Part shown: positions 1 through 64,000 of the stretch, one piece after another
Layout of the letters: each line of letters starts with the position of its first letter
How positions within the stretch are numbered: position 1 is the stretch's first letter
Origin: Candidatus Thorarchaeota archaeon
GTDB lineage: Archaea; Asgardarchaeota; Thorarchaeia; Thorarchaeales; Thorarchaeaceae
Length of the DNA stretch: 64,000 bases
Assembly (NCBI GenBank): GCA_030593165.1
Contig: JAUVHR010000001.1
Coordinates: 25,025-89,024, forward strand
Reading direction: 5' to 3'
Notes under the pieces: model-generated
Seen by the model: only the letters and a program-made list of their open reading frames with translations
What the model was told of the DNA's origin: nothing
Databases searched by the model: none
Translations under genes and position numbers: made by a program

Positions 1-1595
1 CCATAACCATCTGCTGTAATACAAACAATACTAGTATCACTATCCATTTCACTGTCAACAATGAGTGATGCTAAGTGCGCATAATGATGCTGGACTTGAA
101 TCAAAGGAACATGCCATTGCTTTACAAGACGTTTTGCAAGTTCAGTTGTGGAAAATTCTGGGTGCAAATCGGCTCCCACTACATCTATCCCTTCTAGTCC
201 AAGCAAATGCATGAGATGATAGAGGCTATCGGTTAAGAATTGAACATTACCAATGCGATCAGTGTCACCAATGTACTGTGTCATATAGACTCTCTGTGAT
301 TTCAATACTGCACCAGTTGTCTTCTCTTGAGGTCCTAATGCAATTGCAGTTAGCCTTTCCCAAGGTCCTTCAAGCCTTATAGGCTCAGGTACGTAACCCC
401 TTGCTCGGCGGATAAAGACAGGATTGGAGTTTCCAAGCACTTTCACAACAGAGTCATCAGTCCTCTGGTGAATTCTACGATTATGGAGTAAGTAGTAATC
501 AGCAATATTCTTCAATTCAGAAACAATCTCATTCGGTTCAATATACATGGGCACTCCTGTTGGATTCGCACTTGTCATGATGAAAGCAGACTCATTGGAG
601 TAGCGGAATAGAAGATGATGAAGAGGTGCGTATGGAAGCATTACCCCGACAGTATCTAGTCCTGGTGCAATCTCCTCAAGTATTTCTTCTGTAATCACCG
701 AAACCTGACTTCCAGTCTTTTTCGTTACTAGTAGAATGGGTCGTTTCCATGAGCTCAATAGTTCAATATCAATAGGTTTCAAGACTACAAATCGTTGCAA
801 AGCATCCAAGTTTCTGACCATTATTGCAAATGGTCGTTGAGATCGTTTCTTGCGTTCTCTTAACTTCTTTATCACTTCTACGTCACTGGTTTTGGTGACA
901 ATATGTGTTCCACCAATACCTTGAACCGCAATTATCAAACCATCATTGATGAGTTGTACAGCAGTTCGTACTGGAATATCTACTGATTTTGAAATCTTGT
1001 TTCCTTGTGCATCAAACAGAGTATAAAGTGGCCCACATAGTACACAGGCAGTTGTCTGTGCATGATAACGACGATCTAGAGGATTTGTATAGCCTGTATT
1101 ACAAGTATCACATAATGGAAATTCAGTCATTGTGGTACTAGGCCTATCATAGGGGAGATCTGTGATGGTAGAGAATCTTGGACCACAAGCTGCACATGAT
1201 GTAAATGGATAGAGGAACCACCGAGATGTTGGATTAGTAAGATCTTCAATACAATGATTACAGATTGCAATATCCGGCGGGATTATTAGTATTGTATCAG
1301 TTCCCCTTGCAGACGTTGAACGTTCTATGCTGAAAATTACAAATTCATTTCTGACCGGCAACCAACTGATGTCAAGGGAATCTATACGTGAGATGGACGG
1401 GAGATTGTTTCGAATCTCATTTACCAAATTGAGGATTGACTTTCTTTGTCCTTCCACAATTATTCTAACTCCCACATCACCCATATTAAGTACAGAACCA
1501 ACAAGTGAGAGATTAGTTGCAACTCGGTACACAAAAGGCCGGAAGCCAACTCCTTGTACAATACCTGTTATGTGGATTATTGCACGTTCTCTCAA
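1..1595 (-). CDS. hypF: [NiFe]-hydrogenase maturation carbamoyltransferase HypF; C-terminal end runs off the window; TTG start at 1595
   Basis: My own minus-strand translation; it is truncated, so it is not in the ORF track. It reads LRERAIIHITGIVQGVGFRPFVYRVA (acylphosphatase motif). Paired CxxC zinc fingers follow (CNHC..CAACGP, CDTC..CVLCGP), then a YrdC-like GIGGTHIV and an HHYAH motif. Confidence 0.85.
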   Translation of the reverse strand, partial: MRERAIIHITGIVQGVGFRPFVYRVATNLSLVGSVLNMGDVGVRIIVEGQRKSILNLVNEIRNNLPSISRIDSLDISWLPVRNEFVIFSIERSTSARGTDTILIIPPDIAICNHCIEDLTNPTSRWFLYPFTSCAACGPRFSTITDLPYDRPSTTMTEFPLCDTCNTGYTNPLDRRYHAQTTACVLCGPLYTLFDAQGNKISKSVDIPVRTAVQLINDGLIIAVQGIGGTHIVTKTSDVEVIKKLRERKKRSQRPFAIMVRNLDALQRFVVLKPIDIELLSSWKRPILLVTKKTGSQVSVITEEILEEIAPGLDTVGVMLPYAPLHHLLFRYSNESAFIMTSANPTGVPMYIEPNEIVSELKNIADYYLLHNRRIHQRTDDSVVKVLGNSNPVFIRRARGYVPEPIRLEGPWERLTAIALGPQEKTTGAVLKSQRVYMTQYIGDTDRIGNVQFLTDSLYHLMHLLGLEGIDVVGADLHPEFSTTELAKRLVKQWHVPLIQVQHHYAHLASLIVDSEMDSDTSIVCITADGY

Positions 1596-2355
1596 GCTTT
1601 GATTGCCTCATCAAAAAGCTCGGTGAAGCACGGATATTAATCCAGTGAGAGTGGCAAGGATTTGTCTATTACTACCCGTATTACAACCAATACCACCTGT
1701 GGAAATGTGATTATGTAGGACCTCTTAAGGACACCAGAGTGACAAGAATACGATTGGACTTGCATACATTCAGTGAACGTACCAAATCGTCGATACACGA
1801 ACCAGAAGTAACACCTTCTATACTCGCAGGACTACCTGAATGTCTTCGAGGTACTCTTCTTGCGTGTGCAAAACGACAAGAGATGCGGAGAAAGCCAATA
1901 CTCGTATCTAGTAACAGTCTGGCAAACAGATTCATACTCTCTCGGTGGGGTATCCGACCATCACAAAGAAGAAGATACAGGAACCTTTTCACAACCATTC
2001 GAAAACAGTGCCGGGTCATATTCAATCACTATCTTACTAGGGGCAGAATCGAATGGCAGGATGGATCGGCTAGGTATGTATTTGGTATCTACAAATTCGA
2101 TGAGATAAGGGGAAATCTAATCCTTGGATTCGTCCTAACTCCTCCCGATTCCGAATGGACTTTACCCATGAGATGAATTGCAGGAAACACGGAAGCACTT
2201 AAGTTAGATACAAGAATCAATGTATACAATAGTGTATCCGTCCAGATACTAATACACAACTTGGGTACAATGACATTCATAACACTCTGTACATCATTTA
2301 GAGGCTTATGGAACCTGATACAAGTTGACAAATCTACCAGGGAAGGATAGTAATT

Positions 2356-2895
2356 GTGACTAAGAACAAGGAGAAACAGCTGAAATCAATTGTTTCAGGT
2401 GTCAAAGATGTTCTTCGTGAGCCGATACTCAAAGTACTCGTAATGAATTCTCTTCTTACAGAAACCCAATTAGAAACTCTACTTGTAGATCTCGTAATTG
2501 AAGATAGTTATGGTGATCACATCTCCTACAAGGAGAAAGCTTCTCTGAGATCAAGGATAGGTACTGGATCAAAAGGTGTTTCAAGAGGTGCATTCAACAG
2601 AACTCTGAAACAGGCACGACAGAATATGATGAAATGTCTTTACACGATGCTACTCCTTGCGTACCTCGGTTTCTTTGACTTTGCTGTATTTAGACCGTTT
2701 GAAGAGATTGCTGCAAAGATTGGTAATTACAGAGAAATACGTGATGTTCTTGCAGGGAAGACTAACCTCACGAGTGAGGAAATTGAGAGTTACCGAGCAG
2801 CTGAGAGAACAATTCTAGATGCCCTTCAACATCTAGCATCTCCTTTGGTGTTGAAGTCTGATCTCTCACGGAGAAGGCCTGAGAACGAAACCTAG
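2356..2895 (+). CDS. hypothetical protein, possible helix-turn-helix DNA-binding protein (GTG start)
   Basis: 179-aa ORF with no competing frame. The SRGAFNRTLKQARQNMMKCL segment resembles a sigma-r4/Tfx-like HTH. Weak. Confidence 0.4.
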   Translation: MTKNKEKQLKSIVSGVKDVLREPILKVLVMNSLLTETQLETLLVDLVIEDSYGDHISYKEKASLRSRIGTGSKGVSRGAFNRTLKQARQNMMKCLYTMLLLAYLGFFDFAVFRPFEEIAAKIGNYREIRDVLAGKTNLTSEEIESYRAAERTILDALQHLASPLVLKSDLSRRRPENET

Positions 2896-3288
2896 ACAAT
2901 CATGACATAAGAAATAATGAATGTATTCCGAGTCACCGAAACAAAATAGGGGCACGAGGGTGCCGTGCTTCAGGCCGTCGACGTAACTGGGTATCCAGTC
3001 CATTCAACTCATTCAATCAACACTGTATCATCTTGGAGGTTGGTATGCATGAGGAGATAGAGATACCAATGATGCTTAGCTAAGTCTGATGGAAACCAAG
3101 TGGATTCCAGTTGACGACTTGTCACCATTTTCACGACACACTCACATATTTACAGACCACACTTATACATAGTTCTAATCTTAGAACGAATCAAAAGACC
3201 CCTTTTTGACATAACTTGTTGGTATTACATGAAATACACAGGGAATACCAAACACTTTTTGTGAAATCACATTTGTATCCGAAACATA

Positions 3289-4566
3289 GTGGTGATTTCT
3301 TTGTCAGATGAGGAACCCCGTAGTCGCGTTCTGAAGGCGAGTAAGGACCGTTTGAGGGAAACTAAGGAAAAAAATAAAATCGAAGAGCTTACAAATGCCA
3401 TTGGAGATCGCAGACTTAGAGACTTGCATGACTTAGTGGCATCACTTGAGCTAGAATCTGGATGGGAAACCGTTGTTAGGTACCTTATCTGTGCTGTCCA
3501 GAGCCAGTACTCTAGCCCTCTTATTACAGGTCCATCGAAAATTAGACTGGAACCTCTCAAAGTCAGAGAGATGTTATTCGCACTTTTCTCATGTTCTGGT
3601 TTGGAACCAATAGACTACGACACTTTAGCCCTCCTACAATTGCTTGAACAAGAAGAATCCTTTGCAAGGGCATCCACTGTATTTGAGTCCCATATAACAA
3701 ATATGGCTAAGGAGCATATCGCCAATGGAAATATTCTATTCTTCAATCTATCTAACTATAGCTGTTCCGGGATTGAAGGTTACAGAGACGTGATTGAGAA
3801 GACGAGAAACTCACAGATTTCAAAAATACGCTTATTCAGAACAGGAGCTTTTGTAAACATTGAACCGCTATGGTATACAGAATTCGGCCGATATGCTCTA
3901 AGTGGTCTTGCAGTAAAGGGCACACGTATCAGTTTGTCCGACTTCGAATCCGTATTATCAGTATTACAAGTTTCATCACATACTAAAAGCTGTCTTAAGA
4001 AAACACTCGAGTCCAATGAAACACACGATATTCTCACGCTTGAATATCCCCTCAACGAAAACTATCGCGAATTACTTGTGCTTACTATTAATCAGGACAT
4101 CAAGAAGTTGTGTACACTTGGGAGCAGGCACACCGTACCAACCATTATTGCAAGAACAAGAATGGCAATGGATCAATACAAATCTGATGAATCAAGTAAC
4201 AACTATCGTGAGCTTATCACTTGTTTGACTAGCCACCTGCTTATCAGATCCGTAGAGTCCGTTCTGGTTCTGGAGGACATACTTCAGCTGAAAAACCCCC
4301 GACTAACAACTCTTTCAGCTCTTGCCTTGGGCAACTTCTACCATGAATCTGCAGCATCGTTACTAATTGACGTATTATGCCAAACAAAAGACCACAATAT
4401 TCTACACGCTACAAACACTGCTCTATTGAATTTATTCCACAAGCTTCCTGAAACCACAACACTGGTTTTTGATAAAATTAATTCTTCAACATGTACGAAT
4501 ATAGGACATCTCAAACAGATCTACAAGAAGATATCTCATCAGAAACGTTCTTATTACGAACAATAA
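3289..4566 (+). CDS. hypothetical protein with C-terminal HEAT/ARM-like repeats
   Basis: 425-aa ORF. The C-terminus (LALGNFYHESAASLLIDVLCQTKDHNILHATNTALLNL) looks HEAT-like. Confidence 0.5.
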   Translation: MVISLSDEEPRSRVLKASKDRLRETKEKNKIEELTNAIGDRRLRDLHDLVASLELESGWETVVRYLICAVQSQYSSPLITGPSKIRLEPLKVREMLFALFSCSGLEPIDYDTLALLQLLEQEESFARASTVFESHITNMAKEHIANGNILFFNLSNYSCSGIEGYRDVIEKTRNSQISKIRLFRTGAFVNIEPLWYTEFGRYALSGLAVKGTRISLSDFESVLSVLQVSSHTKSCLKKTLESNETHDILTLEYPLNENYRELLVLTINQDIKKLCTLGSRHTVPTIIARTRMAMDQYKSDESSNNYRELITCLTSHLLIRSVESVLVLEDILQLKNPRLTTLSALALGNFYHESAASLLIDVLCQTKDHNILHATNTALLNLFHKLPETTTLVFDKINSSTCTNIGHLKQIYKKISHQKRSYYEQ

Positions 4567-4622
4567 GTGTAATACATAATGCATTCACAACTCGGCAGAC
4601 ATAAATCTGCTCACCTTCCGGC

Positions 4623-6035
4623 ATGATTGTCATGACCAGTGAGCAACCAACCACATCATTTGACAAGATTGACCCCTTTTTCAATCCAAGAAGGATAGCA
4701 CTTGTCGGTGCATCATCTGATTATCGAAAACTGGGTAACTCAATTCTCATGAATCTTTTAGCTTCTGAAATCGAAACATACCCTATTACACGGAACAGAG
4801 ATCAAGTTCTGGGGGTGAAGGCATATTCAAGTCTAAGTGAACTCCCTAAGACAATTGATCTTGTTATAGTGGCAGTGGCAGCCAAGTATTGTCCTGGACT
4901 TATGCGTGAGATTCACGCAGCCGGAGCTCAACATGCAATTATAATCTCAGGTGGTTTCAGTGAAACTGGTGAAACGGGGCTTGAAATCGAGGAAACACTC
5001 ATCAGTGCTGCACAAAACGCTGGTGTAAGATTCATTGGCCCAAATTGTGTAGGTGTGTCAAATAGTCGATTGTTTAATGGAACCTTTACAATGATGCCTG
5101 AGAGAGGGAACATCGCATTCGTTTCTCAAAGTGGTGCACTAGGTGGGATGAGTATCTATACAACTCGCGCCAAAAGAATCGGAATGAGTAAGTTTGCAAG
5201 CATTGGTAATGCAGCCGATATCAATTTCGTCGAAATCATTGACTATTTCCGTGAAGATCCAAAGAGCACAGTCATTGCAGTCTATGTTGAGGGTGTAGAT
5301 GATGGAAGAAGCTTTTATCAGTCTCTCAGACACGCAGCTACCAGAAAACCAGTTGTAGTTCTCAAGGGTGGCCGTAGTGATGCGGGTAGCCATGCCACAC
5401 AGTCCCACACTGGTTCTCTTGCAGGATCCATTCCAATATTTGATGGGATGATTAAACAGGCCGGCTGCGTAACAGCTCCTACTCTAGATACACTGTTCGA
5501 AATCTGTAAGATTTTTGATTATCAACCTCTCCCACATGGACGCAATATTGGTATTATTAGTAATACAGGAGGCGGGGGAGTACTAGCGACCGATGCAGCC
5601 TCAGACCTACATCTCCAGATTTCAGAGTTGAAGAAGAAAACTATGTTAAAACTTAAACAAGTCCTTCCTCCAATGGCATCAATCAAGAATCCTATAGATG
5701 TGTTGGCTGGTGGCGGAAGACGAGAATACCGGATAACAACTGAACTATTGTTGGAAGATTCGAATGTAGACATGTTACTTGTGATATGCGGAGTACCTAC
5801 ATTCGCAGGTATGACTCAGACAGAACATGCGGCTGGAACACTTGAGGGGATACGCATGACTGACACAGCCAAGCCAGTTATTGGAGTCTGGCTTGCAGGC
5901 GATGTTGGAAAGCCTGGAAAGGATCTTCTTGAAATGAATAGAATTCCTTGCTATGACGACCCTGCACTTGCAACACTCTGTATGTCTCGTCTTGCGGAAT
6001 ATTCGGAATGGCATTCAAAGCATCAAGAGAACTAG
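4623..6035 (+). CDS. acetate--CoA ligase (ADP-forming) alpha-type subunit / CoA-binding succinyl-CoA-synthetase-like protein
   Basis: FFNPRRIALVGAS (CoA-binding N-terminus), GPNCVG, SQSGALG, and the phosphohistidine loop SHTGSLAG. Confidence 0.75.
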   Translation: MIVMTSEQPTTSFDKIDPFFNPRRIALVGASSDYRKLGNSILMNLLASEIETYPITRNRDQVLGVKAYSSLSELPKTIDLVIVAVAAKYCPGLMREIHAAGAQHAIIISGGFSETGETGLEIEETLISAAQNAGVRFIGPNCVGVSNSRLFNGTFTMMPERGNIAFVSQSGALGGMSIYTTRAKRIGMSKFASIGNAADINFVEIIDYFREDPKSTVIAVYVEGVDDGRSFYQSLRHAATRKPVVVLKGGRSDAGSHATQSHTGSLAGSIPIFDGMIKQAGCVTAPTLDTLFEICKIFDYQPLPHGRNIGIISNTGGGGVLATDAASDLHLQISELKKKTMLKLKQVLPPMASIKNPIDVLAGGGRREYRITTELLLEDSNVDMLLVICGVPTFAGMTQTEHAAGTLEGIRMTDTAKPVIGVWLAGDVGKPGKDLLEMNRIPCYDDPALATLCMSRLAEYSEWHSKHQEN

Positions 6036-6090
6036 CTTTCAGTTGTATCAATTGTATTACCATTGTATATAATCATTCAACCTGCCTGTA

Positions 6091-6393
6091 CTATTCCAAG
6101 TACTGATTAGCAAGATCGGGAAATTCTTTTGCGATAGCTTCACGGAGCTTGCGTTCCACCCACATACTCAGATTTATCATTCGTTCATTGCGAACAGCCT
6201 GCAGACAAGATCTGAGGTCAGTTGCAATTGAGAATGACACAATCGGACTCTTGCGTTCTTTATTGGGCACTGAATCACTCTGCCTAGTTTCCTTCTTGGT
6301 GGGTGTATGCCTAGCAGTAGTAGGTGAAGGTTCTACTTTCTTCTCCTCTTCCCTTGTTTCTTCTTCTTTTCGGTACTTTCCTAAGAGACTCAT
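6091..6393 (-). CDS. ribbon-helix-helix (CopG/Arc-like) small protein, translationally coupled to the upstream AAA+ gene
   Basis: The internal ATG at 6393 overlaps the TAA stop of the upstream gene (TAATG). The N-terminus is Lys/Glu-rich. The C-terminus (VSFSIATDLRSCLQAVRNERMINLSMWVERKLREAI) fits a strand-helix-helix pattern. Confidence 0.5.
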   Translation of the reverse strand: MSLLGKYRKEEETREEEKKVEPSPTTARHTPTKKETRQSDSVPNKERKSPIVSFSIATDLRSCLQAVRNERMINLSMWVERKLREAIAKEFPDLANQYLE

Positions 6394-7367
6394 TACCGCA
6401 CCTCCCTGAGTATGGTTGCATAAGCTTCGCAAACAAGTTCGGCAATTTGATTACTTACTATAGGATTCCCATTCTTTCTGAGGTTTTCAGCAGCCACTTG
6501 CTGACATCCCCGTGCCAACATTCGAATATCTCGTGGATTTCCTCTTGCTGCTGTATTGATGGCAACAATAGCCTTCTCTTCAAAGGGCTGAACCTCAAAA
6601 CTATCTGGGTCAAAACTGTCAATGCGACTCTGCGCATATGCGATTCTTCTACCAATGAATTCTCTTGCTTTCATATCATCTAGTGGTGGTACGTCAAGAG
6701 GTTCAGTTCGATCTGCTATCTGTGGAAGAAATGATAACATAGCATTCCAATACACTGCAGTCCCACTCATTACTAGTGTAATAATCGGTTCATCAAGTGC
6801 ATCAGTAAACCCTTCTCTCATTTCTTCTGTTGGCAAATCTGCAAGAAAGCGTAGCTTGTGAAATGCTGCTTCTTGGTTGTCAGCCACATCCTCAATGAAG
6901 AGTGCAGTACGACATTTCTCCTCAACATATCTTCTAAGGCTCTCTTGTGCAACAGCATCTATTATTTGAGTTGATTCCCATGACCGACGATATTTCACTC
7001 TCAGAGAGTCAGCAATTGCGGCAGCCATCTGCTTCTCGTAGAGTCCTGTCATTCCGACATACCCTGTGATGAACTTGTTACCGCGACGATCGGCCAAGGT
7101 TGGTAGGTCTCTTAATGCAAGGAGCATAAGGGTACTTTTACCTGAGCCTACAGGTCCTCTCAGAAAGATATGTCGTTCATTCGTGATTATAAGATCAACA
7201 ATACTATCGAGGAAATCCGGGTGCTCAACGTATAATCGACTATCAGGCATCTTGAACCCACGGAAGGGCGAGAAGCGACATCCGATACTTTCCTCCCACG
7301 CGCGCAACACTTCTTTACGCGTATTGAAGTGTCTTATTAGAGCACTTTCATGAATCGCAATTGTCAT
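6393..7367 (-). CDS. AAA+ ATPase, Orc1/Cdc6-like P-loop domain without an obvious winged helix
   Basis: Walker A is LRGPVGSGKST, Walker B is LFIEDV, and GNPRDIRMLARGC is sensor-2-like. Confidence 0.7.
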   Translation of the reverse strand: MTIAIHESALIRHFNTRKEVLRAWEESIGCRFSPFRGFKMPDSRLYVEHPDFLDSIVDLIITNERHIFLRGPVGSGKSTLMLLALRDLPTLADRRGNKFITGYVGMTGLYEKQMAAAIADSLRVKYRRSWESTQIIDAVAQESLRRYVEEKCRTALFIEDVADNQEAAFHKLRFLADLPTEEMREGFTDALDEPIITLVMSGTAVYWNAMLSFLPQIADRTEPLDVPPLDDMKAREFIGRRIAYAQSRIDSFDPDSFEVQPFEEKAIVAINTAARGNPRDIRMLARGCQQVAAENLRKNGNPIVSNQIAELVCEAYATILREVR

Positions 7368-7393
7368 CTGGTATACCCCACTTGCACCGATTT

Positions 7394-7434
7394 GTATTAC
7401 AAGTATTATCTGTAATCATGTATTACAAGTATTA
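7394..7434. promoter_or_regulatory. two copies of the 15-nt direct repeat gtattacaagtatta, 26 nt apart, upstream of the AAA+ gene
   Basis: Exact copies at 7394-7408 and 7420-7434, lying 27-67 nt upstream of the minus-strand start at 7367. Confidence 0.4.
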
Positions 7435-7573
7435 AAGGATTCTGAAAAAACTTGATATAAGGATTTGCTGTTACCCCAAAAAAACCCGCCAAAGACAGAA
7501 ATCTTTTTCAACAGAATGAAGAGTGAAACACCACAGTGAGTCAACCTCGGTCACCTAATCAGGAGATGGATTC

Positions 7574-7852
7574 ATGAAAACCTCAAGAATTCGACATGTA
7601 CTCAATTCCCTAATGATTCTGAGCTTTATTATCTTTGGACTACTTGCTGGAGTCATGCTCCTGCTGGATATCCCCCTCACAAGTACCACAGTATCATTAC
7701 CCTTCTCATTCCTATTTATCTCCATGATTACACTAATCTCTACTGGTAGGATTGAAGAAAGACCTCAGTTGACTGACCGGTACCTTCGTGAATGGCTTAT
7801 GATTTGTATCCTAGGTACTGCTATTAGTGCACTTTCCTTTGCCCTCGGATGA
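7574..7852 (+). CDS. small membrane protein (3 predicted TM segments)
   Basis: Hydrophobic 92-aa ORF. Confidence 0.4.
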   Translation: MKTSRIRHVLNSLMILSFIIFGLLAGVMLLLDIPLTSTTVSLPFSFLFISMITLISTGRIEERPQLTDRYLREWLMICILGTAISALSFALG

Positions 7853-7933
7853 AATATACCACAAAGATTTTTGGAAATTAGATACAAATCGCTCAAAATC
7901 TAACGAGTAACTCTATCCACGAAGTGAAAACCA

Positions 7934-8566
7934 ATGAGTAAGATCCTTCCTGGAACAAAAACAACGCGAATGGAACTTCTCCTACTAAAGAATCGGAAGA
8001 GGCTCGCTGAGAGGGGTCATAATCTTCTGAAGGAAAAGCGAGACAGTCTTATCATGGAGTTTTTCAATGCGATTGCAGAGATAAAAGAAGCTCGCCAAAC
8101 TGTGGAGGCAAATCTCAAAGAATCTTTCTCTGCCCTTACTCAGGCCAAGATGATTATGGGTCCAGCTCGAGTGATAGAGTTCGCCAACTCAAGTAAGGTT
8201 TCGGCTAATCTAGACATATCTACAAGGTCAATGATGGGTGTTCGTGTTCCTGTGTTGTCGATTAGTCAAGAAATTCCAGAGTTCCCCTATTCTCTTCCCG
8301 ATTCGAGTGCCAAGCTTGATACAATGGCAATCAAGTTTCAAGAAGCACTGAAGGCCATAGTCCAACTTGCAGAGATTGAATCTACTGTGAAACGATTAGC
8401 TTTGGAGATTGAAAGGACAAAGAGACGAGTATCAGCCCTTGAAACAGTTGTGATTCCTAGACTTGAGGCAACCACTAGATTCGTGAAACTTGCACTTGAA
8501 GAACGTGAGCGTGAAGACTTTTTCCGAATTAAGATTATCCGAGACCGTATCACTGCAGAACAATAA
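7934..8566 (+). CDS. atpD: A/V-type ATP synthase subunit D
   Basis: The N-terminus (PGTKTTRMELLLLKNRKRLAERGHNLLKEKRDSL) and coiled-coil architecture are typical of AtpD/NtpD. Confidence 0.85.
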   Translation: MSKILPGTKTTRMELLLLKNRKRLAERGHNLLKEKRDSLIMEFFNAIAEIKEARQTVEANLKESFSALTQAKMIMGPARVIEFANSSKVSANLDISTRSMMGVRVPVLSISQEIPEFPYSLPDSSAKLDTMAIKFQEALKAIVQLAEIESTVKRLALEIERTKRRVSALETVVIPRLEATTRFVKLALEEREREDFFRIKIIRDRITAEQ

Positions 8567-8956
8567 TCATGTCCGACGCAGTTTGAGAATAGCTGCAGCC
8601 AAGTCCCCATCTGATTCCTTGAGCGCCTCTGTAGCAACTTCTATGCTAACACTAGTCTGACTGGCAACTAATGCAGCATCTTCAACTGGGATTTCTATCT
8701 CGATAGGTTTAGCCACATGTTCCTTTAGAGACCCTTTGGTCCCGATGGGTCTTTCAATCTTTACTCCAGAAATTTGAAAAGACTCACCAGTAGTAGATTT
8801 GATCATTACAACCTGTGGTTCAGCAATAACCCATTCATTATCAGCAAACCGGATAATGACTTCTTTAGCACCGGAAACCTCTGTCTGTTCAATCCCCATT
8901 TTCTTCATCATACGTTTCATCTGTTTCGGTGAAGTTCCTCTGAATCCCATGATCAT
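8567..8956 (-). CDS. nac: nascent polypeptide-associated complex protein (archaeal NAC, NAC + UBA domains)
   Basis: QMKRMMKKMGI is followed by a NAC beta-barrel segment and a C-terminal UBA-like ATEALKESDGDLAAAILKL. Confidence 0.85.
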   Translation of the reverse strand: MIMGFRGTSPKQMKRMMKKMGIEQTEVSGAKEVIIRFADNEWVIAEPQVVMIKSTTGESFQISGVKIERPIGTKGSLKEHVAKPIEIEIPVEDAALVASQTSVSIEVATEALKESDGDLAAAILKLRRT

Positions 8957-9027
8957 TCCTCTTATTGAGTGTACAAGTTCATACGGCTAAAACATTGTAG
9001 TCCCTAAAATGATTTTGCTCACGACTA

Positions 9028-9873
9028 TCATTGTCCATCTAACATAATATCAAACACAAAATGTTCGACTCCTGGAGAGTATGTTTTCACTATACGGACT
9101 GTGGTCCGTTCCACATACCCATAATCCAGACATAGCGTATTAATCGTATTACGATAGTCATCTAGCCCTCTTCTTGACAAAGCTACGTGCATATGTATTA
9201 CACCACCATCCGAAGACAATGTTTCCAAAGCCTGTGGAAGATATTCAATTGTATCATGGAGATACCCCATAATCACACGATTTGCAAACTTTGACGGACG
9301 TTCAATCCGACAATCACCATGAATTGCTGAAACAGTACAATTGAGTCTGTTTAGGTGGATATTCTCAAGCAAGTAGGTATATGCCTTATGATTCAATTCG
9401 ATTGCTATCACTTTCGCATTGGAATGAAATGCAATTGGGAGGGCAAACTGCCCAACGCATGCAAACATATCAACAACAGTTTCAGTCGCATTAACAATCG
9501 AAACCATCCTAATACGTTCCGCCTTATTACCCCCAGAAAATGTAATGCAAAGTGGATCCAGCCTGAACTTCACTCCATTTTCCACATGAATAGTAGTCGT
9601 ATCCGACCTTCCCGCAACCAACCTATATTCAGGTTTACGGAATACACCCTTAGTAGGTCCTGATTTCACTGTAACAGATTGAACTCTTTGATCAAAACGC
9701 AGAATCAAGTTACCAATCAGCTCTGTGATATGACCTACGGCAGGATCGAGCTCTACTAGGGCAACATGTCCTACAAGATGAAATCCTGATGGAAGTATAA
9801 CATTATTCGGGACTTGTCCATCAAGGTGTTTTCTAAGATACTCTCTGAATCTCATTATTGTCCACAATACCAT
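9028..9873 (-). CDS. trm5: tRNA (guanine37-N1)-methyltransferase Trm5/Taw22-like (Met-10+ family)
   Basis: DMFACVGQFALPIA is the SAM-binding motif. Length and layout fit COG2520. Confidence 0.75.
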   Translation of the reverse strand: MVLWTIMRFREYLRKHLDGQVPNNVILPSGFHLVGHVALVELDPAVGHITELIGNLILRFDQRVQSVTVKSGPTKGVFRKPEYRLVAGRSDTTTIHVENGVKFRLDPLCITFSGGNKAERIRMVSIVNATETVVDMFACVGQFALPIAFHSNAKVIAIELNHKAYTYLLENIHLNRLNCTVSAIHGDCRIERPSKFANRVIMGYLHDTIEYLPQALETLSSDGGVIHMHVALSRRGLDDYRNTINTLCLDYGYVERTTVRIVKTYSPGVEHFVFDIMLDGQ

Positions 9874-9892
9874 TCATTCGGACCAATTAGAA

Positions 9893-11113
9893 TTAACCGA
9901 ACATAGCAGAGGTGAATTCATCCTTTTGTCGATTCTTCACCTTGGCAATTGCTTCTCGAAAGTCTTGTTGTGTGACACATTTTCGGCCTTCTGTAATAGC
10001 AAACATGCCTGCCTCAGTACAGATTGCTTTGACATCTGCTCCAGTCATCTCATCTGTCATCACAGCCAACTGAGCTATATCCACACCAGGACACTTACTC
10101 ATCTTTCGGGTGTGTATTTTGAATATCTGTTCTCTGCCTTCTCGCTTGGGAAATGGAAATTTGATTATACGGTCGAAGCGTCCGGGTCTTAGTAGAGCAG
10201 GATCGAGAATATCTGGTCTATTGGTTGCTGCCACGACAGCAACTTGACCACGAATGGAAAAACCATCAAGTTCGCTAAGGAGCTGCATCAATGTCCTCTG
10301 TACTTCTCTATCACCTGATGTAGCAACATCAAGTCTGTGTGAACCAACGGCGTCAAGTTCATCTATGAAAATAATTGCAGGTGCCTTGTCTTTGGCAAGC
10401 TGAAATACCTCTCGAACTAATCTAGCACCTTCACCTATAAACTTCTGAACTAGTTCTGAACCAATCACCCTGATGAAAGTGGCTGTTGTTTCTCTGGCAA
10501 CTGCTCTTGCACAAAGTGTCTTACCAGTGCCGGGCGGACCGGTCAGAAGAACGCCTCTGGGCGGATCGATACCTATTGTTTCAAACAACTCGGGCCTAGT
10601 AAGAGGTGTTTCAACAGTACCCTTGAGTTCATCAAGTTGGTCATCGAGACCACCTATGTCAGCATATGTTACATCCGGAGCATCCTCTATCTCCATAGCT
10701 CTAATCATCGGGTCAAGTGGAGATGGCAGAGCTTGAACAACAGCAAAAGAGCGTTGGTTCAAGGCAACCCTCATTCCCGGCAGGAGCTTATCTTTTGGAA
10801 CCGACGATGCTACATTGACAAAGAAGTTGGGACCAGTCGAGCTTTTCACGATTGCCTTATCATCACCAAGCATCTCAAGAACAGTCGCTGTTATGAGTGG
10901 TGGTTGTCGCAGTTTATCAAGCTCACTTCTAAGCGATTGATTCTCCTTAGCCAGTCGGCTCTTCTCTGCACGGTGCATCTGACTTTCATTCTCAAGAGCA
11001 CTAATACGTCTCTGCAGTATTCTAATACGGCGTTCCAACTCCCTTACTTGATCCATAAGATCAGTGGGGTTTTCAACACTGCCTTCGTCCTTGGCATCAG
11101 CAGTCCCTGGCAA
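9893..11113 (-). CDS. pan: proteasome-activating nucleotidase (PAN)
   Basis: N-terminal coiled coil, Walker A (GPPGTGKT), Walker B (IIFIDELD), and second region of homology ([20 protein letters not shown]). Confidence 0.9.
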
Positions 11114-11246
11114 TCAATGATACCTCACTACTCTCTCAAATACTTCAAATTTAAGGATTTCACTACTAACCTAGACTAACAACCGAATACACAACACCAC
11201 GTTTATCAATGCAAACATATCTGACTAGTCTAAAGAGGGGTTATCA

Positions 11247-11825
11247 GTGCCCAGCTGCGAACTCTGTGGTCGAAAAATGACAGGTAATGGACGCAACGTC
11301 ATCATCGAGGGTGCCTCCATGCTTGTATGTCCTCAATGTGCATCAAAATTTGGTGGAAGATCTGATAGTACTGGATCTAGACCTTCCACTCAAGCTCCAA
11401 AACAACCCTCATGGATGAGTCGTCCATCAACATCCTCTCCATCAGCACCTAGACGCTCCCAATCCGCGCGGATTAAGTCAAAACCAAGGGCTAGACCTAG
11501 TAGCCCAGCCACACTCGAAGATATGATTCTTGTTGAAGATTACGCTCGCATGATCAGAGCTGCACGTCAAAAAAAGAAGATGAGTCAAGAAGAACTAGCA
11601 CAAAAAGTTGGTGAACGTATATCTACTCTTCAAGCTATTGAATCTGGTCGACTAAAACCTACGAGAAAGACAATCAGAGGCCTTGAAAGAGAATTGGAGA
11701 TTTCGTTATTAGAACCAATCGGGACCACACCTATTAGAACCCATGGAGCACGGTCTGCGGGTGACTCCCCGACTCTTGGAGATGTTGTGAAAATCAAGAG
11801 AAAAAAACGACAGAAGGACGACTAA
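11247..11825 (+). CDS. mbf1: archaeal multiprotein-bridging factor 1 (Zn-ribbon + Cro/C1 HTH); GTG start
   Basis: CELCG..CPQC zinc ribbon, an S/P-rich linker, and an HTH (MSQEELAQKVGERISTLQAIESG). Confidence 0.8.
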   Translation: MPSCELCGRKMTGNGRNVIIEGASMLVCPQCASKFGGRSDSTGSRPSTQAPKQPSWMSRPSTSSPSAPRRSQSARIKSKPRARPSSPATLEDMILVEDYARMIRAARQKKKMSQEELAQKVGERISTLQAIESGRLKPTRKTIRGLERELEISLLEPIGTTPIRTHGARSAGDSPTLGDVVKIKRKKRQKDD

Positions 11826-11980
11826 GTGTTCGGCCCACTCAGAACGTCGTCCTAAGAAGAGGCCTTATATAGCATCTAAGAGCAATATATAACAAGTACA
11901 AATTTCCTGATGAGGATTTCAACAATTAACAATACTCCAGTCTATTGACTATATACCCCAACGTTTAGGTGATTAATTAA

Positions 11981-12505
11981 ATGCCACACTCCTTCAACAA
12001 CGACTTATTTCGACTAGTGGTCGAAGAGATTGCGGGCAAAGAAGGGGTTGACGTAGCAACAGTACTTGCAAATGCAGATGAAACGACTGACGAAGAGATT
12101 GCCACGAAGACAGACCTGAAGCTTAACGTTGTACGAAGGATTCTATACAAACTACATGACAACCACCTTGCATCTTATCGGAGAATTCGCGATACAAATA
12201 CAGGTTGGTTCCTGTACTATTGGAAGATAGATCCCAAAAAGGCACAGGCATTAGTCAATCGCAAGAAACGCATGGTCCTTTCCTTGTTGGAACAGCGGCT
12301 TGAACACGAGAGTAACAATGATCTATACTCTTGCGCAAATGGCGATTCATCCCCCGTACCCTTTGAGGAAGCCATGAACCTATCGTTTCGTTGCCCAACA
12401 TGCAATGAACAACTCGAATATGTAGATAACAGCAGAGCAATCAGTTTTCTTCGCAAGCGAGTAGAGGAACTCCGTGCAGACCTCCAAGCAACTTCTACTA
12501 CTTAG
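11981..12505 (+). CDS. tfe: transcription factor E alpha (TFIIE-alpha homologue)
   Basis: Winged-helix N-terminus (EEIATKTDLKLNVVRRILYKLHDNHLASYRR..WFLYYW) and a zinc ribbon (CPTCNEQL). Confidence 0.8.
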   Translation: MPHSFNNDLFRLVVEEIAGKEGVDVATVLANADETTDEEIATKTDLKLNVVRRILYKLHDNHLASYRRIRDTNTGWFLYYWKIDPKKAQALVNRKKRMVLSLLEQRLEHESNNDLYSCANGDSSPVPFEEAMNLSFRCPTCNEQLEYVDNSRAISFLRKRVEELRADLQATSTT

Positions 12506-12548
12506 GACCTATTCTTGGTTCATAATATTCGCGCAGGATGAGATATTG

Positions 12549-13319
12549 ATGCATCTTACACTTCGTTCCCGAGTCTATGGACCATTCAGACAGAATTTGC
12601 TGACTTCACTTCGCAATGTCATAAATACCATGATATCCGAATTGGATGCGACAATAAAGGGGATGAAACTCAATCCAAGAGGTCATGTACAATTCATTAT
12701 TGAGGGATCAGATCAGGAATTCGTTGCAAATCTAATAGAACAGGAGTTCGGTACTGTTCCCAAAACCAGTAACTTGACCACAAAGTCCTCCCACTTGGGT
12801 CAGCTTGTTGATGTTGGAAAGGTCGGATATGGAATCTATGTAGATATCGGAGTCATGATACCCACCAAAATGGATGCACTAATTCCTCTTCATATTCTAA
12901 GAGATCAACTTGAAATGTCCAAAAAACCACTCAGGAAAATAGCCAAATCACTAATACTTGTAGACAATCTTCCAATTCAGATTGAACTAACAAGTGTGGA
13001 TCTCAATAAACAACGACTCGAAGCCAAGATTTCCAATTCTTTCATTGACAGACTCCAGAGATGGATGCATGATGACCACGAACGACTTCTAGTTTTTGGT
13101 GTATCAAAAGAAATGATAGAGGGCACATTAAATGTGGTTGGACATAGGGAGGACATTTACAGAATCGAACAGCTAGGGACTTTCGAATACTCACTGAAAT
13201 GCAAACGTTCCACACGTGCTTCTGGAATCCTGGCAGCCATTGGTCCTAAAATGAAGGGTATTCCAATGCATCTTTTCATCCCACGAGAGGTAGAGGAGAA
13301 TCGTCATGCCACGACTTGA
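12549..13319 (+). CDS. conserved archaeal protein with S1/OB-like segment (DUF2110-like); start moved to the in-frame ATG at 12549
   Basis: The track start (12474) overlaps tfe. Downstream, MHLTLRS... is the first ATG after the tfe stop. GQLVDVGKVGYGIYVDIG is S1-like. Confidence 0.55.
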   Translation: MHLTLRSRVYGPFRQNLLTSLRNVINTMISELDATIKGMKLNPRGHVQFIIEGSDQEFVANLIEQEFGTVPKTSNLTTKSSHLGQLVDVGKVGYGIYVDIGVMIPTKMDALIPLHILRDQLEMSKKPLRKIAKSLILVDNLPIQIELTSVDLNKQRLEAKISNSFIDRLQRWMHDDHERLLVFGVSKEMIEGTLNVVGHREDIYRIEQLGTFEYSLKCKRSTRASGILAAIGPKMKGIPMHLFIPREVEENRHATT

Positions 13320-13983
13320 TGTCTGGTTAGTCGAAAACGGACATTTCCCATCTCGTCAGATGGCAAAACGTGCTATCCGAGCAGGTCATGTTACTGTAAA
13401 TGAACACGTAGCTAAGCCATCAACCAATGTGACGGGCGCAGAATCCATAATCATCTCTGATTTATCAGACATTCAACCTGCGGGATACTCCAAAATCAAG
13501 GACATTGAAACACGAATTGGACACCGTCTTTCAACTCCAGGAATATATGCTCTTGACATTGGCTGTTCCGTCGGAGGTTTTCTAAGATTTCTGCTCGAAA
13601 ATGGTGTCAAAGTCATCGGAATCGAGGTTTCGACCGAGTTTCTTGATATTCTTCAAGATTTAGTGGATGATTATTCGGAACTATCCCTAATCATTGGTGA
13701 TGCCTTTACAATTGATATAAATGACATATGTAGAAAGGCAACACTTGACCTACTCCTTCTTGATGTAACAACTGAACCTAACGGAACATTCAAACTAGTA
13801 GAAAAATACACACCACTTCTCAAAACCGGGGGGAGATTAGTTGCTGCATTCAAGATTAAGTCCACTACTGATAAGGCCGAAAAGCTCGGACAGGTCATTG
13901 CACAGCTTGGATATGATAATATCATACCCATTATTCTTGATAAAACACGGCATGAAGTACATATCATAGCCACTTCCAAGTGA
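13306..13983 (+). CDS. TlyA-like S4-domain rRNA 2'-O-methyltransferase (FtsJ fold)
   Basis: S4 motif (RLDVWLVENGHFPSRQMAKRAIRAGHVTVN) and SAM motif (ALDIGCSVGGF). Confidence 0.7.
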   Translation: MPRLDVWLVENGHFPSRQMAKRAIRAGHVTVNEHVAKPSTNVTGAESIIISDLSDIQPAGYSKIKDIETRIGHRLSTPGIYALDIGCSVGGFLRFLLENGVKVIGIEVSTEFLDILQDLVDDYSELSLIIGDAFTIDINDICRKATLDLLLLDVTTEPNGTFKLVEKYTPLLKTGGRLVAAFKIKSTTDKAEKLGQVIAQLGYDNIIPIILDKTRHEVHIIATSK

Positions 13984-14020
13984 GTAAATCTTTTATTGAC
14001 AGCAGACAGAGCGGGCATTA

Positions 14021-14129
14021 GGGGCAGTAGTCTAGCCCGGCTATGATGTCTCGCTTACACCGAGAAAACGATTGGAAATCATTCCTTCGTTCTCGATGGT
14101 CGCTGGTTCGAATCCGGCCTGCCCCACCA
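14021..14129 (+). tRNA. tRNA-Val(UAC) with one ~30-nt intron 3' of the anticodon stem (non-canonical position); CCA encoded
   Basis: Acceptor is GGGGCAG/CTGCCCC. Anticodon arm is TCTCG-CTTACAC-CGAGA. T arm is GCTGG-TTCGAAT-CCGGC. The extra sequence AAACGATTGGAAATCATTCCTTCGTTCTCGA lies between the anticodon stem and the variable region. Confidence 0.75.
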
Positions 14130-14235
14130 TCTCTTCACTCATCAACTCCACCAAAGAGTTGAAGAGTCACTTCTCTCTAACATCACCTTGCAGAGAAACC
14201 GTACAAGGTGCGGCCGCAACCACCGTCCAAACAAA

Positions 14236-14323
14236 GCGGGAGTAGCCAAGACTGGTCAAAGGCGACGGACTTAAGATCCGTTCTCGTAGGAGTCCAGGGG
14301 TTCAAGTCCCCTCTCCCGCACCA
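14236..14323 (+). tRNA. tRNA-Leu(UAA), long variable arm, CCA encoded
   Basis: Acceptor is GCGGGAG/CTCCCGC. Anticodon arm is ACGGA-CTTAAGA-TCCGT. T arm is AGGGG-TTCAAGT-CCCCT. Confidence 0.9.
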
Positions 14324-14447
14324 TTGTAATACTATTATTACAACATATGCATCAATACATACATTTGCAATTCAAATTACTATGACGGTACGAAGGCTTT
14401 ATGACTCAGCCTATCGACGAGAGAATCAAGCTCCAAGGTGAATCGTC

Positions 14448-15788
14448 ATGGGTCTAGAGAGCTCGGGGTATATGGGACTAGTCCTTAAGATACTAACTCA
14501 GGCCGGCATAGATGTATCTGATAGAATCAGAATCATTTCCAACGGCAAAGATTACGAAGGAATTCTCATACCACGTGCACAAGTTGGAAGTGATCCTGAC
14601 CATATTGTAGTAAAACTAGACACTGGATATAATGTGGGTGTCAGAATAGGGGTAGAATCACATATCGAGCTCGTAAAACGAGGAAAGAAACGAAAATCTG
14701 AGAGGCATTCTAATCTACCAAAAGCCAATCCTGACCTACCAACAGTAGCTATTCTAAGTACAGGTGGAACGATAGCTAGCAAGGTCGACTACAAGACTGG
14801 CGCAGTGAATCCAGCCCTATCAGCACAAGATTTGTATGATACAGTACCTGAGCTTAACCAACACGCTAGAGTGATACCCCGGATTCTCATGAGTTTGCTT
14901 TCAGAGAATATCCAGCCTGCAGACTGGAGCATAATTGCCAAGGAAGTAGCTTCAGAGATAAGAAAGGGTGTTGACGGAATTGTTATTGCACATGGTACTG
15001 ATACAATTACATACACATCCGCAGCACTTTCTTTTGCTCTTCAAGAAATGCCAGTCCCAGTTGCTCTTGTAGGTTCACAGAGATCATCCGATAGACCATC
15101 ATCAGATGCTGCTATCAACCTAATAGGCGCCACCGACCTAGTCGGTCGAGTTGATGCTGCAGAAGTAATGGTTGTCATGCATGGTCAAACTGATGACAGC
15201 TTTGTTCATGCACACAGAGGCACTAGGGTTCGTAAGTCACATACAAGCAGACGTGATGCATTCCAGTCAATTAACTTTCAACCCCTATTCAAAGTGGAAG
15301 GTTCACAAATTTCCGAAATCACACAACCTCTCCTCCGTCGTAATCCAGAACGGAAGCTCAGACTCAAACCGAAATTTGATGATAATGTTGCTCTCCTCAA
15401 AACATACCCTGGTATCCGAGGAGAATTCATTGACAATTTCGTAGAATGCGGTATCAAGGGAATAGTGATTGAGGGAACTGGATTAGGTCATGCATCTGAA
15501 CACATTCACTTGTCTATCAAGAATGCCATCGAGTCTGGGGTTGTGGTTGCAATGACAAGTCAATGCATTTCTGGACGCGTGGATATGAATGTCTACAGAC
15601 CAGGTGTTGAGATGTTACAGATGGGTGTTATCCCATGCGAGAACATGCTTGCCGAAACTGCAGTTGTCAAGTTGATGTGGTTGTTAGCGAATAACAAAAG
15701 TGTGGAAAAAGTATCAACCCAAATGGGGGAGTGTATTGTGGGCGAGATGGATTCAAGGACAGAACAAAGGGAGTATGACCCACATTAG
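14448..15788 (+). CDS. gatD: Glu-tRNA(Gln) amidotransferase subunit D
   Basis: Asparaginase-type motifs (ILSTGGTIAS, HGTDT) plus the N-terminal GatD-specific domain. It sits directly upstream of gatE. Confidence 0.9.
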   Translation: MGLESSGYMGLVLKILTQAGIDVSDRIRIISNGKDYEGILIPRAQVGSDPDHIVVKLDTGYNVGVRIGVESHIELVKRGKKRKSERHSNLPKANPDLPTVAILSTGGTIASKVDYKTGAVNPALSAQDLYDTVPELNQHARVIPRILMSLLSENIQPADWSIIAKEVASEIRKGVDGIVIAHGTDTITYTSAALSFALQEMPVPVALVGSQRSSDRPSSDAAINLIGATDLVGRVDAAEVMVVMHGQTDDSFVHAHRGTRVRKSHTSRRDAFQSINFQPLFKVEGSQISEITQPLLRRNPERKLRLKPKFDDNVALLKTYPGIRGEFIDNFVECGIKGIVIEGTGLGHASEHIHLSIKNAIESGVVVAMTSQCISGRVDMNVYRPGVEMLQMGVIPCENMLAETAVVKLMWLLANNKSVEKVSTQMGECIVGEMDSRTEQREYDPH

Positions 15789-15799
15789 GAATTGATAGC

Positions 15800-17719
15800 A
15801 TGCCAGACCAGGAACATTATGATAATCTTGGATTGATGGTTGGTCTTGAACTCCACCAACAACTGGACACTTCTCGTAAATTGTACTGTCACTGTCTCCC
15901 CATACTCCGTGATGATGAACCAGATGGAGGCATACTCAGACGACTCCGACCAACACAAAGTGAAATGGGGGCAATTGATCCCGCTGCTCTCTTCGAGTTC
16001 CAGAAGAATAAGAGATTCTATTACGAGTATTACAATGACACAACGTGTCTTGTCGAAACTGACGAAGAGCCTCCTCACAACATATGCGAGGCCTCCATAG
16101 ACATTTGTCTTACAATGGCACAATTTCTTGCATCATCACCGGTGGATGAGGTTCATCCCATGCGCAAGATAGTGATTGATGGAAGCAATACATCAGGATT
16201 CCAGCGTACGGCGATAATCGCAACAGGTGGTGCAATTGACATTGGTGGGAAGCGAATAGGCATCCAGACCATATGTCTTGAGGAAGATGCTGCAAGGAAA
16301 ATCGCCGAAAAAGAGAACATACGAATTTACCGACTTGATCGCCTAGGAATTCCCCTGATTGAGGTCGCAACAGCTCCTGATATCCGATCACCATCAGAGG
16401 CACAGGAGGTTGCATTAGCCTTGGGTCTTCTTCTCAGGTCGACTGGAAGAGTGAGGAGAGGCCTAGGTACAATCAGACAGGATGTGAATGTTTCCATCAA
16501 GGGCGGGGCAATCATTGAGATAAAGGGTCTACAACAACTTGACCTACTCTCAACTATGGTCGAACTAGAGGTACTCCGACAACAACGATTACTCGAAATC
16601 AAGAATATACTATCAAGCAGAGGTATCACATCCGAAACCATCTCTGACAATCCAGTTGATGTAAGTCAAGTCTTCCAGAACACAACATCGAAAGTGATTA
16701 AGAAGACACTATCAAAGGGTGGTAGTATTCAGGCCATCAGACTTCCTGGCTTCGCAGGACTCGTGGGTGAAGAAGTCCAACCTGGTCGGAGGTTAGGAAC
16801 AGAGCTGGCAGATTATGCCCGATTCTGGAGTGGAATAGGTGGGATTTTCCACACAGATGAATTACCCCACTATGGAATCACCGACTCTGAGGTCAAGGGC
16901 CTTAGAGAGGCAGTCAAAGCTGAGGAGATTGATGCTGTAGTAGTAGTAGCTGCAGACGAAACCATGTGTCATGATGCACTAGACGCTGTCATCAAACGTG
17001 CGAAGGCTACAACCAAAGGTGTTCCAGTAGAAACCAGAATCCCACTACCAGATGGAACATCAAAGTATGCAAGACCGCGTCCTGGTGCAGAACGAATGTA
17101 CCCCGAAACCGATGTAAGACCAGTGAAAATTACAGCATCACGTCTGAAAAGAATAAAGAGGAATATGCCCGAATCGCTTGATCACAAGGAAACACGATTT
17201 GTCACGGAATATGGATTAAGCAGTAATCTCTCAACTCAGATTGTTCGGTCTCTAAACCTGCAGATATTTGAACATGTGGTCCAAGAGCTTGAAATCTCAC
17301 CAACTCTTGTGGCTGTTACTCTTGAAAATACAATCGTGAGCCTGCAACGTGATGGTGTCCCAACACAGAATCTGGAAGAATCACACCTGTTTTCCCTATT
17401 CAAAGCTGTGGCAAAAGGAGCGGTTTCTCCAGAGGCAATTCCCATAATCTTAGCACATCTAGCAAAGAATCCTAAATCTACGGTCAAAGACGCACTAAGT
17501 GCAACTGGACTGCTTGAGAAAGTAGATAGTACCGATGTCGAATCCATGGTCAGAACCACAGTCACAGAGAGAATTGACTACGTGCGAAAGCATGGCATGG
17601 GAGCCGTTGACGGTCTCATGGGTGTAGTCATGAAGGAGCTAAGGGGCAAGGCGGATGGGAAAACTGTGAAGGATCTTCTGACCACTGAGATTCAAAGGGT
17701 ACTTGATAGAGAGAATTAG
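15800..17719 (+). CDS. gatE: Glu-tRNA(Gln) amidotransferase subunit E
   Basis: GLELHQQL, the GatB/E core (NTSGFQRTAI, IEVATAPD), and a C-terminal YqeY-like tail. Confidence 0.9.
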   Translation: MPDQEHYDNLGLMVGLELHQQLDTSRKLYCHCLPILRDDEPDGGILRRLRPTQSEMGAIDPAALFEFQKNKRFYYEYYNDTTCLVETDEEPPHNICEASIDICLTMAQFLASSPVDEVHPMRKIVIDGSNTSGFQRTAIIATGGAIDIGGKRIGIQTICLEEDAARKIAEKENIRIYRLDRLGIPLIEVATAPDIRSPSEAQEVALALGLLLRSTGRVRRGLGTIRQDVNVSIKGGAIIEIKGLQQLDLLSTMVELEVLRQQRLLEIKNILSSRGITSETISDNPVDVSQVFQNTTSKVIKKTLSKGGSIQAIRLPGFAGLVGEEVQPGRRLGTELADYARFWSGIGGIFHTDELPHYGITDSEVKGLREAVKAEEIDAVVVVAADETMCHDALDAVIKRAKATTKGVPVETRIPLPDGTSKYARPRPGAERMYPETDVRPVKITASRLKRIKRNMPESLDHKETRFVTEYGLSSNLSTQIVRSLNLQIFEHVVQELEISPTLVAVTLENTIVSLQRDGVPTQNLEESHLFSLFKAVAKGAVSPEAIPIILAHLAKNPKSTVKDALSATGLLEKVDSTDVESMVRTTVTERIDYVRKHGMGAVDGLMGVVMKELRGKADGKTVKDLLTTEIQRVLDREN

Positions 17720-17786
17720 CAGCAAGCTTGACAAGAAGCGAAAGCTAACTTTAATAGAGAAGCTCAATGTGCCCGTATAAATCCGT

Positions 17787-17926
17787 GCCGCAGTGGCCTA
17801 GCCTGGTTAGGGCGCGAGACTCATAATCTTCCCAGAATCTCTGGGATACGACTGGGGTCAATAGTTTCGCCAAAATCGAGATGAGAAATCTCGAAGTCGA
17901 GGGCTCGAATCCCTCCTGCGGCACCA
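17787..17926 (+). tRNA. tRNA-Met(CAU) (elongator or Ile2-type) with a ~62-nt canonical 37/38 intron
   Basis: Acceptor is GCCGCAG/CTGCGGC. The 5' half of the anticodon arm, CGAGA-CTCATA, is followed by the intron and then A-TCTCG. T arm is GAGGG-CTCGAAT-CCCTC. Confidence 0.8.
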
Positions 17927-18022
17927 ATATTTCTTGTACATACATTCTCTCTTCTGGGGTGCATTATTACAAATCGATTAAGTTACTACGAGGTTATTAA
18001 CCAAGTTCAAGTACACATCACC

Positions 18023-18241
18023 ATGACTGCCCAAATGGAAAAATGGCGGCTCGTGGGGGGTTTAGTCTATCGACTCGCCAAAGTATTCGACAACTGCGTA
18101 GAGGCAATCAGACACGCAAAGACTCTCAAAAAGGAGAACAGAGTCTTTCTCTCACGAACACTAGATGGTCAATGGGCAGTATACTGGAGACCTAGAAAAG
18201 AGAAGGTCGAGTGTGACTCACAAGTCTATAGCATCAGCTAG
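18023..18241 (+). CDS. hypothetical small protein
   Basis: 72-aa ORF in an otherwise empty gap. No motif. Confidence 0.3.
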   Translation: MTAQMEKWRLVGGLVYRLAKVFDNCVEAIRHAKTLKKENRVFLSRTLDGQWAVYWRPRKEKVECDSQVYSIS

Positions 18242-18352
18242 GCCATCTTTGTGTAGATAGATTTTTGTGGCAGCATAATTCCTCCGAAACTCAAGACGGG
18301 AGAGGTAACTTTCAGAACAACCTCATTCCGACCAAAACGTCGGTGATTCAAC

Positions 18353-19564
18353 TTGAAGCTGCCCTTCAAAACCCTTGATGATGTTGACTATGCCGGAAAG
18401 CGAGTCTTGATTCGAGTGGACATGAACTGTTCATTGAATCCGGAAACTAAGGTGATTACTAACGACTCGAGGATAGTAGCAATGACCCCGACTTTAAGGG
18501 AGCTATCCAAGAGTAAAGTGATACTGATGGCACATCAGGGCCGACCCGGCAGTGAAGACTTCATTTCTTTAGAACAACATACAGTAATTCTCAGGAAGCT
18601 GGGCTTCAAGGCCACTTTCGTTGATGATATCTTTGGCAACAAGGCTAAGAATGCAATCCAGAACGTAGAGGTGGGACATATACTAGTTCTTCAGAATGTA
18701 CGGATGTTCGAAGGCGAGATGAAACAGGCCCCAGTGGAAGAGGTTTCACAGGAACCAATAGTACAGGAGCTTTATCCACTATTCGATTTGTTTGTCAACG
18801 ATGCTTTTGGAGCAGCCCACAGATCCCAAGCATCAATTGTGGGTTTCACAGCAGTACTTCCCTCAGTAGCAGGGCGAGTGATGGAGAAGGAGATTCGGGT
18901 GCTGAGCAAGGTCATCGCAGAGGAACTTCATCCATGGATTCTAGTTCTCGGCGGGAGCAAGGTGAAAGACAAGGTGAAGATAATCGGGAAGCTTCTGGCA
19001 ATGGGCCGAGCAGACAATGTACTCCTAGGGGGTCTCATTGGGACACTATTCTTGATTGCAAATGGTACCATTCCAAATGAGTACGGTGCTCCCATTAAGG
19101 GATTTCAGGAAGTGCTGGGCATTGCAAAGGAATTGTTGGAAAAGTATTCCGATGTCATAATACTCCCAGAAGACGCAGCTGTAGAGAGGGATGGAAAACG
19201 AGTTGAGTGTGAATTCGGTGAAATCGCTGGCGATCCCTTCCTAGACATAGGTTACAAGACAGCAAAGAAATTCGGCAAGACGATTCGTGGAGCCAAGGTG
19301 GCATTTGCAAATGGTCCTATGGGCTATTTCGAGAAAGAAGAATTCACCCATGGTACAGTCGAGGTCCTAAAGGCCATAGCAGACTGTAACTGTATCACAG
19401 TGGTTGGAGGAGGTCATGTCAGTGCAATGGCGCAACGAATGGGCCTGCTTAACAAAATCACCCATATCAGTACTGGCGGCGGTGCGACTATGGGCTTCTT
19501 GACAGGCAAGCAGCTCGTTCTTGTTGATGCTCTTGAAGCAGCGGCAAAAAGGATGGACGCATAG
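18353..19564 (+). CDS. pgk: phosphoglycerate kinase (TTG start)
   Basis: RVDMN, MAHQGRPG, NDAFGAAHR and STGGGA motifs. Confidence 0.9.
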   Translation: MKLPFKTLDDVDYAGKRVLIRVDMNCSLNPETKVITNDSRIVAMTPTLRELSKSKVILMAHQGRPGSEDFISLEQHTVILRKLGFKATFVDDIFGNKAKNAIQNVEVGHILVLQNVRMFEGEMKQAPVEEVSQEPIVQELYPLFDLFVNDAFGAAHRSQASIVGFTAVLPSVAGRVMEKEIRVLSKVIAEELHPWILVLGGSKVKDKVKIIGKLLAMGRADNVLLGGLIGTLFLIANGTIPNEYGAPIKGFQEVLGIAKELLEKYSDVIILPEDAAVERDGKRVECEFGEIAGDPFLDIGYKTAKKFGKTIRGAKVAFANGPMGYFEKEEFTHGTVEVLKAIADCNCITVVGGGHVSAMAQRMGLLNKITHISTGGGATMGFLTGKQLVLVDALEAAAKRMDA

Positions 19565-19858
19565 ATGCAGACCGCAGAAGCAATTCTATACTGGCTGCCA
19601 ATACTCTATATGATATTCATGAATCTGGCCGCATTCATTGGAATGTGGTGGGACAAGAGGAAGGCTGAACGCAATGAGTGGAGAATTGCAGAGCCAACAC
19701 TGTACATTCTGGGGATAATGGGAGGCGCAGTTGGTATCTTTGGAGGAATGTACAGGTTTCGCCACAAGACCCAGAAGAAATCTTTTCGAGCAATTGCAAT
19801 TATTGGATTGATTATATCTCTGTTTATCTACTGGTTAATCGGTAATCTATACATCTGA
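19565..19858 (+). CDS. DUF1294-family membrane protein
   Basis: WWDKRKAERNEWRIAE ... RHKTQKKSF is the pattern typical of DUF1294. Confidence 0.6.
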   Translation: MQTAEAILYWLPILYMIFMNLAAFIGMWWDKRKAERNEWRIAEPTLYILGIMGGAVGIFGGMYRFRHKTQKKSFRAIAIIGLIISLFIYWLIGNLYI

Positions 19859-19873
19859 TTCTTACAGAAGAAG

Positions 19874-19949
19874 TGGAGCCCCAGGCGAGAGTTGAACTCG
19901 CGACCTGCTGATTACAAGTCAGCCGCTATAGCCACTAAGCCACTGAGGC
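19874..19949 (-). tRNA. tRNA-Thr(UGU)
   Basis: The reverse complement gives acceptor GCCTCAG/CTGGGGC, anticodon arm GCTGA-CTTGTAA-TCAGC, and T arm CGCGA-GTTCAAC-TCTCG. Confidence 0.9.
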
Positions 19950-20077
19950 ATCCTTAACTCAGCGAAGAAATATATTTGTTTTAAAAGCTCCTCTTCCAAA
20001 CCTTTCCAATACGCTTTCGCCGTCTATTTAGACTTGAAAAACAACAAACCCACGGTTTCAACCACTCTAAGTTCCAA

Positions 20078-20734
20078 TCACTTGTGATGATACTCATTAT
20101 CAATTATTATCGCGTATGCTAAAAGTATCAGTCGAGGTACATCGGGATTAGCAATGTGAAGCACATACCTATCTTTGAAACTGAATGCTCTTCCAAACAC
20201 ATCTCGCCACTTGTCTCCTCTCTTAATCTCAGCAAAGACCCTTTTCTTGTCATCAGGAGCAGTGATTCTGAATTCCCATTTAGTCACTCCCCCTTGAGCC
20301 CTGTAGATTATCTTATTATCAGAATCGTACATATCTATTGAACCACGGAACGTAATCAGGGATTTCTTGGCTCTACCAATGAAACTTCCTTCAGAATCCT
20401 TAACATTATATATTGGACGCACACTGACAATTTTCCTGCTGATCACGGCTAGGCTCTTCTCATCAGAATCACAAAGCTCAATCTCAGTACACATAGAGAT
20501 CAACTTCCTCTTTATGAAACCAATCTTCTCACCTTGAGGATTGTAGATGTCACCACCACCAAACTTCCAAGTCTTTTCGTGGAGAACATAGTATTCGATA
20601 GAAGGATCTAGTAGACTCAGAATAATCACCTTGATTCTATGCAGCTTAACGGGACGATTTAAGGAACATCGTAAAACCAACAGATTAACAGGTATGTTAA
20701 GCACATGTTTATGAGGCAATAGGAGAATTAACAC
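20078..20734 (-). CDS. LURP-one-related / tubby C-terminal-like (scramblase-fold, DUF567-like) protein; true start probably downstream of the track start
   Basis: Repeated beta-hairpin pattern (KIVSVRPIYNVKDSEGSFIGRAKK...IDMYDSDNKIIYRAQGG..WEFRITAP). Confidence 0.55.
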   Translation of the reverse strand: MLILLLPHKHVLNIPVNLLVLRCSLNRPVKLHRIKVIILSLLDPSIEYYVLHEKTWKFGGGDIYNPQGEKIGFIKRKLISMCTEIELCDSDEKSLAVISRKIVSVRPIYNVKDSEGSFIGRAKKSLITFRGSIDMYDSDNKIIYRAQGGVTKWEFRITAPDDKKRVFAEIKRGDKWRDVFGRAFSFKDRYVLHIANPDVPRLILLAYAIIIDNEYHHK

Positions 20735-20865
20735 CTAGAGGACGTATCTCCTAGAGATAAATCGGTATCACACACACATGATACAAAGGCTCAATGCCTA
20801 CAAGAAAGCTAAAATACCATACACGGTTCTCTATCACACGACGACATTACAGCAGGTGACACCAG

Positions 20866-21780
20866 TTGCAGAATGACCCAATCTTCGTATGGATATACGG
20901 ATTCTTCGATAGCTTATTTGCCCAACCTCTACGTGAACTGGGCATACCACTCGGACCCGGCGACTACTTTCTCATTTTCTATACTTTGTTGTTTGTCGTG
21001 ATTATTAGTGTCCTAGTACGTCGCAGCCGACGTGGAGGCGGAATTCCCGAAGGAGTAAAGACGATTATTGCCTCCACGGGTGATGTATCTGCAGGTATGA
21101 CAGGGACGAAGAAAGTTGATTTTCTCAGAACCCCTTCAGAAGCAATCGTTTTCCTGAAAATCGAGGAGAATGCCATCCAACAGGCACTATTGGCAGTGGA
21201 CTATTACGTTCAGCAGGGCGAAATAGACGAGGTAATGAAGGCTAAACTTACAGAACTTTATCGGAAACGATTTGAGGCAGTACAGGCTGCAATAGTCAAG
21301 GAATCAGATCTTAAGGACATAGTTGAAACAGATGCAGCAGTGGACAAGGCACGTTCGGATTACTTACGTAAGATGGCTGCGATGTCAGGTACTACTGTCG
21401 AAGACGATAGTGCTGATGTCGGTCCGCCAAGTGTTGGAGCACCGGGAAGTGTAACCGAAAGCGCTCCTCCAACCACTACTCCAGCAACAGATAGTGGCCC
21501 TCCAGGTGGAGCTGCACCCACAGACGGTCCCCCAGGTGGAGCTGCACCCACAGGCGGTCCCCCAGGTGGAGCTGCACCCACAGGCGGTCCTCCAGGTGGA
21601 GCTGCACCCACAGGCGGCCCTCCAGGTGGAGCTGCACCCACAGGCGGCCCTCCAGCTGAGGCTGCACCCAGTAGTGCTGCAGATACTGGCACGCCCAAGA
21701 GTGCGGGTGGAAAGAGCACCCTACAGGCTGAGATGCTTGCAGAGATGGAACGACTGAGAACTCTGATGAGTGGTGATTAG
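20866..21780 (+). CDS. membrane-anchored protein with C-terminal (GGPPGGAAPT)n low-complexity repeats; TTG start
   Basis: One N-terminal TM segment, a helical middle region, and about 5.5 copies of a decapeptide repeat. Confidence 0.6.
   Translation: MQNDPIFVWIYGFFDSLFAQPLRELGIPLGPGDYFLIFYTLLFVVIISVLVRRSRRGGGIPEGVKTIIASTGDVSAGMTGTKKVDFLRTPSEAIVFLKIEENAIQQALLAVDYYVQQGEIDEVMKAKLTELYRKRFEAVQAAIVKESDLKDIVETDAAVDKARSDYLRKMAAMSGTTVEDDSADVGPPSVGAPGSVTESAPPTTTPATDSGPPGGAAPTDGPPGGAAPTGGPPGGAAPTGGPPGGAAPTGGPPGGAAPTGGPPAEAAPSSAADTGTPKSAGGKSTLQAEMLAEMERLRTLMSGD
21496..21670 (+). repeat. 30-nt tandem repeat x ~5.5 (ggtcccccaggtggagctgcacccacaggc), coding
   Basis: Head-to-tail near-identical units inside the 20866-21780 ORF. 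Confidence 0.9.
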
Positions 21781-21893
21781 TATATGAATGGCGGTTCTCA
21801 TCCGCCTTCCTCTTCTTGTCATTTCTTCAATCATCCAGAAGGCTTTTTGAAACCAATATGAGAGAAATAATCAGTCAATGGGAGATGTCTGAC

Positions 21894-22577
21894 ATGTCTA
21901 ATACCAAGCTGAACGCAGCCAAGAGTGCTATCGAGCTAATCCCAAAGAAGGGAGCTATAGGGCTAGGAAGTGGTTCCACTGTCGCAATCTTTGCGGAAGA
22001 GCTCGGGCGCCGCATATCCGAAGGCGAAGTAGAGATTTCTGTGGTACCCAGTTCATATCAGGCGTATCAATTAGCTGTTTTATACAAAATCCCTCTTACA
22101 AACTTAGACATAGACCCTGAGCTCTTGCTTACTATAGATGGAGCCGACGAAGTTGACAAAGACCTGAATCTGACAAAGGGCGGCGGGGGGGCACTATTCC
22201 AAGAGAAAGTAGTAGCCTCAGCATCAAAGAAGCTTGTTATTATCGTAGACGAATCCAAACTTGTGGATAGACTTGCAACAAGATTCCCAATCCCAGTAGA
22301 GGTATTACCATTCTCACTAGGTGTTGTGAGGAGAAAAATTGAGGCCATGGGAATCACTCCGAAAATAAGGGAAGCCCAGAGAAAGATTGGTCCTGTAGTT
22401 ACTGACAATGGGAACTTTATACTTGACCTGCAATTCCCAGAACCCATCCAGAATCCCACAAAGATTGCAGTTGATCTAAAGATGATTCCCGGAATTGTCG
22501 AAACCGGTCTCTTCGTGAACATGACAAATGAGGTTCATGTCGGGACTGAAGAGAACGCATACATACTGAAGAAGTAG
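21894..22577 (+). CDS. rpiA: ribose-5-phosphate isomerase A (start set to the internal ATG; the track ORF begins at TTG 21816)
   Basis: GLGSGSTV, DGADEVD, and KGGGGALFQEK. Confidence 0.85.
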   Translation: MSNTKLNAAKSAIELIPKKGAIGLGSGSTVAIFAEELGRRISEGEVEISVVPSSYQAYQLAVLYKIPLTNLDIDPELLLTIDGADEVDKDLNLTKGGGGALFQEKVVASASKKLVIIVDESKLVDRLATRFPIPVEVLPFSLGVVRRKIEAMGITPKIREAQRKIGPVVTDNGNFILDLQFPEPIQNPTKIAVDLKMIPGIVETGLFVNMTNEVHVGTEENAYILKK

Positions 22578-22711
22578 TGGCGGGCCCGGCAGGATTTGAA
22601 CCTGCGATAACTAACTTACTCCAGACTCACTCTTGTGGTCAATAGGAGGCTAGTGCCTTATCAATCCCGCATGAAGGATGTTCAAATGCGACCAGACTAG
22701 GCCACGGGCCC
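22578..22711 (-). tRNA. tRNA-Arg(CCU) with two introns (D-loop and canonical 37/38)
   Basis: The reverse complement gives acceptor GGGCCCG/CGGGCCC. D stem GCCT..AGGC is interrupted by ~29 nt. The anticodon arm is CTAGC-CTCCTA[26-nt intron]A-GTTAG. T arm is GCAGG-TTCAAAT-CCTGC. Confidence 0.75.
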
Positions 22712-22859
22712 TAGACAGACGCGGCATCAACTCATCTTATAGACTATTCGTTAAAATACCGACATTCTGGGTAGTCACATCAAGTGACTCTATTCTGTGA
22801 CCCTCTCAAGTGGCTCCGTATTATATACCAAATCTGAGTAGTATTCCTTGTGAAATATC

Positions 22860-22970
22860 ATGGCTCTAGCATCAAACTCTCAGGTTTCATCCGTGACGAA
22901 GAACAAAAAGACTGCAAAGGTCCAGACGACCTCTGCCGTTGGCTATGCTTACATGACTGTTGTGAGGTAA
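22860..22970 (+). CDS. micro-ORF 1 (36 aa) MALASNSQVSSVTKNKKTAKVQTTSAVGYAYMTVVR
   Basis: My own translation; the ORF is below the track length cutoff. It is a paralogue of micro-ORF 2 (MALA N-terminus, YAY near the C-terminus, terminal R). Confidence 0.3.
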   Translation: MALASNSQVSSVTKNKKTAKVQTTSAVGYAYMTVVR

Positions 22971-22975
22971 TCTAA

Positions 22976-23059
22976 ATGGCTCTAGCTAAGACTCGTTCTA
23001 AGGCTCCAAAGATTCGCATCCGTACCAAGGCAATCACATATGCCTACTTCAAGAGGTAA
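22976..23059 (+). CDS. micro-ORF 2 (27 aa) MALAKTRSKAPKIRIRTKAITYAYFKR
   Basis: Starts 5 nt after the ORF 1 stop. Highly basic. Confidence 0.3.
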   Translation: MALAKTRSKAPKIRIRTKAITYAYFKR

Positions 23060-23064
23060 TACCA

Positions 23065-23187
23065 ATGTCTGGTAATTACTACCATGACAAGGACCCAACA
23101 TCTCTGAGAATCAAGTCACATGCACATACGTCTAGCGAAACGAGTGTGCTCTCAGTCGGTGATATACTCACATTGGAAACAACGTGA
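23065..23187 (+). CDS. micro-ORF 3 (40 aa) MSGNYYHDKDPTSLRIKSHAHTSSETSVLSVGDILTLETT
   Basis: Starts 5 nt after the ORF 2 stop, on the same strand. Confidence 0.25.
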   Translation: MSGNYYHDKDPTSLRIKSHAHTSSETSVLSVGDILTLETT

Positions 23188-23208
23188 GTATCACACTCTT
23201 TCTCCAAT

Positions 23209-24477
23209 CTATGCAATTTTCGCAGTAATCTTAGCTCCTTCTTCTAGTGCATCTACCAGCATACTACCCTGCCTAGTTTTAATCCGAATTGAGCTTTCTC
23301 CGTTCCGTCCAACAACTGTAGTAAATAGATAGACATCATCTGCAAAAATCTCGATTCTTGTCTTTGCGTACTTCCTTCCTGAATGTATTGTGACCTTCTT
23401 CTTCGAGTAGCCAACAGAGATTTGTACACTCTCTCCTGGTTTTCCTCTACCCAAGTCCCTTCTCTCACCGCGAAATGCTGTGGGCCTACTGCCTCTTACA
23501 GGAACTACAACCTTTTCGCCACCAAATGAAAATATCTCATGTTCCAGTGCACCTTGTTCGAAATCACGAATCTCGACTACAGGTCGTGCAAGATCTCTCT
23601 GACTGCCACCCATTCCCGTTGGCAGCTTGACCTTGAGACTCAGGGCCGCTATTTTCGCAACACGTCCAGCCTCGATTTGAATGACGGTGTCCACAGTACT
23701 CGGCAATTGTCCAAGTTCAACCCTTCCTCTAAGAATTAAGCGTTGAATCGCATCAATAGAAGAGCCGGCGTGCACAACACCAACCATTCCAACACCTGCA
23801 GAACGGAGATCAGCATACGCCTCGAAGTCCGCGTCTTTCCTAAGCTCGTCGTAGATTACATAGTCAGGCCGCACGAGTAACAGTACATCTGCAGCTTTCT
23901 CCATACTACCATCAAGTGGTGCATATTGTACGATTTCGTCTGTTACTTGGAGGTCTCGAGGTTGCTCAAGTGTTTTAACGATATTCCCCTTTCGGCTATA
24001 GAACTCTGCAAGTGCCGCTGCAAAAGTGCTTTTTCCAGAACCAGGCGAGCCAGAAATCAGTATGCCCTCTGCACGAGTTTCTAGCCTCTTTGTCAATTTC
24101 GTACTGAGATCATAATCACTTATGTCGAGTTTGATTATGGGACGAATCGCCGAAATCTCCAGTTTGTCCGAGAATGGAGGCATTGCAATGACGATTCTCA
24201 GATTTCTCAGTTGCACTACTGCCGCACCATGTTCTTCGATTTCAACAAAAGACTTGTTGTCTTGTCTTGCACTCTCAAGTATTGCCTCTGCCAATACTTC
24301 AAGTTCCTCCCGTGTAAGAAGCCTTTTCGAGAGTTCTACAAGTTCCCAGCTACCAGGTGCCCCCCTCTTAGCCCGTGGGGGATTGTTCTCAACAAGGTGA
24401 ACACTCATCGTGTATTCATCAAAGAACTGCTCAAGAATCACAAGTTCGTTGTCGTCGTCATTCCATTCTTCTGTCAT
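23209..24477 (-). CDS. PilT-family ATPase with C-terminal KH-like domain (COG1855-like, no N-terminal PIN seen)
   Basis: Walker A (ISGSPGSGKST), Walker B (VIYDELR), and PilT-like VGVVHAGS. Confidence 0.7.
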   Translation of the reverse strand: MTEEWNDDDNELVILEQFFDEYTMSVHLVENNPPRAKRGAPGSWELVELSKRLLTREELEVLAEAILESARQDNKSFVEIEEHGAAVVQLRNLRIVIAMPPFSDKLEISAIRPIIKLDISDYDLSTKLTKRLETRAEGILISGSPGSGKSTFAAALAEFYSRKGNIVKTLEQPRDLQVTDEIVQYAPLDGSMEKAADVLLLVRPDYVIYDELRKDADFEAYADLRSAGVGMVGVVHAGSSIDAIQRLILRGRVELGQLPSTVDTVIQIEAGRVAKIAALSLKVKLPTGMGGSQRDLARPVVEIRDFEQGALEHEIFSFGGEKVVVPVRGSRPTAFRGERRDLGRGKPGESVQISVGYSKKKVTIHSGRKYAKTRIEIFADDVYLFTTVVGRNGESSIRIKTRQGSMLVDALEEGAKITAKIA

Positions 24478-25175
24478 TATGAATCATCCCCACGGTTTCG
24501 GAGGGTGGTATGGGCAACCTTGTAGTAGTTTACTTCCCCATTCCGGTCAACAAGAGCAAAGACTAATTTCTTCCTTGCTGCAGAAGCCGCGTCCGTAATC
24601 ATATCAAGATTTGTAAGGGAAATTGGCTCACCCTCTTTCAGGATGTATACAAACTGATTTGCTGTTGCATTTCCTGGTTTTTCACCTCTTGCATATACTC
24701 GAAATCCTATCCCATGACCAAGACCTTGACGTACTGCATAACCTCTACTTCTCAAATCTCTAAAGACCAAATATCTCACCCAGAGACCTGGGTCATCTGG
24801 AAGCAAATCATTGATGATTTCCTTGGCTTCTACTTTCCTTCCCTGAACAGACTTGACGAAGATTCGCTTCCGCTCAATGAGATGCAGAATCTCGACTGGT
24901 AGCAACTCCAGTCTTCCATCATCAAGTCTAGTACCGTAGAATCCCTGCTGTGAAATCTTGTCAGTATTTTCATGACTCACATAACCGCGTCCACTTTCAA
25001 AGATGGCTTCTACTGGCTCTTCCTCTGGTTCGGATGTTTTCTCATCCAGAACGACCTCTTCTAGGTCAATATCCTGTTGAGTCTGGTCATCATCATGTTC
25101 TTCTGACAAATTCGTTTCCCTACTCTCAATAGACCCCTGTCTTTCTGTGAAAAAGTCTTCGACATCACCAAGCAC
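24477..25175 (-). CDS. endA: tRNA-splicing endonuclease family subunit with an acidic N-terminal extension; catalytic His not obvious
   Basis: RYLVFRDLRSRGYAVRQGLGHGIGFRVYARG ... ARKKLVFALVD matches the EndA C-terminal domain. The position expected for the catalytic His reads NQFVYIL. Confidence 0.7.
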   Translation of the reverse strand: MLGDVEDFFTERQGSIESRETNLSEEHDDDQTQQDIDLEEVVLDEKTSEPEEEPVEAIFESGRGYVSHENTDKISQQGFYGTRLDDGRLELLPVEILHLIERKRIFVKSVQGRKVEAKEIINDLLPDDPGLWVRYLVFRDLRSRGYAVRQGLGHGIGFRVYARGEKPGNATANQFVYILKEGEPISLTNLDMITDAASAARKKLVFALVDRNGEVNYYKVAHTTLRNRGDDS

Positions 25176-25196
25176 AAGAACTATAGCGCCTACAAC

Positions 25197-25727
25197 GTGG
25201 AAACGTCTGTGACAGCTGACTCTATTGAAGCAAAATTAGAACTATTCATTTCTGGAGCAAAACGCGTAGCAGTTCTTGGAATCGGTAATCCACTCAGAAC
25301 AGATGATGGGCTTGGTCCATTCATTGTAGAAAACATGAAAACGGAACATCGCAACGTGTTCATTGAGAATGTTGGATCGGTTCCTGAGGCATTCGCCCGT
25401 CCACTTGCTGAGTTTGGAGCTGATAGAGTAATCATGGTGGATGCAGCTGATATGAGAAAACCAATTGGCCATATTGAGCTGGTCACAAAAGACCGGATTG
25501 GGGGTATCACAATTAGTACTCATAGTATGCCTCTCTCTTTCTTGATGATGTACTTGGAAGATTCAACTGGTGGAGAAACCATTCTTCTTGGAATTCAACC
25601 AAGAAGCATCCAGTTTGGAGAGGGTCTAAATCCCGAGATAGAAGAAATTTCTAGAGAGATCATAAACACCCTTGATAGAGTACTGAATGAACACTTTGGA
25701 GGAATTCAAGATGTTTCGGACGATTGA
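25197..25727 (+). CDS. hydrogenase maturation endopeptidase (HycI/FrhD-like); GTG start
   Basis: VAVLGIGNPLRTDDGLGPFIVE and a downstream ISTHS motif. Confidence 0.75.
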   Translation: METSVTADSIEAKLELFISGAKRVAVLGIGNPLRTDDGLGPFIVENMKTEHRNVFIENVGSVPEAFARPLAEFGADRVIMVDAADMRKPIGHIELVTKDRIGGITISTHSMPLSFLMMYLEDSTGGETILLGIQPRSIQFGEGLNPEIEEISREIINTLDRVLNEHFGGIQDVSDD

Positions 25728-26754
25728 ATGGTTGGATGATACGAGGGAAGTGAAGCTTGTAGACCAGACAAAGCTTCCATTGGCCACAAAACACATTGTG
25801 ACTTCAAGCCACGAACGTGTGGCAAAATCAATCAAGATCATGGAGATTCGTGGTGCACCTGCAATTGGAGCAGCAGCAGGAATGGGAATGGCACTTGCTG
25901 CGATTGAGAGTAAGGCAAAGACCAAGAATAATCTTCTTGATTTTCTACGAAAAGCCGCTGTCACTCTCAATACTCGTCCAACAGCTGTAAATCTTACTTG
26001 GGCCACTACCCGGATGCTCAGAGTTGCTGAAGCAGCCGAAGATGGTGTTGATCAAATTGTGGAGATACTGGTTGGTGAGGGAAAGGAAATAGCCGAAGAG
26101 GATGTTCGTATGTGTCAAAGCATGGGCAAACATGCTCTTTCAGTGATTGAATCCGGATTTGTAATCCAAACAATCTGCAATGCAGGTTCACTTGCAACTG
26201 TTCACCTTGGTACAGTTGGCGCAGTGGTCAGAGTTGCACATGAAAAGTATGGCGGCAACATTGAGGTGTACGCAGTGGAAACTCGCCCACGCCAGCAGGG
26301 TGCCCGACTAACAGTTTTCGAGTTCATGGAAGATGGTATTGATACAACACTAATCACTGATGGCATGATTGGTACAGTCTTCCGAGAGGGCAGGATTGAC
26401 TGTTGTGTGGTTGGTGCTGACCGGATACTGAAGACAGGTCATGTAATTAACAAAATTGGAACATACACGATGGCAATCACCGCAAAATTCCACAAAATTC
26501 CATTCTATGTAGCAGCCCCTATGTCAACCATAGATATGGAAACCAATCCCGCCGATGTGGTAATCGAAGAACGCGATGGTGATGAAATCCGAATAATCAA
26601 TGGCAAATACATCACTGTACCTACCACAAAGGTGTACAATCCTGCGTTTGACATGACCCCACCTGAGCTCATAACGGCGATTATTACTGACAAGGGCATA
26701 GTTGAAGTACCAAATAAGAGAAAAATACTGGAAATCCATAAGAAAATAGATTGA
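25711..26754 (+). CDS. mtnA: eIF-2B alpha/beta/delta-family isomerase (methylthioribose-1-phosphate isomerase MtnA-type)
   Basis: MFRTIEWLDD..LVDQTKLP, IRGAPAIGAAAGMG, CNAGSLAT, ETRPRQQGARLT, and VGADR. Confidence 0.8.
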   Translation: MFRTIEWLDDTREVKLVDQTKLPLATKHIVTSSHERVAKSIKIMEIRGAPAIGAAAGMGMALAAIESKAKTKNNLLDFLRKAAVTLNTRPTAVNLTWATTRMLRVAEAAEDGVDQIVEILVGEGKEIAEEDVRMCQSMGKHALSVIESGFVIQTICNAGSLATVHLGTVGAVVRVAHEKYGGNIEVYAVETRPRQQGARLTVFEFMEDGIDTTLITDGMIGTVFREGRIDCCVVGADRILKTGHVINKIGTYTMAITAKFHKIPFYVAAPMSTIDMETNPADVVIEERDGDEIRIINGKYITVPTTKVYNPAFDMTPPELITAIITDKGIVEVPNKRKILEIHKKID

Positions 26755-27146
26755 AACCACACGATTTCACAATGCGCCTTCATCCGATATCATGCATTCA
26801 TTGATCTTAGGAGGAGGATTGATTATTGACTCAATATAGACTAACTTATTCAATCGTCGGTGATTCCCCCCAATGCGGATACAACTGGATGGACAATAGC
26901 TATGAAAAATCTCTTTAGGTCAGCCCTTGACAAGCTCTGTTCATCAGAAGATTGAGCGTGATATGATAGAGGGAGATTTTTTCAATTTTCTCACATATCA
27001 AGGACAAAATCATCTAGTCGTTAATAGTTTGATGAGTTCATTGATTCTTTTGCGCGACTTATCGATGAAATCGAATCCTTTGAAGAGTAACAATCATTTG
27101 ATTTGGTACAGAATGGCTTAAGAGGAAATTATTATCGAAAAGAAAC

Positions 27147-27224
27147 GGGCGCGTAGTCTAGTCCGGATAGGGCGCCAGCCTTCGAAGTTGGATGTCACCG
27201 GTTCGAATCCGGTCGTGCCCGCCA
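27147..27224 (+). tRNA. tRNA-Arg(UCG)
   Basis: Acceptor is GGGCGCG/CGTGCCC. Anticodon arm is CCAGC-CTTCGAA-GTTGG. T arm is ACCGG-TTCGAAT-CCGGT. CCA is encoded. Confidence 0.9.
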
Positions 27225-27261
27225 TTTTCTGTAAGTAATCCCAGCTGTTCTTGATACAGTA

Positions 27262-27486
27262 CTATTTCTTGCCTAGTTTCTTACTCCAGACATCCAGAAA
27301 GAATTCCAGAGATCGGTCATAGGTACGTTCTGCCTCGGGTGGAAACAGGCATCCAGGAAGCTCCTGATGTTTCCAGTGGTACTTTATACATTCACAGCAG
27401 ATGCCCTGTCTGGAGCAGCTTGAGTACGTACATCCACAGCTTTCTTTGTTCTTCTCAACATTACAGATTCTATCTGTCATTTCCAA
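27262..27486 (-). CDS. small Cys-rich protein (10 Cys in 74 aa)
   Basis: CNVEKNKESCGCTYSSCSRQGICCECIKYHW. Confidence 0.5.
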   Translation of the reverse strand: MEMTDRICNVEKNKESCGCTYSSCSRQGICCECIKYHWKHQELPGCLFPPEAERTYDRSLEFFLDVWSKKLGKK

Positions 27487-27576
27487 GGCACCAATCTCAC
27501 CTCCAACCTATCCGCTTTAACCTGTTTGGTGTGGTCGGCAGGCTAATATCGGGGGCAGGGGAGGATTGCCCATACC

Positions 27577-28359
27577 ATGGACTTTCTGAAAGAACTTGGT
27601 AGCTACTTGGTCGGTGTAGATGACACCCCACTTGATGTTTCAAGGATTGGAACACTAGAGAGCGAATTGGAGAGGCTTTGGTCCGAGTATGACTTTGAAA
27701 TCATCGAACGATTCAGGAGCAGAAAGAACATCGTTGTTCGTCTTGGCGCCCTGCATAAAGGCGAGCTAGTTCCACTGGAGCTTGTCGCGAAGCTGTTTGT
27801 CACCGACCACTTTGAGAATGAACTCAAGATACTCCAAGCAAGCCATGAGAAGGGCCTAGCAGTACCAAAGGTGATATCAGCTGTTGATGGAATTCTCCTG
27901 ATGCCCTACATGATGGGAGAACCACTTACAACACGCATTAATCGTACATTCGAGGAAGCGTTGATAGATGAACTTGCAGAGTGGTACTATAGGTTCCACG
28001 AGGCTCATGCACTCCTCAAGGGTGATCCACGGCTTCGCAATTTCATCTGCGGAATGAATCCATTGGTTGGTTTGGACTTTGAGGAATCCGGTCCTGGTCA
28101 TTGGATGTTTGATATTGCTGGTGCAAGTGCCAGTCTGCTTGATACAAGACCAGTCTATGATGCAAGGAAGCGAAAACTTGCTTGGAGATTACTCGAACAG
28201 TATTTGAACCTAAGAGGTGACGAACAGACACCCAAAATTAACAGACTTTTCATTGAAACCGTGTCTGACATACTCCAAAGGACTGCACACTGGCGAAAAG
28301 ACAATGCTATCATGGAGCTCGCAGACCAGATAAGGAGAAGCGGTATCGCATTGAAGTAA
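27577..28359 (+). CDS. protein-kinase-like / aminoglycoside-phosphotransferase-like fold protein
   Basis: LKGDPRLRNFI resembles the HxDxxxxN catalytic loop. Weak. Confidence 0.4.
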   Translation: MDFLKELGSYLVGVDDTPLDVSRIGTLESELERLWSEYDFEIIERFRSRKNIVVRLGALHKGELVPLELVAKLFVTDHFENELKILQASHEKGLAVPKVISAVDGILLMPYMMGEPLTTRINRTFEEALIDELAEWYYRFHEAHALLKGDPRLRNFICGMNPLVGLDFEESGPGHWMFDIAGASASLLDTRPVYDARKRKLAWRLLEQYLNLRGDEQTPKINRLFIETVSDILQRTAHWRKDNAIMELADQIRRSGIALK

Positions 28360-28362
28360 TCA

Positions 28363-29751
28363 GTGACTGAAAACGAAACCTTCTATTGGGACTCAAGACC
28401 CCTACTTGAGCCGATATATACGGCTAAACATATCAGTAACTTTGTAACTGGACACAAGGGCGTATCCCATATGGAGCGAAACACATTACAAATAGCAATT
28501 GTAATGGCCATTCTCATAGGCAGTGCTACAGTCATTGGTATGTTCTGGTTCAATACTACCAATGAATCTTCCTCAAGTCTGAATTTCTATGTACTTGGTG
28601 ACTCACAGGGCTACAGTGGTGGACTAGCTCAAGTTGTTACTTCTGCCAACGAGAACCAACCAGATTTCATCTTCCATTCCGGTGACCTCACCCCTTTCGG
28701 GCAAGAGAACCAATATGCTGACGTTATCGACGTAATTGATAATCTAAGGGTACCATTCTATACCACAGCTGGAAACCATGACATTCGTTTAGGTGGAAAT
28801 CATAGGTACGAAATGCTGTTTGGATCTTCAACTTACTCTTTTGATTTTGGTCCCGCTCACTTTAGTGTGATTAACACATCCACAGGCACAATTTCAGACC
28901 AAGAGCTTACTTGGCTGGAGGATAATCTCGTCCAATCAAGTGCTGAATGGAAGGTAGTCTTCACACACATTCCTCCATTTGATCCCCGACAGGGTGAGAA
29001 CCACACCTTGCATGATCAGTCCGCCGGTGAACGATTGATGAGCATCCTTGAATCTAATGGGGTCAATGCATTCTTTGCAGGACACATTCACATGTTCAAT
29101 CTGACCACATTGGATGGGGTGTTATATGCAATTTCAGGTGGGGCTGGGATTTCGCTATATGCAGATACTGATTCGAGTGGGATTTACCACTATCTCAACG
29201 TGACAATCAACAGTGAAGGTATTCTAGTGGAGCCTCTTCTGCTTGAAACCCCAGTTTTGCAACGTGATACCATTACGATTCAGGGTAGCGATGAATCAGT
29301 CACTCTCTCAATTCAGGACCTCAAAAACTTGCCAACAATCGAGGAATTCTCGTCATTTCAAAATCAATATGACAACTGGCGCGGTCAAGGAGTCTATCAC
29401 GGCGTTAAGATTTCAGTTCTCTTGGAACTCATTGGTGGAATTGCCTCGAATCAGAGGTTGAGGGTCAGTGCTATTGATGGTTTTTCCCAAGATTTCACCT
29501 ACTGTAATATCTATCCAAACACAACTTGGTATGAGTATCAAGGTGATATGATTCTGGCATTTGCTTTCAACGAGTCAATAGTCCCTGACTGGTCCAATGG
29601 TCTTAGGATTGTGATGATTCCTGAGGACGGAGGCTATAGTAACGACGACTGTGCCGCGACTTCCGCTGCCGGGATGGGATACAATGTCTATCCGTCTGCT
29701 GGTGCACGATGGATTCGCTTTATCGTTCTTATGGAGGTGACTGACGAGTGA
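28363..29751 (+). CDS. membrane-anchored calcineurin-like metallophosphoesterase with a C-terminal molybdopterin-oxidoreductase-like (YedY/SUOX-fold-like) domain
   Basis: GDSQG, GDLTPFG, GNHD, HIPP and GHIH motifs. The C-terminal domain contains GVKISVLLELIGG..LRVSAIDGF. Confidence 0.7.
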   Translation: MTENETFYWDSRPLLEPIYTAKHISNFVTGHKGVSHMERNTLQIAIVMAILIGSATVIGMFWFNTTNESSSSLNFYVLGDSQGYSGGLAQVVTSANENQPDFIFHSGDLTPFGQENQYADVIDVIDNLRVPFYTTAGNHDIRLGGNHRYEMLFGSSTYSFDFGPAHFSVINTSTGTISDQELTWLEDNLVQSSAEWKVVFTHIPPFDPRQGENHTLHDQSAGERLMSILESNGVNAFFAGHIHMFNLTTLDGVLYAISGGAGISLYADTDSSGIYHYLNVTINSEGILVEPLLLETPVLQRDTITIQGSDESVTLSIQDLKNLPTIEEFSSFQNQYDNWRGQGVYHGVKISVLLELIGGIASNQRLRVSAIDGFSQDFTYCNIYPNTTWYEYQGDMILAFAFNESIVPDWSNGLRIVMIPEDGGYSNDDCAATSAAGMGYNVYPSAGARWIRFIVLMEVTDE

Positions 29752-30815
29752 CTCTGGTAAACAACCCAAACCAAACGTTCCCCACCCGTGATATTGTCAC
29801 GGTAGCGATACTAGCTTCTTTGGGAGGTGCACTCAGCACATTCATTGGGTACCTTGGCAATTTGATTAATCTCGCTCTTGGCGTACCATTTGGTGCAGGT
29901 CAGTTCATGGCAGGGCTTCACGTCTTCTGGATCGTTATCATGAGATTATTAGTCCCGAGATTCGGAGTGGGCACAGCCGGAGGCCTACTGAAAGGAATGG
30001 TCGAGCTTTTCACAGGAAGCACACATGGAATCGTAATCGTCGTAGTATCTCTTATCCAAGGAACACTGGTTGATATTACTGCTCATTTCGGAGGAAGCAC
30101 AAGTGAAGCAAATTCGGATAATCGTCTAGTCTGGTGGTTGGGGGCTGGAGCAGCAACAGCATCAAACGTGTTTGTATTCCACTTGATTTTCTTCCTTGGA
30201 GTCCCATTGGCAGTCATCTCCACTATAGCGATTTTGGCATTCTGTTCAGGAGTCATATTTGCTGGATACTTTGCTTGGGAAACCTTCTACTTCTTGGCCG
30301 AGGCTGGCTTTGGACCGGCACCAAGAACCATAGAACCCCAATCAAAAACACGGGGTGGCATAGTCGTCCGCAATATATCCTCTGTAGGTTTCATTCTTTT
30401 TCTTATGGTTGGCTCACTATTCTATGCATTTGCAGTTGCAAGACCTTTCGCAGATCCATATGCATGCGACGTTGTGGGACTTGTAGAGAACCCCTACATT
30501 TTTCGAACCGCAGCTTTTGCTGGAAGTGAAGTCACTGTTGAGGCCGAACTCATAGGCGCCTATATCCACATCGCACCTACAAACTACACTGGCATACTTA
30601 TCAGTTCAATTCTCGCACTGGCAGAACCAAATCCAGAAGCAACTGGTCTTAGGGTGACTGCGCGCGACGGTTACATGATACAATTCGAATTATCAAACGT
30701 GATGACCGACAAGGCATTTCTACTCACAGAGAATGAAGATGGATTCTGGCTTGTTGCAGGAAATTATGACGGCTCTCTGTGGGTTCAATCAGTAGTTCAA
30801 CTTGAGGTATACTAA
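29748..30815 (+). CDS. polytopic membrane protein (ECF S-component-like) fused to the same C-terminal soluble domain
   Basis: About 6 TM segments. The C-terminus (GILISSILALAEP..LRVTARDGY) is paralogous to the C-terminus of 28363-29751. Confidence 0.55.
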   Translation: MTLVNNPNQTFPTRDIVTVAILASLGGALSTFIGYLGNLINLALGVPFGAGQFMAGLHVFWIVIMRLLVPRFGVGTAGGLLKGMVELFTGSTHGIVIVVVSLIQGTLVDITAHFGGSTSEANSDNRLVWWLGAGAATASNVFVFHLIFFLGVPLAVISTIAILAFCSGVIFAGYFAWETFYFLAEAGFGPAPRTIEPQSKTRGGIVVRNISSVGFILFLMVGSLFYAFAVARPFADPYACDVVGLVENPYIFRTAAFAGSEVTVEAELIGAYIHIAPTNYTGILISSILALAEPNPEATGLRVTARDGYMIQFELSNVMTDKAFLLTENEDGFWLVAGNYDGSLWVQSVVQLEVY

Positions 30816-32271
30816 GTTGCTAGAGGGCAAGGAAATCACTTTCTCATATGATGGGTACGACCCAGTATTCGAGTCGGTGAGTTTGCATATTGACCCCGGG
30901 ACACTCGTAATCCTGACTGGACACACAGGGTCTGGCAAGTCCACACTTGCAAAGATTCTCTCAGGTTTCATTCCTCATGCAATTCCGGGTAATCTATCCG
31001 GTTCTCTGTCAGTTGATGGACTGAATATGTCCGAGCTCTCTCTCCCTAAGATAGCACAAAAGGTAGCACTCGTCCAACAAGACCCCGAGAGTCAGATTTG
31101 TACACTAAGAGTGTCAGATGAGGTGGCATTTGGACCCGAAAACTATGGAATCAATTCAGAGGAGATTGAGAAACGGGTTCAATCCTCCCTTGAGGCTGTG
31201 GGGTCCCTGCATCTGAGTAATCGTCGAACCTACGCGCTCTCTGGCGGCGAGAAACAGAGAGTAGCAATTGCAGCAATGCTGGCCTGCCAGCCTGATTTTC
31301 TAATACTTGATGAACCTACTTCGAGCCTAGACCCTCGGGGAATCAAACAACTCATGAGAATACTTACAGAATTACGTAGCAGTGGAATGGGAATACTGAG
31401 TATCGAACACAATTTCCAACATATGATATCTATGGCTGACAGGGTCCTAAAATTGGACAAGAGTGGTATCTCTGAATACTCGACGGAACAATCCACCTCA
31501 ATTTCTGACCATACTAGTCCTTTGGAAGCACTCTCAGCTTCGAAACCACTCATAACTGCAAGAAGTGTAAGTTTTGCATACAATGGTCAATATGCCATAG
31601 ATGACATCGCCCTTGACATATTTCCGGGCGAAGCAATCGCATTAATGGGTGATAACGGATCTGGAAAAACTACTCTACTCCGCATCCTAGGTGGAATCCT
31701 GTATCCTAAGGAGGGTACCATCTTCCTATATGGTAACAAAACACATAATCTAACCCCCAAGAATCTAGCAGAGAAGACTGGACATGTTTTCCAAAATCCG
31801 AATCATCAAATCTTTGAGCGAACTGTGTGGAGAGAACAAACACTCACACTTGAGGTCCTGAACGCACTTAATGAAGATAATATTAACCAATGCAAGCAAC
31901 TGCTAGAAAAATTAGGTTTCTCCAAGTTGGAGAAAAGGAACCCCTTCACACTGAGTCATGGCCAGAAAAGGCGATTGAATGTCAGCTCTGCAGTCAGTCA
32001 CAACCCATCTCTGTGTTTTCTTGATGAACCGTTTATCGGTCAAGATCAAGATGGTCGTGATTTCATCACTGATGTCATCCTGAGCATCGCTAGGAATAAT
32101 GGGGCATCTGTGATAGTGACTCATGATTCTTCTTTTGCAATTCAATTCTGCACAAGAATTGTTTTCCTTGAGAATGGTAGAATACTGGTTGACGGTTCTC
32201 CCAAGTCAGTTCTTGGCCAATTAAGGGAAATCGGATATCAAGAATACGCAGAGTTAGGGGGCTCGATTTAG
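30802..32271 (+). CDS. duplicated ABC ATPase of ECF/cobalt-type transporter (EcfA1-A2 fusion)
   Basis: Two sets of Walker A (GHTGSGKST, GDNGSGKTT), two signatures (LSGGEKQR, LSHGQKRR), and two Walker B motifs (LILDEP, CFLDEP). Confidence 0.85.
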   Translation: MRYTKLLEGKEITFSYDGYDPVFESVSLHIDPGTLVILTGHTGSGKSTLAKILSGFIPHAIPGNLSGSLSVDGLNMSELSLPKIAQKVALVQQDPESQICTLRVSDEVAFGPENYGINSEEIEKRVQSSLEAVGSLHLSNRRTYALSGGEKQRVAIAAMLACQPDFLILDEPTSSLDPRGIKQLMRILTELRSSGMGILSIEHNFQHMISMADRVLKLDKSGISEYSTEQSTSISDHTSPLEALSASKPLITARSVSFAYNGQYAIDDIALDIFPGEAIALMGDNGSGKTTLLRILGGILYPKEGTIFLYGNKTHNLTPKNLAEKTGHVFQNPNHQIFERTVWREQTLTLEVLNALNEDNINQCKQLLEKLGFSKLEKRNPFTLSHGQKRRLNVSSAVSHNPSLCFLDEPFIGQDQDGRDFITDVILSIARNNGASVIVTHDSSFAIQFCTRIVFLENGRILVDGSPKSVLGQLREIGYQEYAELGGSI

Positions 32272-33090
32272 ATGAAATCTGAACACAAAATGAAGCAAAA
32301 CTCCTACAAAAGGTCCGAATTTCATCCATTATTGAAGTTCTTCGCACTGATTCTCATCATATCTGGAATAATGATATACCCAAGCTGGCGTTTAAGTACA
32401 GTCTTGTTTATTACAGTTCTACTAGTTCTCAAAATAACTGGGGCTCGATTTGGCATTGGCAAGAATCGACTTCGTTTTCTAATCATCTTCGCTCTTCTCA
32501 TGTTTCTAATACAAGTACTTGTAACAGTAAATGGTAGCATTGTACTCTTCTTGGTGCCTCAAGTCGGAAGCGTTGGTCCTTTTGTGCCGGTCACAGACTA
32601 TGGTATCGAGCGAGGTCTGACAATATCAGTGAGGTTTCTGTTGATTGTGTTCTCGAGCATGTTGTTTGTGACAACAACTGATCCAACTCTTTTGGCCCAC
32701 TCGTTCACAATGCTACGAATTCCCTATAGGTACAGCTTTTCTCTGGTAATTGCACTGAGATTCCTGCCACTTTTTGACACCGAGAATCAAATCGTAAGGA
32801 TGACCCAGCGGTCAAGAGGCATTTCTCCAGATGTGAGAGGTCTCTCAAAGATGTTGAGAACAGTCCGTTACACTTTTTTCCCATTACTTGTTTCCGCTCT
32901 GTCAAGAGTAGAATCTCTTACACTATCAATGGAGGGTCGTGGATTCGGGTCGGAAAAGACCAGAACCTATCTCCGTAAGTCAAGATGGCATTTCAAGGAC
33001 TCCATTGCTCTGTTTCTTATAGCTGGCTTTGTGGTACTCTGTCTATTCTTGGCCATGGACCTATTACCCAACCTTGCAATTTATCTCTAG
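32272..33090 (+). CDS. ECF transporter T component (CbiQ/EcfT-like)
   Basis: Multi-TM protein with the ALRFLP...RSRG coupling-helix motif. It follows the ATPase directly. Confidence 0.75.
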   Translation: MKSEHKMKQNSYKRSEFHPLLKFFALILIISGIMIYPSWRLSTVLFITVLLVLKITGARFGIGKNRLRFLIIFALLMFLIQVLVTVNGSIVLFLVPQVGSVGPFVPVTDYGIERGLTISVRFLLIVFSSMLFVTTTDPTLLAHSFTMLRIPYRYSFSLVIALRFLPLFDTENQIVRMTQRSRGISPDVRGLSKMLRTVRYTFFPLLVSALSRVESLTLSMEGRGFGSEKTRTYLRKSRWHFKDSIALFLIAGFVVLCLFLAMDLLPNLAIYL

Positions 33091-33095
33091 GATGA

Positions 33096-35282
33096 TTATC
33101 TTTCAGCCACAATTTCAGATATCGTATCAACTGCCTCTTGAACTCCCACTCTTCTTCCATTCTCAATGATATTAGGATAATATTGTGAGTATATCTCCAA
33201 ACATCTCCCCAGAATCATCACAAACACATCCTTTTCCCCGATTTCCTTGCCATCTTCACGGCATTTCTCAATCATCTTCCTAGAAGACTGAACCATCATC
33301 TCACGAATCTTTTCCCATTCCATTGTTGGTGGGCTCGTTTTTCTTTTCCTACAGACAAAAATCAGGTCGATTGTGATGTTTTCCACACCGTGTAGGTGAG
33401 TGGAGGTTTTCATCTCACTCCGAATTGGATATACAGCAGTAACGAAGAAATCCGAGTCCATTACTGCCTGTAGCACTGAACCCCACGCCTTAGGATCACG
33501 ATGATGAAAGGTGAATACGAGAAGCCCATCATCTTTCAACGTACGATTTGACTCCTCAAGGACTCTCCTCAATCCATCAAGAAACTCGTGTTGCCCCTTC
33601 TCCTGTACTCTGTTTACTATGATTTCGTCTTTCCAAGGTACAAATTCGTGCTTGAAGATATCATATCTTTCCCGTAGAGATATCCTCAACCATACGTAGA
33701 AGAAGTTCGAAAGCTCAGAATACATGACATTGTCAGCATAGGGAGGGTCCGTCACAACGGCATCCACGACACCGTCTGGGATATCCATTCTCTCTGATGA
33801 TCCACACTGAAGCATTGTATTACCATTCTCTTGAATGGATTCATAGTCTAAAACAACATTTCCGACAATCTGAGTGCTATGACTGATTTTCTTTTGTTTC
33901 CCTTCTTCGACTATTCGCTCAAATGGAGCACGACAGTACTCCTTTCCTTCTATGACAAGTTGAACAAAGGCCGTGAATGCACCTCTTCCTTTCGGAGTAT
34001 CATAACAATTGGCTTCCACTGGGGCCATGGATGGTGAGTATGAGTGGGTTCTGAAAATATCCGTAATGAACCCACGAGTACTGTTGTATTTGGCAAACAT
34101 GTTGTTGTACTTCAAACAGTTTGAGAATGCCAATAGAAAGAATTCCTTAATCTGCCAGTCTTCAAAATCCATAATCCATCGGTGTATCTTTCCTAGGTTC
34201 AAAAGCTGCCGTTCGTTGAATAGATCCCTGAACTTGATATAACCATGATTCAATGCTCGTCTTGTTTCGACTCCTTCAGGAATTGCTGTACTCGGTATGG
34301 GAAGATTTTGTTCCACTTCTACAAACTCTTGTCTTGCTTCTTGTAGGAGCTGATAATCGAAGGGATCCGTCGACTTGTACCCTCTACCTTTCTTTAGCTT
34401 GGGGTTTCCTGCTTCATCACATTTCTTACAATAGAACTCTACGGCGTACATTCTTTCTCTAGGTCTACCATTTTCAGCAATCCATTCTACTATCTTAATT
34501 GGACTGCAATCACTCGCATTACAGATGTACTTCCTACGACCCCCAGTTCTCTTGGTACTGGGAACAAACTCTCCACCACATTTTCCACATGTTGTCTGTT
34601 TGGTCGAACTCTGGGTTTCAAATACATCCCAACAATCTGGGCACACCACTATATCACCAAACCCAGTGAGAGACCGTGCAAGGAAAAAATCATGAATCAG
34701 AGGTATTTCTTCGCCACAATCAGGACAGTCCAACTCCTTGCAATAGAAATAGTAGATTCCCTCTGCATCGCTGCCGCACTCGGGACAAATAGTACGATAA
34801 TACTTGCGAAGTTCTAGTCCTAATTCCTGTTCTAGTTCTACAAGTGTATCCCGGAGTAGCTGAGGATCAATATCCTCAACCTGTTTCTTTACAACAAACC
34901 ATGCTACTGGGTTAAGATCCCACCCAATCATTTTGCAGCCCAATCTAAGGCCTTCAACAATCGTTGTACCACCACCCATCATTGGATCCAGAACAATCTT
35001 CTCGGACAAATCAACATCCTGCGAATACAGTTCCCACAAATCCTCGGGGTTTTGACTCCATTCACATAGACCCTTATCGGCCAGTGTGTAGAGAAGGATT
35101 GTTCTAAATACCGATCCCAATCTCCTTGCCCACCACTTGTGCATCACAGACCAAGGTCTATAATGACGTCGTCCGAACCCTGTTGATTCCTTTTCCGCAA
35201 TAGCATTGACCTTTGCCACTGGAAAGGTGACTTCAATAGGTTTCTTGACCAACACATAGTCTCCTGCTACACCTATGTTCAC
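33096..35282 (-). CDS. DNA methyltransferase with inserted Zn-ribbons (DUF1156/COG1743-like, N6-A/N4-C DPPY class)
   Basis: N-terminal HKWWARRLGSVFRTILL, a DPMMGGGTT SAM motif, CPECG/CPDCG/CPDCW/CGKCGG ribbons, and the catalytic VVTDPPYADN. Confidence 0.8.
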   Translation of the reverse strand: MNIGVAGDYVLVKKPIEVTFPVAKVNAIAEKESTGFGRRHYRPWSVMHKWWARRLGSVFRTILLYTLADKGLCEWSQNPEDLWELYSQDVDLSEKIVLDPMMGGGTTIVEGLRLGCKMIGWDLNPVAWFVVKKQVEDIDPQLLRDTLVELEQELGLELRKYYRTICPECGSDAEGIYYFYCKELDCPDCGEEIPLIHDFFLARSLTGFGDIVVCPDCWDVFETQSSTKQTTCGKCGGEFVPSTKRTGGRRKYICNASDCSPIKIVEWIAENGRPRERMYAVEFYCKKCDEAGNPKLKKGRGYKSTDPFDYQLLQEARQEFVEVEQNLPIPSTAIPEGVETRRALNHGYIKFRDLFNERQLLNLGKIHRWIMDFEDWQIKEFFLLAFSNCLKYNNMFAKYNSTRGFITDIFRTHSYSPSMAPVEANCYDTPKGRGAFTAFVQLVIEGKEYCRAPFERIVEEGKQKKISHSTQIVGNVVLDYESIQENGNTMLQCGSSERMDIPDGVVDAVVTDPPYADNVMYSELSNFFYVWLRISLRERYDIFKHEFVPWKDEIIVNRVQEKGQHEFLDGLRRVLEESNRTLKDDGLLVFTFHHRDPKAWGSVLQAVMDSDFFVTAVYPIRSEMKTSTHLHGVENITIDLIFVCRKRKTSPPTMEWEKIREMMVQSSRKMIEKCREDGKEIGEKDVFVMILGRCLEIYSQYYPNIIENGRRVGVQEAVDTISEIVAER

Positions 35283-35376
35283 TGAATGAAAGCCTGCCTT
35301 TCAAAAGTTATGAGTACAAGGTTTTGAGAACCACTGAGTAAGCTTTTTATCCGTACCACCACAGAAATCGATTTGA

Positions 35377-35453
35377 CGGGACGTAGCTCAATCTGGCAGA
35401 GCAATGGACTGTAGATCCATCGGTTGCCGGTTCAAATCCGGCCGTCCCGACCA
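35377..35453 (+). tRNA. tRNA-Tyr(GUA)
   Basis: Acceptor is CGGGACG/CGTCCCG. Anticodon arm is ATGGA-CTGTAGA-TCCAT. T arm is GCCGG-TTCAAAT-CCGGC. CCA is encoded. Confidence 0.9.
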
Positions 35454-35466
35454 TGTATTACTGTTA

Positions 35467-36516
35467 CTACTCTTCAATTTTATCTAGTATTTCCCTGGGG
35501 AGTTGCATTGTAAACGTACACCTTAGGTCACCCTTAAGTATGGACTCCACCAGCTCTATCTCTAAAGGCTGGTCAAGAGCCATCTCCAAGGGTTGCTTGG
35601 TGAAACCTGCACTGCAGTGACAGAATGTGGGAGAGACATCTACATCATCGGTCATGATTGCTTCTCTTGCCCACGAGCAGTGACAGCCGTAGTACCTCTT
35701 CATTCTCTCGTCCGTTTCGACAAGGTATTCCTTGGTCAAGTACGGAATCTTGGTATGATATAGTGTGTTCCCCCTTCGTACAGCACTTCCAATTCCAGGG
35801 TTGTTACGTATGAAATCAATAACATCATTAGTAATCTCTTGATTGAAGAATAATGTTCCCTCATCCCTATGTTTTTCCAACTGAACAATGAAATTCTGTC
35901 GCCTAGTTTCTAGATACTCGTCAATGTCCTTGGCCTCAAGATACTTTTCTCTCTCTTGAAGATAGTAATCCCGAGGAATCCCATGAGCAGTATCCGACAG
36001 AGCTCTCTTACAAGTTACAGGGTCAAGCAAGTCCTCCATTCTGTCAATTACAGCTTTGGTGACCTTGATTTTCTCAGTTGATGGCATACCCAATGGAGGC
36101 AGCTCGATTCCTTCGAAGACTTCAGCCCGCCTCTCTTCACCGACTAATTTCCCTAGATTCTCATACAGAACATCCATGACATTTCCCCCATCTATCAATT
36201 CAAGTATGGCAAGATAGACATCGAAATTCTCTACAAAGTAAGCATACCTTGCTAATGCAAGGAAGTTATCGTAGGAGTTGGAATTCTCCTTTATCAAAAT
36301 CGCCATGAACGCGCGGATGTCTTCTGTTGTAGATGTCTTGAGAGTGCGAGCACGGTCCAACTCCTCAACAAATGATTCGAACTTTTCTACGATTAACATA
36401 GACTGCTCAATCTGATCCTCAGAGAGTTCCCTCGTCTGAAGGAAGTCGCCAAAACCACTCTTATCCAACAGTAAAACCTCGGAATATTCCTCATGTCGAA
36501 CTTGGAGCATTATCAA
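35467..36516 (-). CDS. hypothetical protein with C-terminal CHC...CHCSAGF cysteine motif
   Basis: 349-aa ORF containing YYGCHCSWAREAI..FCHCSAGF. Confidence 0.5.
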   Translation of the reverse strand: MIMLQVRHEEYSEVLLLDKSGFGDFLQTRELSEDQIEQSMLIVEKFESFVEELDRARTLKTSTTEDIRAFMAILIKENSNSYDNFLALARYAYFVENFDVYLAILELIDGGNVMDVLYENLGKLVGEERRAEVFEGIELPPLGMPSTEKIKVTKAVIDRMEDLLDPVTCKRALSDTAHGIPRDYYLQEREKYLEAKDIDEYLETRRQNFIVQLEKHRDEGTLFFNQEITNDVIDFIRNNPGIGSAVRRGNTLYHTKIPYLTKEYLVETDERMKRYYGCHCSWAREAIMTDDVDVSPTFCHCSAGFTKQPLEMALDQPLEIELVESILKGDLRCTFTMQLPREILDKIEE

Positions 36517-36654
36517 TACAAAGGTCAGAGCAATGACTGTCCGTGAAATGATTTGAAACGGAGATACGTTCCCTCATCTTCCTTTTCATTTCGTCATTTG
36601 GCGCCAATTATAGTATTACACCATTAATACAGGCGCTTTTGTAGTTAGAAAAGA

Positions 36655-36969
36655 ATGAGGAGTTGGTGGATGACAGCAATGAAGGCGTTAGAGACCAAAA
36701 TTCTTCAAGGTCTTAGAATAAAGGGCATCAACTGCCAATCTGTTTTCACAATCCCTGATGATGAGAGTGGGGCAAAGGTACTGATAGCTTTCGACTCACG
36801 TAAGAATCCGCGTCTAACCATAAGGAAGATTGAGAAGACACTAAACTCACTGGGTATAGGACAGTTCAACGTATCCAATAAATTCCACAGACTCAGTGCA
36901 GCATTTCTGCATCTTGAGGTGGCTTTAGGGGCTCGAACTGAACGACAGGTCATAATTAGTGCACAATAG
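36655..36969 (+). CDS. hypothetical protein
   Basis: 104-aa ORF with no motif. Confidence 0.3.
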   Translation: MRSWWMTAMKALETKILQGLRIKGINCQSVFTIPDDESGAKVLIAFDSRKNPRLTIRKIEKTLNSLGIGQFNVSNKFHRLSAAFLHLEVALGARTERQVIISAQ

Positions 36970-37124
36970 ACAGTTTTCGTAGCAGTGATATAGCAGCTCC
37001 AATCAGCTAATCTTGGTGCTATGGAATCATGGATCTACAACTTTTCTGAATCCAATTGCCAGCTATATCCATGGGACACTGTTACTTGTGGATGGGGGAC
37101 TATACCGATAGATGATATAGATTC

Positions 37125-38102
37125 TCACAATTTCAGACCAAAATCCGTAGGATCTACTTTTCCAAGTCTTGTGAGAGCGGTCCTAGCATAGTCACGGATT
37201 TGCTCATCCTGATCGTCAAGTAATACTTCCAAATTTCTTGTTGCTGGAGGATATGGTGAAACCCCCATAGCCCAAGCTGCAGCTCGTCTCACCTCACTAT
37301 CAGGGGAAAGTAATATCTCAGTTATTGCTCTGAGGATTATCTCGGACTTCTTCTCCACAAGTAATCGAATTAACCTGATTTGTTCCTCTGGAGGGGCTAT
37401 TCTCATTCTATCGGATAGTTTCTGTAATGCACGGGAATCATCCATATCTCTTAATCCACGAATTGCCCAGTTTCGTACTTCCTCATATTCATCTTCAAGT
37501 GCGGCTAACAGACAGACAATCGAGTCCTTTGAGCTGATTCTGCTCAAGGCCCAAGCTCCTGATGTTCGCATTTCCCTATTCTGGTCTCCAAGAAGTGCAC
37601 AAAGTGTCCCAATACACTCATCATCAGCAACATTCGTGAGTGCAAAGACTGTTTCCTTCCTGATATCAACATCCTCTGTCTGGTCCTTAGCAATTCGTCT
37701 TAGTACTCCACCAAAACATGAAGGGTCAGTAGTAGCGAGTATGTGAACTGCCCATTTCCGTGCATCGAATGACTCATCACAATTCATCAAAATCATTTCA
37801 ACATACTTATTCAAAGAGTCAATCCTAGTTCTATAAGCCGCTTGCAATCCCCATACTCGAATCTCAGGAACAGCATCAGAGATAGCTCGCTGTATCACAG
37901 AAATAATCAACGTGTCATTCAAGAGATCGGTAATATCAAGTAAATCCCGCTTGTTCTGACTAGAAAATTCCCCAATCTTGTCGTCAAAGACTTGTGAAAC
38001 AAGGTCCTCAAATTCGCTTGGATGTGCGTTGATATATTCGGCTGTTTCCCGCCGCTCGTCTGCAGTCTGACTTCTCCTGAGCAGGTCAAGCATTGTTTTC
38101 AC
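37125..38102 (-). CDS. HEAT-repeat (PBS-lyase-type) protein
   Basis: Repeated D..VR..A..AL modules (PEIRVWGLQAA, EMRTSGAWAL, EVRNWAIRGL, EVRRAAAWAM). Confidence 0.7.
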   Translation of the reverse strand: MKTMLDLLRRSQTADERRETAEYINAHPSEFEDLVSQVFDDKIGEFSSQNKRDLLDITDLLNDTLIISVIQRAISDAVPEIRVWGLQAAYRTRIDSLNKYVEMILMNCDESFDARKWAVHILATTDPSCFGGVLRRIAKDQTEDVDIRKETVFALTNVADDECIGTLCALLGDQNREMRTSGAWALSRISSKDSIVCLLAALEDEYEEVRNWAIRGLRDMDDSRALQKLSDRMRIAPPEEQIRLIRLLVEKKSEIILRAITEILLSPDSEVRRAAAWAMGVSPYPPATRNLEVLLDDQDEQIRDYARTALTRLGKVDPTDFGLKL

Positions 38103-38155
38103 AAGGAATAGATAACAGAAGTCACATGTTACTTTTTTGCCTTAGTACAAGCTAT

Positions 38156-39160
38156 TCAGTAGATGTCGAATGCACTAGCATTCGGCTGTTTCCATTTTTC
38201 TTTTTCAGGCTCATGCTTGAGAACTGTATGATAGGCAGCCATTTGGAGCGTGACAGAATTTGCAATAGTTTGAGCCAGCGAGGATTCAAGGCCCAGACTA
38301 CTTGGAGTATGCAGATGGAATACCTCCATCACCAGTGTTTCTGTAAGGACATTCATGTACTTCTCATCCTCTGGAGTGTTGGACCTGTCTGTAATCAGGA
38401 CCACATAATCACCTTGATTCAAAGCTAAATTCCAATGATGCACATACTCTTCCCGGAGTACTGCCATGGTTCTACCAAGTGAGTATTCGTTGAATTTCAT
38501 CAAACCTAACTGAGCTGCGACATAATTGGGCCCATCCGAAACCAGATACAACGGTTTCTGCAGATTTACGAACTCAGAAATCTTGATTCCTTCTTGTTCT
38601 GCCGAGTCCACCATAATCTTTCCAACGTTTTCGAACCTCGATACATCTCCAAGTACACTGGACTGGGTCATTCTTCCAGTCATGGTTGCCAACTTCAATA
38701 GATACGCCATTGCTGTAGTTGTCGGAGAAGACGGACTGATATTGTATGAATCTACGCCTGATAGAGTGCGCCACACCCTATCTGCACGTTGGACCGCTTT
38801 CCCATCTATATCATCAGTGAGCACAACGGTCAATGCCCCTTTTTGTCTGGCAGTACTCAGAGCTTCCACTGTCGCAAGACTTCGACCTGAGGCTGTGATG
38901 CCCACTACCAGATGTTTCTCATTTATTGGAATTCGTGAAATTTCAGGTGCTGACACCGTAATCACATTCAGGCCAGCCTTGAGAAATGCCCATCTACCAT
39001 ATTGAGCGGCAGCATACGAGTCCCCACATCCCAACAATACAATGATTTTCTTCTCTAGAAGCGTGTCAACATCTGGCTTCTTGACGGCCTTGATAGTGTT
39101 TGAAATCGAAGACTCCTGTTTTCTGATTGCATCGTAGCACGCATCAAGGAACTTTGTCAT
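38156..39160 (-). CDS. SIS-domain sugar isomerase/aminotransferase-isomerase-like protein (two SIS domains)
   Basis: LLGCGDSYAAAQYG and GITASGRSLAT. Confidence 0.75.
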   Translation of the reverse strand: MTKFLDACYDAIRKQESSISNTIKAVKKPDVDTLLEKKIIVLLGCGDSYAAAQYGRWAFLKAGLNVITVSAPEISRIPINEKHLVVGITASGRSLATVEALSTARQKGALTVVLTDDIDGKAVQRADRVWRTLSGVDSYNISPSSPTTTAMAYLLKLATMTGRMTQSSVLGDVSRFENVGKIMVDSAEQEGIKISEFVNLQKPLYLVSDGPNYVAAQLGLMKFNEYSLGRTMAVLREEYVHHWNLALNQGDYVVLITDRSNTPEDEKYMNVLTETLVMEVFHLHTPSSLGLESSLAQTIANSVTLQMAAYHTVLKHEPEKEKWKQPNASAFDIY

Positions 39161-39175
39161 TTACTGTTCTCCTAT

Positions 39176-39639
39176 CTATAGCATATTAACATCTGGTGGT
39201 TCATGACCAAGTTGTCTAATCAGGCTTACTAGCAATCTTCTATGATGGATTTCATGTGTAGCCATATGAACCAGTACATTCGCAATTGTGAAGGAAACTG
39301 TTTGGTTTCACCATCTTACACTTTTCACATGTTTAATTTGAACCTCAGTAAAGTTTCTGAGAAGTTCCTTGATTTTTCCTTCTGTAATACTCCATATCTC
39401 TGCTATTGACTCAGGACTATCTAAACTGTCTTGATTACCCAATCCATCTTAGTATTAGTCAGTACAGAAATCCAATAGTTATCTGTAGCAACAAGGTGGA
39501 TGAGGATACTCCGGATTGACTTCTTTCCAACAACAAGATCCTTTTCGAAATCATCTCGGGTGAGGCCTTTTATCGAGTCAATCAATGGAGGTCAAAGGGC
39601 AAAGTTGTGTTCAAATAGCATCTCGATGAGAGAAATCAT
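39176..39639 (-). pseudogene. DinB-family (DinB_2-like) gene disrupted by two in-frame TGA codons and one frameshift
   Basis: My own translation gives MISLIEMLFEHNFAL*PPLIDSIKGLTRDDFEKDLVVGKKSIRSILIHLVATDNYWISVL...V*. After a frameshift it continues DSPESIAEIW...VRW*NQTVSFTIANVLVHMATHEIHHRRLLVSLIRQLGHEP. Confidence 0.6.
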
Positions 39640-39710
39640 GTCACTACAAGAAGTTGGCAAGTACCTTATCACAGTCACGATAGAGTCACTTGATAGGAAA
39701 TGAAGAAGAA

Positions 39711-39775
39711 AGTGCTGCCCCCGCCGGGACTTGAACCCGGTTTCAAGAATGATATTTTCTTGCGTTGTTTGACAC
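39711..39775 (-). repeat. decayed tRNA-Asp 3' portion (copy 1, no T-loop intron)
   Basis: agtgctgcccccgccgggacttgaacccgg matches the tRNA-Asp 3' end. A degenerate anticodon stem (CAAGA..TCTTG) is still visible. There is no 5' acceptor strand. Confidence 0.7.
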
Positions 39776-39838
39776 TCTTATTAATTTCCAGAGTCTTGCA
39801 TCTCACACATCATCAGATAATTGGTAACGTGATTTTGA

Positions 39839-40696
39839 ATGAAATTCGTTAGAACTGGAAAGTATAGACAAGATGCCCTCGAGCGTTCAGTCGAGATTAA
39901 TTCTCTTGAGGAAGCACGGGCGCGATTGAAGCGAATGAACTACTTACTTGGATTTGTCAGAGAACGAAATCCAGAAGTTCTTCTGGAATACGTAAACAAT
40001 CTCCTAGCCAAATATCAGGGTCTACTGGAGGATGAGCGAATGAAAGCAAATCCATTTGACCTAGACGAACTCGTATCTGAGAGTCCAAATATGACCGAGC
40101 ATTTTGAACTCGCAAGAGTTTTTCTGAACTACTTTCTACAGATACTTCAATTACCAGCTGAAACCAGCCTGGGGAAAAATAAAGTTGTTAACAGGAACTA
40201 CTTTCAATCATTTTCATATCTTAGCTATTACAATTTACTAGCTTTAACTGAAACTCTTGGCCGAACAGATGCAATTGCCCTGTACAAGAAATTCGTTACA
40301 CACTACATAATCGATAGTAGGAATCCAAATAGAGATACTTACGACAATCTCGAAACCCTTTATGCGAAGGCAATAAAACTCAAAGAGGTACCATCTGAGT
40401 GGGTAATTGTTCACGGAATGATTGGGGATGGAAAATATGCTTATCGGAACGATAACTGCCTATTGCTTGATGCTACAGAAGACCTGCCCGATTCTGAGCT
40501 AAAATACTATGTTTGTTGTTATGGAGATTTTGAAAACGCCAAGAATCATCATGACAGTATAATCCTAACAATGGAGCACACACTCGCCCAAGGGGATCCG
40601 TACTGTTCCCGTGTATATCATGACACTCGGGTTGACTGGGACTTACGGCATCCTCCGAAGAGTTTCTGGGACAGTATGAAACCTGATAATGAATAG
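39839..40696 (+). CDS. hypothetical protein (C-terminal Cys/His cluster CCYGDF..HH..H..GDPYC)
   Basis: 285-aa ORF that fills the interval between tRNA fragment copies 1 and 2. Confidence 0.5.
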   Translation: MKFVRTGKYRQDALERSVEINSLEEARARLKRMNYLLGFVRERNPEVLLEYVNNLLAKYQGLLEDERMKANPFDLDELVSESPNMTEHFELARVFLNYFLQILQLPAETSLGKNKVVNRNYFQSFSYLSYYNLLALTETLGRTDAIALYKKFVTHYIIDSRNPNRDTYDNLETLYAKAIKLKEVPSEWVIVHGMIGDGKYAYRNDNCLLLDATEDLPDSELKYYVCCYGDFENAKNHHDSIILTMEHTLAQGDPYCSRVYHDTRVDWDLRHPPKSFWDSMKPDNE

Positions 40697-40725
40697 ATGC
40701 AGAAGCTGAGTCTGGTAAGGAGAAA

Positions 40726-40770
40726 AGTGGCGCCCCCGCCGGGATTTGAACCCGGGATAGTCCAAGTATC
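40726..40770 (-). repeat. tRNA-Asp 3' fragment (copy 2, no T-loop intron)
   Basis: agtggcgcccccgccgggatttgaacccggg is the acceptor 3' strand plus an intact T arm (CCGGG-TTCAAAT-CCCGG) plus CCA and trailer. Confidence 0.8.
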
Positions 40771-40906
40771 AAACTGTTTCAGAAGAAATCTTTCAACACC
40801 TGAAAAAGCGTGAATCATCATCTTAGGTTAGTAATCTCGGTGCACGATTGCGTTAAAATGAAGATTATTAATCCACGGAAGTGTCCGAAATCAAAGGATA
40901 TCAACG

Positions 40907-42061
40907 ATGAGATTTCCGGGTCTTATTATTCTTACATTAATTGTAGTCATGCCTATTTCGAGCCCTATTACTGTTTCATCTATGAAAGCTGAGATGGCGA
41001 ACCCATACTTGTTGGCACAGACAGAAAACCCATCAGCCAGATTCCTACCAGGTATGGTCTATGACCCTGTAAATGAACACGTTATGTTGTTTGGAGGAGG
41101 ATATGGTGCTGCTTCGCTTGACGATACTTGGGTTCTTGATTATGAAACCAGCACTTGGACCGAGCTAGTACTATCAACCTCTCCAAACCCGCGACACTCA
41201 CATGGCATGGTCTTTGATTCGAATAATGAGGTAATCATCCTTTTCGGTGGTTACAATGGAGCATCCCCAGCTAGAGACACATGGGTCTTCAATTGCACAT
41301 CAGAAATATGGACTGAGGTGACACCTGAGATATCCCCTCCCGAAAGAATGTCTCACGCTATGGTATATGATTCAGTAAATGGAAAAGTCATTCTCTTCTC
41401 CGGATATGGTCTAGATGGTCCTGAGGTTGACGATACCTGGACCTACGATTACACAACAAATACTTGGGAGGAGATGAATCCTACAGTATCCCCCCACGCA
41501 AGATATGGGGCAGCTTGTGTCTATGATGACGTAGATGAAACTATGATCATCTTTGGAGGCAATTCTAATGGGTACTTCTCAGATACATGGAGTTACGATT
41601 ACTCAACTGACACATGGACCGAGCTATCTCCCATGACTCATCCGATACCGCTCAAATGGTCTTCTATGACATATGACTCAGTGAATCAGAAATCTATCCT
41701 CTTTGGGGGTGACATAAACTCTCCTATCGTATCCAATAAGACATGGATTTTTGATTCTGCAGTCAATGAATGGGAGGAAAGTGAAACTACAATTGCTCCA
41801 TCAAGCAGAGAGGCATGTGGATTTACTTTCGATTCTAGAAATGAAAAGGCCATTCTCTTTGGGGGAACAAAGGGAACTGGTCAACCCGGAGACCCTTTCA
41901 ATGAAACGTGGGCTTATGATTATACAACGGACTCTTGGACTAAAATAGAGCATGAAATAGGTGATATTCCTCTACCATTAGATTCACTTTTGATTCTCGG
42001 TACAATAACTTTGGGAGCCGTTGCACTCGTTATTGTATATGCTTATTTCAGGAAGAGATAG
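40907..42061 (+). CDS. secreted/membrane-anchored Kelch-repeat beta-propeller protein
   Basis: Signal-peptide-like N-terminus, about 6 repeats of ...FGG...DTW.YD...W.E..., and a C-terminal TM segment. Confidence 0.7.
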   Translation: MRFPGLIILTLIVVMPISSPITVSSMKAEMANPYLLAQTENPSARFLPGMVYDPVNEHVMLFGGGYGAASLDDTWVLDYETSTWTELVLSTSPNPRHSHGMVFDSNNEVIILFGGYNGASPARDTWVFNCTSEIWTEVTPEISPPERMSHAMVYDSVNGKVILFSGYGLDGPEVDDTWTYDYTTNTWEEMNPTVSPHARYGAACVYDDVDETMIIFGGNSNGYFSDTWSYDYSTDTWTELSPMTHPIPLKWSSMTYDSVNQKSILFGGDINSPIVSNKTWIFDSAVNEWEESETTIAPSSREACGFTFDSRNEKAILFGGTKGTGQPGDPFNETWAYDYTTDSWTKIEHEIGDIPLPLDSLLILGTITLGAVALVIVYAYFRKR

Positions 42062-42106
42062 TCTATCAGATATTCCAACACATATGTTCATCGACTTGAT
42101 AGAAAG

Positions 42107-42224
42107 AGTGGCGCCTCCGCCGGGATGTTCCAAAATCACCGAAGTGGTGATTCTTCTTGAACCCGGTTCTCAAGAGATCCGTTCCAAGGTGTCAACCACA
42201 ATGGATTGACAGTCTTGAATGCTA
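42107..42224 (-). repeat. tRNA-Asp 3' two-thirds (copy 3) carrying a canonical 37/38 intron and the T-loop intron
   Basis: Aligns with 45662-45749, apart from a 30-nt insert exactly between the anticodon-loop A37 and C38. The acceptor 3' strand is CGGAGGC. No matching 5' acceptor strand was found. Confidence 0.75.
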
Positions 42225-42330
42225 GACTCTCATCATAGACTATTTACCTCTTAGAATTCAAAACAGACGCGCTAGTGGGAGAGAATCGAACAAGCACTAT
42301 GACATATCCTGTCACAATCTATAACGAAGC

Positions 42331-43083
42331 CTACCTAGACCAATTAGAATTATCAACAGCTTCATATCCACACTTCAGACATTTAGCTCTGAACTTCCCC
42401 AACTCTGCTTTTCGTATAGCCACTTCTCCAGGGTATGGAAGATTAAGCTTTGCCCATCTGGTATTCAGACATTTTCCCCTACACCAAATTTGCACCAAGT
42501 ATTCTATTGGAGTAGATGCGGCATATGCTGGCAATGACGGTAAATCAGGCCCAGATCGTACTGAAACATGTTCCATCATTCTCTCATGGTACTCAGAATC
42601 TTCTTCTTCAGCATCATATATTACATGAACAGGGTTGAAATACTCAGTCCAACTGAAGTCCACATTATCTGTCCAAGAAACAAGGAAAATTTTCTTCACT
42701 CCTCGATGCATCAGGTCCTGTATACACTCACCTCCTGCATCGAATTTCAAGGAGTCTATTGGGTAGACTATTGCGATATCAATACTACGCGGAGATGATT
42801 GCCAAGTGGTCCGTTTTATTGTGTCTGGAAAGAGAGTGAATCCCCTTTGAACACTAATCGGTTTACCAATCTTCGGATCCCTGTCTAGCCCCAATGTTTC
42901 CCCCAATATCTTCAGGTTATTTGTCCGAAAGAGAATTGTAGCTGGAGCTGGATACTTTGAAAGAACGAGTTCAAGGACAAGAGGATGCTTCATCTTTTGG
43001 TGTGTACCTGTTAGAAGCAGAGTCTGATTGGTTCCCTTGAGGAAAGAAGATATTTTTTGGATGGCTTGCAATTTAGTATTCAT
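42331..43083 (-). CDS. hypothetical protein with C-terminal Zn-ribbon
   Basis: 250-aa ORF with CRGKC...CLKCG. Confidence 0.45.
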   Translation of the reverse strand: MNTKLQAIQKISSFLKGTNQTLLLTGTHQKMKHPLVLELVLSKYPAPATILFRTNNLKILGETLGLDRDPKIGKPISVQRGFTLFPDTIKRTTWQSSPRSIDIAIVYPIDSLKFDAGGECIQDLMHRGVKKIFLVSWTDNVDFSWTEYFNPVHVIYDAEEEDSEYHERMMEHVSVRSGPDLPSLPAYAASTPIEYLVQIWCRGKCLNTRWAKLNLPYPGEVAIRKAELGKFRAKCLKCGYEAVDNSNWSR

Positions 43084-43247
43084 ATCTGTATCATCTTTCT
43101 ATGAGTAGATACCGTAATAAAATCAGACCCTAGTTTCAAGAGTGAAGTATTAGAGTCACCTAATCCTTACTTGCTTCGAGTAGCTGTCCTCAGCTGTACA
43201 AATTCGCTGCATTAGTTTGATTAGTTTTGGCATGATATCTTTGAATT

Positions 43248-43592
43248 TTGAATATTTATTGGGAGTCATACCTTGGAAAGGATATTCATTGGAGCACGTC
43301 AACCCTAGCACTCATTTTGGAAGAACTGATGGTCAAGGAGAAAGCAGCAGAACTCGGTATCTCAATAACTGAGGAAGATAACTACTATTCGATTTTGAAG
43401 AAAGTTAAGGAAAAACTGAAGGAAAAAGGTACAAGGATGAGTCGTGATTTCAAAATAGCTGACGCACATCGTAAAATAAGAAACGATGTGTTTCACGAGG
43501 GGTGGAATGCTACTGAAGAAGAAGCCTACGATATAATAGGACATGTGAGAAATTTGGTAACCTTTTTGAATCTCAAGCCAATTAAGAGATAG
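43248..43592 (+). CDS. small HEPN-like protein (Rx4H motif)
   Basis: AHRKIRNDVFHEGW matches the R-N-x-x-x-H HEPN signature in an all-helical ~110-aa protein. Confidence 0.5.
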   Translation: MNIYWESYLGKDIHWSTSTLALILEELMVKEKAAELGISITEEDNYYSILKKVKEKLKEKGTRMSRDFKIADAHRKIRNDVFHEGWNATEEEAYDIIGHVRNLVTFLNLKPIKR

Positions 43593-43606
43593 ATTACCGG
43601 ATGAAA

Positions 43607-44182
43607 TTATAGTTGAATATCAAAAACAGGAGCATTGGGTTCTTCAATTACGCCATCATGAAATATAATCCATCTACAGTCTCGCATCTCTTTGCCCAAA
43701 ACCAGATAGAATCCATACTTGTAGTGATAGGTTGTTGTCAATTGCACAAGTTTGTTAGAATCATACCTTCTTGTTTTCGGCTTATCAGTAGTCCATTTCT
43801 TTAACTCAAAACAAATGAAGTCAGATTCAGAATTTGCTTCCCTTTTGTGTACTATAATATCGACATATCTTCGTCCTTTTCCGCCAATTTTGAGAAAGTA
43901 CTTCTGATCTTGTTCGTCCCATATTATATTGCCATTTTCATCCAACACTGGATTTCCCTCGTTATCTAGCCTTTTTTTGTAGGAGCTATCATAATGACTG
44001 TCAACAAAGAAATCCTCCCCAATTATGCTTTGAAGATGATGTGCTAAACGAAAAGTAAAGCAAAGTTCATGCATCATTTTATCCTGTTTTCTTTTGAATA
44101 GTTCAGCATCAATTTTATACAGTCTAATGAGAGTGTTTCTTACTAACTCTTTTACCTCTTCTAAAGAAGAATCACGATTCAT
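43607..44182 (-). CDS. PD-(D/E)xK nuclease-fold-like protein
   Basis: RRYVDIIVHKRE ... FICFELKKW gives the D ... E-x-K arrangement. Confidence 0.5.
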   Translation of the reverse strand: MNRDSSLEEVKELVRNTLIRLYKIDAELFKRKQDKMMHELCFTFRLAHHLQSIIGEDFFVDSHYDSSYKKRLDNEGNPVLDENGNIIWDEQDQKYFLKIGGKGRRYVDIIVHKREANSESDFICFELKKWTTDKPKTRRYDSNKLVQLTTTYHYKYGFYLVLGKEMRDCRWIIFHDGVIEEPNAPVFDIQL

Positions 44183-44406
44183 ATCTTACCCTCCATACGT
44201 AACCCTTTCATGAAACGGAATAACATAGTATTAATTTCTGTTGCTTTCCCAAAAGTGACCAATGGTACAAGATAATCACTGAAGTACAAAGTCTTGCGAA
44301 TCTATCACCATAACACCACTCGAATAAGAATATCAGAACAAGAAGGAGTTTATCTGTTCACGAATTTACAGCTTATGTAGCAGCATAACGTTGGAATTGG
44401 ACTAAT

Positions 44407-45594
44407 ATGACTTCAGATGATCTAAAACGTTTCTACATGTTGTATTTCGAAAAGGGGTTTCGAATCAAAAAATTCACCGTTGACGTATCACTTGGTAGCA
44501 AATACAAAACAGTGATAGAGCTGGTCAAGGATGAGATGAGAGAAATCATCAAGTCCGATGAAGAGGACATTGCTCATACCATCCTCAGATTCAATAACAT
44601 CACTAAATCTGATGGAACCGTTGGTCTTGCTAAAATTAGGGATTCAAGAAAATACTATGATACAATCTCAGACTTCGCTGAAAACAGAGAGGACAAAATA
44701 AAGAGAGCTCTTGAAGACCTTAAAGAAGGAAAGTCCCCGTTTCAAGGAGGGTTTTGGCATGACTTTGACAAAGCATTAGTCAAGTTACTGTTTGAGAAAA
44801 CTTCGTCCAACGATTCCGACCTACTATGGTTGAAAGAGAATTACTTTCACCTTCTTGCTTTCTATCTTAATGAAGCCAAAGAGATGATGGGTAATACCAG
44901 AGATCTGCTCTTTGCAAAACACAAGGATATTCGCTCCATATCAGATGCAGCTGATAGGATACTGTCTAAAGCTTTTCTCGTCAAGAAAGAGAAGAAAAAT
45001 CCAGTCGAGCTCTATAAAGCATATCGTCCACATCTACCTGATTCTCTTGAAAGTCACTCAGAACGAGTGTCTATTCAACTAGCCTACCTTGACGATCTCA
45101 GAACAACACTAACCAAGGCTGGCTCTCAAGAAAAGAGTATCAGGATTCTTTACGTCTTGGATGTCTATCGTCGTGTCTATGAAATGACTCTCCCAATCTT
45201 GGACCTGCTACGTATTGCCATTCTCCTTCATAATGAGGAAAAAGAAATTGAATATAGTATGTCAGCTAACGATATTGTCACCATTTTAGCTGAGAATGGG
45301 TATTCTGGATTTGTAGAAGCTTTCAATCCCCAAATCAGACATTGTGAGTCCCATCTCGCAACAAGGATTAGTGAAGGCAAGGGGAAGGTGCTTCTAACAA
45401 AAAGGGAAGGTCTTCGTCGAGTAACGATTCAAGAGTATAGCTATGAGGACATAGTTAGCTACCAAAGTCGGCTGTATGACGTGGTATTTCCCGCTCTTTA
45501 CTATACTTTCGTAAAATTGGATGGATTTCTCAAACTCTTGTTATTAGATTCGTTCGAATATCAACTCCTACTGATATCTAAAATTGCTGCATGA
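44407..45594 (+). CDS. hypothetical helical protein with a second Rx4H motif (IRHCESH)
   Basis: 395-aa ORF. FNPQIRHCESHLATRI resembles Abi/HEPN-type motifs. Weak. Confidence 0.4.
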   Translation: MTSDDLKRFYMLYFEKGFRIKKFTVDVSLGSKYKTVIELVKDEMREIIKSDEEDIAHTILRFNNITKSDGTVGLAKIRDSRKYYDTISDFAENREDKIKRALEDLKEGKSPFQGGFWHDFDKALVKLLFEKTSSNDSDLLWLKENYFHLLAFYLNEAKEMMGNTRDLLFAKHKDIRSISDAADRILSKAFLVKKEKKNPVELYKAYRPHLPDSLESHSERVSIQLAYLDDLRTTLTKAGSQEKSIRILYVLDVYRRVYEMTLPILDLLRIAILLHNEEKEIEYSMSANDIVTILAENGYSGFVEAFNPQIRHCESHLATRISEGKGKVLLTKREGLRRVTIQEYSYEDIVSYQSRLYDVVFPALYYTFVKLDGFLKLLLLDSFEYQLLLISKIAA

Positions 45595-45663
45595 TATTGA
45601 TGCGGTACCACAAAGTTGCCCTTGTGGCTGTCTACTTCAATTTTTGATACAAGAATGAGAAAG

Positions 45664-45801
45664 TGGCGCCCCCGCCGGGACATTCCAAAACCACCGTAGT
45701 GGTGATTCTTCTTGAACCCGGGTCTCAAGAGTGACAGTCTTGAATGCTATTTCGGGCATCATGGGAAATCCATGATGTTGACCGGACTACACTACAGGGG
45801 C
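45664..45801 (-). tRNA. tRNA-Asp(GUC) with two 30-nt introns (D-loop and T-loop)
   Basis: The reverse complement gives acceptor GCCCCTG/CGGGGGC and the D arm GTGT-AGTCCGGTC[intron AACATCATGGATTTCCCATGATGCCCGAAA]TA-GCAT. Anticodon arm is CAAGA-CTGTCAC-TCTTG. T arm is CCGGG-TTCAAG[intron AAGAATCACCACTACGGTGGTTTTGGAATG]T-CCCGG. CCA is encoded. Confidence 0.8.
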
Positions 45802-45824
45802 ACTGGTAGCGGGGTCGAAATGGA

Positions 45825-45837
45825 ATTTTCTATTAAA
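45825..45837 (-). promoter_or_regulatory. TATA-like element of tRNA-Asp (TTTAATAGAAAAT on the tRNA strand)
   Basis: Lies 24-36 nt upstream of the tRNA 5' end. The same 13-mer recurs at 53487-53499, upstream of the 5' fragment. Confidence 0.55.
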
Positions 45838-45974
45838 CCTGTCGGAAGTTACACTCTAGAGGAATGGGATTTTTACAAATTCCTAAATAGATGGGAGGAT
45901 AAAATGTAAGAAAATATGTAAAATTCCTCCATACTAGCCCTCTCCTTACTTAAGAACGGTACAAGATTCCCGTT

Positions 45975-48900
45975 CTATCTCTTGATGAGCTTCTCCATTC
46001 TCATCAGTCTAACACACTCTTCCACTGCGCTGTCCTCATCCTCCTCACTGAGGTTGAACTCCCCCAGAATTGACCTGACCTCACTCTCAAAGTCCTCCGT
46101 ATCTATACGTCCGAATTCCCTAAAGTCATGAAGATGTCCTGTCACTGGCACTTTGTGACTCTGATCCTCTGACTCCAAGACCACATACATGACCCTCCCT
46201 CCTGCTGAGTCCTCTCCTATCGTCGCCAGGAAAAACTCGACCCTTGCTTGGTCCTCTTCGACTCCGTACATCTCGACTGCAACTGCCATCTCCTCTCGTA
46301 TGGCTGCGGTCATCCTCCTATCCGCCCTGACCCCGATTTCCTCTAGGAACACCTTCATGGCCTGTTCTAGAAATTCCTGCACTTCCGAGGTAGTCCACAG
46401 GGCAACGTTCCGTTCAGGGATTTTTCTCTCTCTCGTTTGTTCACTGCTCTTCTCCCTTAGACCCACTGTCACATACTCTGGTGTTATAGCAAAGAACGGA
46501 CTCCACCTGTCCGGGTCTCGTAGATGCGCTCCAGGAAGGTCTGGGTCAAGCCTCCGTCCTGTCAACTCCTCTAGCATCACTCTAAGGTGCCATGACTCCC
46601 GTACCTCTTCAATGCACTCTCTTCGGACCACAATCTTGAACGTATGCGTCACCCACTCTTGCTGTGGACTGGACCAATAGACAAGCTCCTGCGAACTCAG
46701 AAGGGCTCTCACTTGAGTGTCAGTGAACCGAGCCTCCATGAGTCCTATCAGTTCGGGTGTGAGAGTCTGTGTTGAGTCCACATGAACTCTCCAGCATGAC
46801 CCGTGATGTATCCCTGGCTCGTTGCTGACCCTCTCAGGTTCGGCCCAGTCACTCTCGTACCTGAATTGGTACAGGTGTCCCAAGGTCTTAGACCTGTGGT
46901 GGGCCTTCTGTATTGCCTCCATTGAGGTGTGTCTTAGGGGACAGGTCCAAGGGTCATGATACAGCTCCAAGGTCATATCGAACCCCTTGCTCGCATCCAG
47001 AAGCTCGTTTGCAGTGGGCGGGAGCTTCAGGGGTAGACCAACAAAGGGCTTGTGTCTGTTCACCCACGGTCTGAGTAATGCGACATCTTCATCATAGGAG
47101 ATGTCCTTGAACCTGTTCCAGATCAACCGTTTTCCGTTGATGATGACAGGTTCGCACTCGTTGTCAGGTCGCCTGAGAATCTCAAGAAGGTCAACTGTCC
47201 TGTTGATCAAGAGCTCTCCAAGCAACTCGTCAGAGGCTTTCTCTTCAAAGGTGATCTTGTACATTCGCTCTTCCTCATCAAGAGTGATCTTACAAATCGC
47301 AGGAGTGCATTTCTTCAGTCCTTTATTCAGGATAAGCAGGGCTATGTCAACTAGACTCCTCACTTGATGTATGGGAGTCCGCACATCGTCAAAGCCAACG
47401 GGTTGAAGATGAGGGTCTGCGGAGAGTGATATAGTGCGGATGAGGGTCACATCCTCAAACCGTCTGGTGGTGCAATGAACCCGTCCAACTGGAGTCCATC
47501 GTCGGTGCTCTCTGTCCCTTACCCAGAGGACCTGTAGTCCCTGATAATCTGCAATCATCACTGGTACTCTGACCTCATCTCCCTGTAGCTTGGCATACTG
47601 ACTGAGGAGATTCAGATTACTCTCACTCCAATAGGTCCTTGCTGACACCATCTCGTGGAGAAGCCTCAGAGGTGAGAGAGAGGGGTTGACTCCTTTTGGA
47701 CTCAGAAGGGCGGCATTCATGTCATAGATGCCTGGTGTTCGTTGGAAGAGCAACCAGAAACAAGTAGAGCCAGCAGCTCTTGAAGAGGGCAGGGCAATCA
47801 GTTGTCCAAACCTGACATTGGTCAAGGATACTTGCAGATCGAGTGATTTGTTGTGGGCGATGACACGTTGCTGTAGTCGTTTCAGAAGCCTATGTCTATC
47901 AAGCACTGACCTTCCTGTCCTGTGGCTCCTTGGATAGGCCGGTCTGAGTCCTAGACAAACAAGATGCCATGGTTGAACATAGTCCCACAGAGAATGATGT
48001 ACCTCTGTGAACGCTGTATCAGGGATAGACCCCAAGACGGTAAGTATCAGAAGGAAGAGATGATTCCCTGTGACTACCAAGATGTCAGGATGTCTTTTCT
48101 GAATTGTGGTCACATGTTCTCGCTGAGCCAAGGTGAGGTCTCTTGGAACAGTAGAGCGAAGAGGTAGCAGTCGCTCCCACACCTCTACGCTCAGAGGATT
48201 GGTCTCAAGAATCTGTCGGACGAGTCGAAGTCTGTTCATCAGAGTGGGTGTATCCTCTAAGTAAATCTCCTCACTAGTGGAATCAAGTGCTTCAGATAAG
48301 TGATCAAGTAGTTCTATCAAGTGACTCCCATCATCGAGTCTTAGGAACTTGATAGTGTCCCTAAGATATCGTATCTCTCTAAGCGCAATCCTGTAATCGT
48401 CCATTTCGCTGACCGAGAGATAGTACTCTGAGGGAGGAAGCGTGCACCGTTTTGGGGGAGCAACATCAAGCTCCATATGCCTGTACTCTCTCCTTTGATT
48501 GATGGTAGCCATCGGAAGCAAGAGCTTCACTCTTCCATCGACATCCTTCTGAGTTTGGACGTCGACCTGACCATCGTCCTCTTTCTGAGCATACACCTGA
48601 CTGGGTCTGAATGACAACATAGGGGAAGGGTCTTGTGGCATATCATATCCTGAAGTCACATGTTCAATCTTGAGTGAGAGGTTTGAGTCTGGTCCTTTGC
48701 TGTATTCGTTTTGAGAGAGGAGATGTGGGATGAATTCCATGGCACGTTCCAGTTTCTTCTCCATATGCTCACTACTGTATTGTGGTGAGGATGAACCAGT
48801 CCCCCTGTGAAAGACTGCCTTGCTCTTGCGCCCACCGGACCGGAAGTCCTTACCCCATCCTCTCAACGGCTCAATCCCGATCATCATACGTTCGAGAGGT

Positions 48901-51380
48901 TGACCCAATCGCTCAATGAAGATTCCTCGCTCATGGTCATTAGTGGGTGCCCTTGCTCCAGTACGATCCGGTGGCATTGCTACGTTCCAAACTATTGTAT
49001 TAACAAAGTTCTGCCACAGTGTCCCTTGATAGAATGGGGCAACACATCTTGTTGCATAGACTGTGCTACTCTGCGGAAGAGGTACGGGACGTGCAAACCA
49101 CAGGGTAGTGCTCTCGCTGGGGAGGGCTTGAATGATGGTTGTTGCAATCTCATCAAGATACTTGTGGTGTGAGTCCGGTGTGCTTCGACGAAGGGTCTCC
49201 CAGCCCGAAACCACTATGATAGGGTCTCGCCCCTCTCTCAGTATATCATCTATCCTTTTCCGGAGAGTGCCGATACGCTCACCATTATAGATACATGCCT
49301 CCACTTGATTCGACAGGTCCTTCACCTGGACACGTCGTTTGAAGAATCGTCTGATTGGGTCAGGCTGATACCTCAATCTAAACTGTTTCTTTCTTAGAAT
49401 AGGGTCATTGTACTCACCAACAAGGTCAAACCAGTACACGTCACGATGTCGCGCAAGACCATGCACGAACTCTAACCCATGCCATCGCTCTGCAATCACT
49501 GCAGCAGACTGGGAAGGAGAGCCTCCTCCCGGAACGGTGAGATAGAGGATGAACTCTTTCTGGTCCACAACTCGCTCACTGAATGGTTCTAGTGGAATAG
49601 GAGTGCTCAACTGCACAGTATCAGTGGCGGGTTTGGCAACAGAAAGCATTCTCATCGCGATTCTTAGGCGAGTATCATCATCAGAGGGGAAGAGGAGGTC
49701 GCCCTCAGATAACGTCCCATCAACACATCCATTGTACACTCTCAAGACAAGAGGAAGTACTGCATTACTGATGTCCTTCCAGTCCTGATACGAGTCGACG
49801 ACCAACACAGCTTTTACAAGCTTTTTCTGAGCATCAACATCCTTCCACATCACATTCTGATAATCTGTGAGAATAGAATCTTCATAGGCATCCAGTTGCT
49901 CAGTTTCGTAAGGATCGGGGGTGTTTGTGAGGACGTTCTCCCACTCGTCATTGGTCAGTTCTCTCCGATCCAAGACGAATTCACTCACTACATCATCCCT
50001 GTGAATAGAGCCTGACTCGATTCCATAGATATCGAAATCAAAAGCGCTCTTGGTCTTCAGGTCAATGACCATGAAGGGCTCACAAATCACGAGAGATGGA
50101 CCTCCATCAACCCGGGTCAGTTGCTTTGCCCGAGCCAATACGAGATCAGCTCGTCCTCTTCCTCCATCAATTGGGACTTCAGAGAGAAGAATGAGTCCTG
50201 AATCATCATATGCCATCTCTTTCCCGTGGTACACGATACCATTGAAACTGAAGGGGCTCTGGAAGTTGTGGGATACAAACCTGTGGATACGAACACCTAT
50301 TCTCCTGCTCTGTTCCTTTGCATGCCCCAAGAGTTCTTCAGAGTCCTTAGCTGTCAGAGTGTCACTCTCTAGCAAGTCCTCGGCGGTCTTGATGAAATCA
50401 GGATCCAGAACAACTCCCTCGTTCTTTGCAGAAGTGATTGCTTCTTGTAGGAAGTGGGTCTGTGATTCTTCCTCATCAGCTCTCTTCTCTTCCGTGTCCT
50501 CGATGACCTCATCTGACGTTTCTGCTCTGTCCTCAATAGCATCATCTGGTGTCAGGTCCTCCTCTGAAGGAGCATCCTCCGACACTGATTCCCAAACCTC
50601 TGACGTGATGGACTGACGTTGACCGTTCCTAGTACCATACTCTCTCTTTATCTGCTCTATAACGATTCTGAGTTCCTTGAGTCCACCTCGAACGTAATTC
50701 GGTCTACCAGACCTTCGCTCCGTGTAGACATAGTCCATGAAGGGGAGGAGCCTGAAGAGTAGTGCTTCGATGTACTTCTTGGCTTCCTTTAGTGGAACTC
50801 CATACTTCAGGCACTGTCTAGCAAGCTCCATCAGAGGGCTCCTGATCATATCTCCAAAATCGAGCTCTGTCAGATGGTTGTGCCTGACTGAATATTTCGG
50901 AGTCTTCGTTGATCCATGATACCCAAGTGCCAAAGACCCATCACTTCTCTCAATTGGAACAGGTTTCGGGAAGATATATCTCGATTTCACGACATCTCGT
51001 ATTCTGCTCCCGGCATAGTCCCAGAGGATGTTCAGATACTTCTTATTGCCCTCCTCCCGTTTCACACGTTTGGTTTCAGTGTTGCCATACCTCACCGAGG
51101 TCTTTAACATGATTCGAGAGAAGCTCCTTCGAAGAACATGTTCGACCTTGAGGAGTACTGATGCATCAGGGTGACGTTGAATTACAGTCTGCTGGTAGTT
51201 CCTCTTAGCCTCATCCCATATCTTTGCCATTCCCTTGATCCTATTCCCCTGTCCAAAGTACAACGGTCTTGACTTGCCTGTAGCTCTATCTCTGGCCAGT
51301 GCAAGTGTGATAGCCATACTCATCTTGAAGGCAGTAGTAAGAATTCTTGCAGGGTTTCGAGGATATTTATGATTAGCCAC
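45975..51380 (-). CDS. giant orphan protein (1801 aa): basic N-terminal domain, acidic linker, PD-(D/E)xK-like motif, ~1350-aa uncharacterised C-terminal region
   Basis: A single uninterrupted ORF. No Walker A, polymerase, helicase or recombinase motif was recognised. Residues ~395-445 (SEVPIDGGRGRADLVLARAK...EPFMVIDLKTK) fit D...D/E-x-K. Confidence 0.75.
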   Translation of the reverse strand: MANHKYPRNPARILTTAFKMSMAITLALARDRATGKSRPLYFGQGNRIKGMAKIWDEAKRNYQQTVIQRHPDASVLLKVEHVLRRSFSRIMLKTSVRYGNTETKRVKREEGNKKYLNILWDYAGSRIRDVVKSRYIFPKPVPIERSDGSLALGYHGSTKTPKYSVRHNHLTELDFGDMIRSPLMELARQCLKYGVPLKEAKKYIEALLFRLLPFMDYVYTERRSGRPNYVRGGLKELRIVIEQIKREYGTRNGQRQSITSEVWESVSEDAPSEEDLTPDDAIEDRAETSDEVIEDTEEKRADEEESQTHFLQEAITSAKNEGVVLDPDFIKTAEDLLESDTLTAKDSEELLGHAKEQSRRIGVRIHRFVSHNFQSPFSFNGIVYHGKEMAYDDSGLILLSEVPIDGGRGRADLVLARAKQLTRVDGGPSLVICEPFMVIDLKTKSAFDFDIYGIESGSIHRDDVVSEFVLDRRELTNDEWENVLTNTPDPYETEQLDAYEDSILTDYQNVMWKDVDAQKKLVKAVLVVDSYQDWKDISNAVLPLVLRVYNGCVDGTLSEGDLLFPSDDDTRLRIAMRMLSVAKPATDTVQLSTPIPLEPFSERVVDQKEFILYLTVPGGGSPSQSAAVIAERWHGLEFVHGLARHRDVYWFDLVGEYNDPILRKKQFRLRYQPDPIRRFFKRRVQVKDLSNQVEACIYNGERIGTLRKRIDDILREGRDPIIVVSGWETLRRSTPDSHHKYLDEIATTIIQALPSESTTLWFARPVPLPQSSTVYATRCVAPFYQGTLWQNFVNTIVWNVAMPPDRTGARAPTNDHERGIFIERLGQPLERMMIGIEPLRGWGKDFRSGGRKSKAVFHRGTGSSSPQYSSEHMEKKLERAMEFIPHLLSQNEYSKGPDSNLSLKIEHVTSGYDMPQDPSPMLSFRPSQVYAQKEDDGQVDVQTQKDVDGRVKLLLPMATINQRREYRHMELDVAPPKRCTLPPSEYYLSVSEMDDYRIALREIRYLRDTIKFLRLDDGSHLIELLDHLSEALDSTSEEIYLEDTPTLMNRLRLVRQILETNPLSVEVWERLLPLRSTVPRDLTLAQREHVTTIQKRHPDILVVTGNHLFLLILTVLGSIPDTAFTEVHHSLWDYVQPWHLVCLGLRPAYPRSHRTGRSVLDRHRLLKRLQQRVIAHNKSLDLQVSLTNVRFGQLIALPSSRAAGSTCFWLLFQRTPGIYDMNAALLSPKGVNPSLSPLRLLHEMVSARTYWSESNLNLLSQYAKLQGDEVRVPVMIADYQGLQVLWVRDREHRRWTPVGRVHCTTRRFEDVTLIRTISLSADPHLQPVGFDDVRTPIHQVRSLVDIALLILNKGLKKCTPAICKITLDEEERMYKITFEEKASDELLGELLINRTVDLLEILRRPDNECEPVIINGKRLIWNRFKDISYDEDVALLRPWVNRHKPFVGLPLKLPPTANELLDASKGFDMTLELYHDPWTCPLRHTSMEAIQKAHHRSKTLGHLYQFRYESDWAEPERVSNEPGIHHGSCWRVHVDSTQTLTPELIGLMEARFTDTQVRALLSSQELVYWSSPQQEWVTHTFKIVVRRECIEEVRESWHLRVMLEELTGRRLDPDLPGAHLRDPDRWSPFFAITPEYVTVGLREKSSEQTRERKIPERNVALWTTSEVQEFLEQAMKVFLEEIGVRADRRMTAAIREEMAVAVEMYGVEEDQARVEFFLATIGEDSAGGRVMYVVLESEDQSHKVPVTGHLHDFREFGRIDTEDFESEVRSILGEFNLSEEDEDSAVEECVRLMRMEKLIKR

Positions 51381-51504
51381 ATGTCCTATTAAACTTAATA
51401 TATAATAAATTCTTCGGGTAATTCGACTTTAATAAAAAACTGAATAGCTACGGTATTTCGTTTCAATTGGCCAATTTGGTGTCCTCATATCGTGCAATCT
51501 TAAT

Positions 51505-51614
51505 AACTTTATAAGAGATTTTCCAATACAAATGTACGAGTTCAAAAGTTCCCTTCGGGACAAGAAAGGGAGTGAACTCAATTGACCAGAAACGGGTCAG
51601 AACTTTATAAGAGA
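51505..51614. promoter_or_regulatory. two copies of aactttataagaga (TATA-box-like) in the divergent intergenic region
   Basis: Exact 14-mers at 51505-51518 and 51601-51614. The second ends 9 nt before the ATG at 51624, which is too close to that ATG for a standard TATA-to-start spacing. Confidence 0.45.
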
Positions 51615-51623
51615 ATCAGGCGA

Positions 51624-53315
51624 ATGACAATGGCTCGGTCCAAGGGTGTGACAATCGCGGTCAAGGTCCCTGTTAAGTGGGAATCGATGACTGAGAGGAC
51701 TAAGCAGAGGCTTAGGCAGACCGTTGGAAGAGACACTAGAGTGATTCGTGCATTCTTAGGGATAATGGAACAGCATGAAGACGAGTTGCTAACAGGTAAG
51801 AGCAGAATAAGAATTAACGACGGTGAGCTGGACCGGCTGACCATGACTGCACTCAAGGTCAAATCAGGAGCCAGTCAGAGAACCAGTGTTCCACATGACT
51901 TCAAGGTTCGATTTCCTCGAATCTCTCAGAACGAGATGACCGAGTGTAGACAGACTGCTGTCGCACTCTATGAGAGTTATCTCAGACTGAGAAAAAAGAA
52001 GGGGCGAAGAGCTTCACGTCCTACTTCAATCAATTGTAGTCGACGGATACCACGATGGGTCTTTTCCCAGAGATTCAAGCTTGTTGAAAAGAAGACCTCT
52101 ACCTCTCGATGGTGGCTTGATATCCGCGATGCTCTTGACTCAGTGCAAGAGGGGAGATCTCATCATGACAGACTGGTGGTCCCTCTCAAGATATCACCCC
52201 ACCACCTGAACCAGATCAGACGCGGTGAAGTGAAAGCCGTACAGCTCTTCACTGATAGACAACGAAAGTGGTGGCTAACAATTGCAGTTCGAATCACTAT
52301 CAATGAATCTCCAGAGGAGCATCTTCCCGTTGCTATCCTTGGAATTGACCTTGGTATTGAGAAGGCAGCTTGCTCAACCCTTCTTACTCCTGAGAAGACA
52401 CGAGAGACCCAATACTTTGTCCAGAGGGAGAAGGTCAAGTCAATCAAGAAGTACGATAGACTTGTTGCAGCTCTGCAAAGGGAGATGCATACTCGACAGA
52501 ACAATGGACTTGCATATGATGGGGTCACTGATAAGCTCGGTCACATGCGGTCCAAGAGAGAGAATGTTGCAAGGGAGTATGACCGGGTTCTTGTTCGACA
52601 GCTCCTCAACTACATCTCAGAACTCTCCAAGAAGTACACCCTCTATGTAGCCATTGGTCGCCTGAAGAATATACGAATGCGTGCTAAGCGAGGTAACTAC
52701 CAGGGGCGAAGGTTCAGAGGAATGATACACTCATGGGCCTTTGCTAGAATAACTGACAGTCTAAAGCATGGACTGGCTCAGCTTGGTTGGAAGGTTGATG
52801 GAAAGGACCCAAGGTTCAGAGCTGTTCCTGAGGGGTGGACGTCCATCATGTGCTGGATGTGTGGGAGCAAGGGAACTCGTCCCAAGCAGAACTACTTCCA
52901 CTGCCCATCTTGTGGTCACAAGACCAATGCTGATAGAAATGGTAGTATCAATATTGCTGCGCGCATGCTCAAGCTCACAAAGTCATTGCACAATGTGAGA
53001 GGACTAGGCCTGTGGACTAGAGCTCTTCAAAAGGCTCGACGTGCGCGACCGAAAGCCCAAGGGAGAATCTCGAAGAGATTGTCAAAAGGGAAGTCTTTAC
53101 TCTCCAAGAAAGGACCAACATCAGGTTCTGGAGAGTCCGCGGCCGTTCACCATGCTCAGATGAGTCTTCTCAGTTTCAGTGATGAATCTGGGATGGGTGA
53201 TAATGACCCTGCCGTGGGAAGAACTGTGGAAACACTCACTGTCGCTGGAAGTGATGGACCAGCTAAAGCACAGGAGAAAGAGGCCAGGACTGTAGGAGGG
53301 ATCCCATCCCGATGA
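51624..53315 (+). CDS. tnpB: TnpB / IS200-IS605 OrfB-like (Cas12-related RuvC + Zn-finger) protein with a ~115-aa low-complexity C-terminal tail; the track ORF starts at TTG 51582
   Basis: RuvC-I is ILGIDLGIEKAA. Also present are HSWAFARI, TS-I-MCWMCG...CPSCG (Zn finger) and RuvC-III (NADRNGSINIAARM). The block where RuvC-II hhhEDL is expected reads YVAIGRLKNIR. Confidence 0.8.
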   Translation: MTMARSKGVTIAVKVPVKWESMTERTKQRLRQTVGRDTRVIRAFLGIMEQHEDELLTGKSRIRINDGELDRLTMTALKVKSGASQRTSVPHDFKVRFPRISQNEMTECRQTAVALYESYLRLRKKKGRRASRPTSINCSRRIPRWVFSQRFKLVEKKTSTSRWWLDIRDALDSVQEGRSHHDRLVVPLKISPHHLNQIRRGEVKAVQLFTDRQRKWWLTIAVRITINESPEEHLPVAILGIDLGIEKAACSTLLTPEKTRETQYFVQREKVKSIKKYDRLVAALQREMHTRQNNGLAYDGVTDKLGHMRSKRENVAREYDRVLVRQLLNYISELSKKYTLYVAIGRLKNIRMRAKRGNYQGRRFRGMIHSWAFARITDSLKHGLAQLGWKVDGKDPRFRAVPEGWTSIMCWMCGSKGTRPKQNYFHCPSCGHKTNADRNGSINIAARMLKLTKSLHNVRGLGLWTRALQKARRARPKAQGRISKRLSKGKSLLSKKGPTSGSGESAAVHHAQMSLLSFSDESGMGDNDPAVGRTVETLTVAGSDGPAKAQEKEARTVGGIPSR

Positions 53316-53439
53316 TGACAGACAATGCTCTTGCTAACTGTAAGTTCTTCTTGAATTTGCAGGGTGGTGACACTGGCAAGAGAGGGGCGGAACACAGAAG
53401 TTTCAAGTTGGCGTTCACTCAACTAATATGAAATTGGTC

Positions 53440-53467
53440 ATGCTAGACCGGACTACACTACAGGGGC
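53440..53467 (-). repeat. intron-less duplicate of the first 28 nt of tRNA-Asp
   Basis: The reverse complement GCCCCTGTAGTGTAGTCCGGTCTAGCAT equals exon 1 plus the start of exon 2 of the 45664-45801 gene, with the D-loop intron absent. Confidence 0.85.
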
Positions 53468-53748
53468 TAAACAGGCCCAATCTTCGATTTTCTATTAAAG
53501 TTGTCGTTATATTTGCTGGCAAAAACGTAACCCTTTTACCGGTTTATGCGTCATAATCCATGGCTTTGAGTCTTGTAAGCCGCTAGATGATATGCTATTT
53601 TATCGCTTTATCGCAATCCTTTTATGGTTTCGAAAAACCCCGTCCGCTGCTCAGTTCGAACTGCTTCCCACTCATGTATGACCATAGATTGTATTATGCG
53701 TGAGCATACAATACCCTACATGGTCTGATGCTTGGTGTGCTGACGAAG

Positions 53749-53853
53749 GGGCTCGTGGCGCAGACAGGTAGCGCAGCAGGCTTTTACACTTGTTCCCATG
53801 GAATAAGTAAAGAAACCTGATGGCCGCGGGTTCAAATCCCGCCGAGCCCGCCA
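53749..53853 (+). tRNA. tRNA-Lys(UUU) with a ~28-nt canonical intron
   Basis: Acceptor is GGGCTCG/CGAGCCC. D arm is GCGC-AGACAGGTA-GCGC. The anticodon arm is GCAGG-CTTTTA[intron]A-CCTGA. T arm is GCGGG-TTCAAAT-CCCGC. Confidence 0.75.
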
Positions 53854-54016
53854 TAGAGTTTCCTTTGTTAGTGCTGGGGACAGATCACAGAGCAAACAAA
53901 CGGGGCAACTACTGCGGTATCTGAATGAGCTCGGATTTTCTGAGGTCATGCGTTGGGAAGCGCAGAGTTTCGCGGTGGTACACCCCGTCCTCATCAAGTG
54001 TCAGGTGTCATGTTTA

Positions 54017-57000
54017 ATGTCAGACGCAAAAGAACGGGGCAAATATTGGCCAGTCATTGAAGCTTTCTTTAGTCACTACGGTCTAGTAGGACAACATCTA
54101 GACTCATTCAACAGATTTGTGAGAGAAGAGCTTCAACAAGTCGTTGATAGTGTTGCTGAGCTAAAGCCAAAGGTGGAAGGCTACACAGTTGCACTTGGCA
54201 GGCTCACAATTAATCCACCTTCAGTCCGAGAGGCTGACGGAAGTGAACATTCTCTGTATCCTAACGAGGCAAGGATTAGGAACCTGACTTATGCAAGCAA
54301 GATATTCCTTGAGTGTACTCCCATCCGTAAAGAGGGTTCAGTCACTACACGCCTAGAAACTCTACGTATCTACATTGGAGATCTCCCAATTATGCTGCGT
54401 AGCGAGAGGTGTCTTCTACATGGCATGTCAGATGAGGAATTAATTCAATGTGGCGAAGACCCCAAGGACCCTGGTGGGTACTTCATCATCAATGGATCAG
54501 AACGTGTCTTGGTGACACAAGAGGATCTGGCGCCAAATAGAATTCTAATTGAGGAAGCAAGTAAAAGCTCAAGCTTCACACACGTTGCCAAGGTCTTTTC
54601 GACCTCTCGTGGTTTCAGAGCTCCTGTCACAATTGAACGGAAGCGAACTGGTGAGCTGCGCGTATCATTCCCATCCGTTCCTGGAAAGATACCCCTTGCG
54701 ATTCTGATGAAGGCACTTGGTCTAGAGTCAGACAGAGCGATTGTTGACGTAATCTCCGACGACGAAGAAATTCGCAATGAACTAATCGTGACCATAGAAC
54801 AGTCTGCTCCAATCAATGCACTTGGTGATGAAGGGGATGGTTCCACACGAACCAATGCACTAGACTTCATTGGAAAACGTGTCGCAGTTGGTCAGACCAA
54901 GGAGTACAGGTTAGCACGTGCAGAGAAAGTACTCGACAGATACCTGTTCCCTCACATCGGTACTGAGGACAAACACAGACTTCAGAAAGCATACTATCTT
55001 GGTCAAATGGTTGAGCGTCTTCTTGAGCTTGTGCTGAACAAGCGTCAGTCTGATGACAAAGACCACTATGCCAACAAACGACTGAAGCTATCAGGTGACC
55101 TACTCATGTCCCTGTTCAGAGTTGCACTCTACTCTTTGACCCGTGACATTAAGTACCAGCTTGAGCGTACTGCAGTCCGTGGCCGTAAGCCCAACATCAG
55201 AACTGCAGTCCGAGCAGATGTTATCACTCAGAGACTGAAGCATGCTCTTGCTACAGGAAACTGGGTTGGCGGAAAAGCAGGTGTATCACAGCTACTCGAT
55301 CGAACCAATCTCATCTCATCACTCTCGCACCTGCGCAGAGTGGTATCCCCTCTGTCAAGATCACAACCACACTTCGAGGCACGAGACCTTCATTCAACTC
55401 ACTGGGGTAAGATATGTCCAAACGAAACCCCTGAAGGCCCAAATTGTGGACTGGTCAAGAATATAGCAATGATGGCATACATCTCTGTGGGTACTGACGA
55501 AGAGGCAGTAGAGAGAGCCATACTTAAGGCAAAAGTGGAACCAATCGAGATTCTAGAGGGCAAAAGAGGCTCAAAGTGGGCAGATGTATTCCTCAACGGC
55601 AGGTTGGTGGGAGTTCATCCGGCCCCAATGGTCCTTGTTAAGACAATTCGTCAACAGCGTCGTGCAGGTGAGCTTGACAATGAAGTCAACATTGCTTACT
55701 ATGAAGGCACACATGAAGTACAGGTTAACTGTGATGCAGGTCGCGTTAGACGACCAGTGATTGTTATTGAGAATGGAAAGAGTCGTCTAACAGACGAGCA
55801 TCTTAGGATGATAGCTGATGGCGAGTGGGGTTTCATTGATCTTCTTCGGAATGGAATTATCGAATTCATTGACGCCGAGGAGGAAGAGAACACCCTGATT
55901 GCAATGTATCCTTCTGAAATAGGAGAGCTGACAACTCATATGGAGATTGAACCGTCAACCATTCTTGGAATCTCAGCTGCTCTCATTCCGTTTCCTGAGA
56001 GGAACCAATCTCCCCGTAATGTGTACATGGCGGGCATGGCAAAACAGTCGGTTGGTGTACCCGCATCCAACTTCAGATTACGTGCAGACACAAGAGCTCA
56101 TGTTTTCCACTACCCACAAGTTCCACTCGTGAAGACTCGTGCCATGGATTCGATTGGATACGAAGAACGCCCTGCAGGACAGAACTTTGTTGTTGGAATC
56201 CTTTCTTTCGAAGGCTATAACATTGAAGATGCTCTCATCATGAACAAGGCATCCATTGAGAGAGGTTTGGGCAGGAGTACATTCGCCCGAGTCTACGAGA
56301 GCGAGGAACGAAAGTATCCTGGTGGCCAGGAGGACCGGTTTGAAATTCCTGACCGCAGCGTGCGAGGCTACCGAGCTTCAGAGTCCTACAGGAACCTTGG
56401 AGAAGATGGGATTATTGAAACCGAAGTAGAGGTTCAGGGAGGCGACGTACTGATTGGTCGTACCTCACCACCACGATTTCTGGAAGAGTACTCTGAATTC
56501 GAGATTGCCTCACCTAATCGTAGAGAAACCTCAGTGGCTGTTCGTCATGGAGAGGCTGGGGTTGTAGACAATGTCATTCTAACCGAAACCATCGATGGAA
56601 ACCGGCTGGTCAAGGTGAAGGTCAGAGATTTGCGTATTCCCGAGCTTGGTGACAAGTACGCTTCACGCCACGGTCAGAAAGGAGTTATCGGATACATCGT
56701 ACCTCAGGCCGATGTACCGTTCACTGAGGATGGTGTTGTACCTGATCTCATCATTAATCCACATGCTATCCCAAGTCGAATGACAATTGGTCAAATCCTT
56801 GAGATGGTTGCTGGAAAGGCTGCAGCCATGGGTGGCAAACAACAGGATGCCACAGCGTTTTGTGGCGTCACTGAAGATGAACTGTTCAAGATACTCAGTG
56901 ATAACGGCCTACAGTACAATGGCCGTGAAACAATGTATTCAGGTATCACAGGCGAGAAGCTCACAGTTGACATATTCATTGGAGTAATTTACTACCAGAA

Positions 57001-57385
57001 ACTGCACCATATGGTTGCAGACAAGATTCACGCACGAGCACGCGGACCAGTCCAGATTCTCACTCGGCAACCAACCGAGGGTCGTGCACGAGAAGGTGGT
57101 CTACGGTTTGGAGAGATGGAGCGTGATGTACTCATTGGCCACGGCGCAGCGATTCTTCTGAAGGGCCGCCTACTTGACGAGTCAGACAAGAGCAACATGC
57201 TAATCTGTGAGGAGTGCGGTCTGATTGGAGTTTATGATAGAAACAAGGACCAATACTACTGTCCCATCTGCGGTACTGGTGCAAAAATCAGTAGTGTGAT
57301 AGTATCTTACGCATTCAAGCTGCTAATACAGGAAATGATGTCACTCGGTCTTGCGTGCAGGCTACGACTGAAGGAGATGATCTGA
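54017..57385 (+). CDS. rpoB: DNA-directed RNA polymerase subunit B (unsplit); start set to the ATG at 54017
   Basis: GLVGQHLDSFN, the GYFIINGSERV-type motif (GGYFIINGSERVLV), GDKYASRHGQKG, and a C-terminal Zn-ribbon (CEECG..CPICG). Confidence 0.95.
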   Translation: MSDAKERGKYWPVIEAFFSHYGLVGQHLDSFNRFVREELQQVVDSVAELKPKVEGYTVALGRLTINPPSVREADGSEHSLYPNEARIRNLTYASKIFLECTPIRKEGSVTTRLETLRIYIGDLPIMLRSERCLLHGMSDEELIQCGEDPKDPGGYFIINGSERVLVTQEDLAPNRILIEEASKSSSFTHVAKVFSTSRGFRAPVTIERKRTGELRVSFPSVPGKIPLAILMKALGLESDRAIVDVISDDEEIRNELIVTIEQSAPINALGDEGDGSTRTNALDFIGKRVAVGQTKEYRLARAEKVLDRYLFPHIGTEDKHRLQKAYYLGQMVERLLELVLNKRQSDDKDHYANKRLKLSGDLLMSLFRVALYSLTRDIKYQLERTAVRGRKPNIRTAVRADVITQRLKHALATGNWVGGKAGVSQLLDRTNLISSLSHLRRVVSPLSRSQPHFEARDLHSTHWGKICPNETPEGPNCGLVKNIAMMAYISVGTDEEAVERAILKAKVEPIEILEGKRGSKWADVFLNGRLVGVHPAPMVLVKTIRQQRRAGELDNEVNIAYYEGTHEVQVNCDAGRVRRPVIVIENGKSRLTDEHLRMIADGEWGFIDLLRNGIIEFIDAEEEENTLIAMYPSEIGELTTHMEIEPSTILGISAALIPFPERNQSPRNVYMAGMAKQSVGVPASNFRLRADTRAHVFHYPQVPLVKTRAMDSIGYEERPAGQNFVVGILSFEGYNIEDALIMNKASIERGLGRSTFARVYESEERKYPGGQEDRFEIPDRSVRGYRASESYRNLGEDGIIETEVEVQGGDVLIGRTSPPRFLEEYSEFEIASPNRRETSVAVRHGEAGVVDNVILTETIDGNRLVKVKVRDLRIPELGDKYASRHGQKGVIGYIVPQADVPFTEDGVVPDLIINPHAIPSRMTIGQILEMVAGKAAAMGGKQQDATAFCGVTEDELFKILSDNGLQYNGRETMYSGITGEKLTVDIFIGVIYYQKLHHMVADKIHARARGPVQILTRQPTEGRAREGGLRFGEMERDVLIGHGAAILLKGRLLDESDKSNMLICEECGLIGVYDRNKDQYYCPICGTGAKISSVIVSYAFKLLIQEMMSLGLACRLRLKEMI

Positions 57386-60039
57386 TGATTTCAAGTCAGA
57401 CAACCAAGAAGATCGACTCGATGGAGTTCGGACTGCTTAGTCCCGAAGATGTGCGCAAGATGAGTGTCGCACAGATAGTTGTTGCGGATACTTATGATGA
57501 GGACGGCTATCCAATTGAGAGCGGTATCATGGACCCCCGTCTGGGCGTAATTGACCCTGGTCAGCGTTGTAGGACCTGCGGAAACCGCGTGGGTAACTGT
57601 CCGGGACACTTCGGTCATATTGAACTGGCTCGACCTGTCATGCATGAGGGATATGCAAAGGTCATTCACAAGGTTCTGCGTGCAGTCTGCAGGGAATGCA
57701 GTCGAGTTCTACTAACCGACGAAGAAATCGAACACTTCACTATACTGTTCAAGAGGTACCCCGATATTGGTCAAAAGACAGCAAATCTGTCCAAGGACAT
57801 CCTGAAGCGTGCAGCAAAGACCAAGGCCTGTTCACACTGTGGAGCTGAACAACTCAAACTGAAACTAGAGAAGCCAACCTCTATCTACGAGGTGGGTGAA
57901 GCCGGTTCAGTCAGACTCACACCAATCGACATCAGAGCAAGGTTGGAGAACATCGAAGATGATGACTACCATCTGCTTGGGATTAACCCGACAGCTGCAA
58001 GGTTAGAATGGTCTATTCTTACAGTACTTGCTGTTCCGCCCGTAACTGTACGACCATCTATCACGCTTGAATCAGGCGTACGCAGCGAAGACGATCTCTC
58101 ACACAAGCTAATCGATATCATTCGTATCAATCAAAGGTTGCGAGAGAACCTAGATGCAGGAGCGCCCCAGCTGATTGTAGAGGACCTATGGGAGCTGTTA
58201 CAGTACCACGTGACTACATACTTCGACAATGGAGTATCAGGTATTCCACCGGCACGTCATAGGTCTGGTCGAGCACTCAGAACTCTTGCACAGAGACTGA
58301 AGGGCAAGGAGGGTCGGTTCAGGTCCAACCTTTCAGGTAAGCGTGTCGACTTCTCAGCACGTACCGTCATATCTCCTGACCCCAACCTGAGCATGAATGA
58401 GGTGGGTGTACCAGAGCAGATTGCAAGGATTCTGACGATACCCCAACGTGTCACCGAGTGGAACCTAGAAGAGATGAAGGAGCTCGTCATCAGGGGTCCT
58501 GACAGACACCCAGGATGCAACTATCTCATTAGAACAGATGGTCGAAGAGTAGACCTGCGTTTCGTAAAAGATAGAAGCATTACTGCGGATACGATTGAAC
58601 CCGGTTTCATTGTGGAACGACATCTCAACTCAGGTGACATTGTTCTATTCAATAGACAGCCATCACTGCACAGGATGTCAATCATGGCACACGAAGTGCG
58701 TGTCATGCCATATCGTACATTCCGACTCTGTCTGTTTGTCTGTCCACCATATAACGCAGACTTCGACGGTGACGAAATGAATCTTCATGTACCCCAGTCA
58801 GAAGAGGCACGTGCAGAAGCAAGAGTTCTCATGCGTGTACAGGAGCAGATTCTATCACCACGATTCGGTGGGCCAATTATTGGCGCCCTACAGGATTATA
58901 TCTCTGCCGCATTCCTGTTGACAAGGAAGACCTCACTCTACCCAGAAACTCGTGTAAACCAATTGCTGGCCACTGCAGGGTATTATGGGGAGCTTCCAAA
59001 ACCAGCCATTCTTCATCCAATGAAGCTCTGGACTGGCAAACAAATCTTCAGCATGTTCATCCCAGAGGGAATCTCACTCTCGTTCAAGGCGAATATCTGC
59101 AGGAAGTGTTCAGTCTGTAAGCATGATGACTGCGAATACGACTCTTATGTTGTAATTCGTGATGGTGAAATTCTCTACGGAGTCGTTGATGAGAAGGCGT
59201 TCGGCGCGGGTGAGGCTGACTCGCTGTTCCATCGGATTATCAAGGAAGAGGGTCCAACTGCAGCCCGCGAATTCTTGGACTCCGTTGGAAGACTACTTGT
59301 AAGACTTATCACCGACAGAGGTTTCTCAATGGGTCTAAATGATGTCACGTTGCCCCGTGATGCAGAGAAGCGAATCAAAATCATTCTGGAACAGGCCGAT
59401 CAGAAGGTAGAGCAGCTCATTGAAACCTACAAACGCGGGGAGCTAGACACCAACCCAGGTCAGACTCTTCTCCAAACCTTAGAGCAAAGAATCCAAGCCA
59501 CACTCGCAGAAGCACGTGATTCAGCTGGTGAAGTGGCTGGAGAACAATTGGGTCTTGATAATGCTGCAGTCATAATGGCTCAGACTGGTGCACGAGGTTC
59601 AAGACTGAATCTGTCACAAATGGCCGCTGTTGTAGGACAGCAGTCAGTCCGAGGGGGCAGAATCACCAGAGGATACATCGGCCGCACATTGCCACACTTT
59701 GAGAGAGGCGATCTTGGGGCAAGAGCTCGGGGATTCGTAACATCGAGTTACAAGAGTGGTCTTGATCCAATTGAATATTGGTTCCATGCAGCAGGTGGCC
59801 GTGAAGGTCTTGTGGACACTGCCGTACGAACATCAACTTCCGGTTATATGCAGAGGCGTCTTATGACTGCTCTACAGGACCTAAAAGTTGAGAGTGATGG
59901 AACTGTCAGAACTGCACCCGGACGAATTGTACAGTTCAAATTTGGAGACGATGGCGTGGACCCAAGCAAGTCAGACCACGGAAGATCGGTGAATATCGAC
60001 ATTGCAATCGAAAAGGTTCTTGGCAAGAGGACGAAGTGA
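57385..60039 (+). CDS. rpoA1: DNA-directed RNA polymerase subunit A'
   Basis: The ATG overlaps the rpoB TGA (ATGA). Zn motif CRTCGNRVGNCPGHFGHIEL and the catalytic NADFDGDEMN. Confidence 0.95.
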   Translation: MISSQTTKKIDSMEFGLLSPEDVRKMSVAQIVVADTYDEDGYPIESGIMDPRLGVIDPGQRCRTCGNRVGNCPGHFGHIELARPVMHEGYAKVIHKVLRAVCRECSRVLLTDEEIEHFTILFKRYPDIGQKTANLSKDILKRAAKTKACSHCGAEQLKLKLEKPTSIYEVGEAGSVRLTPIDIRARLENIEDDDYHLLGINPTAARLEWSILTVLAVPPVTVRPSITLESGVRSEDDLSHKLIDIIRINQRLRENLDAGAPQLIVEDLWELLQYHVTTYFDNGVSGIPPARHRSGRALRTLAQRLKGKEGRFRSNLSGKRVDFSARTVISPDPNLSMNEVGVPEQIARILTIPQRVTEWNLEEMKELVIRGPDRHPGCNYLIRTDGRRVDLRFVKDRSITADTIEPGFIVERHLNSGDIVLFNRQPSLHRMSIMAHEVRVMPYRTFRLCLFVCPPYNADFDGDEMNLHVPQSEEARAEARVLMRVQEQILSPRFGGPIIGALQDYISAAFLLTRKTSLYPETRVNQLLATAGYYGELPKPAILHPMKLWTGKQIFSMFIPEGISLSFKANICRKCSVCKHDDCEYDSYVVIRDGEILYGVVDEKAFGAGEADSLFHRIIKEEGPTAAREFLDSVGRLLVRLITDRGFSMGLNDVTLPRDAEKRIKIILEQADQKVEQLIETYKRGELDTNPGQTLLQTLEQRIQATLAEARDSAGEVAGEQLGLDNAAVIMAQTGARGSRLNLSQMAAVVGQQSVRGGRITRGYIGRTLPHFERGDLGARARGFVTSSYKSGLDPIEYWFHAAGGREGLVDTAVRTSTSGYMQRRLMTALQDLKVESDGTVRTAPGRIVQFKFGDDGVDPSKSDHGRSVNIDIAIEKVLGKRTK

Positions 60040-60051
60040 CGGAGGCTGTAA

Positions 60052-61239
<1,188 letters not shown>

Positions 61240-61346
61240 ATGCTATATCAGGAAGAGTCATGGCGCAAACATTAAAACAGAACTTCAGACGAGGTTAGAC
61301 CTAAGGACTTGTTGCCAAGTCACAATATCGAACAGAGGCTATCGAA

Positions 61347-61640
61347 TTGAGTATTAACCAACCAATTGCAAGTGCTGTCAACACTGGCAAATGCAAAATA
61401 GGCGCAAAGTCCTCAATTGATGCAATAAAGGACGGCAAGGCAAAACTTGTTGTTGTTGCAAGAAATTGTCCTACAGATGAACGAGAGGACGTAGAGAGAT
61501 ACGCGAAACTGGCACAGATTCCGACCACAATATTCGAGGGAACTTCTTGGGACTTGGGGGAAGTTGTAGGCAAGCCTTTCATGGTTTCCGCAATTGCAGT
61601 AATTGAGCCTGGTGACTCTAAAATCCTGAAGATGCTCTGA
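61347..61640 (+). CDS. rpl30e: ribosomal protein eL30 (L30e)
   Basis: TGKCKIGAKSSIDAIKDGKAKLVVVARNCP. Conserved position after rpoA2. Confidence 0.85.
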   Translation: MSINQPIASAVNTGKCKIGAKSSIDAIKDGKAKLVVVARNCPTDEREDVERYAKLAQIPTTIFEGTSWDLGEVVGKPFMVSAIAVIEPGDSKILKML

Positions 61641-61650
61641 GGCCGATCAT

Positions 61651-62085
61651 TTGACTCGTGTCAAGCTCTCCATGGATGACATGGCCCTTATTGCCACTTT
61701 CGAGAGGATAACTGGAGCATCTGCTCTTGATGTAGTCCGTGATGATGTTGGCAATCGAATAATATTCATTGTACGTCCGAAGCAGCTTGGCAAGGCTATA
61801 GGTAAGGGTGGGTCCAATGTCAGGAAGGCTGCAGATGTGTTTGGTCGTCCTGTTGATGTTGTAGAGATGGCTGAAACCGTAGAGGAGTTTGTTAAGAACG
61901 CTCTCGCTCCCGCCCGTGTCGAGAAAGTGAAAATCATCGAGCAGAGGGACGGTTCAAGGGTCGCTTCTGTCACTGTGACCAGCGATGACCGTGGCATTGC
62001 TATCGGCCGCGATGGAAGAAACGTTGCTAGGGCACGGATTCTTTGCAGACGTCACTTTGATTTGGTCAATGTCACAATTGCTTAG
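61651..62085 (+). CDS. nusA: archaeal NusA homologue (two KH domains)
   Basis: GKAIGKGGSNVRK and IAIGRDGRNV GxxG loops. Confidence 0.85.
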   Translation: MTRVKLSMDDMALIATFERITGASALDVVRDDVGNRIIFIVRPKQLGKAIGKGGSNVRKAADVFGRPVDVVEMAETVEEFVKNALAPARVEKVKIIEQRDGSRVASVTVTSDDRGIAIGRDGRNVARARILCRRHFDLVNVTIA

Positions 62086-62244
62086 ACTGTTTCATCATTC
62101 TTGAACCTCTTTCCTGGGCCAAATAGCAACCGATTACTGGACACACTTCATAAGCCTTAAAAGCCTACAAAGGGCGGGTGCTCTGACCACCCACAGAGTG
62201 TACTATGGTCGGTACACATATCGCTAACATCAGAGGTATACTAC

Positions 62245-62688
62245 TTGACAGGTTCAAAAAGCCCAATGGGCGAGTTCGCAGCAAGACCTCTCCTTGCTAA
62301 GCGAAAGAAGTTCCGCTGGAAGAAAGCCAGCTACAAGCGAAGAAAGCTCAAGCTCAGACGGAAGACCGACCCACTAGAGGGCGCTCCACAGGCTCGTGGT
62401 ATTGTCCTTGAGAAGGTAGGAATCGAGTCGAAGCAGCCAAACTCAGCTATTAGGAAGGCAGTACGAATACAGCTCGCCAAGAATGGAAAGCAAATCACAG
62501 CCTTCATTCCCGGTGATGGCGGTCTCAAGTACATTGATGAACATGATACAGTGTTGGTGGAGGGCATTGGTGGTGCCATGGGTGGTGCTATGGGAGATCT
62601 TCCCGGTGTTAGATGGCAGGTTCGCAAAGTGAACGGAGTTAGTCTAGAATCACTAATCTACGGCAAGAAGGAGAAGCCGATACGTTAG
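62245..62688 (+). CDS. rps12: ribosomal protein uS12
   Basis: [15 protein letters not shown] and the conserved PGVRW motif. Confidence 0.9.
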
Positions 62689-62697
62689 GTGGTAGTT

Positions 62698-63369
62698 ATG
62701 TCCGAAGAAGAGAATCCAACTCCTGCTGCTGAGGAACCTGAAGCTAAGGCGCCTGTTGAAACACTTCACGTACCCCCTGACCTTTTACTTTTCGGCAAGT
62801 GGGACTCAACAGATGTGGTACTCAGGGATGTTGGTCTTATGGACTACATCTCATTAAAGCCGGTTCTCATTCCCCATACTTCTGGGAGACACGCACACAA
62901 GAGATTCCACAAGAGCCACATTCCAATCGTCGAGCGGTTCGTTAACAAGCTGATGAACGCCGGCAAGAGGAAGGATAAACGCACCCGAACTGGTCGTGGT
63001 GCAGGCAAGAAGACCCGCGCAATTGGTGTGCTAAAACGAGTCTTTGAGATGATTGAATACCGGACTGGTCTGAACCCTATTCAAGTTCTTGTAACAGCAA
63101 TCGAACACGCGGCTCCATCAGAGGAAACAACACGAATCTCATACGGTGGAATGGCATATCCACGTTCTGTTGATATTTCACCACAGCGCAGACTCGACCT
63201 TTCACTCAAGTATCTCTCTGTTGGTGCTGTACGAGCAACCCACAAGAGCGCCAAATCCTTTGAGGAATGCATTGTAGACGAACTACTCTTGGCATTCAAG
63301 AGGGATCCGTCTTCTTACGCAATCTCCAGAAAGGAAGAACGCGAGAGAGTTGCACGTTCAGCAAGGTAG
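62698..63369 (+). CDS. rps7: ribosomal protein uS7
   Basis: LLLFGKWD..., VERFVNKLM, and AIEHAAPSEETTRISYGG. Confidence 0.9.
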   Translation: MSEEENPTPAAEEPEAKAPVETLHVPPDLLLFGKWDSTDVVLRDVGLMDYISLKPVLIPHTSGRHAHKRFHKSHIPIVERFVNKLMNAGKRKDKRTRTGRGAGKKTRAIGVLKRVFEMIEYRTGLNPIQVLVTAIEHAAPSEETTRISYGGMAYPRSVDISPQRRLDLSLKYLSVGAVRATHKSAKSFEECIVDELLLAFKRDPSSYAISRKEERERVARSAR

Positions 63370-63532
63370 TTAGCAATAGCCTTTCTGGCTTCATCGTCTG
63401 TTCAACTACACCCAGACGAATCAAGTGTGTGTACAAGACTACTAGAAGATTGTTCCCCGGACTAGGTTTCAATCAAAGGAGCCACTCTACCGACAGTAAC
63501 AGTTATCTCCCAAGTAGGGCTTGGTAACAACT

Positions 63533-64000
63533 ATGACCCGAAATCTGCTAATCTGTTATGGCACACGTTACGGCTCTACTGCTGAGGTAGCTGAAAAGAT
63601 GGCTGAAACAGCTCAAGAGATTGGGGTGACCGTAGATTTAGTTGATTTAAAACGCAACAAAATCCCTGAACGAATCCAAGATTACGACTTGATAGTGATT
63701 GGAAGTGGCATCATGGGTGGAAGGTGGACTAAGGAACCCTTGAAGTTCATCAAGGATAATCTAGAGGTTCTATCAAAAACCAAGATTGCCATATTCGTGG
63801 TATGTGGGTTTGCTGCTAGTGAAGACAAGTGTGAAACTGCTCAAGTTGAATATCTAGACAATTTTTCTGTAGAGTTTCCGGGACTATCACCCGTGTTGAC
63901 TGGTCTATTCGCTGGTGTCTTTGATTTCAAGAAGTACAGTTTTCCAGTCCGTGCACTAGTAAAACGCATGATTAAACAACAAATTCCTCCTGAGGAGGAG
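63533..64000 (+). CDS. flavodoxin-like protein (HemG/flavodoxin_5-like), truncated by the window end
   Basis: My own translation gives MTRNLLICYGTRYGSTAEVAEKMAE...DLIVIGSGIMGGRW. Confidence 0.7.
   Translation, partial: MTRNLLICYGTRYGSTAEVAEKMAETAQEIGVTVDLVDLKRNKIPERIQDYDLIVIGSGIMGGRWTKEPLKFIKDNLEVLSKTKIAIFVVCGFAASEDKCETAQVEYLDNFSVEFPGLSPVLTGLFAGVFDFKKYSFPVRALVKRMIKQQIPPEEE

Follow-up and report, generated by a model that had tools for sequence, protein, structure and literature searches.

Archaeal integrases of the SSV and pNOB8 types target tRNA genes and leave partial tRNA copies as border repeats. Multi-intron and split tRNA genes are found in the Thermoproteales, Nanoarchaeum, and Caldivirga, with bulge-helix-bulge (BHB) inserts at non-canonical positions. 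The disruption of tRNA-Thr in Caldiarchaeum subterraneum (PMC3293823) is the closest precedent for the locus described here. In that case, the insert lies at tRNA position ∼24-27, spans 1.9 kb, encodes a 271-aa putative recombinase, and is polymorphic within the population (Sugahara et al. 2012, PMC3293823). A GTTCACTCA motif has been reported for Asgard aCas1-linked TnpB groups (PMC10691335). The Aloposons of Heimdallarchaeum contain tandem giant genes of 3,000 to 6,000 aa, a four-gene module with ParA/MinD upstream of the giants, and a tRNA integration site downstream of them, and distant giant-gene homologues were noted in Thorarchaeota (Wu et al. 2022, PMC8813620).

We analyzed a window of 64,000 nt from Candidatus Thorarchaeota archaeon (Asgard; GCA_030593165.1 JAUVHR010000001.1:25025-89024). 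The locus in this window is designated W, and related Thorarchaeota contigs or loci are designated by L numbers. W contains one full tRNA-Asp(GTC) gene (D) and four partial copies, namely three 3' pieces (A, B, and C) and one 5' piece (E). The features are as follows.

39713-39752, minus strand: relic A, tRNA-Asp positions ∼35-76 (BLAST 22/24 to D, E value 0.003)
39839-40696, plus strand: 285-aa ATC_hydrolase-like ORF between A and B (Pfam, E value 6e-9)
40728-40756, minus strand: relic B, tRNA-Asp positions 48-76 (BLAST 21/21 to D, E value 3e-6)
40907-42061, plus strand: 384-aa ORF between B and C, Kelch beta-propeller (Pfam, E value 2e-60)
42109-42227, minus strand: relic C, tRNA-Asp positions ∼18/20-76 (BLAST 70 nt at 91%, E value 3e-21, plus 18/18)
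42126-42155, minus strand: T-loop insert of C, 30 nt (BHB, 3/4 central pairs, 2/300 shuffles as good)
42177-42206, minus strand: anticodon-loop insert of C, 30 nt (BHB, 4/4 central pairs, 0/300 shuffles as good)
42331-45594, mixed strands: AT-rich block of four ORFs (profile searches)
within the block, minus strand: 250-aa ORF matching phrog_36795
within the block, plus strand: 114-aa ORF, weakly HEPN-like
within the block, minus strand: 191-aa ORF matching PD-Lambda-3_A
within the block, plus strand: 395-aa ORF of a Thorarchaeota-only family, convergent on D
45664-45801, minus strand: D, predicted working tRNA-Asp(GTC) (clean cloverleaf after in silico splicing)
45681-45710, minus strand: T-loop insert of D, 30 nt (BHB geometry)
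45750-45779, minus strand: D-loop insert of D, 30 nt (relaxed BHB motif)
45825-45837, minus strand: TATA-like promoter box of D, TTTAATAGAAAAT (sequence conservation upstream of tRNA-Asp)
45975-51380, minus strand: giant ORF, 1801 aa, forming a divergent pair with TnpB (ORF call)
51582-53315, plus strand: TnpB-family protein (Pfam, NCBIfam, PDB alignment)
53298-53441, plus strand: omega-RNA-like scaffold, with GTTCACTCA and a final GGTCAT, ending at the right end of the element (alignment A2)
53442-53467, minus strand: relic E, tRNA-Asp positions 24 to 1 (BLAST 22/22 to D, E value 7e-7); 53440-53467 if the ambiguous "at" at 53440-53441 is included
53488-53500, minus strand: TATA-like promoter box upstream of E, from the former resident gene (conserved box)

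The original prediction placed 3' copies and a 5' copy around one tRNA-Asp gene. When the D region was compared by BLAST with the whole window, it matched exactly these sites (A, B, C, and E) and, besides them, only the 13-mer attttctattaaa, which occurs at 45825-45837 and again at 53487-53499. Since the 64 kb hold no further tRNA-Asp copy, a dispersed SINE/MITE was ruled out. The 13-mer, already reported upstream of D and E, is the TATA-like promoter box, which is kept upstream of tRNA-Asp in 7 of the 10 genes compared. Plus-strand stop codons were said to precede every 3' copy and D by 30 to 70 nt; this holds for B, C, and D but not for A, where no ORF of at least 70 aa ends. The reported GC contrast between segments is also real, with 35 to 40% at 43-45 kb and 47 to 53% at 46-53 kb for a window mean of 44.7%.

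The counterpart of W is empty in two relatives, L004 and L001, in which the SIS/HEAT gene, an intact tRNA-Asp, tRNA-Lys, and rpoB lie inside ∼1.2 kb; the same anchor-to-anchor span measures 14.8 kb in W. The shorter versions sought in relatives thus exist, and nowhere did the fragments turn out to be independent functional tRNA genes. Direct repeats of tRNA parts, resembling attL/attR, bound the DNA that is missing from the empty site, and between identical anchor genes the content differs in L003, L005, L006, L009, and L043. Because related Thorarchaeota have an empty site, we read the locus as an insertion hotspot and the pieces as relics; this agrees with the original prediction, in which one tRNA gene was hit repeatedly from either side. 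The single tRNA-Asp locus between the SIS gene and tRNA-Lys/rpoB is probably a scarred hotspot.

Gene D had been described as intact, which is correct only once two 30-nt inserts are removed. As it stands, D was called neither by ARAGORN nor by Rfam at any threshold, because the inserts interrupt the gene. After their removal, ARAGORN called tRNA-Asp(gtc), and the spliced sequence was identical at 78/78 positions to the intron-less orthologue of L043; the intron-less orthologue scores 61 bits in Rfam. Orthologues of tRNA-Asp contain 0 to 3 inserts each, 29 to 31 nt long. We scanned the exon-intron boundaries of the inserts for a 4-bp helix flanked by two bulges of 3 nt each and compared them with 300 shuffles. 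The T-loop inserts of C and D reached 3 of 4 central pairs, equaled by 2 (C) or 3 (D) shuffles, and for the anticodon-loop and T-loop inserts the BHB boundaries coincide exactly with those that yield the conserved mature sequence. The T-loop insert, identical at 26 of 30 positions between C and D, is missing from 7 orthologues. The 30-nt T-loop insert of C had been noticed previously, but the second insert of C, in the anticodon loop, had been missed. The D-loop insert of D was equaled by 215/300 shuffles under the strict geometry, and a relaxed motif can be drawn only by hand, so we infer its splicing from the orthologues and the relaxed motif. The archaeal splicing endonuclease would excise the two inserts of D by acting on BHB motifs in the precursor. 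D is predicted to be a functional multi-intron archaeal tRNA gene and the sole working copy at the locus.

The T-loop insert common to C and D is absent from relics A and B, which fits an older age for A and B, and A ends in GCA where CCA is expected. Relic C begins at the core GTCTAGCAT, a breakpoint that recurs in C, E, L005_f1, and L043_f, and the 3' strand of its acceptor, CGGAGGC, would create a C4.A69 mismatch. C and E have a 9-nt core in common; they could be two halves of one split gene, and the separate insertion events may number four or fewer. E lies 282 nt from tRNA-Lys, and the corresponding distance in L001/L004 is 338 to 370 nt. Because this distance matches that of the empty sites, E appears to be the native 5' end of the resident gene in its original place. 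The region upstream of E has its nearest matches in L009 and L003, and that of D in L001 rather than in E; E and D aligned with a score of only 16. This divergence, together with the proximity to L001, indicates that the 5' side of D was not copied locally from E.

E directly adjoins the right end of a TnpB/omega-RNA element, at the guide position of the omega-RNA. This junction is common to W and three other Thorarchaeota contigs, being the same in L088 and lacking 13 nt in both L009 and L086. The segment at 45.8-53.4 kb, earlier taken for an accessory segment, instead consists of the giant ORF, TnpB, and a guide scaffold; it is an old conserved unit rather than an island of recent origin, with the same GC content as the adjoining rpoB region. 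The giant ORF matched no known domain in Pfam, NCBIfam, PHROGs, PADLOC, or the PDB. Its full-length homologues (46 to 65% identity) adjoin TnpB in at least 8 loci, and its length ranges from 585 to 1842 aa among relatives. TnpB probably starts near 51648 (MARSKG...), giving ∼560 aa, and carries a zinc-ribbon motif along with RuvC-I and RuvC-III motifs, whose residues D256 and D451 are invariant in alignment A1 (21 sequences). The D-E-D triad is not intact, as the canonical position of the RuvC-II Glu is an invariant Gly359 in all 21 TnpB sequences, which could reflect inactivation or relocation of the catalytic residue (PMC10691335). In alignment A2 (20 loci), 15 of the 21 predicted pairs of the scaffold stay paired despite two-sided changes, which gives it covariation support, and the flanks diverge directly past GGTYAT.

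The unit has a trait of IS200/IS605 elements, in that TnpB precedes a conserved structured RNA terminating at the right end. It resembles IS200/IS605 TnpB (PMC10691335) in RuvC-I, RuvC-III, the zinc ribbon, a structured RNA overlapping the gene's 3' end, and a conserved right end with a variable flank, the guide position, directly after it. It shares the GTTCACTCA motif with Asgard aCas1-linked TnpB groups (PMC10691335). It differs in the invariant Gly in place of the RuvC-II Glu, in its size of ∼560 aa, and in its fixed divergent pairing with the giant ORF. In addition, no TnpA was seen by Pfam on all window ORFs or in precomputed gene tables of five related loci, and direct repeats of 9 to 12 nt bound the unit at four loci (W, L082, L087, and L092); IS200/IS605 elements, which are mobilised by TnpA and insert next to a fixed TAM, are not known to duplicate their target. 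The left ends of the unit adjoin no consistent motif. As in Aloposons, the host is an Asgard archaeon, the ORFs are giant, and a tRNA gene may lie downstream of the giant (W, L009, and L092). Unlike Aloposons, the unit has one giant ORF of 1.4 to 1.8 k aa, not tandem giants, with TnpB upstream and no four-gene ParA/MinD module; many W-type copies also have no tRNA nearby.

Most units of this type have housekeeping-gene surroundings without a tRNA close by (no tRNA follows the giant ORF in L085, L098, L113, L115, or L116), so the association with tRNAs is a tendency and not a rule. Among ∼24 distinct flanks at the right end of units in this TnpB family, 4 are tRNA pieces, whereas tRNA genes represent, by our estimate, ∼0.1% of a genome. 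Three loci are independent replicates of the W architecture. In L092, the two pieces of a resident tRNA-Arg(GCG), covering positions 27-76 and 1-37, have 11 nt in common and together restore a perfect cloverleaf; they enclose 7.5 kb with an intact but divergent tRNA-Arg(GCG), the giant ORF, and TnpB. L117 has three tRNA-Glu 3' relics, each behind a plus-strand ORF, followed by a homologue of the 395-aa ORF that abuts an intact tRNA-Glu and then by TnpB and the giant ORF. In L100, an intact tRNA-Asp is followed by the element and by a 3' piece starting at position 27.

From these elements we infer the following order of events. Earlier insertions of small cassettes on the 3' side would have pushed aside A, B, and C as 3' ends; the cassettes among them hold ordinary-looking genes and no mobility genes, and the 285-aa ORF has no homologue in any related locus. 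The unit made of the giant ORF, TnpB, and the guide-RNA scaffold would then have struck the resident tRNA-Asp at position ∼20-26, severing E with the original promoter and leaving it in its native place. The inserted DNA may have brought the 5' part of tRNA-Asp or the whole gene, its own promoter included, which would explain why the gene stayed functional. Recombination would have occurred at short cores within the tRNA, here GTCTAGCAT, presumably through a recombination enzyme. The D-loop insert is located at the junction of the 5'-side event and might represent intron gain via an intron-bearing attP, as in the model of Sugahara et al. 2012. Alternatively, C and E may be the 3' and 5' halves of one gene. 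Two variants may fit alike: D was rebuilt with an element-borne 5' part, or D was imported whole and C and E are the split resident. We favor, with some reserve, the general reading of a hotspot with D as its only working gene and A, B, C, and E as defunct remains of previous gene versions.

Like the Caldiarchaeum case, W combines an insertion near tRNA position ∼24-27, a 5' fragment displaced together with its upstream region, a rebuilt gene that gains a junction intron, a tRNA 5' part as direct repeat around the insert, and an inserted family present at several genomic sites, near other tRNAs too. W differs in its 7.6-kb unit with TnpB/omega-RNA and an 1801-aa ORF, in an old, cross-species event, in three extra 3'-side relics, and in its Asgard host. 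Several observations run against the hotspot reading: no recombinase of a known kind was seen, TnpB is not known to integrate DNA, the D-loop insert is no better than shuffles under the strict BHB geometry, most copies of the unit lack a neighbouring tRNA, tRNA-Asp is reversed in L009 and L005, which requires extra inversions, and the small cassettes carry no mobility genes.

The original prediction invoked classic site-specific integration and is partly supported overall. In its strongest form, the segments would be remnants of viruses or plasmids that entered through an SSV- or pNOB8-type tyrosine recombinase at an attP resembling part of tRNA-Asp and whose integrases were later deleted, with the TnpB element as a bystander. 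W shares with such elements the tRNA target, the partial-copy direct repeats, and serial accretion at one tRNA; the repeats have the same orientation, those farthest from the gene look oldest, and the 9- to 12-nt common cores are as attL/attR would have. The AT-rich region at 42.3-45.6 kb, with phage-family and defence-like ORFs, also points this way, and the model is established (PMC3293823). However, we searched non-nested ORFs of at least ∼110 aa at 39.2-53.9 kb against Pfam, NCBIfam, PHROGs, PADLOC, and PDB sequences, and found no tyrosine or serine recombinase. Pfam detected no integrase in the variable regions of five relatives, and neither an integrase nor a fragment was found at W or in six related or replicate loci. 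As classic integration implies an integrase, this reading is weakened. The best-placed candidate, the 395-aa ORF beside D, gave a confident model without a recombinase-like structural match; the fold search returned nothing at E ≤ 0.001. Moreover, W has no integrase, whole or partitioned, the segments of 1 to 3.5 kb with one to four genes are too small for such elements, a breakpoint lies in the D-arm region besides the 3' half, and the ORFs of the AT-rich block have no relatives in IMG/VR. The E/TnpB junction, found across species and repeated at other tRNAs, makes a bystander unlikely. We therefore regard the integrase route as unlikely.

Rearrangement without any mobile element, in which the tRNA gene and its pieces would mark breakpoints of tandem duplication, inversion, and illegitimate recombination and gene conversion from D would keep the pieces alike, seems more doubtful still. 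The variable regions of relatives do include housekeeping genes (Kae1/Bud32, S3Ae, POR, and a P-type ATPase), tRNA-Asp is reversed in L009 and L005, and the 22/22 match of E to D despite an old junction suggests gene conversion. Such a process leaves unexplained the repeated breakpoint GTCTAGCAT and the matching layout and gene families at tRNA-Glu and tRNA-Arg loci, and the D and E promoters have diverged as much as those of orthologues between species.

It is very improbable that E and a 3' piece are functional and trans-spliced as in Nanoarchaeum or Caldivirga, even though intron positions shift between close relatives and breaks fall at intron positions as in these lineages and the Thermoproteales, the break here lies where relatives have an intron, the E promoter box has the correct spacing, and C has two well-formed BHB inserts. 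The Thorarchaeota pieces are non-complementary and decaying: the duplex of the E trailer with the C leader reaches -15.7 kcal/mol, no better than shuffles (mean -22.6). Furthermore, C and E do not abut but share 9 nt, their product would have the C4.A69 acceptor mismatch, A lacks a CCA end, and the intact gene stands between the pieces.

A more speculative reading, to which we give a low probability, is that the tRNA piece at the right end of TnpB is a working omega-RNA guide and that a TnpB devoid of the RuvC-II Glu targets tRNA genes with tRNA-derived guides. In D, the D-loop insert disrupts the first four bases of the guide match; in L092, the anticodon stem contains three mismatches. If the guide reading is true, the giant-ORF unit would have homed into conserved tRNA targets, or a nearby tRNA gene would be bound or regulated; inserts and base changes in the working tRNA copy would represent escape from the guide, and RNA-guided targeting would be tied to the origin of non-canonical tRNA introns. 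The locus would be a natural record of the breakage, rebuilding, and intron gain of an archaeal tRNA gene.

The region of the working tRNA-Asp gene, here called D, was searched against the 64-kb window by self-BLAST. It returned the sites listed in the original prediction, and those only: relic C (70 nt at 91%, E 3e-21, and an 18/18 block), relic E (22/22), relic B (21/21) and relic A (22/24). It also recovered the 13-mer that lies upstream of both D and E. Since no further copy of the D region was found in the window, a dispersed tRNA-derived repeat was excluded. The gene and its relics are as follows:

45664-45801, minus strand: D, tRNA-Asp(GTC) with two 30-nt inserts, in the D-loop (45750-45779) and in the T-loop (45681-45710)
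39713-39752, minus strand: relic A, tRNA positions ~35-76, CCA end lost
40728-40756, minus strand: relic B, tRNA positions 48-76
42109-42227, minus strand: relic C, tRNA positions ~18/20-76, with the T-loop insert and a 30-nt anticodon-loop insert
53442-53467, minus strand: relic E, tRNA positions 24 to 1, with a TATA-like box kept at the correct distance

ARAGORN and Rfam found seven other tRNAs in the window and made no tRNA call at 45664-45801, even at E <= 10. Removal of both inserts in silico, with predicted splice junctions GGTC|TAGCAT and TTCAAG|TCCCGG, yielded a clean cloverleaf, and the spliced sequence was identical (78/78) to the intron-less gene of L043, one of the related Thorarchaeota loci (L numbers) compared with the window. 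The observation was confirmed, but the original prediction, which called D intact, had missed that it is a putative multi-intron tRNA. Standard tRNA finders pass over D, the sole tRNA-Asp gene here. Rfam also detected, and ARAGORN missed, another three tRNA genes that carry long inserts (in total 102-137 nt; window 14021-14126, 17787-17923 and 53749-53850), so standard calls undercount the tRNAs of this genome. The T-loop insert is common to C and D (26/30 identical). Relics A and B look older, because they have no T-loop insert and lie farther out.

Nine Thorarchaeota MAGs have an RpoB with 89-91% identity to that of the window (53948-57385), and in all nine tRNA-Asp lies a few kilobases upstream of rpoB. 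The shorter versions of the locus sought in relatives exist: L004 and L001 carry a minimal undisturbed site, consisting of SIS/HEAT, ~0.4 kb, tRNA-Asp, ~0.35 kb, tRNA-Lys and rpoB. The distance between SIS and rpoB is 14.8 kb in the window, and the remaining relatives have different, mostly housekeeping genes at the tRNA-Asp site, some with extra tRNA-Asp pieces. Accordingly, the locus is a hotspot, and E stands at the proper place of the gene's 5' end. In a search for closer strains, an identical SIS protein occurred only on one contig of 4 kb, which stops short of relic A, no record of the window's Kelch protein was found, and the best TnpB relatives were at most 82% identical to the window's TnpB. 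Relative to the other relatives, tRNA-Asp is reversed in L005 (7776-7942) and L009 (5023-5130); the genes on both sides of it in L005 keep the orientation seen in L043, which points to local inversions. A tRNA-Asp-like piece, GGTCTAGCATTCAAGAACGCYACTCTTGAAAC, is conserved between the thioesterase and BPL_N-like genes of L043 (6893-6925) and L005 (8430-8458). It comprises the 3' side of the D-arm and the anticodon arm, with a changed loop, and starts at the GTCTAGCAT breakpoint, as C does.

We compared the inserts of the tRNA-Asp genes of L001, L003, L004, L005, L006, L009, L043 and L100 with those of window 45664-45801, RpoB being ~90% identical between species. The genes carry from zero (L043) to three (L005) inserts, all of 29-31 nt, at five positions: the D-loop, the anticodon loop, the variable region, the T-stem and the T-loop. 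That they are so uniform in length and turn over so fast suggests that they are mobile or templated introns. A scripted BHB test (helix/3-nt bulge/4-bp helix/3-nt bulge/helix, against 300 shuffles) gave strong geometry for the anticodon-loop and T-loop inserts, for which only 0-3 of the 300 shuffles were equally good, and the boundaries of these strong motifs coincide exactly with those that restore the conserved mature sequence. D-loop inserts had relaxed motifs only, acceptable in L004 (2/300 shuffles as good) and L009 (16/300). Under the strict geometry, the D-loop inserts of D and of L100 scored no better than shuffles, so that splicing of D's D-loop insert is something we infer. Judged by sequence, the inserts of the tRNA-Asp genes are predicted introns.

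The 5'-side segment, between D and E, holds a unit that had been overlooked, made up of a TnpB gene with its omega-RNA scaffold and a giant ORF of 1801 aa:

51582-53315, plus strand: TnpB gene, ending ~125-126 nt before E

Positions 53298-53441 could be aligned across 20 loci and have a predicted fold that keeps 15 of its 21 pairs through changes on both sides. The scaffold ends at a conserved GGTYAT beyond which the flanks diverge, and this places E in the guide position of an omega-RNA. The E/TnpB junction is shared by L088 and recurs with a 13-nt deletion in L009 and L086, whose TnpBs, like that of L088, are 72-73% identical to the window's; thus either the junction is old or the site is a repeated target. 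In most loci TnpB and the giant ORF are divergent, with a conserved intergenic region between them. The canonical RuvC-II Glu is replaced by an invariant Gly, G359 (YVAIGRLKNIR), in 21/21 family members examined (alignment A1) of roughly 500, and the RuvC-I and RuvC-III Asp are retained in all 21. Two conserved glutamates, E327 and E332, lie near G359. The family is either nuclease-dead or equipped with a relocated catalytic residue; inactivated as well as "rearranged" TnpB clades have been described, as have Asgard groups with a GTTCACTCA motif downstream of tnpB (PMC10691335), a motif that the window family shares. No consistent TAM motif was found beside the left ends or beside guide-like matches. 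A single-copy domesticated TnpB was dropped, given three paralogues in one assembly.

Several repeats accompany the unit. In L082 (8191-8300), L089 (9851-9930) and L115 (11815-11890), the first 12-17 nt past the TnpB right end, at the guide position, occur again as a direct repeat 55-98 nt farther downstream. The repeat is a tRNA-Ala 5' end in L082, a ~63-nt tandem unit in L089, and the start-codon region of an eIF-5/eIF-2B-like gene in L115, preceded by TTAT as at the right end. The hairpin region at the left end of the TnpB element lies between the two copies of a 14-nt TATA-like direct repeat, AACTTTATAAGAGA (window 51505-51518 and 51601-51614); at both positions, other loci carry a version of their own. 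Past the giant ORF stop, a conserved aaaatgtaagaaa.at.tgtaa.att (window 45900-45940; L087, L098, L104) resembles the TnpB right-end terminus aaatgtaagaaatgggttat and may be a second element boundary.

The arrangement recurs at other tRNA genes. L092 contains two antisense pieces of tRNA-Arg(GCG), positions 27-76 and 1-37 (with promoter), which overlap by 11 nt and form a perfect cloverleaf when rejoined. Between them lie 7.5 kb with the giant ORF, TnpB and an intact tRNA-Arg(GCG) that differs from the split one, and the 5' piece abuts the right end. In L100 the order is intact tRNA-Asp, 190 nt, the element and a 3' piece starting at position 27. The layout first proposed for the window was reproduced at a second tRNA in L117, where three tRNA-Glu 3' relics, each directly after a plus-strand ORF, are followed by a homologue of the window's 395-aa ORF, the intact tRNA-Glu with its promoter, and paralogues of TnpB (distant, 45% identical) and of the giant ORF. 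Overall, tRNA pieces make up 4 of ~24 distinct right-end flanks, and most other copies of the unit sit among housekeeping genes. In the window, L082, L087 and L092, the unit lies between direct repeats of 9-12 nt, which is unlike IS200/IS605 transposition and fits recombination at a short core. The partners that recur across the tRNA-Asp, tRNA-Glu and tRNA-Arg loci form a defined set of genes: TnpB, whose guide-RNA scaffold is supported by covariation, the giant ORF, and the 395-aa protein:

44407-45594, plus strand: 395-aa ORF, 68 nt from the 3' end of D (model m413dd1200b05)

Every ORF of the 39.2-53.9 kb stretch was run against Pfam, NCBIfam, PHROGs and PADLOC, and two ORFs also against PDB sequences. 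No integrase or recombinase was found among them, nor did Pfam detect a recombinase in the variable regions of five relatives. Serial insertion scars on both sides of a tRNA hotspot thus stand in kind, but not as to the proposed agent. Profile matches comprised an ATC-hydrolase-like protein, a Kelch propeller and the TnpB-family protein; the AT-rich block gave one phage-family, one weak HEPN-like and one PD-Lambda-3_A-like ORF, and the 1801-aa ORF gave no hits. The weak defence-system matches belong to two small ORFs at window 43248-44182 (HEPN-like E 8e-4, PD-Lambda-3_A E 2e-6); a small island of defence or toxin genes is one possibility for the block. A recognisable provirus was not supported for it: IMG/VR held no relatives, and the sole matches were distant hypothetical proteins of Bacillus phages. 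Neither the Pfam annotations of the window nor the gene tables of related loci include a Cas1-like gene. Near A, B or C, the window holds no further relics of TnpB, of the giant ORF or of element ends.

The best-placed candidate for a hidden recombinase was the 395-aa ORF, yet a fold search with its confidently predicted structure (pLDDT 86, pTM 0.81) retrieved nothing from the PDB at E <= 0.001. It has homologues in Thorarchaeota only. These adjoin a tRNA in the window and L117, where the gene converges on the working tRNA's 3' end beside the TnpB/giant unit, and not in L118, L119 or L120. The stop codon of the L118 homologue (8183-8191) lies within the 9-mer GTCTAGCAT, the core of the C/E breakpoints, with no tRNA detectable nearby; this may be chance.

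In Caldiarchaeum, an insertion at position ~24-27 of tRNA-Thr displaces the 5' fragment together with the sequence upstream of it, and the rebuilt gene has gained an intron at the junction, which the authors explain by recombination of an intron-bearing attP with attB (PMC3293823). This is the closest published case, and the window fits it for E, the element and D. The D-loop insert of D sits at the junction, and D's 3' part has a lineage-specific T-loop insert in common with C. The region upstream of D differs from that upstream of E as much as orthologues of other species do, D being closest to L001 and E to L009 and L003. The candidate mobile blocks span 39.75-40.73, 40.76-42.1, 42.23-45.66 and 45.85-53.44 kb, and an excised circle would show a junction such as ...GGTCATGCTAGAC joined to TCTCATC.... 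Alternatively, the 9-nt core that C and E have in common and the layout of L092, where a split resident tRNA-Arg surrounds an intact different copy, point to a version in which the resident gene was split into C and E, and D arrived whole. The idea that inserts let the working gene escape from the guide fits the window and L092 but fails in L100, whose guide position matches its intact tRNA-Asp 20/20, and so is not general. A trans-spliced split tRNA was not supported, as complementarity between the E trailer and the C leader was no better than in shuffles, the pieces overlap and the C+E acceptor would be mismatched.

Intron gain at odd positions and the splitting of archaeal tRNA genes are an old question. 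To our knowledge, the Caldiarchaeum study (2012) is the sole population-level model, and it concerns a single locus. The same logic is now seen in an Asgard archaeon at tRNA-Asp, tRNA-Glu and tRNA-Arg loci. These provide comparable loci for asking whether introns are delivered by mobile elements, which enzyme acts at tRNA cores, and whether tRNA-derived guides are used by a TnpB that has no canonical catalytic glutamate.

Follow-up and report, generated by a model that had tools for sequence, protein, structure and literature searches.

A two-intron tRNA-Asp gene placed by synteny within inserted DNA of a Thorarchaeota genome, and a TnpB element that abuts the putative remnant of its predecessor

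The living tRNA-Asp(GUC) gene of a Candidatus Thorarchaeota archaeon has two introns, and partial copies of the gene in the neighbouring DNA run uninterrupted through exactly those two places. Why is the working gene split where its own fragments are whole? The gene lies in the window, by which we mean the whole stretch of DNA analysed here, 64,000 nucleotides of contig JAUVHR010000001.1 (assembly GCA_030593165.1), an 88%-complete MAG. The coincidence had been noticed in an earlier sequence-only reading of this DNA, and BLAST with the spliced sequence bore it out. The unspliced two-intron gene was missed by ARAGORN and Rfam (gathering and E-value thresholds); parsed by hand and with a spliced aligner, it consists of the following parts.

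45801-45664, minus strand: living tRNA-Asp(GUC) gene, 138 nt, three exons (22, 39 and 17 nt) and two 30-nt introns
45801-45780, minus strand: exon 1, 22 nt
45779-45750, minus strand: intron 1, in the D loop after linear position 22, 30 nt, AACATCATGGATTTCCCATGATGCCCGAAA
45749-45711, minus strand: exon 2, 39 nt
45710-45681, minus strand: intron 2, in the T loop (59/60), 30 nt
45680-45664, minus strand: exon 3, 17 nt, CCA encoded
45802-45974, minus strand: upstream region, with the family-wide promoter box TTTAATAGAAAA

Removal of the introns restores a canonical cloverleaf, and ARAGORN recognised the joined exons (78 nt) as tRNA-Asp(GTC). The canonical intron of the tRNA-Lys gene at 53749-53850 served to calibrate the bulge-helix-bulge geometry: an outer helix is followed by two 3-nt bulges on either side of a 4-bp helix and by an inner hairpin, and the cut falls after the second bulge nucleotide. 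The T-loop intron follows the T stem with a bulge UGU, a helix UUCA:GGAA (3/4 paired), a bulge AGA and a 9-bp hairpin, while the D-loop intron has a helix CCGG:CCGA (3/4 paired), bulges UCA and AAU and an 8-bp hairpin, its stem being CATCATGG/CCATGATG. Both are of the relaxed bulge-helix-bulge form, with 4-bp helices that are fuller in relatives, and the predicted cut sites of both coincide with the exact junctions of the intron-less copies, so that the prediction of such motifs, proposed earlier as a check, came out in favour of splicing at the observed junctions. The D-loop intron occurs at the same position in 12 genomes of four genera, the window's included; among the other 11, all but G095 (32 nt) likewise have an insertion of 30 nt. 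In a covariation alignment of 10 of these 12 sequences (the window's among them), 8/9 hairpin pairs showed compensatory, both-side changes across the 10 genomes, 92% of the hairpin cells were paired as against 31-46% with partners slid, and none of 500 shuffles reached the covariation score. The MAG has two splicing-endonuclease paralogues, both PF01974 genes (one on C47, the other at 24525-24782 of the window), which would fit a two-subunit enzyme. On these grounds we infer that both introns of the living gene are spliced out.

One could argue that the two-intron gene is a decaying pseudogene and that the functional tRNA-Asp resides in the unassembled 12% of the genome, the MAG being incomplete and the gene invisible to standard tRNA finders; no other tRNA-Asp gene was found in the MAG. 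But the joined exons are 100% identical to the functional, intron-less tRNA-Asp genes of five relatives (G061, G072, G074, G075 and G087), the intron structure is conserved through compensatory changes, the promoter box is intact, and near-complete relatives have no tRNA-Asp gene other than one of this kind. We therefore give this explanation a next to negligible probability.

The gene is highly variable in its introns across the family, where at least 10 configurations, from none to three introns, were met at positions 22, 37/38, about 46, 50, 53-55 and 58-60. Within one genus, among the species-level representatives compared, G002 is intron-less with an empty site, G001 has D-loop and 37/38 introns, and the window has D-loop and T-loop introns. 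The T-loop intron was also noticed in G009, G048, G068 and a fragment in G007, and is best read as one allele of this highly intron-polymorphic gene family.

BLAST with the spliced tRNA-Asp returned four partial copies in the window, all on the minus strand.

53467-53440, minus strand: 5' copy, spliced positions 1-28, 28/28 identical, E 6e-11, GGTC followed directly by TAGCAT, no D-loop intron
42227-42109, minus strand: displaced copy, positions 20-78, 91% identical over the stretch in common with the living gene, no D-loop intron
42206-42177, minus strand: 37/38 intron of the displaced copy, 30 nt
42155-42126, minus strand: T-loop intron of the displaced copy
40756-40728, minus strand: displaced 3' fragment, positions 50-78, 28/29 identical, with the T arm intact, just after a Kelch-repeat gene cassette
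39740-39717, minus strand: 3' fragment, positions 51-74, 24/24, extending to positions 38-74 (39752-39717) at 92%, intact T arm

The two 3' duplicates which the earlier reading had placed near 39711 and 40726, with an uninterrupted T arm, are thus real, and it was also right that every intron in the tRNA-Asp copies of the window is 30 nt long. The displaced copy and the 5' fragment have 7 nt in common (positions 20-26), and the T-loop introns of the displaced copy and the living gene are 91% identical; G007 has a fragment that resembles this copy, covering positions 18-78 with three introns. Misassembly of the MAG was considered and rejected, the same architectures having been seen again in independent assemblies.

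The position of the ancestral gene can be read from synteny. Around 50 loci of the family keep the order HEAT-repeat gene, SIS-domain gene, tRNA-Asp, about 550 nt including tRNA-Lys, and rpoB, and the slot between the SIS-domain gene and rpoB is the tRNA-Asp site across this Thorarchaeota family and an insertion hot spot. In the window, the tRNA-Asp-to-rpoB spacer of empty sites has its orthologue in the DNA to the right of 53467, where the promoter box keeps its normal distance, and the SIS-to-tRNA-Asp spacer of relatives has its own in the DNA to the left of 39717. The flanks of the living gene showed no orthology to those of empty sites; the match is limited to a promoter box of about 20 nt (plus-strand reading TTTTCTATTAAA, at 45826-45837), and the remainder of the upstream region is not orthologous to the ancestral upstream DNA. 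Since the outermost fragments, 53442-53467 and 39717-39752, adjoin orthologous chromosomal DNA and the native promoter, they are, judged by these flanks, the ends of the ancestral tRNA-Asp still in place. By the same comparison the 13.7 kb between them are an insertion; the living gene is part of it and hence is not the resident gene. Repeats at a tRNA gene that have the look of att sites can thus turn out to be the two ends of the gene that first stood there, and the working gene an imported one.

This bears directly on the explanation first given for the coincidence, namely that the resident tRNA-Asp acquired its introns where it stood, in the two cores at which integrases recombine, and that these now block further integration. 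The introns do fall inside the duplicated stretches, and the idea has been published for archaeal tRNA genes (discussed in PMC3293823). Against it, the living gene stands away from the ancestral position, so that the claim of a resident gene which acquired introns falls, and the outcome which the sequence-only reading itself had named as refuting it, orthologous genes with the same introns where no insertion is present, is what relatives show: the D-loop intron, common to 12 genomes of four genera, is found also at the insertion-free sites of G001 and G095, and the T-loop intron is present in G009, which has no 3' fragments. Further evidence against it comes from the 3' side, described below.

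The right-hand border of the insertion is occupied by a TnpB-like element, and beside it lies a gene for a giant protein.

51582-53315, plus strand: TnpB-like gene, 577 aa, Pfam Cas12f1-like_TNB (PF07282) E 3e-11, PHROG transposase E 1e-23
52996-53441, plus strand: 3' part of tnpB with an omega-RNA-like scaffold, ending ...GTTCACTC-N21-GGTCAT
45975-51380, minus strand: giant protein, 1801 aa, head-to-head with tnpB

Besides PF07282 the 577-aa protein has a weak OrfB_IS605 match; no TnpA was found at the window locus. The last 430 nt of tnpB and about 125 nt downstream form a repeated scaffold present in about 25 copies in the MAG, all of which end ...GTTCACTC-N(~20)-GGTTAT/GGTCAT and then diverge at once. 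The AT with which the 5' copy closes (53440-53441) is part of the conserved terminus of this scaffold (GGTCAT/GGTTAT). Since AT belongs to the TnpB scaffold, the tRNA-derived part of the 5' copy is 26 nt (53442-53467): it is colinear with the spliced tRNA, as had been said, while the 28-nt extent assigned to it was too long, and a 28-nt att core was rejected for the same reason. The flank that follows the right end in the window, GCTAGACCGGACTACACTACAGGGGC, is the antisense of tRNA-Asp positions 26 to 1. In the architecture of TnpB elements, the flank at the right end is the guide of the omega-RNA. Because the break at 26/27 coincides with the right end of the element, the leftover of tRNA-Asp sits in the guide position, and by analogy the 26-nt piece would be the guide of the adjacent, putatively active TnpB element.

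We did not find a tRNA match among the other right-end flanks of this TnpB family in the MAG, and the proposition that the family is generally directed to tRNAs was accordingly rejected. The left flanks of four full and three mini copies gave no consensus for a target-adjacent motif. The pairing of the giant gene with tnpB recurs at loci C214, C292 and C330 of the MAG and at the tRNA-Asp locus of G007, G071, G079 and G050; at C214 and C330 neither tRNAs nor flank repeats were found. At C96, the gene next to the giant one is not a detected TnpB homologue, and the 1192-aa protein beside the tRNA-Asp of G053 is not homologous to the giant protein.

The junction at position 26, in which the scaffold end is followed by GCTAG(G/A)CCG..CTAC, was found again in G004, G090 and Thorarchaeota Yap125.bin7.129. 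These three have a mini-element only and keep 15-17 nt of the tRNA fragment, roughly a guide's length; in G071 the junction survives as a remnant. A second junction, scaffold end followed by ACACTACAGGGGC (positions 13 to 1), is present in G007, G071 and G079, where the living tRNA-Asp is inverted relative to the ancestral orientation and is therefore cargo, not a reconstituted resident gene; with this type of junction the D-loop intron lies outside the guide match. At every locus with the position-26 junction the fragment lacks the intron and the adjacent living gene has the D-loop intron, 4 nt from the position equivalent to the junction. At the DNA level this intron breaks the guide match after 4 nt (GCTA) of 20 nt. 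The first 20 nt of the flank have a perfect match in intron-less alleles such as those of G061 and G087, as these are identical to the spliced tRNA. An uninterrupted 5' part beside the left flank would thus, going by the sequence, recreate what the TnpB guide matches, and the D-loop intron may be understood as a shield of the living gene against TnpB cleavage. In this other form, a breach in the match to the guide of the adjacent TnpB, the protective role once proposed for the introns would appear to survive.

Did the D-loop intron also arrive with the element? The TnpB family is present on the 5' side of 8 of 11 scorable loci with the D-loop intron and of 1 of 34 others (Fisher p = 6e-6, shared ancestry ignored); for any 5' insertion the figures are 8/10 against 12/34 (p = 0.03, again ignoring shared ancestry). 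G090 and Yap125 have promoter, exon 1 and D-loop intron in common and differ in their 3' parts, that of G090 having no further introns and that of Yap125 being interrupted at 37/38 and 53/54, as G019 is; accordingly, the 5' module behaves as one piece. Taken together, these observations suggest that the D-loop intron probably came in with the TnpB element.

The opposite view is that the association is a coincidence, the D-loop intron being an old polymorphism unrelated to TnpB and without a role towards it. Clean alleles speak for this view: in G001, of the same genus, and in G095 the intron sits in a gene at ancestral spacing with no trace of an insertion, so that it may be an older allele beside which TnpB landed. 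The many intron configurations of the family, the absence of tRNAs from the other flanks of this TnpB family, and a census of Asgard tRNA introns which found no general link to mobile elements (preprint 10.64898/2026.10.13.758758) point in the same direction. On the other hand, coincidence would have to account for the intron-less fragment beside an intron-bearing gene, 4 nt off, at all position-26 junctions, for the skewed distribution of TnpB given above, and for the simultaneous replacement required when the gene is split, because tRNA-Asp(GUC) is single-copy and essential and the insertion must bring a substitute. We regard coincidence as rather unlikely.

The 3' side of the living gene presents a different picture, as the inserted DNA there consists of small cassettes.

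42228-45663: four-gene cassette (250, 114, 191 and 395 aa), flanked by the living gene and the displaced copy
40907-42061, plus strand: Kelch-repeat gene cassette
39839-40696, plus strand: ATC-hydrolase-like cassette, between the 3' fragments 39717-39752 and 40728-40756

Each of these three plus-strand cassettes ends 31-69 nt ahead of a 3' piece of the tRNA. The same layout of fragment, ATC-hydrolase-like cassette and fragment is present in G085, and a similar form in G068, G088, G007 and G071. We noticed no recombinase domain in the four cassette proteins and the ATC-hydrolase-like protein (Pfam, PHROG and NCBIfam) or in the Kelch-repeat protein (Pfam); the 395-aa protein next to the tRNA had no match in Pfam, PHROG, NCBIfam or PDB sequences. 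The tyrosine integrase domain PF00589 was matched by none of the proteins of the four-gene cassette, the two single-gene cassettes, the giant gene or TnpB. At the tRNA-Asp locus a tyrosine integrase was found at 0/16 loci checked, all PF00589 matches of these 16 genomes lying elsewhere.

Together with the T-loop intron already present in the displaced copy, and with 3' fragments that adjoin intron-less and intron-bearing tRNA-Asp genes of relatives alike, this lack of an integrase at the checked loci leaves protection of integrase cores by introns gained in place a very unlikely explanation. Because the displaced copy has the T-loop intron, the last exchange on the 3' side joined intron-bearing partners.

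Another possibility is that every fragment goes back to an attP site, its sequence taken by an integrative element from the intron-less tRNA of a different host. Under successive replacement, the simplest view of the middle fragments (40756-40728 and 42227-42109) is that earlier cassettes brought them as 3' parts, and the occurrence of the same ATC-hydrolase cassette with flanking fragments in other genera is in keeping with such traffic; to this extent the second suggestion of the sequence-only reading, fragments from other, intron-less alleles, came closer. It does not hold for the outermost fragments, which adjoin the orthologous chromosome and the native promoter and are the ancestral gene's own ends rather than element-borne attP. 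Moreover, the boundary of the 5' fragment is the right end of TnpB and not an att site, and one of the supplied parts (42227-42109) carries two introns. As an account of all fragments, we consider this decidedly unlikely.

The course of events that we favour, and hold with modest confidence to be on balance probable, is that the ancestral gene was dismembered and its replacement lies inside the insert, the D-loop intron having come by way of a TnpB-associated 5' module and the T-loop allele by exchanges on the 3' side. The ancestral tRNA-Asp would have been pulled apart, its first 26 nt with the promoter remaining at 53442-53467 and its last ~37 nt at 39717-39752, and the working gene at 45801-45664 would function inside the inserted DNA from a promoter of its own. 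The replacement 5' module would comprise at least the promoter, exon 1, the 30-nt bulge-helix-bulge intron and the 4 nt TAGC, and the D-loop intron would have arrived with the mobile DNA as part of it; the minimal repeated tnpB unit, whose conserved left end is at ~51531, includes neither this module nor the giant gene, which counts against the account. The intron would break the guide match in the DNA, and the splicing endonuclease would restore the tRNA in the RNA. Later deletion between short direct repeats could leave a clean gene that had gained an intron, as in G001 and G095. On the 3' side, small cassettes would have entered successively, each supplying a new 3' part and pushing the old one outwards, so that introns at 37/38 and in the T loop may have come and gone with the exchanged parts.

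A bolder version, which we put forward tentatively and consider possible though doubtful, is that a TnpB/omega-RNA lineage invades tRNA-Asp while carrying a promoter and 5' exon for it, that the intron hides the restored gene from the element's own guide, and that intron-less alleles stay targets. If so, a drive of the cleave-and-rescue type would operate at the tRNA-Asp of Thorarchaeota, and RNA-guided transposons would be one concrete route by which non-canonical introns enter Asgard tRNA genes. The old idea of protection by introns becomes a direct biochemical question: does the TnpB guide cut the intron-less allele and spare the intron-bearing one?

The nearest precedent is the tRNA-Thr(GGU) of Caldiarchaeum subterraneum (Sugahara et al. 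2012, PMC3293823). There a multi-copy insertion of 1.87 kb stands behind a 5' fragment of the gene (positions 1-27) and brought with it an intron at 24/25; the authors proposed that the intron was delivered by a mobile element and might shield tRNA-Thr from further invasion. The likeness is close, with an intron-less 5' fragment, a multi-copy insertion and a living gene that has a D-arm intron a few nucleotides from the junction, an anatomy met in the window, G004, G090 and Yap125. Unlike the Caldiarchaeum insertion, which was read as a pNOB8-type integrase element, the fragment in the window abuts the right end of a TnpB/omega-RNA element, in the guide position, and the Thorarchaeota pattern is found in several genera, with two junctions and with mini-versions made of a scaffold and a 15-17 nt fragment.

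RNA-guided homing and retention of TnpB-omega-RNA elements were reportedly described by Karvelis in 2021, Altae-Tran in 2021 and Meers in 2023. For the IS200/IS605 and IS607 elements this behaviour is summarised in PMC12558985. Their TnpB-omega-RNA systems and the window element are alike in a tnpB gene with a conserved 3' scaffold, a sharp right end, a flank in the guide position and many copies per genome; they differ in that the putative target here is an essential tRNA gene, that a functional copy with an intron in the target stands beside the element, and that the locus has no TnpA. IStrons, which Zedaveinyte et al. are said to have presented in 2024 as a group I intron combined with TnpB, offer another parallel, as they too are TnpB transposons that rely on RNA splicing to keep an interrupted host gene functional. 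There, however, the whole element is self-splicing, whereas in the window a 30-nt intron, predicted to be spliced by protein, is involved and the element is bypassed by a duplicated 5' exon and promoter.

As in integration of the SSV or pNOB8 type, direct repeats of the tRNA 3' part bound the cassettes and a complete gene stands at one border. In contrast to these systems, there is no integrase at the 16 loci, the cassettes measure 1-3.4 kb, the extents of the repeats vary (20-78, 38-74 and 50-78), one repeat includes introns, and the living gene, unlike one left by att duplication of the integrase type, is not next to the ancestral flank.

Thermoproteales and Asgard archaea have multiple non-canonical tRNA introns (preprint 10.64898/2026.10.13.758758, which cites Sugahara 2008 and Fujishima 2010). 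The introns of tRNA-Asp resemble them in a length of about 30 nt, the bulge-helix-bulge form, their location in D and T arms, rapid gain and loss, and D-arm introns missed by annotators. The census of Asgard tRNA introns in that 2026 preprint (10.64898/2026.10.13.758758) reported no general route of arrival and no mobile-element signal, and left the question open; the tRNA-Asp locus differs from those reports in offering a concrete candidate route, and so bears on the arrival of at least one Asgard tRNA intron. It provides a natural series, from an empty intron-less site through a full element and a mini-element (scaffold and guide-length fragment) to a clean site with the intron, which ties one specific intron to one specific family of mobile elements. 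Its differences from the Caldiarchaeum precedent and from known TnpB homing lie in the right end of a TnpB element at a tRNA fragment, together with an intron that falls within the guide match.

The intron configuration of tRNA-Asp was surveyed at 55 loci of the family (L038-L092, L101), where at least ten configurations were found, with none to three introns per gene. Nearly all of these introns are 28-33 nt long, and the exons are 87-100% identical despite the variety of introns. Within the window's own genus, three species have three different configurations. We compared the introns of two related genomes, G019 (L042, 3497-3634) and G082 (L057, 9563-9729), with the D-loop intron of the living window gene (45750-45779). 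The G019 intron at 53/54 (30 nt, ACAGTCATGGATTTCTCATGGCTGCGGGAA) and the window D-loop intron (AACATCATGGATTTCCCATGATGCCCGAAA) agree at 20 of 30 positions, among them the core CATGGATTTC, a likeness which may reflect transposition of an intron between positions within tRNA-Asp. The window also carries the following tRNA and splicing genes, of which both tRNA genes were found by Rfam and gave no match with ARAGORN in its default mode:

24525-24782, minus strand: tRNA-splicing endonuclease gene (PF01974), one of the two in the MAG
17787-17923, plus strand: tRNA gene with long or multiple insertions
14021-14126, plus strand: tRNA gene with long or multiple insertions

All four living inverted cargo tRNA-Asp genes (L041 in G007, L056 in G071, L055 in G079 and L059 in G053) have A at linear position 17, reading GTAGTACGG and not GTAGTCCGG. 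This position directly adjoins the position-13 junction, where a target-adjacent motif of that guide would be, and A at position 17 may be another means of evading the guide. In G001 we noticed the string GATTCAAAAGACAGATCAG (L039, about 4150-4175) upstream of the clean gene with the D-loop intron. This string is similar to the start of the mini-element left end (GAGTTCAAAAGAC) fused to the right-end terminus (ACAGGTCAG); it could be a deletion footprint, but is too short to judge.

Window 52996-53441 recurs at approximately 25 other places in the MAG (for example on contigs C32, C26, C209, C99, C274 and C38), and many of the copies comprise only the last ~430 nt, that is, the end of tnpB and the omega-RNA-like scaffold, without an intact tnpB. 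Several of them have further upstream sequence in common and the flank is different for each; these copies resemble free-standing omega-RNA modules or mini-elements.

Outside the window, MAG contig C96 encodes a homologue that is 36% identical to the giant protein. Downstream of the 3' end of this homologue lies a reading frame (C96:200-800) which, judged by eye, resembles an IS607-type serine recombinase, with a MerR-like N-terminus and a resolvase-like core. If this frame is indeed such a recombinase, the giant/TnpB pairs may be part of IS607-like elements. In G050 a more distant pair, its TnpB 41% identical, is inserted between rpoB and a tRNA-Asp gene that is intact and lacks introns (L068, 3945-9987); there tnpB points towards the tRNA gene, whereas the window has the opposite arrangement.

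A single-gene cassette encoding an ATC-hydrolase-like protein was observed at tRNA-Asp in different genera, at the same place in each:

window, 39717-40756
G085 (L076), 7626-8639
G068 (L080), 10749-11668

Its protein is 65-75% identical between genera, and the cassette gene is better conserved than the neighbouring SIS gene (~50% identical). Two tRNA-Asp 3' fragments bound the cassette in the window and in G085, and no recombinase is in sight. The layout is similar to that of an integron-like cassette array, here at a tRNA gene.

Follow-up and report, generated by a model that had tools for sequence, protein, structure and literature searches.

TnpB elements, the ancestors of Cas12, are among the most abundant genes of prokaryotes and normally depend on the small TnpA. 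IS200/IS605 elements insert without target-site duplication, and casposons are self-synthesizing transposons with a Cas1 casposase. The protection of tRNA genes against mobile elements by introns is an old idea. Asgard-type archaea, which host the locus described here, are the lineage closest to eukaryotes. According to the available text of Altae-Tran et al. (2023, PNAS; PMC10691335), Asgard 'aCas1'-associated TnpBs form two groups, Cas1H-Asgard-1 and Cas1H-Asgard-2, and, with reference to Makarova et al. (2020, CRISPR J), aCas1-TnpB loci with a GTTCACTCA motif are proposed to be a transposon family in their own right. In the aloposons of Heimdallarchaeia, the tandem genes for the giant proteins Otus and Ephialtes (3,000-6,000 aa) are preceded by four conserved genes, one of them for a MinD/ParA ATPase (Wu et al. 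2022, PMC8813620). A literature search found no paper joining Thorarchaeota with TnpB.

The locus lies in a stretch of 64,000 nucleotides of Candidatus Thorarchaeota DNA, all of which was analyzed (the window). Its features are as follows.

42102..42227, minus strand: 3' remnant of the host tRNA-Asp (positions ~18-76), retaining an anticodon-loop intron of host type; starts with GTCTAGCAT
42331..45594, both strands: three AT-rich ORFs (250 aa, minus; 191 aa, minus; 395 aa, plus) without family matches
45664..45844, minus strand: intact tRNA-Asp(GUC), itself at 45664-45801, between the giant gene and the putative cargo
45975..51380, minus strand: giant gene, 1,801 aa, GTG start, conserved over its whole length in the family
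45978..48545, minus strand: C-terminal ~856 residues, confidently folded (pLDDT 81.7), without significant structure or sequence match
48831..49583, minus strand: RecA-fold domain (residues ~600-850) found with Foldseek, range inferred from motifs and secondary structure
49851..50246, minus strand: RecB-type PD-(D/E)xK motif set (residues ~379-510), invariant columns, alpha/beta topology in the AF2 model
50463..50573, minus strand: acidic linker (residues ~270-306), variable and disordered
50574..51380, minus strand: N-terminal domain (residues 1-269), mostly helical, candidate catalytic domain (Cas1-like?)
51381..51629, no strand: divergent promoter region with conserved TATA-like boxes for both genes
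51630..53315, plus strand: tnpB, small class, 562 aa from a conserved ATG
53145..53439, plus strand: ωRNA scaffold, ~300 nt, overlapping the tnpB 3' end and ending in GGTC at the element boundary
53440..53506, minus strand: 5' stump of the host tRNA-Asp (positions 1-26 at 53440-53467, promoter at 53487-53506)

The giant protein and its family

No open frame in the window is longer than the 5.4-kb giant gene, as a preliminary description of this DNA had stated. Its product had been called an orphan there, a view that did not survive an exhaustive profile search, which yielded 155 clusters at 50% identity. The family includes 60 full-length homologues, with identities from 70% down to 24%, and 68 loci in species-representative genomes, nearly all of them Thorarchaeota. 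The family alignment contained 93 near-invariant residues along the protein, and the AF2 models of its two halves had pLDDT values of 83 and 82 (81.7, C-terminal). Searches of Pfam, NCBIfam, PADLOC, and PDB sequences with the whole protein, with segments, or with the profile did not assign it to a family. The gene had also been judged GC-richer than the flanking housekeeping genes. Its GC content of 0.493 compares with 0.481 for rpoB and 0.493 for rpoA', and it is richer only than the left flank. At 45972-46041, a SNORD104-like Rfam match reached 19 bits where the gathering score is 40, and it was taken as chance.

The N-terminal part is basic, as had been described, and it is conserved as well. 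Invariant residues are E80, Y98-G99-N100, E102, R105, N117, H167, and D174-F-x-D177-M-I-R180, and the E...H...DxxD set among them is Cas1-like at the motif level only. The segment H-x6-D-F-G-D-M-I-R of the giant protein is colinear with H-x9-D-I-A-D-I-I-K of E. coli Cas1 (H208/D218/D221). When the N-terminal domain and full-length profiles were compared with E. coli Cas1 and a type I-E alignment by hhalign, the probability was ~0.5%, a value obtained with a narrow Cas1 profile: a large search that started from E. coli Cas1 gave a list in which every relative had 85% identity or more, and no useful profile, and the E. coli protein is itself hardly able to detect Cas1 of other subtypes in the PDB. 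Neither Pfam, PADLOC, nor PDB sequences provided a match of the domain to Cas1 or any integrase. In Cas1 (PF01867), an N-terminal beta-sandwich precedes an alpha-helical catalytic domain with E/H/D; the AF2 model of residues 1-269 has no such sandwich and is almost entirely helical apart from one small sheet of three strands. Judged by its motifs, the domain is possibly a very diverged Cas1-type integrase. A faint Tox-SHH match (E = 0.02), pointing to an HNH/His-Me finger, was seen in 1 of 26 members.

The acidic linker noticed earlier was confirmed by a conservation of 0.21 with gaps and by pLDDT values below 50 at residues 270-306. A PD-(D/E)xK-like signature had likewise been noticed, and conservation of its D/E-x-K residues among homologues had been named as a check. 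The full set in the giant protein reads E401, D412, (D/E)440-x-K442, and Q495-x-x-x-Y499. D412, K442, Q495, and Y499 were present in 54/54 sequences and E401 in 53/54, while position 440 was Asp in 33 and Glu in 21. The restriction-endonuclease-like fold was sought among the best 50 Foldseek matches of the N-terminal half in the PDB and viral lists, which were filled by RecA-fold proteins.

These matches revise the earlier statement that the protein has no P-loop or helicase-like architecture, because the protein contains a RecA-fold domain whose P-loop is degenerate. RAD51 paralogues, KaiC, DnaB, and Elp456 were retrieved from the PDB with the N-terminal half at E values of 5e-5 to 1e-3 and a probability of ~1.0, and viral SF4 (DnaB-like) helicases and UvsX were retrieved from the viral library. 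The degenerate Walker A, TVPGGGSPSQSAA, contains no Lys (family consensus TV[PS]G[RSK]GSP[SA]QSAA), and in the columns of the giant family no Lys is conserved where GxxxxGK[ST] has its GK[ST]. A Walker-B-like WFDLxGEY is also found, with D652 and G655 invariant. The C-terminal half gave no match in the PDB at E <= 0.001 with Foldseek; the faint matches were to RNase H folds, at probabilities of ~0.5 or lower.

The TnpB partner and its ωRNA

The divergent TnpB-like gene recognized in the preliminary description is indeed head-to-head with the giant gene, and its product matches Pfam PF07282 (Cas12f1-like_TNB) with 43.7 bits (cutoff 26.3), NCBIfam guided_TnpB with 1.3e-24 and 87 bits (under the cutoff of 100), and solved TnpB/Cas12f structures. 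The TTG start at 51582 given by the ORF finder is probably spurious. The protein has the Asp of RuvC-I, the Asp of RuvC-III, and zinc-finger cysteines; the Glu of RuvC-II is replaced by Gly, and an alternative Glu is present (VPEGWTS). The TnpB partners of the giant family fall into two classes, one of ~560-640 aa with a rearranged RuvC-II (Asp, Gly plus alternative Glu, Asp in 32/32) and one of ~710-770 aa with the canonical site (D/E/D in 15/15). As far as can be read from the residues, both classes keep a plausible RuvC active site. The Gly at RuvC-II raised the candidate of a nuclease-dead TldR-type regulator, a kind of TnpB relative in which the catalytic RuvC residues are lost and the C-terminus is shortened. 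This candidate was rejected because the alternative Glu is invariant and because the rearrangement is that of a TnpB class already described as active-type in the available text of PMC10691335; the catalytic positions were kept or rearranged in 47/47 partners, and the C-terminal extension is present.

Where a locus had 1.5 kb or more of upstream sequence, a head-to-head TnpB was found in 56 of 57 cases; it was also found in 10/10 sampled contexts, each of which had different flanking genes. Co-occurrence of homologues with a tnpB-like gene had been named beforehand as a check, and these counts uphold the view that the two genes are a conserved functional pair. Up to 8 diverged giant copies occur per genome (8 loci in one MAG; 3 on a single contig). 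Truncated or decayed copies were found in L081-L083 and a solo, decayed end in L080. A solo small-class tnpB lies in L006 (3661-5349). The phylogenies of giant and TnpB are almost uncorrelated (Spearman 0.12), so that the two genes may belong to separable units, and within one subfamily of giants, partners of either TnpB class occur. No relatives of the pair were found on viral contigs (IMG/VR), and PADLOC gave no defense-family match for the giant protein.

The intergenic region holds a hairpin CTGACC-n-GGTCAG and an inner inverted copy of the terminal repeat (GTTCACTC, 51570-51577, minus strand). The outer copy of GTTCACTC, at 53413-53420, lies inside the ωRNA scaffold, as does the GTTCACTCA motif at 53413-53421. 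The exact 8-mer was found 97-107 nt past the tnpB stop (147 nt in L045) in 19 small-class loci, and sequence conservation past tnpB stops at GGTYA. In an alignment of 17 loci, the ωRNA had 80 pairs in 13 helices, 44 of them with compensatory changes. Paired cells amounted to 95.9% compared with 86.8% in shuffles, none of 500 shuffles reached any observed measure, and slid controls dropped to ~40% paired. Terminal inverted repeats of ~23 nt bracket the tnpB unit only and not the whole element; at the far end on the giant side, no conserved terminal sequence was seen across loci.

tRNA-Asp junctions and extent of the element

The tRNA-Asp repeats mentioned in the preliminary description exist as an intact copy (45664-45801), a 5' fragment (53440-53506), and a 3' fragment (42102-42227). 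They were missed by ARAGORN and Rfam because their introns are non-canonical. Manual parsing of the intact, element-borne copy gave the acceptor stem GCCCCUG/CGGGGGC and the anticodon loop CUGUCAC; compared with the intron-less tRNA-Asp of L082, it contains 30-nt inserts in the D-loop and in the T-loop, and it has its own promoter at ~45825-45844. The equivalent tRNA-Asp of L068 is without the D-loop insert. Read on the plus strand, the 5' stump is the predicted guide of the ωRNA (antisense tRNA-Asp).

At its right end, the element directly adjoins tRNA-Asp positions 26→1, both in the window and in L061 and L080, including the decayed end in L080. The far end consists of GTCTAGCAT followed by tRNA-Asp positions 27-76 in the window and in L061, where a homologous intron is present. 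GTCTAGCAT (9-11 nt) occurs at both junctions in the window and at the far junction in L061. The site in L061 is orthologous to that in the window, as its flanks contain RpoB (91% identity), tRNA-Lys, and a homologue of ORF285 (67%); between the two elements, TnpB is 77% identical and the giant protein only 28%. L082 has a third family member at the same locus.

Tested with a tRNA library, tRNA adjacency was enriched (10/46 loci; controls 1/43 and 1/46), and ARAGORN located a tRNA within 1.2 kb in 13/48 loci. The tRNA-library test, together with an analysis of anchored ends, refuted the idea that tRNA flanking is peculiar to the window locus. Most other loci had no flanking direct repeat within 700 nt. 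An empty site was not recovered, as a look-up of the neighboring RpoA'' gave only short contigs ending at rpoB.

The tRNA flanks of the insert thus stand; its extent needs correction, and the insert is probably larger than had been thought. Most likely it spans 42228-53439 (11.2 kb). Family searches of its ORFs gave no recognizable integrase, in agreement with the preliminary description. TnpA (Y1 HUH or serine recombinase) was found neither between the tRNA halves of the window nor beside the pair in sampled loci. A small resolvase gene beside L014/L015 is the exception among the latter.

Interpretation and relation to known systems

We consider it reasonably probable that the giant protein and TnpB/ωRNA form the core of a Thorarchaeota-specific mobile element, which is rare among other Asgard lineages and is here inserted in tRNA-Asp. 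The pairing is near-obligate, the family is multi-copy in variable contexts, the structured ωRNA ends at the element boundary, the junctions lie in tRNA, and a different family member occupies the orthologous site in a related genome. The earlier proposal of a mobile, tRNA-associated element without a conventional integrase is supported. Points that count against our reading are the lack of statistical support for a similarity of the N-terminal domain to Cas1 or any integrase, the unmatched C-terminal 850 residues, inverted repeats confined to the tnpB unit, the decoupled phylogenies, the scarcity of flanking direct repeats at other loci, a giant-side end that is not conserved, the AT-rich ORFs not seen in other elements, the failure to recover an empty site, and the missing D-loop insert in L068.

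Insertion would have taken place in the host tRNA-Asp between the D arm and the anticodon arm, at position ~26/27, and would have left the 9 nt of GTCTAGCAT duplicated; staggered integration would make such a short duplication. The intact tRNA-Asp of the element would replace the gene destroyed by insertion. If transcription into the flank supplies the ωRNA guide, the guide would be antisense tRNA-Asp, and TnpB would cut unoccupied tRNA-Asp sites and so promote homing or retention, an effect that has been demonstrated for the TnpB of IS200/IS605. The 30-nt D-loop insert would split the guide match in the element's own tRNA-Asp into 6 + 22 nt and might shield it from the element's TnpB. The giant protein may stand in for the missing TnpA in DNA breakage, joining, and processing, with the N-terminal E/H/DxxD domain, the RecB/Cas4-like nuclease, and the RecA-fold domain as its putative working parts.

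The boundary at 42228 is not certain, because the three AT-rich ORFs have a GC content of 0.385 compared with 0.49 for the core and no homologues beside giants at other loci; they may be cargo of the element or form an islet of their own. A perfect 22-nt direct repeat and an 18/20 promoter match bracket exactly giant and TnpB, and further 3' remnants at 39709-39740 and 40724-40755 mark the 3' half of tRNA-Asp as a repeated integration target. These features would suit a smaller element of ~7.7 kb (about 45802-53439) inserted by att-type site-specific recombination. The element would then be enclosed by directly repeated copies of the 5' part of tRNA-Asp (22 + 6 nt, with the promoter), tRNA-Asp would have been rebuilt from the element-borne 5' half, and the 3' copy would bound a separately integrated AT-rich islet, the segment 42228-45663. 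We regard this arrangement as possible but doubtful: the element-side tRNA-Asp of L061 is inverted, and beyond it lies a host-type 3' remnant with the same GTCTAGCAT junction, which fits only a model in which the element carries a whole tRNA. Moreover, the intact copy in the window is without the host-type anticodon-loop intron that both 3' remnants share.

Near-obligate pairing in a fixed head-to-head geometry with a conserved intergenic region, the inclusion of the giant gene between the split-tRNA halves, and the lack of any other candidate for integration in the element make it unlikely that the giant is an effector or cargo, e.g. in nuclease-based conflict or defense, rather than a transposase, and PADLOC gives no defense family. 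The tnpB unit would in that case be a TIR-bounded cassette that mobilizes next to giant genes or gives RNA-guided targeting to their nucleases, as could be argued from the inverted repeats around tnpB and ωRNA only, the solo small-class tnpB, the decoupled phylogenies with one giant subfamily using both TnpB classes, and the failure to detect a transposase-like family in the giant protein. Strong purifying selection over the full protein length, the lack of relatives on viral contigs, and the many loci without obvious flanking repeats are what might be expected of a domesticated, non-mobile host module, i.e. a paralogous family with a cellular role, next to tRNA fragments left by unrelated integrative elements. 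Such a module is very improbable in view of flanking genes that differ at every locus, up to 8 diverged copies per genome, truncated or decayed copies and a solo end (L081-L083, L080), different members at one orthologous site, and a junction that recurs in independent loci within the tRNA gene, exactly at the end of ωRNA conservation.

A bolder version is conceivable but improbable, namely that a giant combining a Cas1-like integrase and a Cas4-like nuclease, permanently coupled to TnpB, makes the pair a living intermediate between TnpB transposons and type V CRISPR-Cas. The giant could then install or renew the guide segment of the ωRNA, as a one-spacer adaptation machine, or TnpB-ωRNA could steer its integration into tRNA genes, in an RNA-guided transposition without Tn7 components. 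This version leans on the observation that a CRISPR-repeat-like GTTCACTCA closes the ωRNA and that a short variable segment comes after it.

The place of TnpA appears to be taken here by a near-obligate partner of 1,800 aa in which two motif sets of nuclease type are combined with a RecA fold. If the giant is an integrase, it would represent new DNA-integration machinery working with an RNA-guided nuclease, and a truly Cas1-derived N-terminal domain would bear on the first meeting of adaptation modules and TnpB-like effectors. The element is useful for its base-level precision in tRNA targeting, its replacement tRNA, its many paralogues per genome, and its reshuffled core genes. The intron-split tRNA copy is a concrete, testable case for tRNA introns as a shield from mobile-element targeting. 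Because the TnpBs are compact, have defined ωRNAs, and come with a natural tRNA target, they can be tested at once as genome-editing reagents.

Aloposons resemble the element in being integrated in Asgard genomes, in their very large genes, and in tRNA-associated integration. A link to them, raised previously, fails on anatomy, as the window holds a single 1,801-aa gene and none of the four upstream genes (PMC8813620). Aloposons, as described, are without TnpB pairing; no ParA-like gene was found in the window segment or in sampled loci, and an exhaustive search with the N-terminal 600 aa returned no protein above 2,353 aa. With RecB/Cas4-type nucleases, the giant shares the invariant E...D...(D/E)xK...QxxxY and a predicted alpha/beta topology, but it is without the conserved Fe-S cysteines of Cas4, and the motif set sits inside a giant multi-domain protein. 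Casposons likewise have archaeal hosts and a preference for tRNA genes and, should the N-terminal domain be Cas1-like, would also share Cas1-type integration with short target-site duplication. The window element differs from them in having TnpB, no PolB gene, no TIRs at the ends of the whole element, and no canonical Cas1 (no Pfam match, no N-terminal beta-sandwich in the model).

Like IS200/IS605 OMEGA systems, the element has a TnpB with RuvC and zinc finger, asymmetric ends, an ωRNA that overlaps the tnpB 3' end and stops at the right end so that the flanking DNA would serve as guide, and a likely role of TnpB in homing or retention. Unlike them, it has a 5.4-kb gene instead of a Y1 or serine-recombinase TnpA, a 9-11-bp duplication of the insertion site where IS200/IS605 make none, a tRNA gene as target, a size of 8-11 kb with a tRNA gene and cargo, and inverted repeats around the tnpB unit.

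The system had been put forward as undescribed, which is not wholly so, since Asgard aCas1-TnpB loci with the same GTTCACTCA motif were reported in 2023. The available text of that report (PMC10691335) contains no mention of a size of ~1,800 aa, RecB-type nuclease or RecA-fold domains, tRNA-gene insertion, an element-borne tRNA, or decoupled phylogenies, and the window giant shows only the colinear motif resemblance to Cas1 without a family match. The window element nevertheless probably corresponds to these aCas1-TnpB transposons: as far as that text describes them, both are restricted to Asgard archaea, comprise two TnpB groups, carry GTTCACTCA downstream of tnpB, are flanked by repeats, and pair TnpB with a protein proposed as the transposase that replaces TnpA.

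The giant gene, its family and its TnpB partner

The pair consists of the following two genes.
45975-51380, minus strand: giant gene, an open reading frame of 1,801 aa with a GTG start
51630 (ATG) to 53315, plus strand: tnpB of the small class, product beginning MARSKGVTI...

The giant open reading frame was confirmed as the longest of this archaeal window; rpoB was second and lay directly downstream with rpoA' and rpoA''. The preliminary description had called the gene GC-richer than its flanks, which held for the left flank only and not for the RNA polymerase genes (0.493 for the giant gene, 0.48-0.49 for those). It had also called the protein an orphan. A word-indexed search returned 60 full-length homologues (about 1,400-1,950 aa, identities from 70% down to 24%), and those named were all in Thorarchaeota MAGs. 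When the N-terminal 600 residues served as the profile query in an exhaustive HMMER search across 1.84 billion representatives, just 155 proteins came back; each was a giant, the longest of 2,353 aa, or a fragment, and none formed a bridge to another family. Species-representative genomes held 68 loci, nearly all thorarchaeotal, the others being single cases binned as Heimdallarchaeota, 'Promethearchaeota' and Woesearchaeota. The orphan status was thus abandoned. Relatives on viral contigs were not found. Diverged copies can share a genome, with eight in CSMAG_2458, four in MAG_9 and three on one contig of Zod_maxbin.0292. Conservation spanned the entire protein, with 93 near-invariant residues and only two variable stretches, the acidic linker (~270-330) and a second linker (~930-960).

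The divergent neighbour, initially termed TnpB-like, proved to be a true TnpB-family protein: it matched the Pfam Cas12f1-like TNB model above threshold, NCBIfam guided_TnpB (1.3e-24), PADLOC Cas12f/Cas12u models and solved TnpB and Cas12f structures. Its homologues all begin at the MARSKGVTI... start, and ATG 51630 is almost certainly the true one. Exact-protein look-ups found the head-to-head arrangement in 10/10 sampled contexts, with gaps of about 150-340 nt and wholly different neighbouring genes. When the 68 genome loci were scanned with a TnpB HMM, a TnpB lay directly upstream on the opposite strand in 56 of the 57 loci with at least 1.5 kb of sequence upstream of the giant; the single unpaired locus has a truncated giant gene. 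The pairing noted in the window is therefore obligate in the family.

The partner TnpBs fell into a small class (~550-640 aa, including that of the window) and a large class (~710-770 aa). The latter carried the canonical D / FE[DN]L / HADxNA residues (15/15). All 32 small-class proteins had RuvC-I GIDLG, a Glu to Gly replacement in RuvC-II (VAIGRL), an alternative Glu (VPExWTS) and RuvC-III NADxNG. In Altae-Tran et al. (PMC10691335), a Glu-to-Gly change offset by a Glu on the following strand defines a 'rearranged catalytic site' class thought to be still active. A nuclease-dead TnpB regulator was therefore rejected, the alternative Glu being invariant.

The phylogenies of the two genes are decoupled. 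TnpB identity was almost uncorrelated with giant identity (Spearman 0.12, 1,128 locus pairs): where TnpBs were 70-80% identical, the median giant identity was 30%, and giants 58% identical can have TnpBs of different classes. In one locus (L006), a solo small-class tnpB (3661-5349, plus) without an adjoining giant lies on the same contig as a large-class tnpB-giant pair, 2.3 kb away (7665-9812, minus), showing that the tnpB unit can exist alone. The decoupling points either to frequent recombination of co-resident elements in the conserved intergenic region or to an exchangeable, repeat-bounded tnpB unit.

Domains of the giant protein

AlphaFold models computed with the family alignment as input reached pLDDT values of 83 and 82 and pTM values of 0.79 and 0.66. 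Residues 1-269 are mostly helical and contain the invariant set E80...Y98-G-N-x-E102...H167-x6-D174-F-x-D177-M-I-R180, whose last block is similar to the catalytic helix of Cas1 (E. coli H208-x9-D218-I-A-D221-I-I-K). The sole local hhalign match in the whole giant fell on a colinear Cas1 block, at a non-significant probability of 0.5%, and Pfam Cas1 matched 0/26 members even at E <= 10. The giant was therefore not filed as Cas1.

Residues ~380-510 hold a full RecB-type PD-(D/E)xK motif set, invariant in the family, which bears out the nuclease-like signature noticed earlier. Residues ~600-850 adopt a RecA fold matching RAD51 paralogues, KaiC, DnaB and viral SF4 helicases, with a Walker A lacking its Lys and a conserved Walker-B-like Asp; the earlier view that no P-loop or helicase architecture was present was thus not borne out. 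For the last ~850 residues there were no significant matches, only faint RNase H-fold ones. With moderate confidence, we regard the giant as the integrase of the element, and caution over its role stems mainly from the decoupling from TnpB.

Insertion into tRNA-Asp and the ends of the element

ARAGORN and Rfam reported no tRNA-Asp near the giant gene, but repeat analysis and manual parsing showed that the previously noted tRNA-Asp repeats are real.
45664-45801, minus: intact tRNA-Asp(GUC) with inserts, perfect acceptor stem, anticodon loop CUGUCAC, T arm and encoded CCA
42102-42227, minus: 3' remnant of a split tRNA-Asp, starting with GTCTAGCAT and containing an anticodon-loop intron
42331-45594: AT-rich open reading frames of 250, 191 and 395 aa, GC 0.385
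11072-11179, minus, and ~11975-12135, plus, in L061 (a related locus): tRNA-Asp with inserts

Inserts of ~30 nt break up the D-loop and the T-loop of the intact gene. At the tnpB end, ATGCTAGACCGGACTACACTACAGGGGC directly follows the terminal GGTC; reverse-complemented, it matches tRNA-Asp positions 1-26 exactly, as numbered on the intron-less gene of locus L082, and the tRNA-Asp promoter comes next. L061 has this junction too, and L080, a further locus, has it twice, once carrying an internal deletion and once as a decayed solo end. The far junction, common to the window and L061, reads GTCTAGCAT (tRNA positions 18-26, the 9 nt that also close the 5' stump) followed by TCAAGACUGUCA and the intron; the introns are homologous. 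Both loci hold an intact tRNA-Asp inside the insert, adjoining the giant 3' end. In the window it shares the orientation of the giant, 173 nt from its stop; in L061, L080 and another locus, L068, it is inverted and 20 nt away.

On the simplest reading, an element of 8-11 kb would insert at tRNA-Asp position ~26/27, making a 9-11-bp duplication and bringing a replacement tRNA-Asp. We kept a rival in which the window element measures 7.7 kb, is flanked by a 22 + 6-nt direct repeat, and is separate from the AT-rich islet, because the three intervening frames have a GC content of 0.385 and do not recur elsewhere, and because tRNA-Asp 3' remnants also occur at 39.7 and 40.7 kb, which marks this tRNA as a repeated target. 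These frames had no Pfam or NCBIfam match and no homologues beside giants in other loci, and represent either element cargo or an islet of their own.

The two remnants (39709-39740 and 40724-40755, minus; T arm, acceptor and CCA) look like scars of older integrations at this tRNA. They bracket ORF285, an ATC_hydrolase-like gene (39839-40696), and a Kelch-repeat gene (40907-42061). Inserts in tRNA-Asp occupied non-canonical sites (D-loop 20/21, T-loop) besides the canonical anticodon-loop site, and such genes were missed by ARAGORN and Rfam or, once, miscalled tRNA-Arg(ccg). A hairpin-forming ~30-nt insert sits at the same D-loop position in the element-borne tRNA-Asp of the window and L061; host-type remnants have a common anticodon-loop intron instead. 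Three intron-bearing tRNAs (14021-14126, 17787-17923 and 53749-53850, plus) were found by Rfam and not by ARAGORN; the last reads tRNA-Lys(UUU) with a 29-nt intron and is a conserved rpoB neighbour in L061 and L082.

L061 is the orthologous locus of a related genome, flanked by RpoB (91% identical) plus tRNA-Lys at one end and by an ORF285 homologue (67%) at the other. Its TnpB is 77% identical to that of the window; its giant shares only 28% identity in the N-terminal 600 residues, and similarity of the C-terminal halves was undetectable. L082 places a third member at the tRNA-Asp/tRNA-Lys/rpoB locus in opposite orientation (TnpB 42% identical, giant truncated). Counted with a small tRNA library blind to multi-intron genes, tRNA sequence was 400 nt or less from the tnpB end in 10/46 loci, compared with 1/43 and 1/46 in controls. 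In four large-class loci (L029, L056, L062, L076), 82-100 nt separate the tnpB stop from the end of a complete tRNA-Lys(CUU). Targeting of tRNA is therefore a family trait; a crude repeat search had suggested that tRNA flanking was peculiar to the window, which these counts and tRNA-Lys loci overturned. The large-class flank lacks the GTTCACTC motif, and this class may target the tRNA-Lys 3' end and have a downstream RNA far shorter than that of the small class.

Beyond the tnpB stop codon, sequence conservation extends ~125 nt. For 17 small-class loci, the stretch aligned from within the 3' part of the tnpB frame to the limit of conservation yielded 13 helices with 80 pairs, 44 of which had compensatory double changes. 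Paired cells amounted to 95.9%, against 86.8% in shuffles; 0/500 shuffles matched any observed measure, and sliding the partners by 1-3 columns lowered pairing to about 40%. By this covariation, the structure is the predicted scaffold of an ωRNA. Its invariant GTTCACTC(A) motif (53413-53420) pairs with an upstream GGGnGGAAC, and its terminal GGTYA (...GGTC at 53439 in the window) with an upstream UGACC. A ~23-nt block, TTTCTnnnCAGTTGAGTTCACTC, recurs in inverted form immediately before the tnpB promoter, and inverted repeats therefore bracket the unit of tnpB and ωRNA. On the giant side, conservation halts at the stop codon. The transcript would start at ~53145, pass 53439 and continue for 16-25 nt as antisense tRNA-Asp, and TnpB with this ωRNA would target intron-less tRNA-Asp, with 5'-TCTTGA/TTGAA adjoining ATGCTAGACC as the candidate TAM.

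Small-class TnpBs share a C-terminal extension of ~110 aa beyond RuvC-III (LTKSLHSVRGLGLWTRA...SGSGESAAVH...DPAVxRTVE), whose coding sequence is also the 5' half of the scaffold (window tnpB ORF 51582-53315). The decayed right end in L080 (290-400), where GAGTGAAC ... TAGCAT joins a degenerate tRNA-Asp D-loop, sits ~100 nt outside the end of the intact element, which suggests more than one round of insertion at this site. In L014/L015, the gene directly downstream of the giant encodes a 177-aa serine recombinase (11538-12071, minus; Resolvase and HTH_17/MerR), which may be a TnpA of the IS607 type or simply an unrelated gene. Flanking thorarchaeotal genes include eukaryote-like YEATS and gelsolin domains (L004 23807-24124; L010 4522-5118), unrelated to the element.

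The preliminary description was right to see a mobility system: with high confidence, the locus is a tRNA-targeting mobile element with a TnpB-ωRNA predicted to be functional.

Relation to known systems

We judged the element real and interesting, and class it as a TnpB/OMEGA transposon whose giant partner is non-canonical. A link to aloposons, giant-gene elements of Heimdallarchaeia (PMC8813620), had been suggested, but the anatomy of the present element differs from theirs on every criterion and the link was dropped. According to a 2024 survey, aloposons were then the sole non-viral integrated elements reported in Asgard archaea. Our literature search found no publication joining Thorarchaeota and TnpB. 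To our knowledge, within the literature searched, the domain architecture of the giant, the ωRNA structure, the precise tRNA-Asp insertion with its short duplication, the element-borne tRNA, the rpoB/tRNA-Lys/tRNA-Asp hotspot and the decoupled evolution of both genes appear undescribed. We consider it improbable that the giant is a Cas1/Cas4-like guide-installing or RNA-guided integration machine linking TnpB transposons to CRISPR adaptation.

The element probably belongs to the barely characterised Asgard aCas1-TnpB family. For this family, Altae-Tran et al. (PMC10691335) describe flanking repeats together with a GTTCACTCA motif conserved downstream of tnpB, and propose aCas1 as the transposase. 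Lineage, the two TnpB classes and the downstream motif all match the loci studied here; these are therefore probably the same loci, and the giant is likely to be their aCas1.
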